From: a virus
Taxonomy: Duplodnaviria > Caudoviricetes
Reading direction: 5' to 3' (one strand)
Length of the DNA: 50,748 nt
IMG/VR virus record: IMGVR_UViG_3300030382_003949
Coordinates: 1 to 50,748 of that record
The notes under the pieces were generated by a model. That model was given only the letters and a program-made list of their open reading frames with translations. It searched no databases and was not told the DNA's origin. Below are positions 1 to 50,748 of the stretch, piece after piece (position 1 is the stretch's first letter; the number at the start of each line of letters is the position of its first letter). A program made the position numbers and the translations under genes.

Positions 1-77
1 TAAAAAGAAAGTTGAAGAAATAAAAGTAGCTCGTACACTAACTAATGATGATAGTGGAAAAGTATTTACTCTTTCTT
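1..77. repeat. Terminal direct repeat (copy 1), most likely an assembly overlap of a circular contig
   Basis: Bases 1-77 are identical to 50672-50748. A length of 77 matches a common assembler k-mer, and the repeat falls inside an ORF. Confidence 0.95.
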
Positions 78-388
78 CCGCCGGTGGTGCTTACTCAATA
101 ACACTTCCAACCGCTACTAGCGGTGAAGAAGGTGTTCATTATAAATTCATCGTAAAAGAAGAAACTCCAACTGCTGCTATTACTATAGCGGCTGGAAGCG
201 CAATCGTTAGTTTTGTAATGAAAGACGCTGGTGGCAATGCTTCTAATTCAACAGCAGGTACACAAATTTCCAATGTAATTGTTGGAACTTCTGCTCAAAA
301 AGGTGATTACCTTGAGTTATTGTGGACTGATGGAGAATACGTTGGAAGCGCACTTTCTAGTATTGATGACGCAATCACTACATCGTAA
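1..388 (+). CDS. 3' part of a 144-aa capsid-associated/decoration-like protein spanning the circular junction (starts at 50625)
   Basis: The frame is open from ATG 50625 through the repeat to TAA 386-388 (MRSDYLNQNSGQTAGFKKKVEEIKVARTLTNDDSGKVFTLSSAGGAYSITLP...DDAITTS). It lies directly after the major capsid gene and is rich in Ser/Thr/Gly/Ala. Confidence 0.75.
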   Translation, partial: KKKVEEIKVARTLTNDDSGKVFTLSSAGGAYSITLPTATSGEEGVHYKFIVKEETPTAAITIAAGSAIVSFVMKDAGGNASNSTAGTQISNVIVGTSAQKGDYLELLWTDGEYVGSALSSIDDAITTS

Positions 389-406
389 ACTTAACAAATA
401 AAGTTA

Positions 407-515
407 GCAGTGGGAACTGTGGGGGCTGTCGTATAAAGGGCGGCCCCCAAAATCCAAAGAATTTTTTGACAATCAACAAGCTCGTTCACGGACGGTCAGT
501 CCTTAGGGCAGGAGG
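407..515 (+). promoter_or_regulatory. Structured intergenic leader (three hairpins) ending at the SD of ORF 521
   Basis: GCAGU-GGGA-ACUGU (407-420); GGGGGCUGUC/GGCGGCCCCC (421-448); GCUC..GGAC-GGUCA-GUCC..GGGC (480-509); SD GGAGG at 511-515. The G.U pairs form only on the + strand. Confidence 0.5.
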
Positions 516-520
516 AGAAT

Positions 521-802
521 ATGGCATTTAAAAAATCTTTAAGTAATTTTACGGTAGCGGAAGCTCAAAATGCACAATTAGGTCAAAATGGTGCCGTTAT
601 AATAGACGGTACTGATGAAATAACCGGCCCATTTGTTGCGGTTACGGCTTTGGCTGCAGCTGTAGTGGATACGTCGGAATGCACTACAAATCTATCAGGA
701 ACCGTACCGGCAACGTTTGCGATTCCAGTTGGAACTACAATATATGGATTGTTTGATTCAATAGAACTGGATAGTGGTGCCGTCATAGCCTATTATTCAT
801 AA
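521..802 (+). CDS. Small structural protein, hypothetical (93 aa)
   Basis: Strong SD (GGAGGAG), beta-strand-like composition, located in the head/neck module. Confidence 0.7.
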   Translation: MAFKKSLSNFTVAEAQNAQLGQNGAVIIDGTDEITGPFVAVTALAAAVVDTSECTTNLSGTVPATFAIPVGTTIYGLFDSIELDSGAVIAYYS

Positions 803-1011
803 TGGCTAATTGCATACATTGTTCCAATCCCAATCCGGAGAGTTGGTTTTACTGCAAAAAATGTGGTCGTAAAACTTCCGAATCCAAGTTTACCACAAAT
901 TTGTATATGATGAGTGATTTGGGAAAAAGAACCGATATTGAACTAACTGCTACAACAGTAGAAGAAGATATCAAAAAAATGAATAGGAGAAATCATGCCA
1001 AAAGTTGGTAA
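802..1011 (+). CDS. Zinc-ribbon protein (69 aa)
   Basis: CIHC...CKKC motif; TAATG translational coupling to the upstream gene. Confidence 0.7.
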   Translation: MANCIHCSNPNPESWFYCKKCGRKTSESKFTTNLYMMSDLGKRTDIELTATTVEEDIKKMNRRNHAKSW

Positions 1012-1111
1012 GAAACATTATACCTATGATCCAAAGGGAAAAGCGGCAGCTAAGAAAGCAAGAAAAAGACGAGCTAAGAAAGCAAGAAAAAGACGAGCTA
1101 AGAAGAAATAA
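995..1111 (+). CDS. Very basic 38-aa protamine-like peptide (not in the ORF track)
   Basis: SD AGGAG near 985-989, ATG at 995, MPKVGKKHYTYDPKGKAAAKKARKRRAKKARKRRAKKK, and a TAA overlapping the ATG at 1111. Confidence 0.7.
   Translation: MPKVGKKHYTYDPKGKAAAKKARKRRAKKARKRRAKKK
1048..1104 (+). repeat. 24-bp tandem repeat (2 full copies plus a partial copy) encoding AKKARKRR
   Basis: AGCTAAGAAAGCAAGAAAAAGACG at 1048-1071 and 1072-1095, then AGCTAAGAA. Confidence 0.9.
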
Positions 1112-1590
1112 TGGCCGGTAATCTTAAAGTCAGGATACATGAAAATATTGTATTGAACAATACCAGTTACAGTTCAAAACGAACTTATACGAAATCAGGT
1201 ATAAATGAAGCCATTAAAAGAATTGTTTCGGTATCGACTACCGAGACTGGTCTTGTAGGATTTGATGAGGCAAATTCAGATAATTTAGGTAAAAGCCACG
1301 TAGCAGGTTTATTTGACGAGGATGAAGTTTTCTATATTAGGATTACTAATTTGGATGATACCAATCATATTATTTTAACTTTTAAGGATGAAAATGGTGT
1401 TGAATTTGTCATTAAAGTCGATGCAGGTCATTCATTCATATATCCCGGTGATAACAGTACTGGAGTGGTAAATAGTATGAGAGCGGATGATCAAGCTTTG
1501 TCGTTGTCAAGTTTAGGTGATTTAGTTGATATTACGGCGACTGCCGATACTGATTCATGTAACGTTGAAGTGTTTGTGGCGAGTACCTGA
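1111..1590 (+). CDS. Structural protein, paralog A (159 aa)
   Basis: Colinear similarity to 1590-2066 (SGINE, TTETGL, FDEDEV, YIRITNLDDTNHI, DLVDITATADT, CNVEVFV). Confidence 0.8.
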   Translation: MAGNLKVRIHENIVLNNTSYSSKRTYTKSGINEAIKRIVSVSTTETGLVGFDEANSDNLGKSHVAGLFDEDEVFYIRITNLDDTNHIILTFKDENGVEFVIKVDAGHSFIYPGDNSTGVVNSMRADDQALSLSSLGDLVDITATADTDSCNVEVFVAST

Positions 1591-2066
1591 TGGCAATTTT
1601 AAAAGTAAAATTAAGTGAACAACTTATTATTGAGAATCAAGATTATGGTTCTGAGAATATTTTGGAAATCAGCGGTATAAATGAGATAGTAAAAAGATGT
1701 GTGACCGTTACTACAACCGAAACTGGATTGATTGGATTTGCAACTGCAAACTCAACGGATTTGTCAAAAAGTTATTTGGCCGGTGTATTCGATGAAGATG
1801 AAGTAAGATATATTAGGATTACTAATTTGGACGATACCAATCATATTAGTTTAACGTGTAGAAATGAGTCAACTGACGAGTTTCAGTTAGTTGTCGATTA
1901 TGGACATTCTTTTTTCTATCCTTGCGACAACAGTGGTGGAGTGGTTGATACTATGGATGCCAAAGATGGAGCAATAACAACAAAAACTCTTGCCGATCTG
2001 GTCGATATTACGGCAACTGCCGATACGTCGTCATGTAACGTAGAAGTATTTGTGGGGAGTGCATAA
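1590..2066 (+). CDS. Structural protein, paralog B (158 aa)
   Basis: Tandem paralog of 1111-1590, coupled by TGATG. Confidence 0.8.
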   Translation: MAILKVKLSEQLIIENQDYGSENILEISGINEIVKRCVTVTTTETGLIGFATANSTDLSKSYLAGVFDEDEVRYIRITNLDDTNHISLTCRNESTDEFQLVVDYGHSFFYPCDNSGGVVDTMDAKDGAITTKTLADLVDITATADTSSCNVEVFVGSA

Positions 2067-3838
2067 TGGCTACTTTTGAAGCACAAGTGGAAGGATTGAC
2101 GAGCTTGGCGATAGACGGCAGTAGTGCTCCGACTCAAACGGAACTTACTCAGTTTTTAACGGATGGGGCTAAGGAAGTAATTAATCAGTTGCCAAAAAAT
2201 CTTTTACCACTGTGTGCTGCTTCAGTGTCGGTTACTGCTGGGACTGCAAGTACGTTGAATACCGGCAAAATATTGAACGTTTTTAGAAACGATGGAGATA
2301 TAGATCATCCATGTCGTAGAATTCCGGCTAATCTGAAAGGAAGGGTTAAAGACCCTGACGAAATGATGTATGCAACTATTTCAGACCCAATTTATTACGT
2401 AGATAATAATACTTTAACCGTTTTGCCTAGTGGTAGTACTGGTTCTTATTCTGAAGTTGCATATCCAACTCCGGCTTATGGAGATTCTGCGATAGCGGTA
2501 TTCCCTGATGAGGCCGAATATCTTGTTGTTCTATATGCAGCCATCAAATCGTTACAGAACGTATTGGGAAATAAATCATCTAATTCCGACATTACCACGG
2601 CATTGACTGCCATGAATACGGAACTTGACGAAACTCAGGCAGTATGTGATAAAATAGATGCTGATTTGGTTCTTGCAAAGGCTGAAGTCGTACTTGCAAA
2701 AGCAGAAGCGGCTGAACTTGCAACACAAACAGACAATAGTAGTGATTTCAGAACGGCTTTAACTGCAATAAATACAGAATTAGATAAAGTAGATGATGTT
2801 ATTGTAGAAGCAAGTACAGAGTTTGATAAGGTTGACAATGTAATTGTTGAAGGAAGTACAGAACTTGATAAATCTACCGCATTGTTAGATTTAGGTGAGA
2901 CTGATACGGAAGGGGCTGTTAATACGTCTTTGGCTAAATTTATTACGGAATTGGATGAAACTCAGACAGTATGTGATTTGATTAATACGCAAGTTGATAG
3001 TGCTGTTAGTGAATTAGCAGAAGCTGCAACTCTTGTTGATTCTAGTATAGATACAGCAGTAGCTGCTATTACTACAGCTCTTGGTAGAGTAAATACTGCA
3101 GTTGCTTTAGCTAATGCTGAATTTGATTTAGTTAATCCTGAAGTTGATTTAGCGAATGCTCAGGTTGATTCTGAAGATGTGGAAATTGCTCAAGGATATC
3201 TTTCTACGGCTCAAGGATATGCAAATGCTGGTTCTCAATATATTAGTGAGGCTCAGGCATCTCTAAGTGAAGCTCAGGGATATGTCGGTGAAGTATCGGC
3301 TAGGACTGGTCATGTTGGTTCTCAAGTTGCAGTAGCACAAGGATATATTTCAGCTGCTCAAGGGTATTCAAATGAAATACAATCTAAAATTGCCATTGTA
3401 AATGGGTATGTAGCTGAAGTAACTCAAAGATTATCTCAAGCTAGGGCTAAAAGAGAAGAATCTCAATCAAGATTGTCGGCTGGTAATGCTTATCTTCAAG
3501 AAGCTCAAGCATATGTATCTCAAGGTAATGCTTATATTTCAGAGGCTCAAGCATACATTTCTCAGGCTCAGGGGTATGGTAATGAAGTTAGTTCTAGAGC
3601 TGGTTTTAGTTCTGCTAAATCACAGGCAATTCAAGGTCATATAAGTACAGCTCAAGCCTATGTATCGACAGCTCAAGGATTTGGGAATGAAGTACAGTCT
3701 AAAATAGGTATTGCACAAGGATATGGCAATGAAGTTCAATCTAGACTTGCGGTAGATACTGCACATTATTCATGGTATGAAAAACAGCAAGCAAAGTTAC
3801 AACAAGACTATGATAAAGGTATACAGGTATTGAAATAA
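2066..3838 (+). CDS. Putative head-tail adaptor/ring-like protein with a long coiled-coil extension (590 aa)
   Basis: An N-terminal globular region of about 165 aa is followed by an acidic helical region and many AQ(G/A)Y heptad repeats. Function is inferred from position. Confidence 0.55.
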   Translation: MATFEAQVEGLTSLAIDGSSAPTQTELTQFLTDGAKEVINQLPKNLLPLCAASVSVTAGTASTLNTGKILNVFRNDGDIDHPCRRIPANLKGRVKDPDEMMYATISDPIYYVDNNTLTVLPSGSTGSYSEVAYPTPAYGDSAIAVFPDEAEYLVVLYAAIKSLQNVLGNKSSNSDITTALTAMNTELDETQAVCDKIDADLVLAKAEVVLAKAEAAELATQTDNSSDFRTALTAINTELDKVDDVIVEASTEFDKVDNVIVEGSTELDKSTALLDLGETDTEGAVNTSLAKFITELDETQTVCDLINTQVDSAVSELAEAATLVDSSIDTAVAAITTALGRVNTAVALANAEFDLVNPEVDLANAQVDSEDVEIAQGYLSTAQGYANAGSQYISEAQASLSEAQGYVGEVSARTGHVGSQVAVAQGYISAAQGYSNEIQSKIAIVNGYVAEVTQRLSQARAKREESQSRLSAGNAYLQEAQAYVSQGNAYISEAQAYISQAQGYGNEVSSRAGFSSAKSQAIQGHISTAQAYVSTAQGFGNEVQSKIGIAQGYGNEVQSRLAVDTAHYSWYEKQQAKLQQDYDKGIQVLK

Positions 3839-3841
3839 AAA

Positions 3842-4201
3842 ATGGCAACTCATAAAATATCGGTAAAGCAGGTTGTAAGTCGGATTCGTCAGGTGTTTCC
3901 TGAAGCTTCCGAGAATTACGTTTTGAATTTAATTAATGATTCATTGGTTGAAATTGGTATGTTCAGTACGAAGCCGGTACAGGCTAAGATGAGTACCGTT
4001 GCAGATCAGATGTGGTACAAAATAGGAGATGATGCTAAGGATTCTAGTGGAAACAAGTTCGAGGCAAACAAGATTTTTAGAGTGGATTTGATGGATTCGG
4101 ATGGTGATTACATTCAAATACCAAGACTTATAGATAAAAATATTTTACTTATGGATGCCGATTCAAGCGAATCTGCACTCACAACACCGGACAATAAATA
4201 A
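3842..4201 (+). CDS. Putative neck/tail structural protein (119 aa)
   Basis: Tightly packed ORF in the structural operon. Confidence 0.6.
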   Translation: MATHKISVKQVVSRIRQVFPEASENYVLNLINDSLVEIGMFSTKPVQAKMSTVADQMWYKIGDDAKDSSGNKFEANKIFRVDLMDSDGDYIQIPRLIDKNILLMDADSSESALTTPDNK

Positions 4202-4632
4202 TGGCCAGCAGTATTAAATATCCAGACGATAGAGCAAGATGGTTCATAGAAGGCGACAAGCTTTGTCTTATAACAAACGTAGACAGTGACGGCAATACGA
4301 GAACTACGGAAAGAAAACAGTGGAAGGCCATATCGGAGGCCGTAACCAATGGACTATTGCTTCATTATTATGCCGAACCAAATAGTGTTCTTTCGATTAA
4401 TGATGAATTGGATTTGGACAATACTATGCATTTGGCAATAGTAGACTACGTAAAAAAATGTCTGTATATGGATAAGGCAGGACAATCAACCGATCCAAAC
4501 TTAACGGCCTCGGCAATGCAGTTGTCTGGTATGCATCAAAGAAATTTTGACGATTCCATAAAACGATATGGAATGAGAAAACGTGATAAAACTGGTGGCA
4601 GTAGAGTACTGAAATCAGTTAGTTTAATGTAA
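4201..4632 (+). CDS. Putative neck/tail structural protein (143 aa)
   Basis: Directly follows the upstream gene; the C-terminal helical segment (HLAIVDYVKKCLY) resembles adaptor proteins. Confidence 0.6.
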   Translation: MASSIKYPDDRARWFIEGDKLCLITNVDSDGNTRTTERKQWKAISEAVTNGLLLHYYAEPNSVLSINDELDLDNTMHLAIVDYVKKCLYMDKAGQSTDPNLTASAMQLSGMHQRNFDDSIKRYGMRKRDKTGGSRVLKSVSLM

Positions 4633-4634
4633 TA

Positions 4635-4673
4635 TACTCGGATAGGGAGCATTCTCGCCCCACAGGTCGAGTA
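4635..4673 (+). promoter_or_regulatory. Intergenic stem-loop upstream of ORF 4693
   Basis: UACUCGG (4635-4641) pairs with UCGAGUA (4667-4673), enclosing an inner GGG/CCC stem. Confidence 0.4.
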
Positions 4674-4692
4674 AATACAATAGGAGAATAGA

Positions 4693-5097
4693 ATGGCAGA
4701 CCTACAAAGGTTTAGAACACATGAGGCATTGAATACTACCGCAGCTGGTGGATTTTCGGTGGCCGATGCATCATCAGGCGGATTGGGAGGCAGTTCTGGT
4801 GCTCAAGTCAGGGCATCTTCCAATGCCGACGTTACAGATACCAAACATATGGATTTATCTTTTGATACGTTTCAATTATTGGTATACGCTGCAGGTGATA
4901 TATATTTTAATTTTGCAACTTCTGATTTGGATATAGATACCGATATAGATTTAATATTGCCCGGAGGGAGTTTGACGAGCATTGCAGTCCCAATAAGTAT
5001 TTCTGGATCATCAGGGAGTACCTCCGGTAAAATAATCAGATTTAATTTCTTGTCTACTTCAACGACTGTACATGCAGTCAGGATAGTGGAGGTTTAA
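4693..5097 (+). CDS. Small structural protein preceding the tail fibre (134 aa)
   Basis: SD AGGAG, Ser/Gly-rich, beta-like. Confidence 0.7.
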   Translation: MADLQRFRTHEALNTTAAGGFSVADASSGGLGGSSGAQVRASSNADVTDTKHMDLSFDTFQLLVYAAGDIYFNFATSDLDIDTDIDLILPGGSLTSIAVPISISGSSGSTSGKIIRFNFLSTSTTVHAVRIVEV

Positions 5098-5098
5098 C

Positions 5099-8000
5099 AT
5101 GCTGGATGGATTATTAAGTTCAGCTGGATTTCTAAGTTCTGGAGGTACAATCGGTGGAGACCTGACCATTTCAGGTGATTTAACTGTAAGTGGTGATAGT
5201 AGTGGAGCATATAGTGAGATAATAACTGATGGATTGCAAATCACTAAAGACACAGATGGTGAATTTGTTTCATTAATTTTAGTTAATCAGAGTGATGCCG
5301 CTGATACAACAGGTATTATTTCACAAAGATTCGACTTAGAAGATACTGGTGGTACTGCTGTTGATTCAGGTAAGATACTTGTAGGTAAGGAAGCATCATT
5401 TACTGCTACGTCATCTACTCAAGATTCTTATATGGCTTTTCAGACGAGTTTGAATGGTTCATTAGCTGAAAAAGTACGTATCACTTCAGCGGGCAATGTC
5501 GGGATTGGAGCTTCTCCATCTACAACATTACATCTTACTAATACTGCAAATGATGCTACTGCTCCTGAATTAAGACTTCAAAATACAAGAGCAGGAGGTG
5601 CTGGTTCAGATGGTGATGATGCTGGTACTATATCTTTTTATGCAAGTGATGCTGGAAGTAATTCAGAAGAAATGTCCACTATTCTTTCAGAAGTCGGATT
5701 AAATACTACTGGCTCTACCGCTGGTAAATTAACATTTAAGACAATGGCGGCTAATTCATCTACTGCTTTACTTACTTTAAATGGTTGGGCTGGTGGTTCT
5801 CATAATTCTACTGTTTCTTCGGCAATTATTAGTACGGATTTAGTGGGCATTGGAACTACGGCTCCCGATACTTTACTGCATTTGTATTCTACATCTGCAA
5901 GCAAGCCAATATTGAAGATTGAGAACGAGCAAGGTGGTGCTAATCCTGTTTCAATTCAGTTGCTCCGCAATACAAGTTCTCCAGCAGATGATGATTTTAT
6001 TGGTCAAATAGATTTCAGAAGTATGAATGATGCTGGTACTCCTGAAGAAATAAATTATGCATATATTACTGGTCAATCCACAGACATTACTGATGGTACT
6101 GAGGATGGAGAGTTACAGTTCTATACAATGAAAGCTGGCACGTCAACCAATACAATGACAATGCAGTCAGGCAATGTCGGGATTGGACAGTCATCACCAG
6201 ATGGAAAACTTCACATCGAAAGTGGTAGTGCTGGAACTATTGGAACTCTGTCGTACGCTGATGAATTAATTCTTGAAAATAGTGGTGCAGTCGGTATATC
6301 GTTAAGAAGTCCAGATGCTAATAGTGGCTCTATTGTATGGCAATCGGATACTAATGATACAGTTGCAAGAATATATGGGTCTTACAATTCTGGAAATGAA
6401 CTGTTGGCTTTTGAAACCAGCGGCACAGAAAGAATGAAACTCGATGACAACTCCAGAATCTCTCTATCGAATAATGATAGTGGTACTTCCAATACAGTCT
6501 TTGGATATGGTGCTGGTATGCCAACAGGCACAAATTCAAATAATAATGTTATTATTGGTCATCAAACTTTTGATTTAGTTGCGAATGATGGTGCAGTAGG
6601 CAATGTATTTGTAGGATATAGAGTAGCAAGAGGTAATCCTACATCCGATACTGACCATAATGTCGGTGTAGGATATGTGTCATTAAGTGCCTTAACATCT
6701 GGTGATTCTAACATTTGCATTGGCTCAAGTGCTGGAGTGGCGATAACTGAAGAGCATAATGTAATTGCGATTGGTAGAAATGCGGCGGCAACCCTTAATG
6801 ATACTGGAGCTGATGGCACGGTTGCAATAGGAAGAGATGCTTTCACAGCCCTCACAACTGGTGCTGGTAATGTTGCAATTGGTTATCAATCAGCAGACGC
6901 TATGACTGTTGGACAAAAGAATGTTGTAGTTGGGCATCAAGCGATGTCAGCGGCAGTTGAAGATGGGGGATGTGTTGCCGTAGGATGGAATGCTTTATTG
7001 GCGGCAAATGGTGGTGGCTCTGATGGAAGTGCAACAAATACTTATAATACTGCAGTAGGATATAATGCTGGTGCTGTTATTAGTACAGGATTACGGAATA
7101 CGATAGTTGGTGGTGGTGCTGGCCCTGATTTTGATGCGGAAAATAATAATACATTAATAGGAGCATTTGTTGCTTCTGGATCTAATGCCGCCGCTAATCT
7201 TGTTGGTGTAGGTGCAAATGCAATAGGAGGTGCAAACTTAACATCTGGAGCTAATGGGACGGTTGCCATTGGAGAATCTGCTCTCACTGCCCTCACATCT
7301 GGGGCTGAGAATGTGGCGATGGGTTATCAAGCAATGGCTGAAACTACTCAGGGAGATAAGAATACAGTAGTGGGCTACCAAGCGATGGCTGAAGATGCTA
7401 CACTCGACAATACAAACAATACATTCCTTGGTTATCAAGCTGGTGGTGGAGATTGGACAACTGGAGCATCTTCATACAATGTTGGTATTGGTTCAAAAGC
7501 ATTATATGGGGCGATGAATGATGCAGATTACAATGTCGCTATCGGTTCAGAAGCTGGAATAGCAGTTGTTGGTGGCGAACATAACACAATGGTGGGCAAT
7601 ACGGCTGGGAATGTAATCACATCAGGAACTCAAAATACAATTATTGGAAGTGCCTCAGACCCATCCGCCAATAGTGGAACGAACCAATCAGTAATCGGAT
7701 ATGCCACAACAGGCGTAGCGGATAATTCGGTGACTCTTGGTAATGCTTCCGTAACTGCTGTGTATATGTCATCGGATAGCCAAGCATTGGTTCATAGTGC
7801 CGGTATTCAATTTGCAGGAACTCAAGTAGCAAATGCGGGAGCAAATGTTTTTGACGATTATGAAGAAGGTACTTATACGATTACCTGCACCTGTGCAACG
7901 AGTGGTACCGTTACTATTAATACTTCTGATAATGAACTTCAGTACACAAAGATTGGTCGTGTTGTCCATGTACAGGGAAAAATTCGATTAGCCAGCGTTT

Positions 8001-8263
8001 CATCACCAGTGGGAAATTTGCAGTGGTCGTTGCCGTTTGCCGTATTGCAAGGTGTTGATGAATCTGGAATGGCGGCGGGGACTGCTATCCCATATGATTT
8101 AAATATTGAGAGTGGGATGACATCACTGGCGTGTTCAACCGCAGAAGGTACCTCATATTTTTATATGGTTGAATTTGGTGATGACACTGGGTGGGATATG
8201 ATAGAAGGCTCGGATGTGGATGGTAATGAGATATTTAACGTAGGATTAACATATGTCACATAA
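5099..8263 (+). CDS. Tail fibre / receptor-binding protein (1054 aa)
   Basis: GNVGIG-type fibre motifs, many roughly 14-aa N-x-A-[IV]-G repeats (YadA/Hep_Hag-like beta-roll), and a C-terminal DDYEEGT...YTKIGRVVHV domain typical of phage fibre tips. Confidence 0.9.
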   Translation: MLDGLLSSAGFLSSGGTIGGDLTISGDLTVSGDSSGAYSEIITDGLQITKDTDGEFVSLILVNQSDAADTTGIISQRFDLEDTGGTAVDSGKILVGKEASFTATSSTQDSYMAFQTSLNGSLAEKVRITSAGNVGIGASPSTTLHLTNTANDATAPELRLQNTRAGGAGSDGDDAGTISFYASDAGSNSEEMSTILSEVGLNTTGSTAGKLTFKTMAANSSTALLTLNGWAGGSHNSTVSSAIISTDLVGIGTTAPDTLLHLYSTSASKPILKIENEQGGANPVSIQLLRNTSSPADDDFIGQIDFRSMNDAGTPEEINYAYITGQSTDITDGTEDGELQFYTMKAGTSTNTMTMQSGNVGIGQSSPDGKLHIESGSAGTIGTLSYADELILENSGAVGISLRSPDANSGSIVWQSDTNDTVARIYGSYNSGNELLAFETSGTERMKLDDNSRISLSNNDSGTSNTVFGYGAGMPTGTNSNNNVIIGHQTFDLVANDGAVGNVFVGYRVARGNPTSDTDHNVGVGYVSLSALTSGDSNICIGSSAGVAITEEHNVIAIGRNAAATLNDTGADGTVAIGRDAFTALTTGAGNVAIGYQSADAMTVGQKNVVVGHQAMSAAVEDGGCVAVGWNALLAANGGGSDGSATNTYNTAVGYNAGAVISTGLRNTIVGGGAGPDFDAENNNTLIGAFVASGSNAAANLVGVGANAIGGANLTSGANGTVAIGESALTALTSGAENVAMGYQAMAETTQGDKNTVVGYQAMAEDATLDNTNNTFLGYQAGGGDWTTGASSYNVGIGSKALYGAMNDADYNVAIGSEAGIAVVGGEHNTMVGNTAGNVITSGTQNTIIGSASDPSANSGTNQSVIGYATTGVADNSVTLGNASVTAVYMSSDSQALVHSAGIQFAGTQVANAGANVFDDYEEGTYTITCTCATSGTVTINTSDNELQYTKIGRVVHVQGKIRLASVSSPVGNLQWSLPFAVLQGVDESGMAAGTAIPYDLNIESGMTSLACSTAEGTSYFYMVEFGDDTGWDMIEGSDVDGNEIFNVGLTYVT

Positions 8264-8308
8264 TTCTTAATTGGATAATTAAGTGGAACAAACAACAAGG
8301 AGTAATTA

Positions 8309-8548
8309 ATGGCTTTAGAAAAAAAAGTAACTTACGATTATGAAGTGCGTGGTGAATTTAAATGTATTCAGCAACGGAAAAGAACTGCTATTGAAGAAGA
8401 TGGTGTAGAAATATCATTCTCATATAATCGGACTTCATTCATGCCAGATACAGACGTAAGTGGCGAATCTGATGAAGTAAAAGCATTGGCCGATACACTG
8501 TGGACAGACGCAGTGAAAAAGGCTTACGAGGATAGCAAAGCAGAATAA
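8309..8548 (+). CDS. Putative tail fibre-associated/assembly protein (79 aa)
   Basis: SD AAGGAG, directly after the fibre gene, acidic. Confidence 0.6.
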   Translation: MALEKKVTYDYEVRGEFKCIQQRKRTAIEEDGVEISFSYNRTSFMPDTDVSGESDEVKALADTLWTDAVKKAYEDSKAE

Positions 8549-8569
8549 TTAACAAACAAGGAGTCAATA

Positions 8570-8803
8570 ATGGCTAAAAAAGAAAAAAAAAAGCCAGTCT
8601 TGAATCTCGATGAAAAGGAATACGACATCGAAAGTATGACTGACGAACAGAAAATGATGGTAAATCACATTAACGATTTACAGAACAAACAGAATACGAA
8701 TCAGTTTATGGCTGACCAGCTGTCCGTTGGCAAGGAAGCGTTTATCAATATGCTTCGTGATTCGCTGAATGGAGCATCCAAAGAGGTAGAATCGGAAGCA
8801 TGA
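8570..8803 (+). CDS. Hypothetical coiled-coil protein, possible fibre chaperone (77 aa)
   Basis: SD AAGGAG, helical heptad pattern. Confidence 0.65.
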   Translation: MAKKEKKKPVLNLDEKEYDIESMTDEQKMMVNHINDLQNKQNTNQFMADQLSVGKEAFINMLRDSLNGASKEVESEA

Positions 8804-9252
8804 TTGTTAGAAGGTGTAGTCAGGGTCATCGAGTTAGGATTCATAGAAATACCTCTCCGGGTGCTACTCGTACAAAGACTTACTCAGATGGGTCTACCGA
8901 GACTCTGGCTTATCCTTCGTCATATGATTACTTTGTGGACGTTGACGGCTCTGTGGCTAAGAAGACCAATAGCTTTAAGACTGCTGAAGAGTTCTACGTT
9001 GCCGAATGTGCGAAGAAACATGGCGACGGGCACGGTAGGTTGATTGTAGGAGGTCATCACGTAATCAATGGAGTGGCTACTACACAATCGGATTATCCAA
9101 CGGATTCCAATACGAAGTCGGAGATAAAGGACTTTTACGATAAGCGTGGAGTTGTTTATGGTGGGAGTGAAACTAAATCTGAACTTCTTTCAAGAATAAT
9201 CAATATGGTTTATCGAGGAAAGATAGAAGTTTCTAAGTATTTAAAGGTTTGA
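8800..9252 (+). CDS. Hypothetical protein with a C-terminal HeH/SAP-like motif (150 aa)
   Basis: TKSEIKDFYDKRGVVYGGSETKSELLSRI resembles a helix-extension-helix motif; ATGA overlap. Confidence 0.6.
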   Translation: MIVRRCSQGHRVRIHRNTSPGATRTKTYSDGSTETLAYPSSYDYFVDVDGSVAKKTNSFKTAEEFYVAECAKKHGDGHGRLIVGGHHVINGVATTQSDYPTDSNTKSEIKDFYDKRGVVYGGSETKSELLSRIINMVYRGKIEVSKYLKV

Positions 9253-9299
9253 TATGAATAATAGAAGTACGAGTTATGATATACCAGTTAGGTACGTTT

Positions 9300-9422
9300 A
9301 TGTTAAAAAACGAGATTAAAGTTCTGACTGGATGGATTGGTATTTTGCTGTTCGTTTTGTTTCTGGTCAGCCTTCTTGGATGCGATGGAGGATGGTCTAT
9401 TGGCGGATTGGATATTAAATGA
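9300..9422 (+). CDS. Tiny predicted lipoprotein (40 aa, not in the ORF track)
   Basis: MLKNEIKVLTGWIGILLFVLFLVSLLGCDGGWSIGGLDIK: charged N-terminus, hydrophobic stretch, lipobox-like LLG-C; ATGA overlap with ORF 9419. Confidence 0.55.
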   Translation: MLKNEIKVLTGWIGILLFVLFLVSLLGCDGGWSIGGLDIK

Positions 9423-9739
9423 GTGATGAAGTTAAAACTGCAAGAAGTTATAGGGGTACTGTTGTCGATGACAATGCTATTGTTAGTATTAACATCAAAT
9501 GGCTGGGACAGTTGCTTGTTTTGGTCGGGATGCTTGTTTATGGCTATTGGCGTGTGGAAAGTAGATTGGGGGGTCTTGAAGATAAGATGCTTGATGCTAA
9601 TGAGCAAATTGGGGATTTGCTTGGTAAACACATCGTGGAAGAAAGGGCTGAACGAGAAGAGTTGGCAGAGAAAGTGAATTTTTATGAGAAAGAATTTAAC
9701 ATTAACCCCCTTTCATGGGGTAAACGGAAGAAGAAATAA
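9419..9739 (+). CDS. Single-pass membrane protein with coiled coil (lysis cluster; holin- or spanin-like)
   Basis: TM segment WLGQLLVLVGMLVYGYW followed by a coiled coil. Confidence 0.6.
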   Translation: MSDEVKTARSYRGTVVDDNAIVSINIKWLGQLLVLVGMLVYGYWRVESRLGGLEDKMLDANEQIGDLLGKHIVEERAEREELAEKVNFYEKEFNINPLSWGKRKKK

Positions 9740-10056
9740 TGGAAGAATTTCTGGCAATGTATGCAGAATATGGAATGATTGGCGTGGTAGCCTGCATGTT
9801 CGTGTTCATGGTATATCAAAATGCCAAACGGGCTGAAGAGCAAGGTAAGGCAATCAATGACTTGCAAATCGTAAACAGAGGACAGGAAGAGACTCTGGAA
9901 AATATGGAAGGCATGATCATTAAGCTTATAGAAAGATGGAACCGTTCCGATGAAACCAGAGATCGAAGACATGAAAATACGGTTAAGGAAATTAACGATA
10001 TGTCTGACGTTCTTATGGAAATTAAGGGACAAGTGTCGAGGATTAACGGTAAATGA
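9739..10056 (+). CDS. Holin-like membrane protein (N-terminal TM plus coiled coil)
   Basis: TM YGMIGVVACMFVFMVY; the architecture resembles BhlA-type holins; near the endolysin. Confidence 0.55.
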   Translation: MEEFLAMYAEYGMIGVVACMFVFMVYQNAKRAEEQGKAINDLQIVNRGQEETLENMEGMIIKLIERWNRSDETRDRRHENTVKEINDMSDVLMEIKGQVSRINGK

Positions 10057-10280
10057 AGATTAACGGATCATTCTCGATAGGAAACGTATGGACTATCGCC
10101 ATTACGATTTTGGCTTTGGCGGTTCTGTGGGGTTCCAGTCAAAATAAAATAGATAATTTGGAAAAAGCTATCGAAACGAAGGCTAACAAGGAGTTGGTTG
10201 AAGTCAAGTTTGAATTCATCCAAACTCAACTTTCGGATATAAAAGATTTGCTTGAACCAATATTCGTAAAAACAAAGTAA
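10053..10280 (+). CDS. Single-pass membrane protein with coiled coil (75 aa)
   Basis: TM VWTIAITILALAVLWG. Confidence 0.6.
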   Translation: MKINGSFSIGNVWTIAITILALAVLWGSSQNKIDNLEKAIETKANKELVEVKFEFIQTQLSDIKDLLEPIFVKTK

Positions 10281-10290
10281 AGGATAAATA

Positions 10291-10470
10291 ATGAACATAA
10301 TGAAAATGGTCGCAGATGAATTGTTTTCGGATGAAACTGGAGATGAATTAATTGATGAAATTAATAAAGCCGTTGATATCCCAATTCTATCAGAAAAGAC
10401 CGAAAAAGCCATAATGCAAGCATTGTGGAAACTTGTTAAAGCTGTTATGATGAAGAAACTGGGAGTATAG
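10291..10470 (+). CDS. Hypothetical protein (59 aa, not in the ORF track)
   Basis: SD AAGGA; MNIMKMVADELFSDETGDELIDEINKAVDIPILSEKTEKAIMQALWKLVKAVMMKKLGV fills the gap in the operon. Confidence 0.7.
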   Translation: MNIMKMVADELFSDETGDELIDEINKAVDIPILSEKTEKAIMQALWKLVKAVMMKKLGV

Positions 10471-10473
10471 ACA

Positions 10474-10665
10474 ATGAAACTTATCGTATCAATATTATTG
10501 GTTTCACTTCTTGAAGGATATACGCCTCCTCAACCCGTTCAAACGACAACTGTGATCGTTATGGAAGAGGTGAAGAAGAAGAAGAAGAAGGGAAAAAAAT
10601 CAAAAGGCGGTAAAGGCGGAAAGAAGAAGAAAGGTTTTTTCTCTAAGGTATTCGGCAATAAATAA
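10474..10665 (+). CDS. Signal-peptide-bearing Lys-rich peptide (63 aa)
   Basis: Hydrophobic N-terminus and a C-terminal KKKKKKGKKSKGGKGGKKKKGFFSKVFGNK; TAATG-coupled to the endolysin. Confidence 0.6.
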   Translation: MKLIVSILLVSLLEGYTPPQPVQTTTVIVMEEVKKKKKKGKKSKGGKGGKKKKGFFSKVFGNK

Positions 10666-11063
10666 TGCCTAAATTCGGTAGAAAATCAAGAGGGAAACTT
10701 AAAGGCGTTGATACTAAATTGGTTAACGTCTTGAATGAAGTCGTCAAGTATTTCGATATAATGGTAATTGAAGGATTGCGTTCTCAAGATAGACAGGATG
10801 AACTTGTCGCTCAGGGGAAGAGCAAGACCAAATTCGGAAAACACGTTTTGGGAAAGGCAGTTGATATTGCTCCATATCCATTGGATTGGAATGCAAGAGA
10901 CGACTTTCATTATCTCGGAGGTTTTGTTCTTGGGGTGGCTTCCAAAATGGGAATTAAGATTCGTTGGGGAGGAGACTGGAATGCCTCCAGTCTTTTTAAG
11001 GGACAACGCACTACCAAGGACAACAACTTCGACGATTTGGTTCACTTTGAGTTACTCGATTAA
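10665..11063 (+). CDS. Endolysin, peptidase M15 family (L-Ala-D-Glu/D-Ala-D-Ala peptidase-like)
   Basis: Motifs EGLRSxxRQ, KHxxGKAVD, IRWGGDW and DLVHFEL, characteristic of zinc M15 phage lysins. Confidence 0.9.
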   Translation: MPKFGRKSRGKLKGVDTKLVNVLNEVVKYFDIMVIEGLRSQDRQDELVAQGKSKTKFGKHVLGKAVDIAPYPLDWNARDDFHYLGGFVLGVASKMGIKIRWGGDWNASSLFKGQRTTKDNNFDDLVHFELLD

Positions 11064-13498
11064 TGCCTAAGCAAGTACATTACATTAGAGATTTTTCCGG
11101 AGGCATAAACAGCCAGAGAAATCCTCGAGACATAAGCGACAATCAGACGCCATTCTGTCAAGATGCCATGGGAGACAGAATCGGTATGCTCAGGACTATG
11201 GGCAATGGAGAAGGAGATTTAAGGCAAAAGGGCAACTCCAGTTCTACGAAAGCCGTTTCTACACTTAGTAGTACGGATTTATCTAATGCTAATGGATACG
11301 GATTCAAGCATTATGAACTTGATTATGCCGTAGATGGGTCTGAAGAGGAAGGTGGAGAACATTATTTTGCCGTAGTAAATACGAATGGTAGATTGAGAGT
11401 GTGGGATTATACTAATGATACGTGGGATATTTTACCTCAGAAATATCAAATTACTGGTTCAATAGATGTAACAGGAACGAATACAGCAGTACCCGGTACT
11501 GGAACAGCATTTGATTCTGAAGTTAGTGCACAAGATAATATTATTGTTTCTGGTGAAACAAGAACAATAGCTTCAGTTACAAATGCTACAACAGCAGCAG
11601 TTACGGCTAATTGGGGTAGCGATTTAGCTAATGATACTTCTCCAGATATAAAAAAATCTATCGATTTAGGTGCTGGGACTGATATAAAAGCTAATATAAC
11701 TGCATTCGATAATGGTTTGAGAATATGTGACAGTAATTTAGACAACAGCAGTACTCCTAAATATTTTAAATATATAAAAAGAAGTCAGCTTGGTAGAAAT
11801 AGGGATGGGTTTTATGGAGGTGCAAATACCCTATTGGCACCATCAGGATGTGATTTAGTAACTAGTGCAACATATGAGGATGGTTTAATAAATTTTAAAA
11901 TAACTTCTGAAGATGATGGTGTAGGCTCTTGGAAAAAGACTGATTATGCGTTTGCCTGTTCCTTTGTATACGACGGTAATCAAGAATCTGCATTGGAGGA
12001 GATTTCAACGTCAGGTGGAGATACTCTTGCCGCAGCTGACGTCAATGCAGACAGGCCATGGGTAGTTGCCGTATATGCAGCTAATGCCACTAAAATAACT
12101 GATTATGATGCTCGTATAACTGGTGCCCGCATATATTGGAAATACTGGGATGAAGAGAATGAAAAGGTGGAAGAGGGTGAATGGAATTTACTTGTCGATT
12201 GTGATTTTACTGGGGCTGCAGGAGTAACAAAATCTTTTGGGATCAGAGGAAAATTAAGCGACAGGTTTAAAGATTGGACTATAAGTAGTAATGATGCAAT
12301 TGCCACAATCGTCATACAAGACCCGTCTATTGATACTTATGCGACGATAAATGGATATAGCAGCAATGACGGTAATCTTTATATAGGTAATTCAGGAGAT
12401 GGATACAAGGCTGCCGTGTATGCCAATCGTCGTATGTTCGTGGCCGGTGTAAGAATGACTTTCGAAGATGGGGTACAGAGACAGAAACTGGATAGGATAA
12501 TGTATTCTCCAGTAGGCAAACCAGACGTATTCCCATTGAGCAACTATATTGATATAGTTCAATCGGATGCCGAGCCTTATATTAAATTGGAAGCTGTAGG
12601 AGACAAGTTGTTTGCCTTCAAATCGGATAATCTTTACGTTGCCAATATTGCAGGATATGCTTCAGATTGGTATTTGGAAAGCACCAACAAGGGTATGGGA
12701 GTGTTGTCTGGTGGAGCCGTATTTAGAACTGATTACGGTTTAGTGTGGGTAAATCCCAATGGATTGTACAATTATACTGCCGGTGGAGGCATATCAGAAC
12801 TTACTGAAGATAAGGTTTTAAGCGGATATAAGACGGACAGCTATAGTAAACCATCGTGGGGTAAATTGATAACTGCAGGTACGATCATAGGTTACGATAA
12901 GAAAGAAAAGGAAATTGTCATCGTATTGAATTCTGGTTCAGCAACGAATGATCAGAGTTTTGGTGGAAATGGTGCCGACGTTATTGTTTATGATTTGGAG
13001 ACCAAATCGTTTTTCTTTGGTAAGAATAGATTGTTGAGTGGTGGAATTGCTTCAAATTTCGATTATGATTGGAATGGAGATTTGGTGTATACAACTGAAA
13101 CTAGTGATGTTATAGATATTAAGAAATGGCAGTCCGATGATCAAACTTCCACTGCATTTGTGTATCAAACTAAAGATTTTGATTTTGGACATCCGTCAAG
13201 ATATAAAAAAATATATGCTATTTATTTAACGTACAAACATTCTCATGGAACCGCAGCTTCAAATTTTGTCAAGTATGTGCAAGATGGAGGCACAAGTTTC
13301 ATTACTACTAATTTATCCAATAATAGCTTTGATCAGGCAACCGTTTTTAAAATACAGAAGGTTACTTTTTCTACTCCGTTGAAATGCCAGAGTATTGCAT
13401 TGCAATTCAATGGTGGTTCAAATGCAACTAAAATAGAGATTAATGATATTGGTATTGAATATAGGCTTTTGCCATCAGCTAAAATGGAGGATACGTAA
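11063..13498 (+). CDS. Tail nozzle / DNA-stabilisation-like protein (811 aa)
   Basis: N-terminal DFSGGIN motif, beta-propeller-like composition and C-terminal YQTKDFDFG. Size and position fit a P22 gp10/T7 gp12-type nozzle. Confidence 0.65.
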   Translation: MPKQVHYIRDFSGGINSQRNPRDISDNQTPFCQDAMGDRIGMLRTMGNGEGDLRQKGNSSSTKAVSTLSSTDLSNANGYGFKHYELDYAVDGSEEEGGEHYFAVVNTNGRLRVWDYTNDTWDILPQKYQITGSIDVTGTNTAVPGTGTAFDSEVSAQDNIIVSGETRTIASVTNATTAAVTANWGSDLANDTSPDIKKSIDLGAGTDIKANITAFDNGLRICDSNLDNSSTPKYFKYIKRSQLGRNRDGFYGGANTLLAPSGCDLVTSATYEDGLINFKITSEDDGVGSWKKTDYAFACSFVYDGNQESALEEISTSGGDTLAAADVNADRPWVVAVYAANATKITDYDARITGARIYWKYWDEENEKVEEGEWNLLVDCDFTGAAGVTKSFGIRGKLSDRFKDWTISSNDAIATIVIQDPSIDTYATINGYSSNDGNLYIGNSGDGYKAAVYANRRMFVAGVRMTFEDGVQRQKLDRIMYSPVGKPDVFPLSNYIDIVQSDAEPYIKLEAVGDKLFAFKSDNLYVANIAGYASDWYLESTNKGMGVLSGGAVFRTDYGLVWVNPNGLYNYTAGGGISELTEDKVLSGYKTDSYSKPSWGKLITAGTIIGYDKKEKEIVIVLNSGSATNDQSFGGNGADVIVYDLETKSFFFGKNRLLSGGIASNFDYDWNGDLVYTTETSDVIDIKKWQSDDQTSTAFVYQTKDFDFGHPSRYKKIYAIYLTYKHSHGTAASNFVKYVQDGGTSFITTNLSNNSFDQATVFKIQKVTFSTPLKCQSIALQFNGGSNATKIEINDIGIEYRLLPSAKMEDT

Positions 13499-14436
13499 TG
13501 GCAATCGTATTCAATAAAGCTAAAGCAAATTACGTGGTTCCTGAAGATTCGAGAGGTTCTAGGGCTGGAGGCAAAAGTCGCAATGCCATGAACAGAGTTC
13601 CGTCAGTAGGGAGATTGGAGTCAAGGGACGGCACCGATCTTGATTATTTCGACGACAGCAAGGGAAGCGTGTCTTCCACGAGTTATGGCGGATATAAAAC
13701 TGCCATATCGTCCAGAGTGGAGGATATGGATAGGGTTGAAGATGCAATCAATCCTAGGAGTATGACGAGTCAGAAAGCCAATAGTGCAACTTTCAGGGGA
13801 ATGGTTCATATGGGAGGCATCGGGTTTAGAGCCGTTAAAATTGGTACGGCTGCTCAACCTTCTGCTAAATATGTATCATCAGAAGTTCTTTATCTTGATG
13901 GAACTCTTGGAGGTGAGATTGCCACGTTTATAAGAACTGATGATGATTTGCTTATCAGCAGAATTGTTGTTGATCAAACCGGACAATTTCTTTCTTCTAT
14001 GGTTATATTGGAATCTGGTGATGGTGATTGGACTTTGGATTGTGCAGGTAGTGGCAGTATTAATGATGATATAAATATGGATTCCGATGATATATTGTAT
14101 AAAAATCTTGATGGCAGCAATCAATTTACCATACCGTCTGGAGGCAGGGTATTTTTAACTCAGAGTTCTCATGATTGGAAAGTTCAATCAGTTTCAAGTT
14201 ATGGAGGTTTGGACGTTCAGTTTAGTGGAGGTTCCATAACTTTAACCAATAGTTCATCTCCTTCAGTAGTGGCCGATGAAGTTTCATTGGCATCCAGCGA
14301 TGCATCATCCGGAGGTGCCATATTGAATATATCACAGGAGAATGCTCCTGCGTCAAGTACAACTTGGGCTATGAGTCATAGGGTAAAGGTAAAAATAAAC
14401 GGTACTGAATATTATTTGGCATTAGATGCTGTATAA
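13498..14436 (+). CDS. Putative tail-associated structural protein (312 aa)
   Basis: Coupled to the nozzle-like gene; C-terminal VKINGTEYYLAL beta-hairpin of the kind seen in fibre/spike proteins. Confidence 0.55.
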   Translation: MAIVFNKAKANYVVPEDSRGSRAGGKSRNAMNRVPSVGRLESRDGTDLDYFDDSKGSVSSTSYGGYKTAISSRVEDMDRVEDAINPRSMTSQKANSATFRGMVHMGGIGFRAVKIGTAAQPSAKYVSSEVLYLDGTLGGEIATFIRTDDDLLISRIVVDQTGQFLSSMVILESGDGDWTLDCAGSGSINDDINMDSDDILYKNLDGSNQFTIPSGGRVFLTQSSHDWKVQSVSSYGGLDVQFSGGSITLTNSSSPSVVADEVSLASSDASSGGAILNISQENAPASSTTWAMSHRVKVKINGTEYYLALDAV

Positions 14437-14481
14437 TGGAGAAAGATTTAAAATGAACAAAAATTTAACAATCTGTTGGGA

Positions 14482-14510
14482 TTGCAATCTTATCAGCTTT
14501 ATATTAAGCT
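14482..14510 (+). promoter_or_regulatory. Candidate sigma70-type promoter
   Basis: TTGCAA-17 nt-TAAGCT upstream of ORF 14550. Confidence 0.35.
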
Positions 14511-14549
14511 TGTATTATTCCATCACAATTTATAGTATGGAGCTTTAAA

Positions 14550-16340
14550 ATGGCATATATACCGGGAGCATCAGGCCAAGCTTATAGTTTAGGTTTGAAT
14601 CGTAAAATACAAGATACTCAAGGCGATCTTATGAGAAAGGCTAGGTCTCTTTCTAGGCATCAATCTAAAAGAGGGATTTTTGGTAAAATAGGAGGAATGT
14701 TGGGTTCTGTTGCGTTACCTGCTCTTCTTGGTGGTACTATGGGCCCTGCCGGAATGTTGTTGGCAAAAGCTGCTGGTAGTGGTCTTGGCACTTTTTTGGG
14801 TGGTAAAGCCGCTGGGTCGGGGCCGTCTGTAGATCAATCCGATGAAGGTCTTTTGGGTTCTCAGTATAAGATGTTGCAAGATATAAAGGGTGGACAAGAC
14901 CAAGATTTAATTGGGGCATCATTTGGAGCAGGTATGGGCAGTCTTGCTTCTGGACTGACATCCGCGGCAGGTCAAAAACTACTTGGAGATAAATTAAAAT
15001 CTGTTTTTGGTAAAAGAATGGCTGGAAAAACTGGTATAAGCGGTTTTGAAGGTACTCCAATGAAAAGTGTCTTTGGTCTTGATCCTACTGGAGCAGAAAG
15101 ACTTTCTCCCGGAATGCAATCATTTTCACCTAGCAGCAGAGCTGGTATGGCAGGATATAGCGGATTTACTCAACCATCTCAATCTTTTAGTTTTGGACAA
15201 ACGGGAGGAGGGTCTGAAGAATTAGCACAATTTGTTCAACCTGATAAAGACCCTACAAGTTATATTGATAGATATATGAATGAGAAAAAATATAAAAAAT
15301 GGTTCGACAAAAATTATGGAGACAAATATGCAAATATTGCCGAAGCAGTTGGAGGGGACGTTAGCGATATTCAACGTCTTTCTCCTCAATCTTATAAAAA
15401 TACTTTTGGTTTAAACGCCATACCACAGATGTTTGAAGAGGGAGATTTTCGAAATCCTCTTCGTTCATCAAAGTGGTTTACTCCTAAATCCGGGTCTGAA
15501 TTGTCCGGAATGCAGGAACGATTAAGAGGGATGGCTGGTGAGGGTGGTCTTTTTGATCCAGAGACGGGTGATCCTATAGAATTGACAGGAGAATCAATGT
15601 CTGGACGTATGAATGAAGGAGTTGGTGGACTACTAGGTTCTCTATTTAATCCTTTTCATGAAACGGAGAGAGAAGCACCTAGAAGTAGATTGACAGGACT
15701 TACTATAGGAGATTCTTTTGATCCTGATTTAGAAGAGATAGGAAAACAAGATTCTATAGAGCAATATTTGCAAAGCCTGCAAGGTATGCAAATGGGAGGA
15801 ATGACTGGAGTGTCTAATCCATTGCCGTATCAAGTTGGAGGCCTTTCTGAATCAGTAGAAGGTTTCGATTCTCCAATGGTAGATATGGATAGGATTCTTG
15901 CAATGAGTAAAATTAGAAAGGGTATGTCTCCTGAATCCAGAGAAAAAGTTGATCTTGGCCAAGCTAGTATTGTACCGCCTAGACGTAGAAGTTATGGTGA
16001 TAGGGTGTTAGAGAGAAATAGAAATTTAAGGGAACAACATGGTGATATGGATTTTAGCGATATAATGGGTAAGTACTCTTCAGATCAATTAATAGATATG
16101 ATTCCCGGATATCAAATGGGCGGTATGGGAGGTATGCCCGGAAGACGGATGCCTCAAATGATGGGTCAGTCGATGGGACGGATGCCTCAGATGGGAGGCC
16201 CAATGCCTCAGATGCCTCAGAAACCGATAGCTCCTATTGGAAGACCCACTCCTTATAATATAGGTGGTTCAGTATCCAATCAGCCTCTTTCATATCAGAT
16301 GGGCGGTATACTTAAATACAAAAGGAGTCCATTCGCATAA
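14550..16340 (+). CDS. Putative internal virion/ejection protein (596 aa)
   Basis: Gly/Ala-rich hydrophobic N-terminal segments typical of pilot/ejection proteins; low-complexity M/Q/G/P C-terminus with repeated Q-x-GG motifs. Confidence 0.65.
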   Translation: MAYIPGASGQAYSLGLNRKIQDTQGDLMRKARSLSRHQSKRGIFGKIGGMLGSVALPALLGGTMGPAGMLLAKAAGSGLGTFLGGKAAGSGPSVDQSDEGLLGSQYKMLQDIKGGQDQDLIGASFGAGMGSLASGLTSAAGQKLLGDKLKSVFGKRMAGKTGISGFEGTPMKSVFGLDPTGAERLSPGMQSFSPSSRAGMAGYSGFTQPSQSFSFGQTGGGSEELAQFVQPDKDPTSYIDRYMNEKKYKKWFDKNYGDKYANIAEAVGGDVSDIQRLSPQSYKNTFGLNAIPQMFEEGDFRNPLRSSKWFTPKSGSELSGMQERLRGMAGEGGLFDPETGDPIELTGESMSGRMNEGVGGLLGSLFNPFHETEREAPRSRLTGLTIGDSFDPDLEEIGKQDSIEQYLQSLQGMQMGGMTGVSNPLPYQVGGLSESVEGFDSPMVDMDRILAMSKIRKGMSPESREKVDLGQASIVPPRRRSYGDRVLERNRNLREQHGDMDFSDIMGKYSSDQLIDMIPGYQMGGMGGMPGRRMPQMMGQSMGRMPQMGGPMPQMPQKPIAPIGRPTPYNIGGSVSNQPLSYQMGGILKYKRSPFA

Positions 16341-17272
16341 TGGCTGGTTATTCCAAATATAGTAGGGCACCGGGAGACAGCATATTGGCTCTTTTGGAGC
16401 CGGGAGAATACGTTCTCAACCGCAATGCCGTAAATGAAATCGGTAAGGAGAATCTTGACGATATAAATTTTGAAGACGTTCCAAGATTCAACATGGCTCA
16501 GCGTCAAGTTGGAGGAATGCTTGGAGATGTGATTGGTATGCAGTCCGGAGGGGCTTGGGAAGAGATGGAGTCTCGGCGATCAGAAAGTCCTAACATACCA
16601 TCATTTGGCGGTTTGTGGGATCGGGCTCAAGATGAACTAGCTCCTGCACCTCCTACACCTCCTACATCTCCTGATTATGGTGGATATCAAGCTCCAGAAA
16701 CTGGTTTTGAAGATTTATATGAGTTTTATGGTATGAAGCCTACTGATAAACAAAAAGAAGATTTTGAAAAGCAATATGCATACGATCCAAGTAGAGAGGC
16801 TCCTTTATTCGAACAATATCGGGCAGGATTAGAGACTGGGAGAGAGGCAGCTGGGGCAGGGGCCGGAGAAGCTCGTCAAGCAGCTGGGCAAATGGGAAGA
16901 GGATTTGCAGGTGCCGGTACAAGAGGAACGGCAGTTCAAAAATCTCAGGAATCGATGTATGATGCTTATTCGGAACAGCGTCGACAGGCTCAATCAACTT
17001 TAGGTCAACAGCTTAGAGGAGAGAAGGAAGATTGGATGAAGCAGGCAGGAGCAGGGTTAACTGCTTTGCAATCAGCCGAAGGAACTCAGCAATATGGTGC
17101 ATCTGAAGACCCGACTGGAACTGAGTATGAGTTCCAAGAAGGCAGAGATATAATGCCTCCCAGTAATCCGACTCATGGACAGGCTCATGTATATTGGAAT
17201 GATTTCAAGGTTTATTGGAATGAAAAGACTCTTGCTTGGGATAAACGTACACCATCTTATTATGGAATGTAA
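16340..17272 (+). CDS. Putative internal virion/ejection protein (310 aa)
   Basis: N-terminal DSILALLEPGEYVLNRNAV motif, Q-x-GG motifs, Ala/Gly/Gln-rich helical region. Confidence 0.65.
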   Translation: MAGYSKYSRAPGDSILALLEPGEYVLNRNAVNEIGKENLDDINFEDVPRFNMAQRQVGGMLGDVIGMQSGGAWEEMESRRSESPNIPSFGGLWDRAQDELAPAPPTPPTSPDYGGYQAPETGFEDLYEFYGMKPTDKQKEDFEKQYAYDPSREAPLFEQYRAGLETGREAAGAGAGEARQAAGQMGRGFAGAGTRGTAVQKSQESMYDAYSEQRRQAQSTLGQQLRGEKEDWMKQAGAGLTALQSAEGTQQYGASEDPTGTEYEFQEGRDIMPPSNPTHGQAHVYWNDFKVYWNEKTLAWDKRTPSYYGM

Positions 17273-17286
17273 CCAACTCAATAAGA

Positions 17287-17315
17287 TTGCAAAACAAAAA
17301 TAATAATATTATAAC
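17287..17315 (+). promoter_or_regulatory. Candidate sigma70-type promoter
   Basis: TTGCAA-17 nt-TATAAC upstream of ORF 17327; same GATTGCAA context as at 14480. Confidence 0.35.
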
Positions 17316-17326
17316 AGGATTTAATT

Positions 17327-18787
17327 ATGGGAAAATATGACGTAATAAGACAAGGATCGATCAATCTCGTTCATCCTGATCCTTGGGGCACAGCCTTGGA
17401 GGTGTTCGACAATGAAATGGAAAGGCACGACAAAAGACAGGTGCGAGCCGAAGCTCAAGAAAGATACGATGAAGAGCAATTTAAAGAACAAGAAAGATAT
17501 GATGAAGCACAATCCATAGCGGCTCAAGATCGTCTTACAGAAGAAAGCAGATATGATGAACAACAAGATATAGCGGCTCAAGATCGTGCTACAGAACAAA
17601 GCAGATATTCCGATCAACAAGATGCAGAGAGTAACCGGATTAAGAGAGACAATTGGGATTTTATGTATGAAGAAGCTGAGAATGATGCCCAACGATATGC
17701 AATTTATAAAGATGGATTAACACATGCAGTACCCGGATTAACACCGGGAGTATTGAATACTCGCAAAAACGCAATGATGGAAGAAGAACGATTGGAATTG
17801 ATGTTAGATAAGTATAATCAGGGTAGTCCTGATTACAAGAATCAGCATGGGCCTGCATTAATATCCGCTTTAATAAAAAACAATAAACCTGTACTATACG
17901 ATACAATAAATAAAGATTATAAGGAAATTGAATCAGAAGTTCAAAATGCGGAATTAATTGGTTTGATATCGACTGCATATCCTGACGTGATTACAGAGAA
18001 AACAAAGTCTTGGATAACTCAAGCAGGAGTTTTAAGCGATAAACAACTGGATATGGTTAAGTCTATGATTGAAGCCAATTTAGAATCAAAACAATATAGT
18101 GTGGAACGAAAGGCAGACCTTATTAACAGTATTATGACTATGTCTCCACCTGATGATACAGCTTCACGAAAGGTAATAGATACTCACCATAATCTGCAAG
18201 CGCTTGCAGCGACTATGCTTTATGAGTTGGAGGGGAGAGGAAAAAAAGGAGAACTTGAACCTGAACCCTATCCCACGTATGAAGACTATGAGACACGGAT
18301 ACCAGAAGATAGCTCTTACAATCAACTACGTAGCGAAAAAAGAAAACAAAGGATATTCAATGATGCAGTTAGAGCAAATCCTGAAGAATGGGAGAGGATG
18401 AGTAAAGAAGAACGAAAGGAAGCCGGTGATAAAATACTGAAAACAATCGAAGAAAGAGAATATACAGCAAGGCCTAAGGAAGAAGGAATAAGCCCCACTA
18501 CCGGAGTAAGATATGACGTTGATTTTGTTGAAAGATATTCAATGGAGGGGATTACTGAAAAAATGATTACTGAAAAAGTAAATTCTTTAATGAAGAAGAT
18601 TCCTAAGAAACAGCGTACTGATATAACGAAATCTAGAATGAGAGAACAAGCAATAAAATTATTAAAAGATGAAAGAACTAATCAATATGTAAAACAATTA
18701 AAAGCTCTGAAATCAGAAGAAAAACGATTAGCAAGAGAAAAAAGAGGAATATCCCTATCTAAAGAAACTGGTAGAAGATGGCAATAA
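17327..18787 (+). CDS. Putative internal virion/ejection protein (486 aa)
   Basis: Highly charged and helical, with N-terminal RYDE repeats; located in the ejection module. Confidence 0.6.
   Translation: MGKYDVIRQGSINLVHPDPWGTALEVFDNEMERHDKRQVRAEAQERYDEEQFKEQERYDEAQSIAAQDRLTEESRYDEQQDIAAQDRATEQSRYSDQQDAESNRIKRDNWDFMYEEAENDAQRYAIYKDGLTHAVPGLTPGVLNTRKNAMMEEERLELMLDKYNQGSPDYKNQHGPALISALIKNNKPVLYDTINKDYKEIESEVQNAELIGLISTAYPDVITEKTKSWITQAGVLSDKQLDMVKSMIEANLESKQYSVERKADLINSIMTMSPPDDTASRKVIDTHHNLQALAATMLYELEGRGKKGELEPEPYPTYEDYETRIPEDSSYNQLRSEKRKQRIFNDAVRANPEEWERMSKEERKEAGDKILKTIEEREYTARPKEEGISPTTGVRYDVDFVERYSMEGITEKMITEKVNSLMKKIPKKQRTDITKSRMREQAIKLLKDERTNQYVKQLKALKSEEKRLAREKRGISLSKETGRRWQ
17495..17623 (+). 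repeat. Imperfect 54-bp (18-aa) tandem repeat within ORF 17327
   Basis: RYDEAQSIAAQDRLTEES / RYDEQQDIAAQDRATEQS / RYSDQQD; ATAGCGGCTCAAGATCGT occurs twice. Confidence 0.8.
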
Positions 18788-18803
18788 AATTGGATTCTAA
18801 TAA

Positions 18804-21800
18804 ATGCCAGACCCATATACAGAGTATCTAAATCTAGCAAGAAAGCGAGCTGGATTAGACCATTATTCCGAATATCTTAATCTTTCTCAGGTGGGTGTCG
18901 GAGACCCTTATGAGGAATATTTAAGACTACTGACATCCCAAAATAAACTGATGACTCCCGAGCCGGGAGAAATAGAAGAAATGGATACCAGAGACCCTGT
19001 AGGATTCGGAGGTTATTTGTGGAAAGGATTCAAGTCTGGTGCCACTTTGGGATATGCCGGAGATGAAGAATTGGGTCAAATGACCACTGGAGAACTCAGC
19101 GGTCTGCTTATAGGAGAATTGGGAGGAGGTCTCTTACCACTTGGTTTTGCTACTGCCGTTACTGGAGGATACGGAGCCCCTGCCGTTGCCACGGGTAGAA
19201 TGGCAAGGGCATATAACATCATTCAAAAACTCGCCTCGTCCGGCAGTAAGATCAACAAAAACACAAAGTCCATTAAAAAACTGGATGCAATTAAAGACAG
19301 GTCTAAGATAATTAGACTGGAAAAAGAGATTGCGGAGGAGGCGTCCAAGAGTAAGGGATACAAAAAAATTCTTAAAGATGATAAAAAAGATTATATAGAG
19401 AGCATTTTAAAAGCCGAGCCTTCAAGATTCATATCTCGATCAGGAAAGGTCAAGACTTTAGCCAAAGCTCCATTGTTTCCCACAGCAGGTGGAATGATGG
19501 GAAAACGAAAGTTATACCAGTCTTCAATAAAATCGATTGCGGAAAACTATGGATTTGAAGCTGCCAATGCTGCAAACAGATTCGCCAATGCGGCAGTGTC
19601 GTTTGCCGCCACCGGAGTCCTTAGGAAGAGAGGAGAAGGAACTTTCGGTGAACTGAATTTGGCCGATAGAATGGCCGGAATACCGAAAGATGCATGGATG
19701 GGTGCATTGTTTACGGTTGCAGGATTGCCGTCCATGTTGGGTGCAAAAGGGGCAGGGTTATTGGATTCTGCAGCTCTGATGGGAGTAGGAGGATACAGCG
19801 ATTATCTTACTGGGTCTCCAAATCCGAACATGACTGCTCAAGAAAGATTGATGCATGCCCTGACTCTTGTGGGATTCCATCATATTCAGAGAGGATTCAG
19901 CAATGCCTATGCCAAAGACAAGATGTTCAATGCCTTGCTTGACTTGAAGTTTGAAAGGCCCTTGGCATATGAACTAATTTATGAAAGCAAGGCTTTAGAT
20001 GCTCAATTTAAAAACAATAGGTCTTTTCTCAAGAAGGAAGGATTCATATACAGGAACAGAAAAGACAAGGATAATTTCGTTTCCATAACAGATATAGTTC
20101 CCAAAGGAGAGAAAGGAGAACCGGCGAGGATTACAGTAAAAGATATAGGTTCAGGAAAATCGGATGCATACGAAGGCAAAAGCATTTCAAAAGCAAGAGA
20201 TAATCTTCATGCAAAATATGAAAGAATAGATTATACCGATAAAAAATATTACGACGATCTGCCAGCCGACATAAAAGAGAATATGGATTTCCAAAACAGG
20301 ATGAAAGACAATATTGCAGGCGGAGACGTTCCAAAACGGACTAAGGAAATGACCCAAAGGAAAAATGATCTTGAATCAAAAAGGATGAAGATTGATGAAG
20401 CTTCCAAAGGGCCAAGATTTTTCAATATCAAAAAAGTTGATCCGTCTGAAGTTACAAAAGGGAAAAATCCCGTCATCGACATCCGCAAGGATTTAAAAGG
20501 GCAGAAAGAATGGTTCGACGCTGAACTGGAGATGTTGGAAAAATTGAAAAATGAAAATCCAGACGTTCCTTGGCAACAATTTGAAGGTGGAAATTGGCCG
20601 GCAGTATATAATTGGGTTCCTTCAGGAGAAAGAAAATATATTAGTAATTTTATTACTAACTACCCCTTACAATATCATGGTCCGGTGGGGTCTCCCCAGA
20701 AAGTCATTTCTGCAAAAATGGTTCAAGAACGGATTCACAAGAACTTTAGAAAAGAAGCTTTAAAAGACCCGTCGAGAAAAGTTGAAAAAGATTTTCCTGC
20801 CAAAGTGAAAGACTACAAGGAAGGAGACATAATCGTAATACCAAAAATCAGAAGGCATAGAACCGTTGCCGATGAAGGGACTGGTGCTGCGTTCGACAAT
20901 AACGAGAGTCAGTTGGCTGTCATTATAAAGACAAATAAAGATCGACCTGATCGCGTCGTAAAAAAGGAAGGAGACAGATACGTTCCAATTCCCGATGCAT
21001 CAACTGTAAGAGTGAGAACCGTCGATCTTGCTTCGGGAGAGTCGATGGAATTAAATATTCGAATAGGAAGATCAAGACGAAAGCGCAAGGATGGTTTAGT
21101 ATTCAGAGAAAATTTTATAGATGAAAATAAAAAAGAGATCGATAAGTTACGAAAGGAGTTGGAATCACAAACAAAAGAGGAGCGTACCGAGTATTGGCGT
21201 GATCCGTCAACTGGAGAAATAAGGAAAGATAAGATTGGCAGGCCAATGGTCAAGAAAATACAAGATATTGATGACATTTACGTTTTACAGGAATATTTGG
21301 AACGCACTGGTCAGTTAGAATCATTCAATGAAAGAGTAAAACGGATCGGCGAATACATAGAGCTGGACGTCACTGCCGATCCTTTTGTCAAATCAAAAGG
21401 CAAGATAGACCCTGAAATTTACAATACTGAAATGTTTAAAGACGCTTCCGGTTTAGTTGAAGGCAAATACATAAAGGAATTTTACAAACCCGAATTATTT
21501 TATCAAAATGACAAAGGTAAAAACGTATCGTTTGATTTGAAAAACATAGGATACAAGGGCGAATATATATTCGATGACCTATTGGAAGCTCATAAAAAAA
21601 TGGAAAGAATATGGAGTGAGCCAATTCCAACCAATGAATTCTTGAAGTCGTCAATGGAAAATTTAACAAGGCAGGCAGGCAAGCTTGAAAAGAATCCTGA
21701 TTGGGTCAGATTCAACAACAAAAAACATGCCATCAAAAATGAATTGAAATCTCAGGGATACTCGGCATGGGATCAAAGAGCCTTGATTACGGCGTTGTAT

Positions 21801-24800
21801 CCACATGCCAAGGGTAGGAGCTCCTCTGAGATGATCGAAAGCCTTACGTACAGCGAATTGTCGAGAATAAAAAGATTCATCAAGGGAGAGGAATCAAGTC
21901 TGATACACGACAATACTACAGTTACGTTTCTCGGTGACAATTTTCCGTCAAAGGTTAGGGCAGCTCGTCTGAAATTAGTCAGAACCATGAGAGAATTTTC
22001 AATGCCGACTATGGGAATTTTCGATGCTGTTGGATATTACGGACAAAAAATTGCCCGGAAGTTAGAGAAATTTTCAATGTGGAGAACGAACGTGATGGGT
22101 AGTGTTGTCCAGTTCGAAAAGGCAATGAATACCCACCTGAAAAGTCACGGACTTGATCTCAACGATATTCAGAAGTTCATGCAGGTCATGCGCGATCCAA
22201 AATACGAAAGGCAGAAAGAGAGCAAGGAATATAAAGATTTCATAGAGAAACTGGAGAAGATAAAAATAATAGAAGGAGAAGGAAAATTTAAAACCGAACT
22301 TAGCCTAAGATCGTGGGTCGAAAATGCATATCAGAAATTCTTCGACGATATGGCAAAGATACAGATCAGTTCCAACTCTTGGATCAAGACGGTAAACAAG
22401 AAGGGAGATGTAAAGACAAGAAGATTCGTAAAGATATCCGACAAGAAAGGCAACGAGATAGAATTGATAGATATGTATGAAAATCCTGAAAGGCACAATG
22501 CTCAGGTAGATACGTTTTTGTCTTTTCTCAAAGGAGGACAAAAAGGAGAACCGGCACCGAAAAAGGTTATGGACAAACACGGCAAGATGGTAGTTGCAGA
22601 TCGCAAGAGTTTGGTTTCTTATTACGAACCCAACTACTCTCCAAGGATGATAACCGATAGATTTATGATGATTGCCGGAATAACCAACACAAAATTGGAT
22701 GCAGCCATACACGATCTTATGAAAAGGCCGGAGATAAGAGAGTTGGGAGTGTCGGAAGCTCGAAAGATGGAGATTGCCCGTCAACAGTTGAATGAAATAT
22801 TAAACATGAGAGGGCCTCAGGGCGTTTACGGCAGACAATGGGCTAGAGTTGCCGATTTGCCGACACACTATTATCTAAAGAAAAGAGGCAGGTCTTGGGA
22901 AAAGGACAACTACGAAGTGATTCAGCTCGAGGGAGGCAGTCACAACGTCACCAAGCCAGACGGAACGTTGTACAAGAAGGGCGAAAAGATACTTGATTCC
23001 CGCAGGAAAGAAGTAGTGATAGACGAAGTGATTCCAGTATATGAAACCGACTACAACATGGTGATGAAAAAGTATTCCGATGCAATCTCACATTCCACGG
23101 CAGCTGCTCATACGTACGGATCAGCTAAGCATAAAAATATTCTTTGGAATGATTTGGCAGAGGGAGTTGGTCGCGAGACTGGAGACCCTTACTATAAGCA
23201 ATTTGCAACCAAGGTGATTAAAAATCAGCTTTATGGAGAATCCCGTACTGGATTCGACAGATTTTTCAGGCCTATTGCAAGAGTTTCTGCTCTTACTGGA
23301 CTGTCGTTCCCCGTCAGTGCCTTGAAAAACACTCTTCTTGGTACGACTCAGGACGTCACCGTGTTTACTTCAAGAGAACTTTTGAGTTCCATGCGACATC
23401 TTTTGAGTAAGGGAATGTATAAAAATGAAAGGGATATGGCTAGGTTAAAAGGTTACACTCACATAGGAGCCTACGATTTATTTCTGACTTCCAAGCCTTT
23501 TGTTGGTGCCACATGGCTGAGGAAAATTCTCTACAATGCCGGACTCATGCAGACAACCGAATCTTTAAACAGAATCGTCTCACAATCCATCGGGCCGTTT
23601 GCATTGAAAATTCACGTCGACAATGTTGCCGGAATAAAAAATGCAGCCACTAAGGGATTGTCTCAGGGTGCAAGTCGAAGAATATTGGTAGACGTGTTCG
23701 GTTTTAAAGGCGAAGAGATATCCGATATGGCATTCAGGCGTCAGTCTGCGAAAGAATCAGGCAACTCAATGGTGTTCAAGGAAACGGAGACGGACAGAGC
23801 AAGATACAGGTCACAGTTGGTTACTCAGGGATCGGGAGACATACCCTACGTCCCGTATTGGATGGGCAAGCAGTGGGCAAAGCCGTTGACTCTTTTCTAC
23901 AGGGTGGCCTATAGGATGACGGAGACGGCCCAGAAGAACGTGATCAAGCCGATCATAGTCGACGGCAATATGATACCGGCTATGAAATACATGACTGCCG
24001 TTACTGGTTCGGGAATGGTTTTATACAAGTTTTACGATTGGGTGCTTGATGAAGAAAGAATGAATCAGTTCAAGTCGATGCCTTCAAATATGTTGGATTA
24101 TTTCATAAAGGCCGAAGGGCTGGGATTGTTCAGCAATGCCTTCAACGAGTATGGTGGAGTGGCCGATTCATATTGGCCTGTGGTTGCCCGCAACACGGAA
24201 ACGTTCGTCGACATGCTGACTGGAACGTTTAAGGAAGTGGCCAGAGGCGAGCCTGAATTTGCCATAAAGGAAATCGGCGACGGGATGTCCCAAATAGTTG
24301 CCGCCTACAACGGATACAAGAGGGTATGGGACAGGTTGACCGGAGACACTCAGAAAAGATTCAAGGATTCCAGAAGAAGGCAGACCCAGTTTCTGGATGC
24401 CTTTTATCCAAAGGAGAAATTAGACATAGATTTTGACGATGGAGCAAACAGCAAAACGGCCTACTACAGGGGAGTCAGGGATTCTTTTTGGATAGATGAT
24501 AACAAGAGAAGAGCAAGATCATACTACTCGGCCCTGCATTATCTGACCCACACCATAATGGCAGACAAGGGATTCACTGCAGCCAAGGCGAAGAAGGAGG
24601 CCCGATCTAGATTAAAGAGAAGCATATCCAAACTTCGTCCCATACCAACCAGTTGGAGAAAGACTCCGGGTCGTACCCGCAAGTCCAAGTATCATGAGTA
24701 TTACACTAGGCTTCCGGCAGGTGCTCGTGAAGAGGAAGATGCATTGGATTCTCTGTACATAAGAAGGAAACAGGAATTGTACAATGCCATAAGACAATAC

Positions 24801-24830
24801 AAAGACCTATACGATACGGATCAATACTGA
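18804..24830 (+). CDS. Very large putative internal virion/DNA-ejection protein (2008 aa)
   Basis: Hydrophobic Gly/Ala segments near the N-terminus, a large charged middle and a helical C-terminal region. Size and position are analogous to podovirus ejection proteins. No catalytic motif recognised. Confidence 0.65.
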   Translation: MPDPYTEYLNLARKRAGLDHYSEYLNLSQVGVGDPYEEYLRLLTSQNKLMTPEPGEIEEMDTRDPVGFGGYLWKGFKSGATLGYAGDEELGQMTTGELSGLLIGELGGGLLPLGFATAVTGGYGAPAVATGRMARAYNIIQKLASSGSKINKNTKSIKKLDAIKDRSKIIRLEKEIAEEASKSKGYKKILKDDKKDYIESILKAEPSRFISRSGKVKTLAKAPLFPTAGGMMGKRKLYQSSIKSIAENYGFEAANAANRFANAAVSFAATGVLRKRGEGTFGELNLADRMAGIPKDAWMGALFTVAGLPSMLGAKGAGLLDSAALMGVGGYSDYLTGSPNPNMTAQERLMHALTLVGFHHIQRGFSNAYAKDKMFNALLDLKFERPLAYELIYESKALDAQFKNNRSFLKKEGFIYRNRKDKDNFVSITDIVPKGEKGEPARITVKDIGSGKSDAYEGKSISKARDNLHAKYERIDYTDKKYYDDLPADIKENMDFQNRMKDNIAGGDVPKRTKEMTQRKNDLESKRMKIDEASKGPRFFNIKKVDPSEVTKGKNPVIDIRKDLKGQKEWFDAELEMLEKLKNENPDVPWQQFEGGNWPAVYNWVPSGERKYISNFITNYPLQYHGPVGSPQKVISAKMVQERIHKNFRKEALKDPSRKVEKDFPAKVKDYKEGDIIVIPKIRRHRTVADEGTGAAFDNNESQLAVIIKTNKDRPDRVVKKEGDRYVPIPDASTVRVRTVDLASGESMELNIRIGRSRRKRKDGLVFRENFIDENKKEIDKLRKELESQTKEERTEYWRDPSTGEIRKDKIGRPMVKKIQDIDDIYVLQEYLERTGQLESFNERVKRIGEYIELDVTADPFVKSKGKIDPEIYNTEMFKDASGLVEGKYIKEFYKPELFYQNDKGKNVSFDLKNIGYKGEYIFDDLLEAHKKMERIWSEPIPTNEFLKSSMENLTRQAGKLEKNPDWVRFNNKKHAIKNELKSQGYSAWDQRALITALYPHAKGRSSSEMIESLTYSELSRIKRFIKGEESSLIHDNTTVTFLGDNFPSKVRAARLKLVRTMREFSMPTMGIFDAVGYYGQKIARKLEKFSMWRTNVMGSVVQFEKAMNTHLKSHGLDLNDIQKFMQVMRDPKYERQKESKEYKDFIEKLEKIKIIEGEGKFKTELSLRSWVENAYQKFFDDMAKIQISSNSWIKTVNKKGDVKTRRFVKISDKKGNEIELIDMYENPERHNAQVDTFLSFLKGGQKGEPAPKKVMDKHGKMVVADRKSLVSYYEPNYSPRMITDRFMMIAGITNTKLDAAIHDLMKRPEIRELGVSEARKMEIARQQLNEILNMRGPQGVYGRQWARVADLPTHYYLKKRGRSWEKDNYEVIQLEGGSHNVTKPDGTLYKKGEKILDSRRKEVVIDEVIPVYETDYNMVMKKYSDAISHSTAAAHTYGSAKHKNILWNDLAEGVGRETGDPYYKQFATKVIKNQLYGESRTGFDRFFRPIARVSALTGLSFPVSALKNTLLGTTQDVTVFTSRELLSSMRHLLSKGMYKNERDMARLKGYTHIGAYDLFLTSKPFVGATWLRKILYNAGLMQTTESLNRIVSQSIGPFALKIHVDNVAGIKNAATKGLSQGASRRILVDVFGFKGEEISDMAFRRQSAKESGNSMVFKETETDRARYRSQLVTQGSGDIPYVPYWMGKQWAKPLTLFYRVAYRMTETAQKNVIKPIIVDGNMIPAMKYMTAVTGSGMVLYKFYDWVLDEERMNQFKSMPSNMLDYFIKAEGLGLFSNAFNEYGGVADSYWPVVARNTETFVDMLTGTFKEVARGEPEFAIKEIGDGMSQIVAAYNGYKRVWDRLTGDTQKRFKDSRRRQTQFLDAFYPKEKLDIDFDDGANSKTAYYRGVRDSFWIDDNKRRARSYYSALHYLTHTIMADKGFTAAKAKKEARSRLKRSISKLRPIPTSWRKTPGRTRKSKYHEYYTRLPAGAREEEDALDSLYIRRKQELYNAIRQYKDLYDTDQY

Positions 24831-27271
24831 TGCCTAAACCTTTAGATTACTTGCCATCATTTGAATCATCAGTTGTCGATGAGACTGCAGTTCATCACAA
24901 CATAGATAATTTAATATTTGATCATGAAATTAATCCGTATTATGAAAATCCTAAAGAAGCATATTATGGTAAACCATATAGATATGATGCTAATCTAGGG
25001 GAAGAAGAACATCGTATGTCTATACCATTCAATATGGCACATTACGCTGATATAATTGAAAAAACAAATTTACCTCAATCATTAAGCCCGGTTATAGAAA
25101 AATATTTACCCGGTCATGGTGAAAGTATAGAAAACCATCTTCTTCATAAGATGCGTAAGGGGGATGACCCGGGTGGATTAGTCGCTTATTATCAACCATG
25201 GCAACGAGGGTCTGATGCTGCTAGCCATAACTATGCCAAAAATATAGGTGGTTATTATAAATCGGCTCAAGATACTACATCTCCTGACACAATAAAGATT
25301 TTTGCTGATGCTTATGAACCGGGTAGTGGCTCTACCGATTCTTCAGTCTACACCATAAGGAATGAGGCTCCATTTGGATTTATTCCACCACAGACTGGCG
25401 GTGATAAATATGGTAAATGGCGTATTGAAAATAAAGCTAGTGCTAGGTATGGAACTGCACTTCACGAGCCTCTTCATGGTATCAAATTTCCTGATAAAGT
25501 GGGTGGTTATTATAAAAAGAAATATCTATCCCTACTGGAAGATGGTATGAAACATATGAGCCATATAGTAGACCCTGCGGGTATGAAAAAATTTCCGGGG
25601 TTTTCACAATCGGATTACAGGAAGTATGTTAAAGAAATGGCTGAAAATTTAATAAGTACTTACGGGGGCGAAACATTAAGACGGCAATTAAATAGATTAT
25701 TTAAGGGTAAGACTGAACATAAAGAATCAGTTATGGTTCAGGATGTATTTGATGATTTGTTTCCTGATTACGTTGATCCTCCTAAGGAATATAGTCAGCT
25801 GCCCAGAGAGGGTTATCAAGAAGGTGGCCATGCAGAAGAGTTGCAGGATATTTATCAAAATTGGGATGGAACACCAATGGTTGGTGTCGGGGAAGATATA
25901 GACGGTGACTCTGAATTTGATAGAAATATGGAAAATGCCTTAGCCATTCAATCTCAAATGCAAAGCTTAACTGGGAGTGATCTGAATTCTCAGGGACAAA
26001 ATTATTTGTCTAAGATTTTACAAACATCTCCAATGTCTGACATAGGATATTATTCATCTCATGTACAGCATGGTTCGGGTAAAGATGCTAGGTTGTCTAA
26101 CGTATTTTCACCAATGTACTATACTGGAGAACGAGATGAAAATGATGATCGTATATTTATTCCACGACTAGACCCCGTAGAGGTATTGGGAGTAAAACCA
26201 AAACAACAAGGAGGCCCTGCAGAAAGGCCACCAATATTAGGATATATGCAACCCGGATTTAATCCTGAAGGATATGGGTATGATATGAACACTGCAGAAG
26301 AAGCCGGATTGGAAAGAGATGAGTTTGGTCATATGGGTAGTTTAGACCCTAGAACAGGCATGGTGTTAAAAGGTAGAAAACATGAAAGCTGGAATCCAAT
26401 GGTTCAAGAAGAAATGTATAGAGGCAATACCGTAATGTATAATCCCAACGAAGATAGATATTTTTCTATTGAAGGAGGCATGTACGAACCCGCAGTACAA
26501 GATGAAACGGCCCATAGCCAAATGGATAAGCTTATGTTCGAGAACGAACTTAATCAACAGCCTCAGTACTACATGAGTGAGTATGAGGAAGGATATGATC
26601 CTGTAATGGACTTTGCCGAAGGCATGATGCCTGTTGGACTGATTGGTAAAACTGGTAAAGGTGGATTTAATTTATTAAAAAAATTATTATCATCAAATAA
26701 AGCTGGGAAAGCTGGGAAACAAATTTTAAAAGAAGGTTCAAGTAAAATAAAAAGAGCTACAAAATTACCCGAAAAATTTGCTAAGGTAGGTGATCATAAT
26801 ATTGGAGTTGCTGAGTTTACAGATGATGCTGGTAATATTATAAAACAACCAATGTATAAAAGTACTGGTACAAGCGGGTATGGTGGACAAAGAGCTGGGG
26901 AATGGATGCCATTTCTAGGAAAAAGAGGCGGTGAATTTCATAAAGGTAGGTATGCCCTTGGAAAGGGAGGAAAGCCAGTTTCACATATGATTGATTTTGA
27001 TAAGTATGGTAGAGTAATGGAAAAAAGTTTATCACCAAGAATGAAAAAAATACTACCATCAAAATCGAAATTTGATTGGGAAGCTAGAATGACAGGCCCT
27101 ACAGGCCCGGATACAGGAAGGATGAAACAACTTAGTTATGATATAAAACAACTTGAAAATAAGCTAGATGATTTGCCATTATCTAAAGTTGAATTTAAAG
27201 ACTTGAATAAATGGCTTAGTAAACAAGGTGTTAAAGTGCCTGAAAGGACATGGATACCAGAAACTTATTAA
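24830..27271 (+). CDS. Modular multi-domain putative virion cargo protein (813 aa) with an HExxH motif
   Basis: Last gene of the rightward arm; ALHEPLH at about 25457-25477, a duplicated DETA...N motif, and YQEGG/KQQGG linkers. Confidence 0.6.
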   Translation: MPKPLDYLPSFESSVVDETAVHHNIDNLIFDHEINPYYENPKEAYYGKPYRYDANLGEEEHRMSIPFNMAHYADIIEKTNLPQSLSPVIEKYLPGHGESIENHLLHKMRKGDDPGGLVAYYQPWQRGSDAASHNYAKNIGGYYKSAQDTTSPDTIKIFADAYEPGSGSTDSSVYTIRNEAPFGFIPPQTGGDKYGKWRIENKASARYGTALHEPLHGIKFPDKVGGYYKKKYLSLLEDGMKHMSHIVDPAGMKKFPGFSQSDYRKYVKEMAENLISTYGGETLRRQLNRLFKGKTEHKESVMVQDVFDDLFPDYVDPPKEYSQLPREGYQEGGHAEELQDIYQNWDGTPMVGVGEDIDGDSEFDRNMENALAIQSQMQSLTGSDLNSQGQNYLSKILQTSPMSDIGYYSSHVQHGSGKDARLSNVFSPMYYTGERDENDDRIFIPRLDPVEVLGVKPKQQGGPAERPPILGYMQPGFNPEGYGYDMNTAEEAGLERDEFGHMGSLDPRTGMVLKGRKHESWNPMVQEEMYRGNTVMYNPNEDRYFSIEGGMYEPAVQDETAHSQMDKLMFENELNQQPQYYMSEYEEGYDPVMDFAEGMMPVGLIGKTGKGGFNLLKKLLSSNKAGKAGKQILKEGSSKIKRATKLPEKFAKVGDHNIGVAEFTDDAGNIIKQPMYKSTGTSGYGGQRAGEWMPFLGKRGGEFHKGRYALGKGGKPVSHMIDFDKYGRVMEKSLSPRMKKILPSKSKFDWEARMTGPTGPDTGRMKQLSYDIKQLENKLDDLPLSKVEFKDLNKWLSKQGVKVPERTWIPETY

Positions 27272-27283
27272 AGGGGTCTAATC

Positions 27284-27297
27284 TCCCGTTTACGGGA
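27284..27297. terminator. Small hairpin between the convergent arms
   Basis: TCCCG-TTTA-CGGGA in the 46-bp gap between convergent stop codons; no clear U-tract. Confidence 0.3.
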
Positions 27298-27317
27298 CTA
27301 TTATAGTTTATTCGATA

Positions 27318-27533
27318 CTATGTTCGCTTCCGACAAGAAGGACATGATTTGAACGATTTACCATGAGGAGGAACGTCTTTGCAGTACAGTACGTGATTCC
27401 TCATAAATCCTCCACCTCCAATCATGTACTCCCATATTTTTTTGCAGTCGGGGCATCTATACAATACGTTGTCGGTGTTTGATTTTTTAAAGTTTTCCTT
27501 TGGTATGTTTTTTGAACCCTTGGCTCCGAGCAT
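27318..27533 (-). CDS. Zinc-finger protein (71 aa)
   Basis: CPDC...CPSC. Confidence 0.65.
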   Translation of the reverse strand: MLGAKGSKNIPKENFKKSNTDNVLYRCPDCKKIWEYMIGGGGFMRNHVLYCKDVPPHGKSFKSCPSCRKRT

Positions 27534-27555
27534 GACTCTGGCAAGTACCGATCCG

Positions 27556-27762
27556 TCATCGTCTATTTTGTAGTTTGACGTATTCCCTCCTCAATATTCT
27601 AATGATTGTTTTCAGTTTGCCTATAGGCAGTTCCTGCAGAGGCCGGTAGCCGGCAACTCTTCTTTTTATCTTCAGAGTTTTCTTTATGCCCAATAGAGAT
27701 TGGGCCGTCGCATACCGGCCTATCAGATCGTAGATTTGCTCTTCCTTAGAACGGGACTTCAT
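27556..27762 (-). CDS. Hypothetical basic protein (68 aa)
   Basis: Packed ORF in the leftward operon. Confidence 0.55.
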   Translation of the reverse strand: MKSRSKEEQIYDLIGRYATAQSLLGIKKTLKIKRRVAGYRPLQELPIGKLKTIIRILRREYVKLQNRR

Positions 27763-27982
27763 CCGAATCTGAATCGGATTCGTCCGTATCGATTCTTGGC
27801 TCGCTCACTCGAAGGCTTAGATATGCGTTTCCACCTTTGGAAACGTTCTCCCAAGCCGCCAGTTGGATTTCCTCTCCTTCTACGTTGAGGCTTCCCTTGT
27901 AGGCTGGCTTGTTGTCCCCTTCTTCTCGATAAGTGTTGACGAAGAGAACTCCTTTGTTTGTGTTGTCGTAGTCTTTAGGCAT
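27746..27982 (-). CDS. Small single-stranded DNA-binding-like protein (78 aa)
   Basis: NKGVLF...KPAYKGSLNVEG...AAWE...YLSL OB-like core and an acidic tail ending DEVPF, like SSB C-termini; SD AGGAGG. Confidence 0.7.
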   Translation of the reverse strand: MPKDYDNTNKGVLFVNTYREEGDNKPAYKGSLNVEGEEIQLAAWENVSKGGNAYLSLRVSEPRIDTDESDSDSDEVPF

Positions 27983-28826
27983 GGAATAGTTCCTCCTGTT
28001 TTAGTCTGTTGTTTATTATCTTATGGTACTCTGGATTAAGTTCGCATCCTGTATAGTTGCGGCTTAATCTTTTTGACGTTTCCGCCACGGTGCCGGAACC
28101 CATGAAGGGGTCGAGTACCAACCCACCTTCAGGACTGCCGGTTTTTATGCATGGAGTTATCAACTCCATTGGGAACGTGGCAAAATGTGCTTCGGGATAA
28201 CTGGCAACTCTTGTCTGCCATACGTCCCTCTTATTTCTTTTGGGATATTTTGCGTCGTTGGTTGTTTCCATGATGCTTTCATGGTCGTAATAATATTTTT
28301 TGTTCTTGGCAAATAGGAATATGTATTCGTGACTGCTTGTCGGTCTGTCGGTTACTGATTCAGGTATGGGATTGTACTTTGACCATATGACGTCGCTACG
28401 AAGTATCCATCCTCGTTTCTGAAGGGCAAACGCCAATCTCCACGGCACTCCTATCAAATCTTTTGAAGTCAGTCCGGACACGCTCTTGTCTCTGTATCCC
28501 AATCTCTTGGCTCCTGAGAATCCTCTTCTTCCATCTGCATTGATCTCTGCTCCGGCAGCATAGCAGTCGCCTATGTTCAACCAGAACGTACCGTCATCCT
28601 TAGTAACTCTGTACACCTCATCAAAAACAAGGCAGAGTTGCTCAATATAATCGTCAATAGAATCTTCCAATCCTATTTGATTTTCATTTCCGTAGTCTCT
28701 GAGATTGTAGTACGGAGGCGACGTAACCGTAGTATTAACAACGCCTTCGGGAAAGCCCTTCAATACCTCACGGCAGTCTCCAACAAATATTTTGTTAATC
28801 ACGTCCATCATGTATCCACATTGCAT
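27975..28826 (-). CDS. DNA methyltransferase, N4-cytosine/N6-adenine, beta class (true start probably 28811 or 28808)
   Basis: Catalytic TSPPY precedes the SAM-binding VLDPFMGSGT; HFATFP motif present. Confidence 0.92.
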   Translation of the reverse strand: MQCGYMMDVINKIFVGDCREVLKGFPEGVVNTTVTSPPYYNLRDYGNENQIGLEDSIDDYIEQLCLVFDEVYRVTKDDGTFWLNIGDCYAAGAEINADGRRGFSGAKRLGYRDKSVSGLTSKDLIGVPWRLAFALQKRGWILRSDVIWSKYNPIPESVTDRPTSSHEYIFLFAKNKKYYYDHESIMETTNDAKYPKRNKRDVWQTRVASYPEAHFATFPMELITPCIKTGSPEGGLVLDPFMGSGTVAETSKRLSRNYTGCELNPEYHKIINNRLKQEELFHA

Positions 28827-29280
28827 TGTCCACTGGAAGAAAGGAATTGTTCCTTATCGCCTTGCCTCCGTTTATGGTTTCCTGAGTCTCGGTTTCCCAT
28901 GAATCAAATTTGAAGGCATAATTGCCCTCCTTGTCGGTGATCATCCAAGCCAGTATAGAATCGTCAGGTATGAGGTAAAGGAATCCGTAGAACCTGACCA
29001 TCATCATCTCCGACAGCATTTTTCCGAACTCTATTTTCTTGTGAGTTATCAGCCAAGAGCCGAAATTGTACAGTTGAGATACCGACATGTTTCGGCACTT
29101 GGATTCGAACACTCCGACCAGCTCGTTTCTTTTCACCATGATCCCGTCGCACTTTGCTGCAGATTTCTTGTCCGTTTCAAATATATCCACGTTCAGTTCG
29201 CGTTCTATTCTTTCAATCATTTTTCTTTCGTATTCGAGAGACTTCTGACCTCTTGGAGTGTTTATGTCTAGATTATTCAT
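28795..29280 (-). CDS. PD-(D/E)XK-family nuclease-like protein (161 aa)
   Basis: CDG...VFESKCR matches a D...ExK catalytic pattern. Confidence 0.65.
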   Translation of the reverse strand: MNNLDINTPRGQKSLEYERKMIERIERELNVDIFETDKKSAAKCDGIMVKRNELVGVFESKCRNMSVSQLYNFGSWLITHKKIEFGKMLSEMMMVRFYGFLYLIPDDSILAWMITDKEGNYAFKFDSWETETQETINGGKAIRNNSFLPVDNAMWIHDGRD

Positions 29281-29289
29281 AATGGTAGG

Positions 29290-29347
29290 GAGGCCATCGC
29301 CCTAGGAGCGGGGAGGAAAGGAGGTGTAAACCCCGCACGATGACCTC
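29290..29347 (-). ncRNA. Candidate hairpin small RNA with an anti-SD-like loop (copy 1)
   Basis: On the - strand, the outer stem GAGGUCAUCG/CGAUGGCCUC and inner stem GCGGGG/CCCCGC enclose the loop UUUACACCUCCUUUCCU. Confidence 0.5.
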
Positions 29348-29356
29348 ACAATTCTT

Positions 29357-29689
29357 TTAGGATTTCAAAGCCGATAGTAGTATTAAATATTTTTCGAGAG
29401 GTATTGAAACGTATGGTTCCATTCTGTCGGCACGAAAGATGACTCCGGTCTCTTCCTTCTCGGGCAATACCCATCTTGGAACGACCTTGCGTCTCTTGCA
29501 TCCATAATACAATCCTTCGATCTCGACGTCTCCCTTCTCATGTTGTGCTCCGCCTCTGTCCCTGTTGTAGGCTTCGAGTCCCACTTGAGTCGCTTCCTTT
29601 ACTGCCAGTCTCTGAAGTTCCGCCCCTCTTTGTCTGTTCCTCCGTCCCATTTTCTGGGATTTCGTGGTCAGTTTTCTTTTCATTTTCAT
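29357..29689 (-). CDS. Hjc-like Holliday junction resolvase / PD-(D/E)XK endonuclease (110 aa)
   Basis: RNRQRGAELQR...GDV...GCKRR...VIFRADR fits the Hjc-like resolvase pattern, with divergent catalytic residues. Confidence 0.55.
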   Translation of the reverse strand: MKMKRKLTTKSQKMGRRNRQRGAELQRLAVKEATQVGLEAYNRDRGGAQHEKGDVEIEGLYYGCKRRKVVPRWVLPEKEETGVIFRADRMEPYVSIPLEKYLILLSALKS

Positions 29690-29933
29690 ATTCCTTTTCT
29701 ATTAATTCCACAAACGATTCGATGTTGCCGTTGTACTCCATGTACTTCGCAAGAAGATTGAAGTTGGCGGCAAGTGACGTAGTCACTACTGTTCTGAGGT
29801 GATTTTCGATTGCTCCTATTGACTTCTCCAAAGACGAAACGGCTCTGCGAATGACGTCGATATCCGATATGACGTAATTCACTTTCTTGTCGATCTGTCT
29901 CGTGGTCGGTCTTTTTTCCTTTGTTTTTGCCAT
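29538..29933 (-). CDS. Hypothetical coiled-coil protein
   Basis: SD AGGAG upstream. The N-terminal roughly 85 aa look protein-like; the C-terminal tail overlaps the resolvase-like ORF. Confidence 0.55.
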   Translation of the reverse strand: MAKTKEKRPTTRQIDKKVNYVISDIDVIRRAVSSLEKSIGAIENHLRTVVTTSLAANFNLLAKYMEYNGNIESFVELIEKEYENEKKTDHEIPENGTEEQTKRGGTSETGSKGSDSSGTRSLQQGQRRSTT

Positions 29934-29946
29934 GAGGTTGTATCTC

Positions 29947-30213
29947 CTATTTTTTTGGCGAGTTGTAGTGTCCTACATACTCTATTTCTTCCGAATCTGA
30001 TTGGGCGTCGTTTGGAATCTCAACCTTTTTCGGTATTTGTACGCCGTTTTTCCTGATTTTTTCAATGTCTTTTCGGAGATTTTTTACCACTCCAATTTTT
30101 GAAGTTTTGTCGAAGAAGTAACTGCTGTTTTCCATCCACTCCAAAGCCTTTTCGATTATGCTCATTTCATTTTGAGATATCCATATTCCGTATTTGCCGA
30201 TTTCAGCTTTCAT
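29947..30213 (-). CDS. Hypothetical protein (88 aa)
   Basis: Packed ORF downstream of the helicase. Confidence 0.6.
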   Translation of the reverse strand: MKAEIGKYGIWISQNEMSIIEKALEWMENSSYFFDKTSKIGVVKNLRKDIEKIRKNGVQIPKKVEIPNDAQSDSEEIEYVGHYNSPKK

Positions 30214-31552
30214 TTTTCAATTCCTTTTTCTTTTTTTTGTTGAATCTTTTTATTTCGGACATGGCCTGTTCGGTACTGTTCAATATCATGCATCTGTCTC
30301 CAACCACTCCCAATAGTTTGCTCCCTGTTTTTCCGTACCTGTTCTTTCCGAGAACTACTTCTATTCCGTATTCGCCCGACATCGAGTCCTGATAATTGTA
30401 TCTCCAGTCGTAGTACATGAACAGTATCATTTCGGCATCCTGTTCGATGGAGCCAGAATCTCTCAAGTCCCTGAGTATCGGTCTTTTGTTCGATCTGTCT
30501 TCACATGCCCTATTGAGCTGGGACACCAGTATGGCAGCCATATCGTAAGTTTTGGCGGCCCGTTTGTACTGTTTCATGATGCTGTCCACCCTCAACCTGT
30601 TGTCTTCCACTCCTACCACGTCTATGAGACCTATGTAGTCGTCAACCACAACGTCGGGACGATGCTTTCTCACTTCTCTCATGGCTCGGTCTATGTCGAA
30701 AACGTCGTCGTACATTATGAGATTCTTGTATTTGTCGGCAATGATGTTTTTTACGGCCTCCAGCTCCTGAATGTCCTTGTCCTCGAAACTTCCCATTCTC
30801 ATCGTGTGATACGAAAGTGAATCGCTTTCGACTATTATGAGTTTCTTCATCATTTCCACGTTGGACATTTCACGATTGAAAACCAAAACCTTAAGCCCTT
30901 TGTTCAGAAGATTGCTGACTATATTTATGGTCATGGTGGACTTGAAGTGACCGGGTCTTCCCGCTATGACAGTTATCTCGCCTCTCGTCATTCCTCCTGT
31001 AAGGTCGTCTATAGGCTTGAATCCGAATGGAACCACGTGCTCGGTTGTCGTCATGTGTTTGGAAGTGTCTTCGAGAAGTTTGTCGAGATCAAAGTCTTTG
31101 CGGATACGCAGATTGAGTATGTCTTCTATTTCACGATTCAGTCTCTGCAGGGCCGTATGGGCTCCGTCTCCGTCCATATCCATCACTTTCTCTATTCTTC
31201 TAGATTTGTCTATGACCTTTCTTAGCAGCCATTTTTCGTAGACCAACTTCGCATAATGTTCGGCGTTTGCCGTAGTGGCAACTTCCTGAATCAGTCCCGT
31301 GAGATAATATCCGGGCGATTCCAAAGTCGTGTTCTTCGGCATCTGAGACAAAATGGTTATCGGGTCTATAACCGACGATCCTTCCCTGTGAAGATCGAGT
31401 ATGCATTTCCATATCTGTTGATGTGCCGAGTCGTAGAAAACCTTCTCTTCAGGAATATACTGAGATATTTGATCAATTACGGCGTTGTCGGTCATTGATT
31501 GACCGAGTATGAGACGCTCGGCCTCTAAGCTATGTGGAGAAAGACTGTTCAT
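30203..31552 (-). CDS. dnaB: Replicative DNA helicase, DnaB family (449 aa)
   Basis: N-terminal PHSLEAERLILG, Walker A AGRPGHFKS, VVVDDYIGL, SQLNR, and RPILRDLRDSGSIEQDA. Confidence 0.95.
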   Translation of the reverse strand: MNSLSPHSLEAERLILGQSMTDNAVIDQISQYIPEEKVFYDSAHQQIWKCILDLHREGSSVIDPITILSQMPKNTTLESPGYYLTGLIQEVATTANAEHYAKLVYEKWLLRKVIDKSRRIEKVMDMDGDGAHTALQRLNREIEDILNLRIRKDFDLDKLLEDTSKHMTTTEHVVPFGFKPIDDLTGGMTRGEITVIAGRPGHFKSTMTINIVSNLLNKGLKVLVFNREMSNVEMMKKLIIVESDSLSYHTMRMGSFEDKDIQELEAVKNIIADKYKNLIMYDDVFDIDRAMREVRKHRPDVVVDDYIGLIDVVGVEDNRLRVDSIMKQYKRAAKTYDMAAILVSQLNRACEDRSNKRPILRDLRDSGSIEQDAEMILFMYYDWRYNYQDSMSGEYGIEVVLGKNRYGKTGSKLLGVVGDRCMILNSTEQAMSEIKRFNKKKKKELKNES

Positions 31553-31794
31553 TTCTTGGACTCCCCGTCAACTGCATAGACATACTTTTCTCCATCGATT
31601 TCAACAACTTTTATCTTATCAACATATCTCGTCGGCATATTTCTCTCAAAATCCAAATTTGAACTTAATACAAGTTTTCTCAAGTGTTTCAACCTTATCG
31701 GATTGTTTTCATATCTGAGGACTTTATACACGCTGTCGTAATAGTAACTGCTAAACATCCCCGGAGATGTCCATCTCCCTGACCAGTTTTGCAA
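31549..31794 (-). CDS. Hypothetical protein (true start may be the internal Met of MFSSY)
   Basis: Packed ORF coupled to the helicase gene. Confidence 0.5.
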   Translation of the reverse strand: MQNWSGRWTSPGMFSSYYYDSVYKVLRYENNPIRLKHLRKLVLSSNLDFERNMPTRYVDKIKVVEIDGEKYVYAVDGESKK

Positions 31795-32242
31795 CAGGTA
31801 TCTTATGGTATCCGTTTGAATCGTTCCACTCCTCTTTATATACGTTTACGATGACTCTCTTTCCTTCTATCATATCCAAAGAAATTAAAGGCAGGAGGTA
31901 TCTTATTTTACCATTTATTTCCTTTTTATTCAAGGAAATTCCGAGATTTTCGAGGAACTTTTTGTAGTGAATGTTGCTGTTTCTCGATCCTGCGTCATAG
32001 TATCTGAACAGTCCTCTGTCCCTTAGGATGCGTCCTTCGAAATCAGGCCCGTTTATTCTATATCGAGGCCAGAACAAATCGCATACTCCACCGCTCTTGG
32101 TGGTTTTCTTTATTCTTTTTCGAAGCCCTATTATAGTTGCTTCGTAGGTTCCCGGCGTTATATTGGATTCTATGCCGCTTTCTTCGTAGAATACCCCGCC
32201 ATCGTCTTCAACGTCCTTGACGAGGTCTTTTATGCCTGCCAT
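31751..32242 (-). CDS. Putative ssDNA-binding/OB-fold protein (DUF669-like, 163 aa)
   Basis: ITPGTYEATII...GPDFEGRILRD...IEGKRVIVNVYKEEW pattern; adjacent to the annealing-protein gene. Confidence 0.5.
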   Translation of the reverse strand: MAGIKDLVKDVEDDGGVFYEESGIESNITPGTYEATIIGLRKRIKKTTKSGGVCDLFWPRYRINGPDFEGRILRDRGLFRYYDAGSRNSNIHYKKFLENLGISLNKKEINGKIRYLLPLISLDMIEGKRVIVNVYKEEWNDSNGYHKIPVAKLVREMDISGDV

Positions 32243-32838
32243 CAGGTCTTGATGACGTAGGAGTCTTTAAGGTCTTGTATGCGGTTAAGGGCCTTCTTGT
32301 AGTTTTTCGAGTTCAAGGTGCCGTCTTCCATATAACCTCTTATGGAGGCCTCGTCTTTTTCGTTGAGTCCCTTGATGGCTCCGCTGATTTCCTTCTTCCA
32401 CACTCCGTTCTTGTTCTTTTCGAGAGAGTTTACGTATTTGTTGTCGTCGAACTTGCCCATGAACACGTCGGCATTGAATCCGATCTTACTCAGCCCTTTC
32501 GTAAGGGCATCTGTGCTTACTTTTTTGGAAAAGTCGTCATCGACTCGGTTGTTGTGGTGATATCTGATGGAGCTGTTGATGGGCAGAGTTCCGTCGTTTC
32601 CGTCGTATTTGTACCAGAGGGTGGCTTGGTACAGGGAAAGCCCAACTTCTTCCATTATGGTAAAATTTTCATCGGAAACTCCCCATCCTATGCCGAAAGG
32701 CCCGAACGTTTCAGTTGCCGTTTTGATTTGGTATTGGGCTCCTATTGCCGTGAACCCTCCACGCTGATTTACTTTTGTCGTGAATTCGGGGTCGGTGGTT
32801 TCAACCGAGCTCCACAAATCCATGTTCTTTTTAGCCAT
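32242..32838 (-). CDS. Rad52/Sak-like single-strand annealing protein (198 aa)
   Basis: TAIGAQYQIKTATETFGPFGIGWG...DDDFSKKVSTDALTKGLSKIGFNADVFMG matches the Rad52-like fold signature. Confidence 0.7.
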   Translation of the reverse strand: MAKKNMDLWSSVETTDPEFTTKVNQRGGFTAIGAQYQIKTATETFGPFGIGWGVSDENFTIMEEVGLSLYQATLWYKYDGNDGTLPINSSIRYHHNNRVDDDFSKKVSTDALTKGLSKIGFNADVFMGKFDDNKYVNSLEKNKNGVWKKEISGAIKGLNEKDEASIRGYMEDGTLNSKNYKKALNRIQDLKDSYVIKT

Positions 32839-32881
32839 TGTAGGCCTCCTTTGTTTGTTAAATTGGCGTATTGATGGATTT

Positions 32882-33049
32882 TTACACTTCGTCCATATCC
32901 ACTAAAGACCGATGCATCTCGTCGACTTTTTTTTCGACTCGCGTAAGCCTTAGTATTGTGCTGATCGTGAGAAACATGATCAGAACCATCGTAAATTCCC
33001 AATAGGGAAAGTATTCGCTCGAGAAAAGAGCTTCCCAATAATATCTCAT
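32882..33049 (-). CDS. Small membrane protein (55 aa, not in the ORF track)
   Basis: SD AAGGAG; MRYYWEALFSSEYFPYWEFTMVLIMFLTISTILRLTRVEKKVDEMHRSLVDMDEV has one TM segment and a short coiled coil. Confidence 0.7.
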   Translation of the reverse strand: MRYYWEALFSSEYFPYWEFTMVLIMFLTISTILRLTRVEKKVDEMHRSLVDMDEV

Positions 33050-33082
33050 TCTTGTACTCCTTGTTTTACTTTGTTGGTAATC

Positions 33083-33376
33083 TTACTCGTTGATGGCATC
33101 CCAGAACTTCTTCAGTTGAACAAGTCTTTTTCTATCATGTTCAACCAGTTTTTCGTCTTCTTGCATCTTATCTTTTTTCCGTTCTCTATCATTTTTTGTG
33201 TGAGCACTCAATGCCTGATTTGCAATCCTCTTCATAGCGGTTTTACTTCCTTCCGACAATGAAATCTTTCTCAATGCCTCCAAGTATATCTGCATGTGAT
33301 TTTCAAGATCGAGAAGCATCTCGTTTATGATGCCGTCCACCCTCAACCTGTTGGTCGTAATTTTTTTATCGTTCAT
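33083..33376 (-). CDS. Hypothetical helical protein (97 aa)
   Basis: SD AAGGAG. Confidence 0.65.
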   Translation of the reverse strand: MNDKKITTNRLRVDGIINEMLLDLENHMQIYLEALRKISLSEGSKTAMKRIANQALSAHTKNDRERKKDKMQEDEKLVEHDRKRLVQLKKFWDAINE

Positions 33377-33405
33377 CAGTTATGATCTCCTTTATTTTTT
33401 TAACG

Positions 33406-33489
33406 TAGGGGCATGGCAGCATCCTCCAAGCCAACCACACATTTTCAACAGTCATCCCGTTAAAAAGAAGTCTTGCACTTTTGCCCCTA
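33406..33489 (-). promoter_or_regulatory. GC-clamped intergenic stem structure
   Basis: TAGGGGCA (33406-33413) and TGCCCCTA (33482-33489) enclose about 70 nt. Confidence 0.45.
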
Positions 33490-34272
33490 ACCATTCAATC
33501 CTCCACCGCAAGGTTCATAGAAGTTGCAGTATTTATCGTTGCATTCCCATTTGTAGACGGGAGATATTCCGAGATTCACGTCCGGAATGTTGCCGTCCTT
33601 AACAAGTTCGTTTACAGTTGTCCAATATATCATAGCTTCATCTATGAATTCTTCACCAATATCCACTTCTTTCATCTTTGAATTGTCTTTGTTGTAGTAG
33701 CATATTTTCATGGATATGCTTTCAAGTTCGTAAAATCTTTTGGCCCATAGCCCGTAGGTGGCAAGTTGTGTAAAGTAATTCGTTGATGGGTTTGGATCGG
33801 GATACCTGCCAAACATTTTCTTCCACTTGAATGAATTGCATGTCTTTATGTCATAGAGAACGTGATCGTCTCCTTCAGCATCGAGTAGAGCCAAGTCGAT
33901 AAAGCCACGGACGTTTAAATCTTCAAGGTATATTTCTTTTTCTATCAGCAATGGGAGTCCATATTGCACGGCGTGGTCGGTAACGGCCTTCTGTACGTCT
34001 TCATGAACGAGATTTCCGAGCCTGAACAATCTTCTGGTGGTTTCATCGACTGGCTTTCTTTCGGAAGCATCTATCCGTGTACTGAAGTAATGCTTTCTCG
34101 CACATAAACCGGCCACACTGCTGTGAAACCAAGAATTGTCCTTGTACCGTGAGGCGACGTGTTTTTCGTCCAAGCCGACAAGGTACTGATTATATATTGA
34201 GCTGAGTTTGTTTTCCGTTTCCATTTCCACCTTTTTGATCCTTTCGGATATACGGAAATTACTTAAATTCAT
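33487..34272 (-). CDS. Cas4-like PD-(D/E)XK exonuclease with Fe-S cluster cysteines (start possibly 34224)
   Basis: N-terminal CARK, GNLVHE, RGFID...YDIKT, QLATY, and C-terminal CxxxxCxxxxxC. No CRISPR array nearby. Confidence 0.85.
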   Translation of the reverse strand: MNLSNFRISERIKKVEMETENKLSSIYNQYLVGLDEKHVASRYKDNSWFHSSVAGLCARKHYFSTRIDASERKPVDETTRRLFRLGNLVHEDVQKAVTDHAVQYGLPLLIEKEIYLEDLNVRGFIDLALLDAEGDDHVLYDIKTCNSFKWKKMFGRYPDPNPSTNYFTQLATYGLWAKRFYELESISMKICYYNKDNSKMKEVDIGEEFIDEAMIYWTTVNELVKDGNIPDVNLGISPVYKWECNDKYCNFYEPCGGGLNG

Positions 34273-34317
34273 TAAGTTTCAAAAACCTTTTTTTTAAAAT
34301 ATTTATTTTTTTTGGGT

Positions 34318-34382
34318 AATATATATATAATATAATATATATATCATATATGGCTATAGCCTTGCAAGGCCATAGCCATATA
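34318..34382. repeat. A/T-only tract plus a 36-bp near-perfect palindrome; candidate replication origin
   Basis: TATATGGCTATAGCCTTGCAAGGCCATAGCCATATA (34347-34382) has one mismatched pair and is preceded by an (AT)n tract. Confidence 0.6.
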
Positions 34383-34408
34383 CTGCCCTCTTTAAAGAGA
34401 ACTTACTA

Positions 34409-35197
34409 TTACCAGAATCTTAATTTATTTGAGGTTCTGGTATTGTAGACATCCTCTATTTGACGAAGATATTCGCCTTTGTTGCTTGCCTTTTTTATCG
34501 TACTCCCGAGATACTCCATTTTACTCTTCATGCGATTATGATCGTAATCAGAGTGTTTGAAGCAATCCATAAGAGCCAGTACGAAGTATCTGTCCGAACA
34601 ACGTTCGCACGACTCTTTGAGAGATTCCAGCATTTCCGCCTTTTCCGTAGCTTCCTTCAGGTTGTTTATCTTCATTTCTCCGGTCTTGAACAGGTAGTAC
34701 ATAGAGCCTCCCCATCCATCGAAGAAAATGGCAAACGCCGTCGAGAAGTTCAGGTCGTATTTCTTCATAAATCCGGCAAAAATCCTATAATCGTGAATAC
34801 CTGATTCTACCCAAGCATTCAAAAAATCATAGGCATTCCACTTGTCCTGCGAATTGTTCAGCTTTGCCACGGTTGATATGTCTATATCTTGCGTAGTATT
34901 ATACTGAATGGGGATGCCGAGTTCCGAGCACGCAATATATCGGTGCTGTCCGTCGAGTATCTCCATGTCGCCGTTGACGAGAATCGGATAAAACCTCGTA
35001 AGGTCTTTTTGCCGTATGGATTTACGGAGTCTTACAACTTTGCTTCGGCTGATTGGTCTGTTCCCCTTGAAAAAAGAGAACTGCGTATAGTTTTTAGTGG
35101 AAAACTGCTCCACTTCTTGAACTTTACGAGAGCCGATTGCAGCAGTGTCTATGATGGTTCCTCCATTTGTTGTGGAGGTCGTAGTTTCTCTGCTCAT
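34409..35197 (-). CDS. ParB-like N-terminal domain protein (262 aa)
   Basis: GNRPISRSKVVRLRKSI...PILVN...ILDGQHRYIAC. Confidence 0.85.
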   Translation of the reverse strand: MSRETTTSTTNGGTIIDTAAIGSRKVQEVEQFSTKNYTQFSFFKGNRPISRSKVVRLRKSIRQKDLTRFYPILVNGDMEILDGQHRYIACSELGIPIQYNTTQDIDISTVAKLNNSQDKWNAYDFLNAWVESGIHDYRIFAGFMKKYDLNFSTAFAIFFDGWGGSMYYLFKTGEMKINNLKEATEKAEMLESLKESCERCSDRYFVLALMDCFKHSDYDHNRMKSKMEYLGSTIKKASNKGEYLRQIEDVYNTRTSNKLRFW

Positions 35198-35222
35198 TTG
35201 CTACTCCTTTTGTTGTGTAAAT

Positions 35223-35519
35223 CTAATCCGCAGTGAAAATTTGCATAACGCCGTCACTTGAACCAGTTTTACGTTTTCTGTAATCAAGAACATTCTCCTT
35301 GAATGTCTTGCCTTTGTCCATAATTTCTTCGATTTCATCGGCATATTCGTATTCGTCCTTGTCGTATCCATATCCTTTACAGCATTCTCCACAGTATGCG
35401 TAACCACCTATGATCACGCCTCCGTTTACTTCATCCCCATAAGGGCCGTTGCATCCGTCGCAGAAGACGCTGTCGCCTAAATTACAGACCTTTTTAAGTT
35501 TAAAATCTTTAAAGTTCAC
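35223..35519 (-). CDS. Cys-rich hypothetical protein (98 aa)
   Basis: CDGC...CGEC; SD GGAGG. Confidence 0.65.
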   Translation of the reverse strand: MNFKDFKLKKVCNLGDSVFCDGCNGPYGDEVNGGVIIGGYAYCGECCKGYGYDKDEYEYADEIEEIMDKGKTFKENVLDYRKRKTGSSDGVMQIFTAD

Positions 35520-35724
35520 GCTTAATTATTTCCTCCGATCTTGCATAAATTACCCAAGCCAAGTATTCGTGATGTATTCCTTTTTTTTTCAAATCATCAG
35601 AAATCTCCGTAAAGTAAGACTTTAAGCTTGATAACCTATCTTCATTCTTATTTGTTTTTAGAATTTTGATGACTTTTTTTATTTGACTGTCGCTCAAAAT
35701 TTCCGATAGTTTTATTTGCAGCAT
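35509..35724 (-). CDS. Hypothetical protein (71 aa)
   Basis: SD AAGGA; packed ORF. Confidence 0.6.
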   Translation of the reverse strand: MLQIKLSEILSDSQIKKVIKILKTNKNEDRLSSLKSYFTEISDDLKKKGIHHEYLAWVIYARSEEIIKREL

Positions 35725-35744
35725 GATTTACTTTCCTTTTATTT

Positions 35745-35862
35745 TATTTGGGCAGTGAGAGCAATGCTACGTTATGCAGCCTCATGTTATATCCGATCTC
35801 TCTTGTACTTCAATTTCAGACATGGAAGGCACGTGTACTTTATTAAGCCATCTGCCCAAATA
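35745..35862 (-). promoter_or_regulatory. GC-clamped intergenic stem structure
   Basis: TATTTGGGCAG (35745-35755) and CTGCCCAAATA (35852-35862) form a perfect 11-bp inverted repeat around about 96 nt. Confidence 0.5.
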
Positions 35863-35872
35863 ACATTCATTT

Positions 35873-35924
35873 AGAGGGGTTGGGAGCGGGAGGAAAAGAG
35901 ACGAAACCCACTCCCCAAGCTCTG
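35873..35924 (-). ncRNA. Candidate hairpin small RNA with a pyrimidine-rich loop (copy 2)
   Basis: On the - strand, GGGAGUGGG/CCCGCUCCC encloses UUUCGUCUCUUUUCCU; homologous to 29290-29347. Confidence 0.5.
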
Positions 35925-35929
35925 TATTT

Positions 35930-36466
35930 TTAAGCTTCTCCCCTCGATTTTTTGTCCCATTCGAGGCGACTGAGCTCTGATGTCATCTCTTCGTCCAGCT
36001 CTACTTCTTTCGAATCTCTTTCGGAATACCCCATTTCGCTGAGGTCTACAAACGATGTGAACAATGTTCTGATAAGAGCCGTTTTTTGCTCTCCCACATC
36101 CGCACTCACTCCGATTCCAAGCTTTTCTTCTCTTTTTTCCGAACCCCATTCGGCAAGAATTTTTATCTCGCCTTCATCGAGCCCCAGCATTTCAGAGACC
36201 TTGTGAATTCCATTTATAAGAATGGACACTATCGTCATTCTTCGAGCCATTTCTTTTTCGTTTGAGGCATCATCATCCCATATGCCGGGTCTTTCGGAAA
36301 AATATTTCACAAATGCATCATATTTCTCCTCAGTGCTTTTAAAATTGCTTGAAATTAATTCGCAATCTACGGCCATAGACAAGGCATTCATCCTGTTTAC
36401 GCTCTCAGTTTGGGATTCGCCCAACTTTGCATCGCAAGGAGTGATGAATTTTCGTTTTTTAACCAT
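35930..36466 (-). CDS. Hypothetical helical protein (178 aa)
   Basis: SD AAGGAG, immediately downstream of the VWA gene. Confidence 0.7.
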   Translation of the reverse strand: MVKKRKFITPCDAKLGESQTESVNRMNALSMAVDCELISSNFKSTEEKYDAFVKYFSERPGIWDDDASNEKEMARRMTIVSILINGIHKVSEMLGLDEGEIKILAEWGSEKREEKLGIGVSADVGEQKTALIRTLFTSFVDLSEMGYSERDSKEVELDEEMTSELSRLEWDKKSRGEA

Positions 36467-36487
36467 TTTGTGCTCTCCTTTTTTCGG

Positions 36488-37528
36488 TTATTTCATTTTC
36501 TTTGCCGTTTTGGCAAACTGTCTTGTATTCGTGATGCCTGAGTAGACAACCAAATTCTTTGTATTGACTGAACTCATATTCTTTGTTATTCTACGTGCAG
36601 TATTGTAAATGTGACTTGTCGCATGATCTGCCCCATATTCAGTGCAAAAATAATAAACTTTATTGTGAATGGTGTTTTTTAAGGAGATGCCGGCGGCATC
36701 ATAGTCGCTGAATATTACGACTACCCTGTTTCTGAACAAACTCCATTGAGAAACTCCGGCAAGTATGTCCTGCGGAGTCAAAAATCTTTCAAATCGTTTT
36801 TTTCTGAGACTCCATCGATGCACTATGTGACCATTGGGTGCATCATACATTTCAACGTCTCCATATTCGGCCGCAACTACGGCCATTTTGCTGTAAAAGT
36901 TCGAATAATCACTACATGAGGGACTGCTGTCCAAAAGCAGAACTATTCTGCGTTTTTCTCTCGACATGCGACATTTTAGTATGGATTCTCTACTGATCTT
37001 GCGGGACATTATCCTGTTGACGTCCCAAAAATCGTCGCCTTCAATCTCTCCTCCAACATTGTCCTCTGCAATTTTTGACATCACTCTTGCAAAATTTGCT
37101 GCAATTCTTCTGTCTCTCACCGATTTCAGGTCGTATTTGCCGGGCATTGCCGGGTTCATGTTTATGCGAGACATTCCGTATGCCTCGTCGAATTTGTGTA
37201 CTTTATTCGCCACATCTCTATTCTGCATGTCAAGTCCGGCTAAAGAATAGGCTCCACTATAAACTGCTTCAACGGATCGAAAAGACGATTTATTGTTGTT
37301 ACTGAATTTTTTTGCAATTTTTGAAATATTGTTGTGAAACTTGCTCAAGCCGGGGAGCTTGATGCCCCCCGACTTGTTTTTCACTACATTAGAAATAGGC
37401 GTGATCTTCGTATTGGTTTTCTTTTTGCACGATATCACCTTCGCCGAGTTGATTTCTGATTTTATCTCGGGCGACGAAAAATCACGCCATCCAAAATTAA
37501 GAGTCTTGTGACTTGAATGCTTTTTCAA
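36488..37528 (-). CDS. VWA (MIDAS) domain-like protein (346 aa)
   Basis: RIVLLLDSSPSC (DxSxS) and VVVIFSD; overlaps the end of the AAA+ gene. Confidence 0.7.
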   Translation of the reverse strand: MKKHSSHKTLNFGWRDFSSPEIKSEINSAKVISCKKKTNTKITPISNVVKNKSGGIKLPGLSKFHNNISKIAKKFSNNNKSSFRSVEAVYSGAYSLAGLDMQNRDVANKVHKFDEAYGMSRINMNPAMPGKYDLKSVRDRRIAANFARVMSKIAEDNVGGEIEGDDFWDVNRIMSRKISRESILKCRMSREKRRIVLLLDSSPSCSDYSNFYSKMAVVAAEYGDVEMYDAPNGHIVHRWSLRKKRFERFLTPQDILAGVSQWSLFRNRVVVIFSDYDAAGISLKNTIHNKVYYFCTEYGADHATSHIYNTARRITKNMSSVNTKNLVVYSGITNTRQFAKTAKKMK

Positions 37529-39608
37529 GTGATTCTATCCTCTTTATCTTTGATTTCATAGATAGTGAAAGTGATGACGAGCTCAACTGTTCATCGCTTC
37601 TGAGAAATGCCGCAAACATTACGTGATCATACGATATTCTGGCATAAATGCCGTTTCGCACGAACACTTTGCTGTTCTTACTATTTACTTTCCATCCGCA
37701 TTTCTGAAGTTTGTCGCTTATGTCGCCACAGTGTTTGAAGCATCTGTACACCGGTATGGGATTGCGAAACCATCCCACTATCGTTTTCATCACCAATCCG
37801 TTTACGGCTCCGTCGATTTTCAAAAACGCAGCATATGGGCTGGTTCCATTGTAATCGTAGAACCTGAGACGCATGTTTGTAGCCGTAATCAACAGCCCGT
37901 CTTCTACACTCTTTGATTTTGCAACAGTGTGACCATTCAACAGGCTTTCCATGCCTTCGAAATCAACGTAGTTACAGTGCTCCAAAGGCTTCATCATCCG
38001 ACAAAATCCTTCATGATTTTCCATGCTTTTCAACAAACTGTTGCCTAAACTGTATGTTCCTGAAGCAACATTGGAAAAAATGTCGCACACGGCAACATTC
38101 GAAGATTTGTCTGATCCGATGTTTAGAAGAAAATCACCTGAAGCATCGTCGAGAGTGTACGAATAAACGAGGTTTTCGTTTTTGTTCATCTTAAAAAGAG
38201 ATGCCATTTGCTGCGGAGTGAGTCCTATGGGAGCGACTATTTCCAAACCGCTTTCTTCCCTGTATCTCAAATCGGCATAATTTCCGTTTCTTCCGACATG
38301 CCTTCTGGCAATTAATTCGTGCTTGTCTCTTTTGTGAACGTACCACTTCCCGGCAATCATTCTGTTGATCTCTTTGCGAGTGACATATTTGTCGGAGATT
38401 TTTATTTCTCCGTCGCAGTCCTCGAATTCTCCACTTTTCAGAAGAACTGCAATATCGGTAGACGCAAAATCTTCAAGTAGAAAATTATAGTGCTCCGTTA
38501 TTACTCCCCATTCCGAAAAGGCTGGAGTTTCAGGGTCTTCGCTGTCAAGATGACTACGCATGACTATGCTGTCGGCCTGTGAACTTCTCTTAATTACTGC
38601 AGAGGCATTCTCAGGCACTTCAACTGACTTCTTGAAAGACTCGTTGAACTGAAGCAGTTCGGTAAGTCTGGGCATTTCAGGATTTTTGGAGTTTCTTTTT
38701 TTGATTACTTCATCAACTCCATATCCTTCGGCATCTATTTTTGCCGCTCGCCTGACATCGACTCCTTCAACCTGTCGCTGATTGCTCAGCATTTCATGGT
38801 TTTCTGGCGTTTTAGTGACATACTGATACACCAAATCGTTCCAATCGGCATTGCTCCCCAAAGTAGTGATGGCATCCATCAACTGCCGGAGTTCCTGTAT
38901 TGTTGCAGGTTTCGGCATTGCTGCCGCCACACTACGCAAATACAAATCCAGCATCTGAGGAAGATAGCTGTGATTGGAATGAGTGATATTCAAGGCCTTC
39001 ACTACATCCGATGCCGACATCGGGTCTACATGAATCATCGGAAAGCGTCTCAAGAGAGCTTCGTGAAATTCGCGTTCGTCGTTGGCGGTTATGAAGATGG
39101 TGAGATTATCCATTTCGGCATATACCTCTCCTCCTTCGACACCGGGGATCGAAAGCCTTCCATATTGCAGAAAATCCAAAAAGAAACCATCGACGCTCGG
39201 TCTGGTTTTATCCCATTCGTCGAGCATCAATATTACTGGCTTCTTTCGTGATTCACAGGCAGCACGAAACAATTTGCCCTTTGATACCTTGACGCCGGAG
39301 GTAGTATTCTCCGACGGCATGAGTTTCACGAGCAAATCTTCTTCGCGAGTGCCTTGAGTGCATTGGTGTACGTACAGAGGCCGATTCAACACTTGAGCAA
39401 GTATTTGAGGCAAATAGGACTTTCCAGTCCCTGCCATTCCATAAAGAAACGCCCCGCCCATCGGCTTACTGTTTATTGAAGTCAGAACTTTTGCCGCAAA
39501 CTCTTCACTGCAGATATAACCTCTGTCGTTGAGCCTTTGGTGTAGTTCTGGGACTTCAAGCGTCCAGTTGGGCATTTCCCGAGGATCGGTACTTTGCTTG
39601 TTCGGCAT
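37497..39608 (-). CDS. MoxR-like AAA+ ATPase with a long C-terminal extension (703 aa)
   Basis: Walker A GMAGTGKS, Walker B ILMLDEWDK, sensor-1 ITAND, Arg finger EALLRRF. Confidence 0.88.
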   Translation of the reverse strand: MPNKQSTDPREMPNWTLEVPELHQRLNDRGYICSEEFAAKVLTSINSKPMGGAFLYGMAGTGKSYLPQILAQVLNRPLYVHQCTQGTREEDLLVKLMPSENTTSGVKVSKGKLFRAACESRKKPVILMLDEWDKTRPSVDGFFLDFLQYGRLSIPGVEGGEVYAEMDNLTIFITANDEREFHEALLRRFPMIHVDPMSASDVVKALNITHSNHSYLPQMLDLYLRSVAAAMPKPATIQELRQLMDAITTLGSNADWNDLVYQYVTKTPENHEMLSNQRQVEGVDVRRAAKIDAEGYGVDEVIKKRNSKNPEMPRLTELLQFNESFKKSVEVPENASAVIKRSSQADSIVMRSHLDSEDPETPAFSEWGVITEHYNFLLEDFASTDIAVLLKSGEFEDCDGEIKISDKYVTRKEINRMIAGKWYVHKRDKHELIARRHVGRNGNYADLRYREESGLEIVAPIGLTPQQMASLFKMNKNENLVYSYTLDDASGDFLLNIGSDKSSNVAVCDIFSNVASGTYSLGNSLLKSMENHEGFCRMMKPLEHCNYVDFEGMESLLNGHTVAKSKSVEDGLLITATNMRLRFYDYNGTSPYAAFLKIDGAVNGLVMKTIVGWFRNPIPVYRCFKHCGDISDKLQKCGWKVNSKNSKVFVRNGIYARISYDHVMFAAFLRSDEQLSSSSLSLSMKSKIKRIESLEKAFKSQDS

Positions 39609-39630
39609 GTTTCACTTCCTTTTTTTTAAC

Positions 39631-39778
39631 GTGCCGACCCCAACGCTCCGTTGGTTTCATACCTCCAATTCCACGAATCGGCACTAAAGTCTAAATCTTT
39701 AGGGATTGAAACGAAGGCTGGTGCGGATAGTTACAACGCCAAGTCATGCTTGACATGCACGTGCCACCGATACCAGCC
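39631..39778 (-). promoter_or_regulatory. Two GC-clamped stems upstream of the AAA+ gene
   Basis: GTGCCGA/TCGGCAC (39631-39684) and GGCTGGT/ACCAGCC (39716-39778). Confidence 0.45.
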
Positions 39779-39793
39779 CAAGTTTCATTTGCA

Positions 39794-39991
39794 CTACGTC
39801 TTGAATCTAGCTCCATAAAGGTCTTTAAGGTTTTTCAGGTGCTCCAATCGTTTTGCAGCTGATCCATTCGGCTTTATTTTGCCTTTTGCCTTAAGACCCT
39901 CGTAAACGAGTATCAACTCGCGTAGAGTTATTGACGATGTCGTACTTTTCACTTTTGCCGGTTTATCCGACTTATTTGATGAAAGCGTCAT
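39794..39991 (-). CDS. Hypothetical basic protein (65 aa)
   Basis: SD AAGGAGG; ATGA overlap. Confidence 0.65.
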   Translation of the reverse strand: MTLSSNKSDKPAKVKSTTSSITLRELILVYEGLKAKGKIKPNGSAAKRLEHLKNLKDLYGARFKT

Positions 39992-40206
39992 TTCGCCTCC
40001 TTTTTTTCTGAAAACAGCATGTCTCTGGTTTTCTCCGCCGACTTATGTATGGCATCCATCATTTCATCGACACTGTCCATAACTTCAAGCATTCTCACCA
40101 TGTCTTCATGACTCGACATGCCAGTCATGGCATCAACCAGCTCTCCGATTGCATCGGAAACTCCAACCCAACTGTTTATCAGCTTTGTTCTTTGTTCTTT
40201 GTTCAT
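39988..40206 (-). CDS. Hypothetical helical protein (72 aa)
   Basis: Packed early ORF. Confidence 0.65.
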   Translation of the reverse strand: MNKEQRTKLINSWVGVSDAIGELVDAMTGMSSHEDMVRMLEVMDSVDEMMDAIHKSAEKTRDMLFSEKKEAK

Positions 40207-40220
40207 GTTGCTTTTCCCTA

Positions 40221-40328
40221 TTAAATAATTGCCCTGATTATCTGAAAGAATATATTCAGCATACAGAAAATCACGAACAGATAAAAAGCTTCGTCGCTAG
40301 ACAGAAATTTAATTATCTTGTCTACCAT
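40221..40328 (-). CDS. Small membrane peptide (35 aa; shorter than the track call)
   Basis: MVDKIIKFLSSDEAFYLFVIFCMLNIFFQIIRAII; its start overlaps the stop of 40322-40453. Confidence 0.5.
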   Translation of the reverse strand: MVDKIIKFLSSDEAFYLFVIFCMLNIFFQIIRAII

Positions 40329-40453
40329 TTCAATGCTCTCTTCGCCATGCTCACCAACATTCCCCATACGAGAAGAGATAATGCCAGCACCAATGACGAT
40401 ATGCTGATGAAGAACAGGTTTGCCACCCATTCCCAAACATCTAAAAATATCAT
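40322..40453 (-). CDS. Small membrane protein (43 aa, not in the ORF track)
   Basis: SD AAGGAG; MIFLDVWEWVANLFFISISSLVLALSLLVWGMLVSMAKRALKW. Confidence 0.65.
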   Translation of the reverse strand: MIFLDVWEWVANLFFISISSLVLALSLLVWGMLVSMAKRALKW

Positions 40454-40592
40454 TTTGTGCTCCTTTTTTTACCTGTGTTGTAAAATATTGCGTAAAGTTG
40501 AGATTTTCTCATCTTCATAAATCTTGAAGGCGTAAGATTAAATCTTTTGGATGCCCATTGAACGAGCTCTTTCTTATTGGAGTAAGGACATC

Positions 40593-41048
40593 TCATCTGC
40601 CCAACAACTTGCGTATCTCCGACTTATACTTCGCTTCATCAATAGTTCCAGCATCATAATAATTGAACAATCGCTTCATTTGTTCGTATTTCCACTCCTT
40701 CTCGCTCTTCTCAAAGGTTACGAGTTTGTTTGGAACATAACGCATACCCTTCGGCATGCCTTTATATACATCTTTAAATTTTGGTTGCTCCATATTCAGA
40801 GTCACTGCGTCATTCGACCTGTAATTGGTTATCAATACGGGCAATCCCTTTTCAACGCCTTCTTCATCCAAATACATGGGTTTATAGCGTCTGAAAAATT
40901 CATTTACAAATGCCTTTTGATCTCTTGCAGGTATGTGAATCACATGCTCCACTCCAAGGCAACTAAATCTTATTTTATTTCTTTTTTCTATTGCAACAGT
41001 CATGAGAGTGTCATAACATTTGGTGTCTTTTATTTTATCTGACATCAT
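40593..41048 (-). CDS. Hypothetical early protein (151 aa), possible C-terminal SHOCT-like helix pair
   Basis: MKRLFNYYDAGTIDEAKYKSEIRKLL resembles a SHOCT motif. Confidence 0.65.
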   Translation of the reverse strand: MMSDKIKDTKCYDTLMTVAIEKRNKIRFSCLGVEHVIHIPARDQKAFVNEFFRRYKPMYLDEEGVEKGLPVLITNYRSNDAVTLNMEQPKFKDVYKGMPKGMRYVPNKLVTFEKSEKEWKYEQMKRLFNYYDAGTIDEAKYKSEIRKLLGR

Positions 41049-41067
41049 TAAATCTTTTATTGTTGTA

Positions 41068-41280
41068 TTATTCGTTTATTTGTTCTAAAAACCACTCTAA
41101 ACCAATGACTATTTCGAAGAGGTCTTTCTGAGACTCCTCTACAAAATCACATTTGAAACATGTTAAAACATTGATTGTTTCATTTATTTGTTTTGTTATT
41201 TTATTTATATCATCGTTTTTAAACACAGTTTGAGTCTGTGAAGTCTCAAAAGGTGTTTTTTCTTTTGTTGTTAGTGTCAT
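41068..41280 (-). CDS. Early hypothetical protein, acidic and alanine-free (70 aa)
   Basis: ORF track; no Ala. Confidence 0.65.
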   Translation of the reverse strand: MTLTTKEKTPFETSQTQTVFKNDDINKITKQINETINVLTCFKCDFVEESQKDLFEIVIGLEWFLEQINE

Positions 41281-41319
41281 TTGGTGTCTCTTTTGTTGTT
41301 GTTTAAATCTTTGGTGTTT

Positions 41320-41535
41320 TTAAAATTTTAAACGACTGATTACATCGAGTGTCGTTATTACTTCTTTGAGTTCGTTTTTAATTGGTTGGATGTTTTCATC
41401 ATCTTCAAACCAAGAAACAATGAATTCATAAACATTGTCAAGTGTTTCCTTATTGTCTTTTATAATCTCGGTGACATCTAAACAATTTCCATCACATTCA
41501 TTATTATTTGGACAATATTTTATTTTTGTTGTCAT
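41320..41535 (-). CDS. Early hypothetical protein, acidic and alanine-free (71 aa)
   Basis: SD TAAGGA; N-terminal Cys cluster; no Ala. Confidence 0.65.
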   Translation of the reverse strand: MTTKIKYCPNNNECDGNCLDVTEIIKDNKETLDNVYEFIVSWFEDDENIQPIKNELKEVITTLDVISRLKF

Positions 41536-41585
41536 ATTTCCTTACCTGTGTTGGTGTTTACTGTGTGTGTTAGGATTAACTGTTT

Positions 41586-41619
41586 AAAAGAGGGGATATC
41601 TACTATGACATCCCCTCTT
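41586..41619 (-). terminator. Rho-independent terminator after the first leftward gene
   Basis: On the - strand, AAGAGGGGAUGUC-AUAGUA-GAUAUCCCCUCUU-UU lies just downstream of the stop at 41632. Confidence 0.7.
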
Positions 41620-41631
41620 CAATGGTATGTG

Positions 41632-42099
41632 TTATTTAGGTTTGTATGTCGTTTTCATGACAACTCTACCTTCTGGTGTCTTGATGTACTCACGAAAGAA
41701 AACATGAGGTTTGTACATCTTTCCAGACTTACCGATAAAAACATCATTCTCGTTACTATTCTCGTTAATGATCGTCATTATTTTCGTTTTGGTGTCGTTC
41801 ATAATGTCGGAATAGTCCTCCATGTTCCGATTCCCAATACCTTCTGATGAAGGTGGTCTTTGGTTCATGAGTCCGAGTGTCTTAACCTTGACTCTGACCA
41901 TCTCGACATTATATGTCTTGGTCTTCTGGTCGAAACATTCGTAGAGGTGTGTTTTCCAGTTCTTACCACCGATATTGATAAGGTTCTTATTGTTGACAGA
42001 ATCAACAAACCAATCCAATATGGTGATGTTTGAGGGTAGAGGAGGTAGTGAATCCAACACCGACACCGGTGAAGGTGTCGTTTGAGTATCTTTACCCAT
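41632..42099 (-). CDS. First gene of the leftward arm, hypothetical and alanine-free (155 aa)
   Basis: SD AAGGAG, with its own promoter and terminator; no Ala in 155 aa. Confidence 0.75.
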   Translation of the reverse strand: MGKDTQTTPSPVSVLDSLPPLPSNITILDWFVDSVNNKNLINIGGKNWKTHLYECFDQKTKTYNVEMVRVKVKTLGLMNQRPPSSEGIGNRNMEDYSDIMNDTKTKIMTIINENSNENDVFIGKSGKMYKPHVFFREYIKTPEGRVVMKTTYKPK

Positions 42100-42127
42100 G
42101 TTAGTTAATCTCCTTTTTCATGATCAG

Positions 42128-42156
42128 AAGTTACGATGATATAATTTAATAATCAA
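42128..42156 (-). promoter_or_regulatory. Sigma70-type early promoter (leftward)
   Basis: On the - strand, TTGATT-17 nt-TAACTT, with AT-rich upstream sequence. Confidence 0.6.
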
Positions 42157-42273
42157 TAAACCATTGGTAGACTATATTTATTGAGTCCATCAATAAAAAA
42201 TCTTAGATTACATATAGCCTACATTATGTATAATTAATTTTAACCCAAAACTTTAATCTCAATAAGAAAACAA

Positions 42274-42306
42274 CCGGGATGGGGGCGGGGTAAAAGAAGG
42301 CCCCAC
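42274..42306. other. G-tract element at the arm-divergence point; candidate packaging/terminus signal
   Basis: CCGGGATGGGGGCGGGGTAAAAGAAGGCCCCAC in otherwise very AT-rich non-coding DNA. Confidence 0.4.
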
Positions 42307-42364
42307 ATTGTAAGCCTATTTTTCCAATTTCCACACGTTTTAAGTTATTTCTTTAATTACTTTA

Positions 42365-42430
42365 GCTTTGCTATAGCTATGGCTATGGCTATGCTATGGC
42401 TATTGCTATGCTATATATATATATATAATA
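42365..42430. repeat. Array of GCTAT(G/A/T) repeats followed by (TA)n
   Basis: GCTTTGCTATAGCTATGGCTATGGCTATGCTATGGCTATTGCTATGCTATATATATATATATAATA contains 8 GCTAT units. Confidence 0.85.
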
Positions 42431-42528
42431 GGGAATCTTTATGTTTTTAACGGGAATCGGGATTGTTCTTGTTTTTATGGTTAGATTCTTCTTATATTGA
42501 CGTCCAATAAAACTGGAGTCTTGAAATA

Positions 42529-42624
42529 ATGAAAAAGAGTAGGAAATCCAATAAATTGTTCAAATCGGTGCTGAAGGCTTTGAAAAAGCCAGTGAAATTG
42601 CCGTTTAAGTTTAAGAAATGGTAG
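42529..42624 (+). CDS. Cationic 31-aa peptide (not in the ORF track)
   Basis: SD GGAG near 42515; MKKSRKSNKLFKSVLKALKKPVKLPFKFKKW. Confidence 0.5.
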   Translation: MKKSRKSNKLFKSVLKALKKPVKLPFKFKKW

Positions 42625-42836
42625 TGCCTCTGCCGATGACTTCCCTTATTTCTTCAGCAAGGAAACACTGTGCAAACTGGAATGACGGCGACTGCCTTGG
42701 TTGTATGATAAAAGTGTCCGATAAATCCATAATTTTTAGGGTTTCAGGCAGATTTGCAGGATTTCCGTGTCAAGTGTGCGACAAATGCGACTATTTCGAC
42801 AGAATAGTGGTGCCGGGTATCAAAAATGAAGCTTGA
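42618..42836 (+). CDS. Cys-rich hypothetical protein (about 72 aa)
   Basis: HCANW...CLGC...PCQVCDKCDYF. Confidence 0.6.
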   Translation: MVVPLPMTSLISSARKHCANWNDGDCLGCMIKVSDKSIIFRVSGRFAGFPCQVCDKCDYFDRIVVPGIKNEA

Positions 42837-43023
42837 TAGTCTTGATTTGGTGGATACCATAGGCAGACTGCGTGAGATATGTAGAAAACTTAACGTTTCC
42901 AAGATTATCGATGGTAATGCAGATCAGATAGAGATGATTGTGGAAATAAAGGAGAGAGTGATGTCCCTTGAAGTGGAAAGAGTGGATATGGGAAACGTCG
43001 ATCTTATGGAATACAGGGCCTGA
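42826..43023 (+). CDS. Hypothetical protein (65 aa)
   Basis: Packed ORF. Confidence 0.6.
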   Translation: MKLDSLDLVDTIGRLREICRKLNVSKIIDGNADQIEMIVEIKERVMSLEVERVDMGNVDLMEYRA

Positions 43024-43024
43024 T

Positions 43025-43840
43025 ATGGGCAAGAAAAAGATTCACAAAAGGGCCGTAATAGTTCCGGACATACATTTCCCATTGCAGGACGATCCTGCCG
43101 TGGAAGTTGTGTTGAAGTCCATAAAAATGGTAAAGCCGAATATATTCGTGTGTCTTGGAGACCTTGGCGAATGGAAAAGTGTTTCTCCTTTCAAATACAA
43201 GCGCCGTAAGAGGCCTCCTCTTGAATACGTGATAGAAGACCTTCAAAAGGAAATCGATGCCGTTGAAAAAGGGCTGGACAGGTTTGATAAGGTATTGAAA
43301 TCGGTGAAATGCTCGGAAATGCACATGATTGAGGGCAATCACGATAATTGGTTGAATTTCTTTGTGGAGGAATATCCCTATCTAAAGAAGTTCAGATTCG
43401 AAAATGCCATGCATTTGGCAGAAAGGGGATATAAATACCATCCTTACGGCAAATATTTGAAAATAGGAAAATTGTATTTTTATCACGGAGGTCATTATAC
43501 GACCACGTATCATACGAAACAACATGCCGAGAAACTCGGTAAGAACGTGGTGTATGGACATATGCACGACGTTCAGAGACATGGCGTTACTCACGTCGAT
43601 GGAGCCCATCATGGATTCTCATTGGGATGTCTTAAGGACATGAAGAGAGAAGCCAACCTGTGGCTTAGAGGCAGAATGCATAATTGGGCACATGCCTTTG
43701 CCATAGTCGATTGGTTCGAAGACGGAAACTTCAGAATAGACGTGATAGACATACATAAAGGAAAAACTTACGTATGGGGAAAACTCATAGACGGAAATGC
43801 AGCATCCGGAGGGGTGGCAAGGGCGAAGAGAAGTCATTAG
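43025..43840 (+). CDS. Calcineurin-like metallophosphoesterase (start corrected to ATG 43025)
   Basis: DIH, LGD, GNHD, HG and GHxH motifs in canonical order. Confidence 0.9.
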   Translation: MGKKKIHKRAVIVPDIHFPLQDDPAVEVVLKSIKMVKPNIFVCLGDLGEWKSVSPFKYKRRKRPPLEYVIEDLQKEIDAVEKGLDRFDKVLKSVKCSEMHMIEGNHDNWLNFFVEEYPYLKKFRFENAMHLAERGYKYHPYGKYLKIGKLYFYHGGHYTTTYHTKQHAEKLGKNVVYGHMHDVQRHGVTHVDGAHHGFSLGCLKDMKREANLWLRGRMHNWAHAFAIVDWFEDGNFRIDVIDIHKGKTYVWGKLIDGNAASGGVARAKRSH

Positions 43841-43855
43841 GTTGGGAGTGATGCT

Positions 43856-44593
43856 GTGAAATCGAAACTGATTGGTAAAAAGACGGAACGACTGTATGAT
43901 GATAAAGATGAGTTTTTAAATAACTCTGATGAGGAACTCTCTGGAGACTGGCGTACGTCAAAAACCGGCGATTGGGTTGTTTCTGACGATGGTCAGGTAT
44001 GCCGAATACTTCATCGCGGAGCCTTTTCAGACGGCAAGGAGTACGTTCGTACCATACTTGGAACCTATCCCGTAAGAAAAAACGTTCTTATGCAGGGTGA
44101 AATTGCAGAGGACGTGTATAGATTCAGCAAATCAAACAAGAATAGAAAATATAGGATTGAAGACAAAAATCCAAATGGCAGGGAAATCGTGTTTGCCAAG
44201 TACGTGGCCAACGGAATGCCTCCGGATCAGGCTTATTTGAGAATATTCAAAACCAATGATTCGGTTTATTCCAAGAATGCGTCGTCGGCCCTGCTTAAAA
44301 CCAAGAGGGTCAAGAAATTGATAAGTGAAGAAACAAAGAAAATGATGGGCAAGGTCGGTATCGATGAAGAATACTTGCTTCACAATACGAAATACGTCAT
44401 AGACGATGAGGATGGCCGGGCTTCGGATAAGTTGAGAGCCATAGAAATGTTGATGAAAGTTTCCGGAATGTTCCCAAACGACAAGAAAACGGAATCGCTT
44501 ACCGTGTTTCAGGGATTCAGCAAAGAACAACTGCAGTCTCTGAATAGTGGAAAAGCGAAGGCTTTGGGACATGCAGAAAAAGATATCACATAG
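43856..44593 (+). CDS. Terminase small subunit-like protein with an N-terminal extra domain (245 aa)
   Basis: REIVFAKYVANGMPPDQAYLRIF...NASSALLK HTH-like segment and SDKLRAIEMLMK helix; upstream of the large terminase. Confidence 0.7.
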   Translation: MKSKLIGKKTERLYDDKDEFLNNSDEELSGDWRTSKTGDWVVSDDGQVCRILHRGAFSDGKEYVRTILGTYPVRKNVLMQGEIAEDVYRFSKSNKNRKYRIEDKNPNGREIVFAKYVANGMPPDQAYLRIFKTNDSVYSKNASSALLKTKRVKKLISEETKKMMGKVGIDEEYLLHNTKYVIDDEDGRASDKLRAIEMLMKVSGMFPNDKKTESLTVFQGFSKEQLQSLNSGKAKALGHAEKDIT

Positions 44594-44813
44594 CGATATA
44601 TCATTATATACCATGCCGATTTACAACAGCAAGTCAAAAATGTGCAAGGTATGCGAACGGGAAATGACCAATCACACCAAAATGATAGTCTTTGGAGAGA
44701 CGTTCGTTCCAGTTGGTTTCAGTTGCAGTCATTGCCGTTCCATATACGTTAACGACGACGTGTTGGTTGAAGTGGGCAGTCCCGACGGAGGAGACGTTCA
44801 TGGCGAATCGTAG
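44571..44813 (+). CDS. Zinc-ribbon protein between the terminase subunits (about 80 aa)
   Basis: CKVC...CSHC; bridges the gap between the two terminase genes. Confidence 0.6.
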   Translation: MQKKISHSDISLYTMPIYNSKSKMCKVCEREMTNHTKMIVFGETFVPVGFSCSHCRSIYVNDDVLVEVGSPDGGDVHGES

Positions 44814-46410
44814 TAAGGAATCCGATGCATTCAATATAATTCCTCCTCCATCCCAATCAAAGATAAACGACGAGGTTCTAAAACAATCGTTTAAGGACTT
44901 GCTTTATTTCGGAAGAGCATTTCTTCCTAAGGATTTTCTAGATAAAAGCTCTTCTCCAAAGTTTCACTATGAAGTTGCCGAAAAGCTGATGTCCACCAAA
45001 CCTGCAGCCAGAATCTGCAACATACTTCCAAGAGGTTTCGGGAAATCGATACTTGCCAAAGCGGCAGTTATGCATAAGATGCTGTTCTCTCCTCAGGGAG
45101 ATAGGCTGTTTACGGCATGGGTTGCCGAAGAACAGGGACAGGCCATCGATCACATCAAGTATCTTAAGTCTCATTTCGAGTATAATGATAAGATAAGATA
45201 TTATTTTGGCAATTTGGCCGGAGATGCCGTAGGAAAAAGATGGACTGAGAAGGATATCGTTTCTGCCAAGGGAGACAGGATCATTGCCAAGGGAACCAGT
45301 CAGCGTCTTAGGGGTAGAACTGAAATCGACGTTAGGTACACCGGCATCATTTTGGACGATTTCGAATCTGAACTGAATACGAAGACTCCAGAAAGGAGAG
45401 ACGAGATCAAGAAATGGATCGTATCTACCGTATTTCCCGCCTTGGAGGAATCTCCCGGTAGGGAAGGATGGATATGGTTGGCCGGGACAATCGTGCATTA
45501 CGACAGTTTTCTGCAAATGGTGGTTGATGGATATAGGGATGCTGAGAAACACGGAAGGGAATATCCTTGGGACGTGACTTTCTACAGGGCCATCGAAAAC
45601 GACAAACCGTTGTGGCCTCAACAATTCCCTCTTAAAAAACTGGAGACGAAGAAAAAAGAATTTATTGAAGCAGGAATGGTCAACAAATATGCTCAAGAGT
45701 ATATGAACGACGCCAGAGACATTTCCGATGCTTCATTCAAGATAGATAGGATATTAAAACACAATCATACTTTTGTGTCCAGAAACAAATTCTGTTATCT
45801 TGAGGATAAGGACGGAGACTTCATTCCCATAAACGTGTATATCGGAGTGGACGTTGCAGCCACTGCCACAAAGAAATCGGATTTTCAGGTAATAGTGGTT
45901 ATTGGGATCGATAAGAACAAGAATCGATATCTGTTGGAATATTTCCATGAACGGATACCTACTTTCGACATGCCGGAAAAGATAGTTGAACTTGCCAAGA
46001 AGTACAGTCCCGTAAAAAGGGTGACTATAGAAACCGTTGCCGCTCAGGAAATGGTCAGGGATATGGTTACGAGAATTGCCGTAAAGGACAGGAGGTTGAT
46101 ACCGGGGATGTTCAAGGGAGTGAGACCTCCCGCCGGAATTAAAAAGGAAGACAGATTGGAAACTTCGCTGGGCCCTATAGTTAATTCCAAGAAATTGTAC
46201 GTAAGACCGGCCATGACTGAAATCATAGATGAGTTCTTCGAACACCCTTTTGCAAAACACGACGATCTTATGGATGGATTGTATTATGCCGATTATTTTG
46301 CCAAGCCTCCTCTCAGCGGTAAGGTCAGTAAGACTAAGATGGATAAGGATACCGGAAAGAAAGTATCAGGTAAAAAATACAACTGGTTTACCGGCGCAAG
46401 AATAAATTGA
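44800..46410 (+). CDS. terL: Terminase large subunit (start corrected to ATG 44800, 536 aa)
   Basis: SD GGAGGAG; Walker A PRGFGKS, Walker B IILDDFE, coupling motif GT, nuclease IGVDVA...SDF and HDDLMDG. Confidence 0.93.
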   Translation: MANRSKESDAFNIIPPPSQSKINDEVLKQSFKDLLYFGRAFLPKDFLDKSSSPKFHYEVAEKLMSTKPAARICNILPRGFGKSILAKAAVMHKMLFSPQGDRLFTAWVAEEQGQAIDHIKYLKSHFEYNDKIRYYFGNLAGDAVGKRWTEKDIVSAKGDRIIAKGTSQRLRGRTEIDVRYTGIILDDFESELNTKTPERRDEIKKWIVSTVFPALEESPGREGWIWLAGTIVHYDSFLQMVVDGYRDAEKHGREYPWDVTFYRAIENDKPLWPQQFPLKKLETKKKEFIEAGMVNKYAQEYMNDARDISDASFKIDRILKHNHTFVSRNKFCYLEDKDGDFIPINVYIGVDVAATATKKSDFQVIVVIGIDKNKNRYLLEYFHERIPTFDMPEKIVELAKKYSPVKRVTIETVAAQEMVRDMVTRIAVKDRRLIPGMFKGVRPPAGIKKEDRLETSLGPIVNSKKLYVRPAMTEIIDEFFEHPFAKHDDLMDGLYYADYFAKPPLSGKVSKTKMDKDTGKKVSGKKYNWFTGARIN

Positions 46411-46428
46411 AAAAAGATATTTTTTTTA

Positions 46429-46458
46429 TTGACATTGTAAAAAAATAGTGCTTAACTT
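46429..46458 (+). promoter_or_regulatory. Sigma70-type promoter for the portal/head operon
   Basis: Perfect TTGACA, an 18-nt spacer containing TG, then TAACTT; A/T tracts upstream. Confidence 0.6.
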
Positions 46459-46469
46459 CTAAAGTATCA

Positions 46470-48500
46470 ATGCAAATACAGGAAGACCCAAGAGCTAAGA
46501 CCAATAGGGAGCTTTATAGGCGTTATAGGGACGCTCGCTCCGATTGGGATACCGAGGCCCGTAACGACATAGACTTTTTTTACGGCAATCATTTCAGTAG
46601 TAATGAAGTTGATGAGCTGGAAAGTCGCAATCAGGCTGCGGTTCCTATGGACAGATGTGGCCCCGCCGTAGAGAAGTTGAAGGCAATGTTGACTTCTTCC
46701 GCTCCGGCGTTTACGGTAATACCCAGAGAAGATTCCGACGTTAAGATGGCCAAGATGTGGCGTGTCATAATAAGCTACGTTTGGGAAATATCCGATGGCA
46801 ATTCACAGTTGAAGGAGGCCATTCACGATCATAGTACTTCCGGATTGGGTTATTTGTATGCTTATATCGATGCCGATTCGGATTTTGGAAAAGGAGAAGT
46901 TAAGTTTACGAGCGTCAATCCGTTTAGGGTATACGTTCCGTCTTCCAGTAGGGACAGGTATTTCAATGATGCCTCAAATATAGTATTATCGACTATACTT
47001 ACCAAAGATCAAATTTTAAGTATATATCCTGAACTTGGGCCTCAGGTAGACGAAGAAACTGGTGAAGTAACTGAAATTTTAAAAAATATTTCAGGTTATA
47101 GTGATGACGAGGATTATCCTTCATCTCAAAACAGCAATCAGCAAAAGACTTGGACTCCTGCCGAGGCCAAGGATTTGGAGACTACTCATCAGGAAAAATA
47201 TCAGGTACTGGAAAGATTTTATAAGACTAAAATTCCTTTTTATCAGATTGTCGATGCCCAGAGTCAGGAAGAGATGATATTGAATGAAGAGGAATTTCAT
47301 AAGTTTCTTGAAGAAAATCCCGAAGTTTTCGAAAAGGGATTGATACAGTTCCAAGAAATTTTGCAGACCCGTGTTGCGGTAGTGGCATCCGTTGGAGAAA
47401 TCGTTTTGTATGAAGCGGTTCTCAATACTGATATATACCCAATAGTACCATTGCCCAATATTTACAGTGGTACTCCCTATCCGAGGTCGGACATATCTAG
47501 GGCGAGACCCATGCAGAGACTGTTAAACAAATTGTGGTCTCTGGCATTGTCTCATGCTCAGGCTTCTGCGGGTCTGAAATTAATTGTTCCAATAGGCAGT
47601 GTCGACGATTTGAGTCAACTCGAGCAGGATTGGTCAAATCCAAATGCCGTCATAGAAGTCGATAGTTCTCAGGGAGAGCCTCATTTTCCGGCTCCGACTC
47701 CATTGGCCGGTGAATTCTACAAGTTGATTCAATCATGCGAGTTCTACATAGATTTTACGTTTGGGCTTCCGGAGTTGATGCACGGATTTGCCGAAAAGGC
47801 TCCTGATACGGTAAGGGGAACCGAAAGGATGTTGGCTCAGGGGGCTGAACGTCCCAAATCAAAATTGAGAGATATAGAATTAAGTCTTAGAAAACTTGGT
47901 CAGGTCGTTTATGGTCTTTCCAAGGGACATTATACGTTTAAAAAGATTTTTAGGCTGGTGCAGGCCAACAATAACGTCAATGAAGTTATGGCAAACTACT
48001 ACGACGACTACAGTGAGACCGTCATGGATATTCAAAAGGATAGACATCTCATTGGACAGCATGATGTCAGCATAGAGCCGGGTTCCACGTTGCCGACCAG
48101 TAAGTGGACTGAGTATCAAGTTTATGCGGAGGCATACCAAATGGGATTGATAGATAGGGTTGAAGTGATAAAGAAGAATCCGGAAATTTTTGACAAGGAA
48201 GGTCTTATCCAGAGAATGGGTGAGATTCAGCAGCTGCAGGGACAAGTCCAGCAGCTCACCGAACAAAACAAAGAATTGCAGGGAGACTTGCAGACGGCGC
48301 AAAGAGAGTCTGTATCCGACAGGAAACGGGTTGAAGTTGAGAAATTTAAATCCAAGCTTACCGGGGTACAGTCTGACGCTAAGGCCGACAGGCGAATACA
48401 ATCAAACAAACTCAATAATGCAGTGCAGCTTGAAATGGAAAAATTGAGGCCCCAAATTGAAGAATTTGGAGAAGGGCTCGGTTCCATTCCTGAAATTTAA
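46470..48500 (+). CDS. Portal protein, P22-like (676 aa)
   Basis: After terL; DIDFFYGNHF, YPIVP and QRLLNKLWS segments and a C-terminal Gln-rich coiled coil (barrel) like P22-type portals. Confidence 0.85.
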   Translation: MQIQEDPRAKTNRELYRRYRDARSDWDTEARNDIDFFYGNHFSSNEVDELESRNQAAVPMDRCGPAVEKLKAMLTSSAPAFTVIPREDSDVKMAKMWRVIISYVWEISDGNSQLKEAIHDHSTSGLGYLYAYIDADSDFGKGEVKFTSVNPFRVYVPSSSRDRYFNDASNIVLSTILTKDQILSIYPELGPQVDEETGEVTEILKNISGYSDDEDYPSSQNSNQQKTWTPAEAKDLETTHQEKYQVLERFYKTKIPFYQIVDAQSQEEMILNEEEFHKFLEENPEVFEKGLIQFQEILQTRVAVVASVGEIVLYEAVLNTDIYPIVPLPNIYSGTPYPRSDISRARPMQRLLNKLWSLALSHAQASAGLKLIVPIGSVDDLSQLEQDWSNPNAVIEVDSSQGEPHFPAPTPLAGEFYKLIQSCEFYIDFTFGLPELMHGFAEKAPDTVRGTERMLAQGAERPKSKLRDIELSLRKLGQVVYGLSKGHYTFKKIFRLVQANNNVNEVMANYYDDYSETVMDIQKDRHLIGQHDVSIEPGSTLPTSKWTEYQVYAEAYQMGLIDRVEVIKKNPEIFDKEGLIQRMGEIQQLQGQVQQLTEQNKELQGDLQTAQRESVSDRKRVEVEKFKSKLTGVQSDAKADRRIQSNKLNNAVQLEMEKLRPQIEEFGEGLGSIPEI

Positions 48501-48521
48501 GGACATTGCAGGGAGAAAATC

Positions 48522-49253
48522 ATGAGTGAAGTCAATGTAGAAGGTCAGGTATTGGAAGATACTGGTTTTAATGAAGAGCAGGTATACGGAGATGTGCCTG
48601 TAGCTGATAGGGGAGTAAACAGAAGTGAAACCCATCACGTGGATTGGGAAAATGAAACTAAGAAGTTTCAGTCTATGTATGATAAACAGAAATCTGAAAA
48701 CAACAAGATGAAACAAGACATGAACTATTTGGTGGGTGAAGTCACTAAAAATCAGAGACAAGCCAGTGTCAATAATCAACCTTCATTACCCGAGGATGAA
48801 TTTAATCCTTGGGATGCGTATTATAAACCGGATTCACCGAGCTTTAAGTTCCGGCAACAGCAGGAAAGTAAAGTGGTGAATCAGGCAATTGGTGCACAGA
48901 ATGCAAAAATGCAGGAAGACATGATGATAAATAATACGGTAAATGATCTGAAGAGCGTTTATAAGATGCCGGAATCGGATATTCGTGAATTTATGGAATG
49001 GTCAACCGATCCAAGCAGCAGTTTGAACTTGGATACTTTGGTGAACGTTTTTAATTCAAGGAATAAATCGGGTTCCATGCCATCCAATGAACCTGTTCCA
49101 GATTCATTTAATGCGGTAAAAGCCGCACGAGAGGCTCCCCGTACTGCAGGAGTCCTACAAGGCCAAGAGGCCGATCAACCAAAGTCTGAAAAAGACCAGA
49201 TGTGGGACGCCATCATGAGTGCGGGAAGCAGGAGTAATGTTTTACACAAATAA
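48522..49253 (+). CDS. Putative scaffolding protein (243 aa)
   Basis: Acidic and helical, between portal and capsid genes. Confidence 0.7.
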   Translation: MSEVNVEGQVLEDTGFNEEQVYGDVPVADRGVNRSETHHVDWENETKKFQSMYDKQKSENNKMKQDMNYLVGEVTKNQRQASVNNQPSLPEDEFNPWDAYYKPDSPSFKFRQQQESKVVNQAIGAQNAKMQEDMMINNTVNDLKSVYKMPESDIREFMEWSTDPSSSLNLDTLVNVFNSRNKSGSMPSNEPVPDSFNAVKAAREAPRTAGVLQGQEADQPKSEKDQMWDAIMSAGSRSNVLHK

Positions 49254-49270
49254 ACTAAGGAGTACTGAAT

Positions 49271-50623
49271 ATGGCAACATATAGTGCTGGCAGTTTATCG
49301 GCTGGTGGATCAAGAACTCCGGGTACCTCTGCAACTGATTTTCACACAAGACGATTATTCGACTTCAGTGATAGAGTTTCAGAATTATCCCCGGAAGAGT
49401 CTCCATTTTTCGTATATCTGTCGAGAGTGGCAAAAGTTCCCACTTCAGATTCTCAGTTTCGATTTTTAGAAGATAGAACTAAAGTATCAATTACCGATAG
49501 GGCTTTCTTGGCTCAGGCAGCCGTTACGGTTGCTGCAGCCGGTAGTTCAACGTCGATAACGTTTGATACGACAGGAGGGGCTAACGTCGCATGGCTTATC
49601 CCCGGTATGGTAGTTTCTATTGGAGAAGACGACGATTCAACGTCTCAGCCTGAATGGTGTACTGTTCGGTTGGATAGTGTTGTTCAGACGTCTTCTACCG
49701 TAACGACAGTATCAGCAACTACTATTGCTGCAGCCAATGCTTCTACAACGGCTGTAGACGACAATACGAAGTGCACTGTTATCGGAACTGCATTTGAAGA
49801 AGGTTCTGGAGCTCCAGACGTTTGGTCTCAAAAGCTTGATCACGATTATGGATATTGTCAGATATTCAAAACGGCTGCTGAAATGTCGAATACGGCTAGG
49901 GCAACTGTTTATCGTGGATATGCCGATGAGTGGCAACGTATCTGGAACTTAAAACTTAGGGAACATAAGATCGATATTGAGCGGGCTATGCTTTTTGGTA
50001 TGCGCGGCAGTCAGAACAGTATTAACTATACTGACGGTATTGCAGGGCATATTATTGCAAATTCACAGTCTCAGGCAGTGTTGGATGGTAGTCAAATGTC
50101 CTATACGGAAGATAAGGCTTACCTAAAATCCAATACGGCAGCTCAATGGACTTATGATGACCTTCTTTCTGATTTCGAAGTTATATTCGACCCGGCAAGG
50201 GGTGGAAGTTCGGCAAAACTGGCCTTGGCCAGTCTTCCGGTCATTTCACACTTTAACAAACTGGGTGGTTTTGTTGATGCTTCCATGGCTGCAGCAAGTG
50301 ATGGAACGTCATTGTATAACTTTGAAAGAAGTAAGGGTTCATTCGGACATCGTATAACTCGGATAGAAACCGTTCATGGTGAAGTTTCGCTTGTCAAAGA
50401 ACCTCTTTTCAGGGGTATGGCAGCAGGTTTCCTGTGTATGGTCGATCTAGATCACGTATCCTACCGGCCTTTGGTTGGTAATGGTATTAACCGAGATACT
50501 TCAATCCAAACTAACGTTCAGGCAGCAGATGAAGATTTGCGGAAAGACATGATCCTCACGGAAGCAGGTCTTGAAGTTGGTCTTCCTGAAACTCATGCCT
50601 TGATTAATTTGGAGGGTGTCTAA
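49271..50623 (+). CDS. Major capsid protein (450 aa; SU10/DUF5309-like)
   Basis: Position; QIFKTAAEMSNT...KLREHKIDIERAMLFG spine-helix region; strong SD AAGGAG. Confidence 0.85.
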   Translation: MATYSAGSLSAGGSRTPGTSATDFHTRRLFDFSDRVSELSPEESPFFVYLSRVAKVPTSDSQFRFLEDRTKVSITDRAFLAQAAVTVAAAGSSTSITFDTTGGANVAWLIPGMVVSIGEDDDSTSQPEWCTVRLDSVVQTSSTVTTVSATTIAAANASTTAVDDNTKCTVIGTAFEEGSGAPDVWSQKLDHDYGYCQIFKTAAEMSNTARATVYRGYADEWQRIWNLKLREHKIDIERAMLFGMRGSQNSINYTDGIAGHIIANSQSQAVLDGSQMSYTEDKAYLKSNTAAQWTYDDLLSDFEVIFDPARGGSSAKLALASLPVISHFNKLGGFVDASMAAASDGTSLYNFERSKGSFGHRITRIETVHGEVSLVKEPLFRGMAAGFLCMVDLDHVSYRPLVGNGINRDTSIQTNVQAADEDLRKDMILTEAGLEVGLPETHALINLEGV

Positions 50624-50624
50624 G

Positions 50625-50748
50625 ATGAGAAGTGATTATCTAAATCAAAATAGCGGTCAAACAGCCGGATTTAAAAAGAAAGTTGAAGAAATAAAAGTAG
50701 CTCGTACACTAACTAATGATGATAGTGGAAAAGTATTTACTCTTTCTT
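50625..50748 (+). CDS. 5' part of the junction-spanning 144-aa capsid-associated protein (continues at 1-388)
   Basis: SD GGAGG at 50611-50615, ATG at 50625, open to the window end. Confidence 0.75.
   Translation, partial: MRSDYLNQNSGQTAGFKKKVEEIKVARTLTNDDSGKVFTLS
50672..50748. repeat. Terminal direct repeat (copy 2)
   Basis: Identical to 1-77. Confidence 0.95.

What the first reader, a model, noticed from the sequence alone, without database searches (positions are those of the whole stretch)
40995..42216. A 1.22-kb zone with no GpC dinucleotide, encoding alanine-free proteins, at the head of the early arm
Seen: no GC step on either strand between 40993-40994 and 42217-42218, while a hand count gives about 27 CpG in the same interval, so base composition does not explain it. 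GpC is common on both flanks. All Ala codons begin with GC, and the three proteins inside (155, 71 and 70 aa) have no Ala. The next gene has its first Ala at residue 19, exactly at the boundary. Intergenic DNA, the promoter and a GC-rich terminator stem also avoid GpC, so selection acts on the nucleic acid, not the protein. Inference: this is the first-entering or otherwise exposed genome end, purged of a 2-bp target of a host defence (GpC-containing restriction sites or an unknown GpC-sensing/modifying system) until its genes neutralise it. This would resemble, more extremely, restriction-site avoidance in first-transferred T7/T5 DNA. Alternatively, a phage packaging, priming or DNA-modifying enzyme recognises GpC and must be excluded here.
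Basis: partly seen in the sequence, partly recalled or inferred. Interest (0 to 1): 0.93.

Follow-up and report, generated by a model that had tools for sequence, protein, structure and literature searches.

The report
GpC-free first early gene module
A group of uncultured marine phages keeps the roughly 1 kb of DNA carrying its very first early gene free of the two-letter step G-then-C, which suggests that something in the infected cell attacks that step before the phage can defend itself.

Summary
No GpC occurs between 40993 and 42217 (1224 bp; 33.5 expected; next-largest GpC gap 203 bp), and the three enclosed proteins lack Ala.

It is not a one-off. Every relative found has a GpC-free or nearly GpC-free stretch at the same place: 13 of 13 IMG/VR contigs, 34 of 34 metagenome loci, and 21 of 21 loci found through a conserved DNA element. 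Pooled over 12.7 kb there are 7 GpC against 348 expected. Other 4-bp palindromes are normal there, and GpC is normal elsewhere in these genomes.

The zone starts at a unique, highly conserved ~55-nt element. It covers an orphan first gene and its intrinsic terminator, runs 81-603 nt further, and ends at non-homologous positions.

A cultured phage with the same architecture has its physical ends at the corresponding junction. I therefore favour (about 0.45) a first-exposed "stealth" module that escapes a GpC-directed nuclease until its genes act. Whether that nuclease is host or phage is unresolved. Termini, transcripts and methylation could not be tested.

Rivals: an mRNA-level RNase, avoidance of the phage's own N4-cytosine methylase, and a mutational footprint. 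The rare tolerated GpCs are strand-biased (none RGCR), which is unexplained. No comparable report turned up in my full-text searches.

The parts
40995..42216 (.). GpC-free zone: 1222 nt with 0 GpC on either strand
   Evidence: Syntenic zones occur in all relatives.
42281..42336 (-). Unique, highly conserved non-coding element (GTGTGGAAA ... TACAATGTG ... C-rich tract). In most relatives the last conserved GpC, at +50, marks the start of the zone. It is a candidate terminal-repeat or packaging site, or an early promoter.
   Evidence: Alignment. Single copy in the genome. Present upstream of the zone in relatives.
42362..42430 (.). (TA)n run followed by about 9 ATAGC-type iterons. Every GpC here lies in an AGC context. 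It sits immediately upstream of the conserved element, and similar TA/AGC arrays occur in relatives.
   Evidence: Sequence, pattern hits, relatives.
42207..42236 (-). Operator-like palindrome (ACATAAT ... ATATGT) between the element and gene 1, present in 1-3 copies in relatives. The zone-boundary GpC at 42217 lies at its centre.
   Evidence: by eye; not tested statistically.
41632..42099 (-). Gene 1: the first early gene, 155 aa, pI 9.2, no Ala. It belongs to an orphan family restricted to this clade and is the only gene present in nearly all zones. One element-bearing lineage (L168) carries a different 144-aa first ORF.
   Evidence: No Pfam, PHROG, NCBIfam, PADLOC or meaningful PDB match.
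41586..41617 (-). Intrinsic terminator directly after gene 1: an 11-bp G/C-run stem without GpC, followed by a T run.
   Evidence: -19 kcal/mol. An equivalent terminator was found in 9 of 9 loci and in 19 of 20 distinct segments.
41320..41535 (-). Gene 2: 71 aa, acidic (pI 4.3), no Ala. Homologues occur in some relatives.
41068..41280 (-). Gene 3: 70 aa, acidic (pI 4.5), no Ala.
40593..41048 (-). Gene 4: 151 aa, a conserved family in relatives. The zone ends 55 nt into it, at the first Ala codon (residue 19).
27975..28826 (-). Beta-class DNA methyltransferase with the SPPY motif IV (the N4-cytosine type). It is the last gene of the early arm. It is a possible but unproven link to the zone.
   Evidence: It is 75-76% identical in the two relatives long enough to hold it.

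Best explanation
The zone is a clade-conserved immediate-early module. It consists of the conserved junction element, an operator/promoter region, orphan gene 1, an intrinsic terminator, and a margin of at least about 80 nt.

It lies at the head of the early arm, next to what is probably the direct-terminal-repeat end of a T7-supergroup, Zobellviridae-like podophage. I propose that it is the only phage DNA exposed in the cell during the first stage of infection. That stage would be either passive entry of about 1 kb, or entry pulled by RNA polymerase that stops at the terminator.

During that stage a nuclease that recognises little more than the GpC step is active. Any GpC in the exposed module is therefore lethal and has been purged, even at the cost of banning alanine. 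Once gene 1 (and here two small acidic proteins) is made, the activity is neutralised or switched off, and the rest of the genome, which has normal GpC, can enter or survive.

Shown: the purge, its GpC specificity, its conservation, its anatomy and its soft downstream edge.
Inferred: the position at the leading end, staged entry, the existence of the GpC-directed activity, and the role of gene 1.

Whether the activity is a host defence or the phage's own host-DNA shredder (as in T5 pre-early host DNA degradation) is open. I rate these two about equally.
For: 1. GpC observed/expected is 0 in the window zone. It is 0.02 pooled over 12,715 nt from 14 loci (7 against 348 expected). GpC observed/expected is 0.95 genome-wide and 1.27 in the downstream flanks. 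All 16 NGCN contexts are normal outside the zone.

2. A single dinucleotide is affected. ACGT, CATG, GTAC, CCGG and TCGA occur at normal counts in the zones.

3. The zone is universal among relatives found: 5 of 5, 13 of 13 IMG/VR contigs, 34 of 34 metagenome loci and 21 of 21 element-bearing loci. Of the 11 family representatives I retrieved from the 12 hits in 1.84 billion cluster representatives, 9 have no Ala. One has two, and one carries Ala only in an adapter-derived tail.

4. The anatomy fits a physical or time window rather than a gene. The start is fixed at the conserved element (last GpC at +34 to +50 in most loci). The end lies 863-1401 nt downstream, at non-homologous positions inside different genes, and always 81-603 nt beyond the gene-1 terminator.

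5. Architecture. Klyazma (Zobellviridae) has 711-bp terminal repeats, verified by PhageTerm and Sanger sequencing. Its structural arm starts at the left end and its early arm starts at the right end. This matches the divergent junction at 42.1-42.6 kb here. Cobaviruses, VpV262 and RIO-1 also have short direct terminal repeats and T7-like packaging (passages read).

6. Precedent. T5-like phages are restricted only through sites in the first-step-transfer DNA (passages). Murciaviruses escape a Type I system when the motif is missing from the first-injected region (abstract).

7. Ongoing constraint. Of the 28 variants listed inside the zone in contigs from 4 marine runs, none creates a GpC, whereas 11-14% of possible substitutions would (113 further rows were not shown).
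Against: - The physical ends were not mapped. All 20 runs are kept as contigs, and contigs bridge the junction, as they would for a concatemer or a collapsed repeat.
- The ICP2 record is cut at the convergent junction instead. Whether those ends are physical is unknown to me.
- GpCs do occur just upstream: 1-4 in the element and about 9 in the iterons. If these enter first, they need a separate excuse, such as a redundant repeat or bound proteins.
- No known nuclease, host or phage, has a 2-bp GpC specificity in bacteria (my recall). The literature searches found none.
- The tolerated GpCs are strand-biased. Of 21 distinct contexts within +55 to +860, 10 are YGCY, 8 YGCR, 3 RGCY and 0 RGCR on the coding strand, against a background of 30/18/22/30%. 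A symmetric double-strand-DNA enzyme does not predict this.
- Gene 1 has no recognisable anti-defence or nuclease fold or family.
- Two cultured Zobellviridae, ICP2 and Klyazma, have no such zone. The trait is therefore not general to the architecture.
Confidence: 0.45

Rival explanations
1. RNA level. The immediate-early mRNA must survive an endoribonuclease, such as a toxin-antitoxin or abortive-infection RNase, that cuts at GC. Gene 1 would be its inhibitor, as T4 Dmd is for RnlA (my recall). Only this first message has to lack the motif.
For: - GC is its own reverse complement, so purging an RNA also purges both DNA strands.
- The zone starts about where a transcript from the TACAAT-like box of the conserved element would start.
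- The tolerated GpCs show a single-strand-type context bias: the 5' neighbour is a pyrimidine in 18 of 21, and there is no RGCR on the sense strand. This is natural for an RNase.
- Short-motif mRNA interferases exist, for example MqsR at GCU (my recall).
Against: - The zone continues 81-603 nt past a strong intrinsic terminator in 19 of 19 scored segments, and into the next genes.
- It ends at arbitrary positions inside ORFs.
- The tolerated sites are mostly CGCU or UGCU, which contain the MqsR target. A known GCU enzyme is therefore excluded.
- GpCs of the 'non-tolerated' classes sit at +118 to +140, which would be inside a transcript started at the element.
- No transcript data are available.
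Confidence: 0.2
2. Avoidance of the phage's own modification. The conserved SPPY-type (N4-cytosine) methylase marks GpC-centred sites in virion DNA. The leader is kept unmethylatable so that modification-dependent nucleases, such as McrBC-type enzymes that recognise R-mC, cannot cut it before an inhibitor is made.
For: - The methylase has the SPPY motif IV and matches N4-cytosine enzymes.
- It is 75-76% identical in relatives whose AAA protein is only about 50% identical.
- RGCY, an m4C motif, is the most frequent methylated motif in marine viral genomes (Hiraoka et al. 2022, passages read).
- No methylase is annotated in ICP2 or Klyazma, and both lack a zone.
Against: - The specificity of this enzyme is unknown.
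- An RGCY enzyme would not explain the loss of YGCR and YGCY/RGCR contexts, which are purged by more than 95%.
- The iterons and element upstream are rich in AGC sites and would be methylated.
- Among 80 loci carrying homologues of this methylase (45-90% identity), none has a comparable GpC gap within +/-10 kb. The largest normalised gap is 18.6, against 48.3 here. The zone here lies 12-14 kb from the gene, so this test is weak.
- GCGC is rare in relatives' flanks (3 against 22 expected), which fits poorly with blanket GpC methylation.
Confidence: 0.12
3. Mutational footprint. At each infection, a cytosine deaminase with a preference for the GC context acts on the exposed or heavily transcribed single-stranded leader. 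It would convert GC to GT or AC faster than selection can restore it.
For: - GT and AC are in excess in the zone. Their observed/expected values are 1.30 and 1.16, against 0.84 genome-wide, and 1.26 and 1.38 pooled.
- The zone has lower G+C than its flanks (33% against 41-43%).
- A strand bias among survivors is expected for an enzyme acting on single-stranded DNA.
Against: - GG and CC are also enriched (1.42 and 1.31), so replacement is not only by transitions.
- The edges are sharp, and the zone continues beyond the terminator.
- Loss is near-complete across deep divergence while the ORFs stay intact and conserved, which looks like selection.
- The data here cannot truly separate selection from very strong recurrent mutation.
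Confidence: 0.08
4. A cis-acting requirement of the phage itself. Examples are a stretch next to the origin or terminal repeat that must lack priming or terminase-cutting sites, or a mechanical property of the last-packaged DNA.
For: The zone abuts an AT-rich iteron array and a conserved element typical of origins or packaging sites. Some phage primases use GC-containing trinucleotides (my recall).
Against: - In the ORFs I scanned, only a DnaB-type helicase was found and no phage primase (partial scan).
- A mechanical property would be statistical, not absolute.
- The zone lies on one side of the junction only.
- There is no conserved motif at the downstream edge, so it does not look like a repeat boundary.
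Confidence: 0.05

Closest known systems
First-step-transfer (pre-early) DNA of T5-like phages
   Same: A first-entering segment carries the earliest genes. Restriction, CRISPR and Ssp defences act only if their sites lie in that segment, while the rest of the genome carries sites yet is protected (passages read). Host DNA is destroyed while that segment sits in the cell.
   Different: - T5's segment is about 10 kb and is a terminal repeat. It lacks particular 6-bp sites, not a dinucleotide.
- Here about 1 kb, usually with a single gene, is purged of a 2-bp step, with amino-acid consequences.
- Staged entry is not shown here.
Leading region of T7-like phages (Autographiviridae), including Murciavirus against the Mme2I Type I system
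   Same: Only motifs in the first-injected region decide sensitivity (abstract read). T7 admits about 850 bp before transcription pulls in the rest, and its first gene is an anti-restriction protein (my recall). The size matches the 0.86-1.4 kb zones here.
   Different: These phages have collinear genomes with their own RNA polymerase. The avoided motifs are long and host-specific and vary between isolates. Here one dinucleotide is avoided by a whole clade.
Zobellviridae podophages (Klyazma, ICP2)
   Same: - Two-arm architecture.
- Terminase 25-27% identical.
- A CobS/CobT-like AAA plus VWA pair in the early arm.
- Giant internal virion proteins.
- In Klyazma, terminal repeats at the heads of both arms.
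   Different: No dinucleotide-free zone in either phage. Neither has a gene-1 homologue or the conserved element.
Strand-biased restriction-site avoidance for Type III enzymes (T7 and EcoP15I)
   Same: Sites are tolerated only in one orientation (cited passages). Here the tolerated GpCs are never RGCR on the coding strand.
   Different: Type III sites are 5-6 bp. Here all contexts are purged by more than 95%, and the orientation bias is a second-order effect resting on about 12-21 events that are not all independent.

Membership tests
Leading-region or first-injected-DNA motif avoidance (T5 first-step-transfer DNA, T7, Murciavirus) | The segment lacks a motif that is common in the rest of the genome | tested here: met
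   0 against 33.5 expected in the zone, and 2003 GpC in the genome. All NGCN contexts are normal outside the zone.
Leading-region or first-injected-DNA motif avoidance (T5 first-step-transfer DNA, T7, Murciavirus) | The segment lies at the physical end that enters the cell first | not testable with these tools
   Only Logan contigs were available, no raw reads. There is indirect support from Klyazma's verified ends at the equivalent junction.
Leading-region or first-injected-DNA motif avoidance (T5 first-step-transfer DNA, T7, Murciavirus) | Entry is staged, with a stop after the segment | not testable with these tools
   A strong terminator follows gene 1 in 9 of 9 and 19 of 20 loci. This is compatible with a stop in transcription-driven entry but is not evidence of one.
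Leading-region or first-injected-DNA motif avoidance (T5 first-step-transfer DNA, T7, Murciavirus) | The segment encodes anti-defence or host-takeover functions | tested here: inconclusive
   No hit for genes 1-3 in Pfam, PHROGs, NCBIfam, PADLOC, PDB sequences or the ESM Atlas.
General restriction-palindrome avoidance | Many short palindromes are depleted together | tested here: not met
   In the pooled zones, ACGT is 54 against 38 expected, CATG 42/38, GTAC 47/38, CCGG 18/9.5 and TCGA 24/38. Only the GC-containing ones are missing. GATC is also depleted, but equally in the flanks.
MqsR-type (GCU/GCA) mRNA-interferase avoidance | Only GCU/GCA on the sense strand is depleted, while GCC/GCG and untranscribed DNA are free | tested here: not met
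   All contexts are purged by more than 95%. The survivors are mostly CGCT and TGCT, which contain GCU. The zone also passes the terminator.
Beta-class N4-cytosine DNA methyltransferase (gene 27975-28826) | PF01555 domain with motif IV SPPY/SPPF (as opposed to DPPY/NPPY in adenine enzymes) | tested here: met
   PF01555 at E = 4e-53. The sequence reads TSPPYY. The rule relating the motif to the base modified is from my recall.
Beta-class N4-cytosine DNA methyltransferase (gene 27975-28826) | A GpC-centred target sequence | not testable with these tools
   No methylome data are available. The supplementary tables of Hiraoka et al. 2022, which might link this family to RGCY, are closed.
Zobellviridae | Shared core genes and architecture with named members | tested here: inconclusive
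   The terminase is only 25-27% identical to ICP2's. The AAA protein and gene 1 have no match in 50,697 phage records. The architecture is alike.

The most novel reading that the evidence does not exclude
A nuclease or other nucleic-acid-targeting system whose effective recognition is just the GpC step, with a strand-sensitive preference for flanking bases. It would operate in the first minutes of infection of abundant marine bacteria. It could be an undescribed host immune system common enough to shape a whole phage clade. Alternatively it could be a phage-borne host-genome shredder, from which the phage protects its own first-stage DNA purely by lacking the motif. In either case, orphan gene 1 would be its inhibitor, its switch or the enzyme itself.
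Probability: 0.35. Interest if true: 0.92.

Novelty: new variant of a known kind. Interest (0 to 1): 0.85.

Why it matters
Motif-poor leading regions are known for 5-7-bp restriction sites in T5- and T7-like phages. This case is different: a kilobase purged of a dinucleotide, kept so across a deeply diverged clade, at the price of alanine-free proteins and terminators built without GpC. I found no comparable report in my full-text searches.

The purge implies selection coefficients near lethality for a 2-bp feature. That points to an enzyme activity not yet described, in either the hosts or the phage.

It also gives a sequence-only signature that could be scanned for in all phage genomes: a k-mer-free zone beside a conserved junction element. 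Such a scan could locate leading ends, immediate-early anti-defence genes and the specificities of unknown defences.

The phage is widespread. The stretch is held in 20 listed marine runs from 16 studies, so the interaction is ecologically relevant.

Tried and rejected
Chance or composition. Rejected by shuffles and by the comparison with all 16 dinucleotides.

Assembly artefact. Rejected. The zone recurs in independent assemblies and in contigs from four runs.

The 77-bp 'direct terminal repeat' of the record. It is an exact overlap whose letters continue a long open frame. I read it as an assembly overlap, not a physical end.

General restriction avoidance. Rejected.

tRNA-Ala or protein-level explanations. 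Rejected, because non-coding DNA and cross-codon GpCs are purged too.

Virion RNA polymerase. The 2008-aa protein has no Pfam or PHROG hit. The Atlas only suggests polyvalent-protein-like neighbours, which is a lead only.

Rfam. Nothing above threshold in 40500-43000.

Relatives by single-protein search with genes 1 and 4. None in IMG/VR. The alignment-based searches then worked.

GenBank phages. No match for the DNA, for the AAA protein or gene 1, or for the junction element.

Species genomes (GTDB). No relative of gene 1, so there is no host clue.

The gene-1 profile against PDB sequences. Only a 24-residue match to a designed Kelch propeller. The 1777-aa hit P0014 is a VWA repeat protein. 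I treat both as chance.

Sequencing runs. No RNA holder was listed. All holders are contigs, so no molecule ends could be read. Table 6 lists none. The doubled depth over 42314-42447 comes from other contigs landing on the TA repeat.

The contig with two copies of the element (L170/L164). It looks like two strain variants joined by the assembler, not a repeat junction.

Literature. Searches found no description of a GpC-free or dinucleotide-free phage region and no GpC-specific N4 methylase. Only CC-licensed PMC papers and bioRxiv are covered.

The P of about 5e-6 rests on a hand-compiled list of 13 tolerated sites taken. The systematic recount gave 21 contexts (10 YGCY, 8 YGCR, 3 RGCY, 0 RGCR), and several are homologous positions. 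The bias is real but weaker than that P suggests.

In one search my script missed the window's own terminator because its T run has 4 T and the threshold was 5. One search found it.
Full report
OBSERVATION

The window is a whole 50,748-bp IMG/VR virus record. It holds 2003 GpC. The largest GpC-free interval runs from 40993 to 42217 (1224 bp). The next largest is 203 bp, and no other dinucleotide leaves a gap above 335 bp.

The interval has 33.1% G+C, 199 C and 206 G. That gives 33.5 GpC expected. Observed is 0, while CpG is 27. In 20,000 shuffles the count never fell below 15. Both flanks have normal GpC.

Gap length times density is 48.3 for GpC and at most 16.8 for any other dinucleotide.

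The three ORFs inside (155, 71 and 70 aa) have no Ala, against 7.05% elsewhere in the genome (P about 4e-10). They use no AGC, GGC, TGC or CGC codon. The next gene has its first Ala at residue 19.

GENOME CONTEXT

Genes on the + strand run from about 42.6 kb, across the record's arbitrary start, to 27.3 kb. They include a metallophosphoesterase, the terminase, a likely portal and capsid genes, a tail spike, and a 2008-aa protein. Genes on the - strand run from 42.1 kb down to 27.9 kb. They include the small orphan genes, an AAA_5 ATPase, a VWA protein, a PD-(D/E)XK/Cas4-like nuclease, a DnaB-type helicase and a DNA methylase. The zone is therefore the head of the early arm, at a divergent junction.

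The record's 77-bp terminal overlap lies inside coding sequence and is an assembly overlap.

The terminase is 25-27% identical to those of Vibrio phage ICP2 and of cobaviruses. ICP2 shares the two-arm layout and a CobS/CobT-like pair. Nothing closer exists in 50,697 GenBank phage records.

CONSERVATION

The 155-aa protein has homologues at 92% and 76% identity, and both lack Ala.

Five IMG/VR contigs whose AAA protein is about 50% identical all carry a GpC-free stretch at the same place: 853, at least 840, 986, 1066 (with one GpC inside) and 1246 bp.

An alignment of gene-1 proteins retrieved 13 IMG/VR contigs and 34 metagenome loci. Some are the same assemblies. All have 0-1 GpC across gene 1, against 25-51 GpC per kb outside.

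A search by the conserved DNA element alone gave 21 loci. All have the GpC-poor stretch downstream. Two lineages are leakier, with 3 GpC in the first 300-530 nt.

Pooled over 14 loci and 12,715 nt, there are 7 GpC against 348 expected (O/E 0.02). The 3-kb downstream flanks have O/E 1.27.

The gene-1 family has only 12 hits at E <= 0.001 among 1.84 billion cluster representatives. Of the 11 that I retrieved, 9 have no Ala. One has two, and one has Ala only in an adapter-derived tail.

In contigs from four marine runs, 28 variants are listed inside the zone and none creates a GpC. By chance, 11-14% of substitutions would. That test is only weakly significant, and 113 further rows were not shown.

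SPECIFICITY

In the pooled zones, ACGT, CATG, GTAC, CCGG and TCGA occur at or near expectation. AGCT, GGCC, CGCG, TGCA and GCGC are at 0-1. GATC is depleted in zone and flanks alike, so that is a separate, genome-wide matter.

Outside the zone, all 16 NGCN contexts are normal in the window. The purge therefore concerns GpC itself, not restriction palindromes in general.

GT, AC, GG and CC are enriched in the zone.

ANATOMY

Immediately upstream of the zone lies a non-coding element of about 55 nt. It is nearly invariant among relatives whose proteins are only half identical, and it is unique in the genome. Upstream of it are a (TA)n run and ATAGC-type iterons.

In most lineages the last GpC before the zone is the one in the element's C-rich tract, 50 nt from the element's start.

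Downstream come, in order:
- an operator-like palindrome, in 1-3 copies;
- gene 1;
- a canonical intrinsic terminator, in 9 of 9 loci and 19 of 20 distinct segments (the miss is the window's own terminator, which one search found).

The GpC-free DNA continues 81-603 nt past the terminator's T run. In 12 of 19 segments the margin is 81-165 nt. It ends 863-1401 nt from the element, at non-homologous positions inside different genes, with no shared motif. After that point GpC returns at once to one per 25-30 nt.

So the upstream edge is fixed and the downstream edge is soft. The minimum content is the gene-1 transcription unit plus a margin.

A SECOND-ORDER CLUE

The rare GpCs that are tolerated inside the zones are not random. 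There are 21 distinct contexts between +55 and +860. On the coding strand, 10 are YGCY, 8 YGCR (6 of them in the operator region), 3 RGCY and none RGCR. The flanks give 30, 18, 22 and 30%.

Several of these sites are homologous, so the independent events number perhaps a dozen. YGCY and RGCR are the same double-strand site read on opposite strands. The bias therefore implies something that reads one strand or moves in one direction. I cannot explain it. It is the main argument for the RNA-level rival.

WHERE ARE THE ENDS?

Raw reads were not available. All 20 listed holders are contigs, and contigs bridge the junction.

Published work helps indirectly:
- Cobaviruses, VpV262 and RIO-1 have short direct terminal repeats and T7-like packaging, and the repeats of related podophages are 70-100% identical (passages read).
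- Klebsiella phage Klyazma (Zobellviridae) has 711-bp repeats, verified by PhageTerm and Sanger sequencing. In its record the structural arm starts at the left repeat and the early arm starts at the right repeat.

By that analogy, the junction at 42.1-42.6 kb holds this phage's ends, and the conserved element may be part of the repeat. Neither Klyazma nor ICP2 has any dinucleotide-free zone, so the trait belongs to this clade, not to the architecture.

THE METHYLASE

The last gene of the early arm encodes a PF01555 methylase with motif IV SPPY, which by my recall marks N4-cytosine enzymes. It is 75-76% identical in the two relatives long enough to contain it.

Its family is widespread in IMG/VR, with 459 relatives. 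The 80 loci fetched show no comparable GpC gap within +/-10 kb. This is a weak test, because the zone here lies 12-14 kb from the gene.

Hiraoka et al. 2022 report RGCY, an m4C motif, as the commonest methylated motif in marine viral genomes (passages read). The target of this particular enzyme remains unknown.

INTERPRETATION

A single GpC in about 1 kb is evidently intolerable, while 2000 elsewhere are harmless. That calls for an enzyme-like recognition combined with protection in time or space.

The best-supported model (confidence 0.45) is a first-exposed module, as in T5 first-step-transfer DNA and the T7/Murciavirus leading region. In those phages only motifs in the first-injected DNA matter. 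The size (at least 0.86 kb), the fixed start at a junction element, the terminator that would halt transcription-driven entry, and the soft downstream edge all fit.

The GpC-directed activity itself is hypothetical. It may belong to the host or to the phage. T5's pre-early genes destroy host DNA, and how T5 spares its own DNA is unknown.

The rivals are:
- an RNase acting on the first mRNA (0.20);
- keeping the leader free of the phage's own methylation, to escape modification-dependent nucleases (0.12);
- a recurrent GC-context deamination footprint (0.08);
- a cis-acting replication or packaging constraint (0.05).

Evidence for and against each is given in the rival explanations. About 0.1 is left for something not considered.

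NOVELTY

Six full-text searches covered methylases, site avoidance and leading regions. One of them searched directly for a GpC- or dinucleotide-free region and found none; nothing relevant surfaced in the others. Within that limited library, I found no description of this phenomenon.

I file it as an extreme new variant of leading-region motif avoidance. It has a substantial chance of pointing to a categorically new 2-bp-specific activity.

No earlier findings and no fold evidence enter this report.

Noticed in passing
Relatives L009-L023 (zones and 3-kb flanks); window genome-wide: GATC is strongly avoided in the relatives: 3 against 38 expected in the zones and 6 against 66 in the flanks. 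In the window it is only mildly avoided: 128 against 224 by a second-order Markov expectation. This suggests that clade members face different GATC-specific systems or hosts. GCGC is also rare in relatives' flanks (3 against 22).
   Followed up: partly
window 18804-24830 (+): A 2008-aa ORF in the structural arm has no Pfam or PHROG match. Its nearest ESM-Atlas clusters include large 'polyvalent protein' LPD-domain families, which is a lead only. In position it corresponds to the giant internal virion proteins of ICP2 and Klyazma.
   Followed up: partly
window 36488-39608 (-): An AAA_5 ATPase (703 aa) and a VWA/CoxE-like protein (346 aa) form a CobS/CobT-like pair, as annotated in ICP2. The function of such a pair in phages is unknown to me.
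   Followed up: no
window 42207-42236 and the 5' leaders of L012, L013 and L164: An operator-like palindrome built on ACATAAT/ATTATGT occurs 1-3 times between the conserved element and gene 1. Several of the few tolerated GpCs sit at its centre. It is a candidate repressor site for the early switch.
   Followed up: no
window 27900-42100 (-): Among the early-arm ORFs I scanned, there is a DnaB-type helicase (30203-31552) but no DNA polymerase or primase, unlike ICP2 and Klyazma. Not every small ORF was scanned.
   Followed up: partly
L170/L164 (one 8041-bp IMG/VR contig): This contig has two copies of the conserved element 346 nt apart. Each is followed by a different leader variant and then the same start of gene 1. 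It looks like two strains joined by the assembler.
   Followed up: partly
L014, L016, L018, L022, L023 and others: Many contigs of relatives end inside or just after gene 1, or start near the TA/iteron array. This probably reflects strain variation and the simple repeat breaking the assemblies. It also fits highly variable genes 2-3.
   Followed up: no
P0006 (protein cluster representative): This protein ends in a tail that looks adapter-derived (my recall) and is unrelated to the family. It is the only source of Ala in that entry.
   Followed up: no
window 34409-35197 (-): A weak ParB-like match (NCBIfam E = 0.003, below the cut-off). A 2026 PNAS paper in a search listing links ParB-type partners to sequence-specific phage DNA-modifying dioxygenases (listing and start of abstract only). 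No such enzyme was seen here.
   Followed up: no
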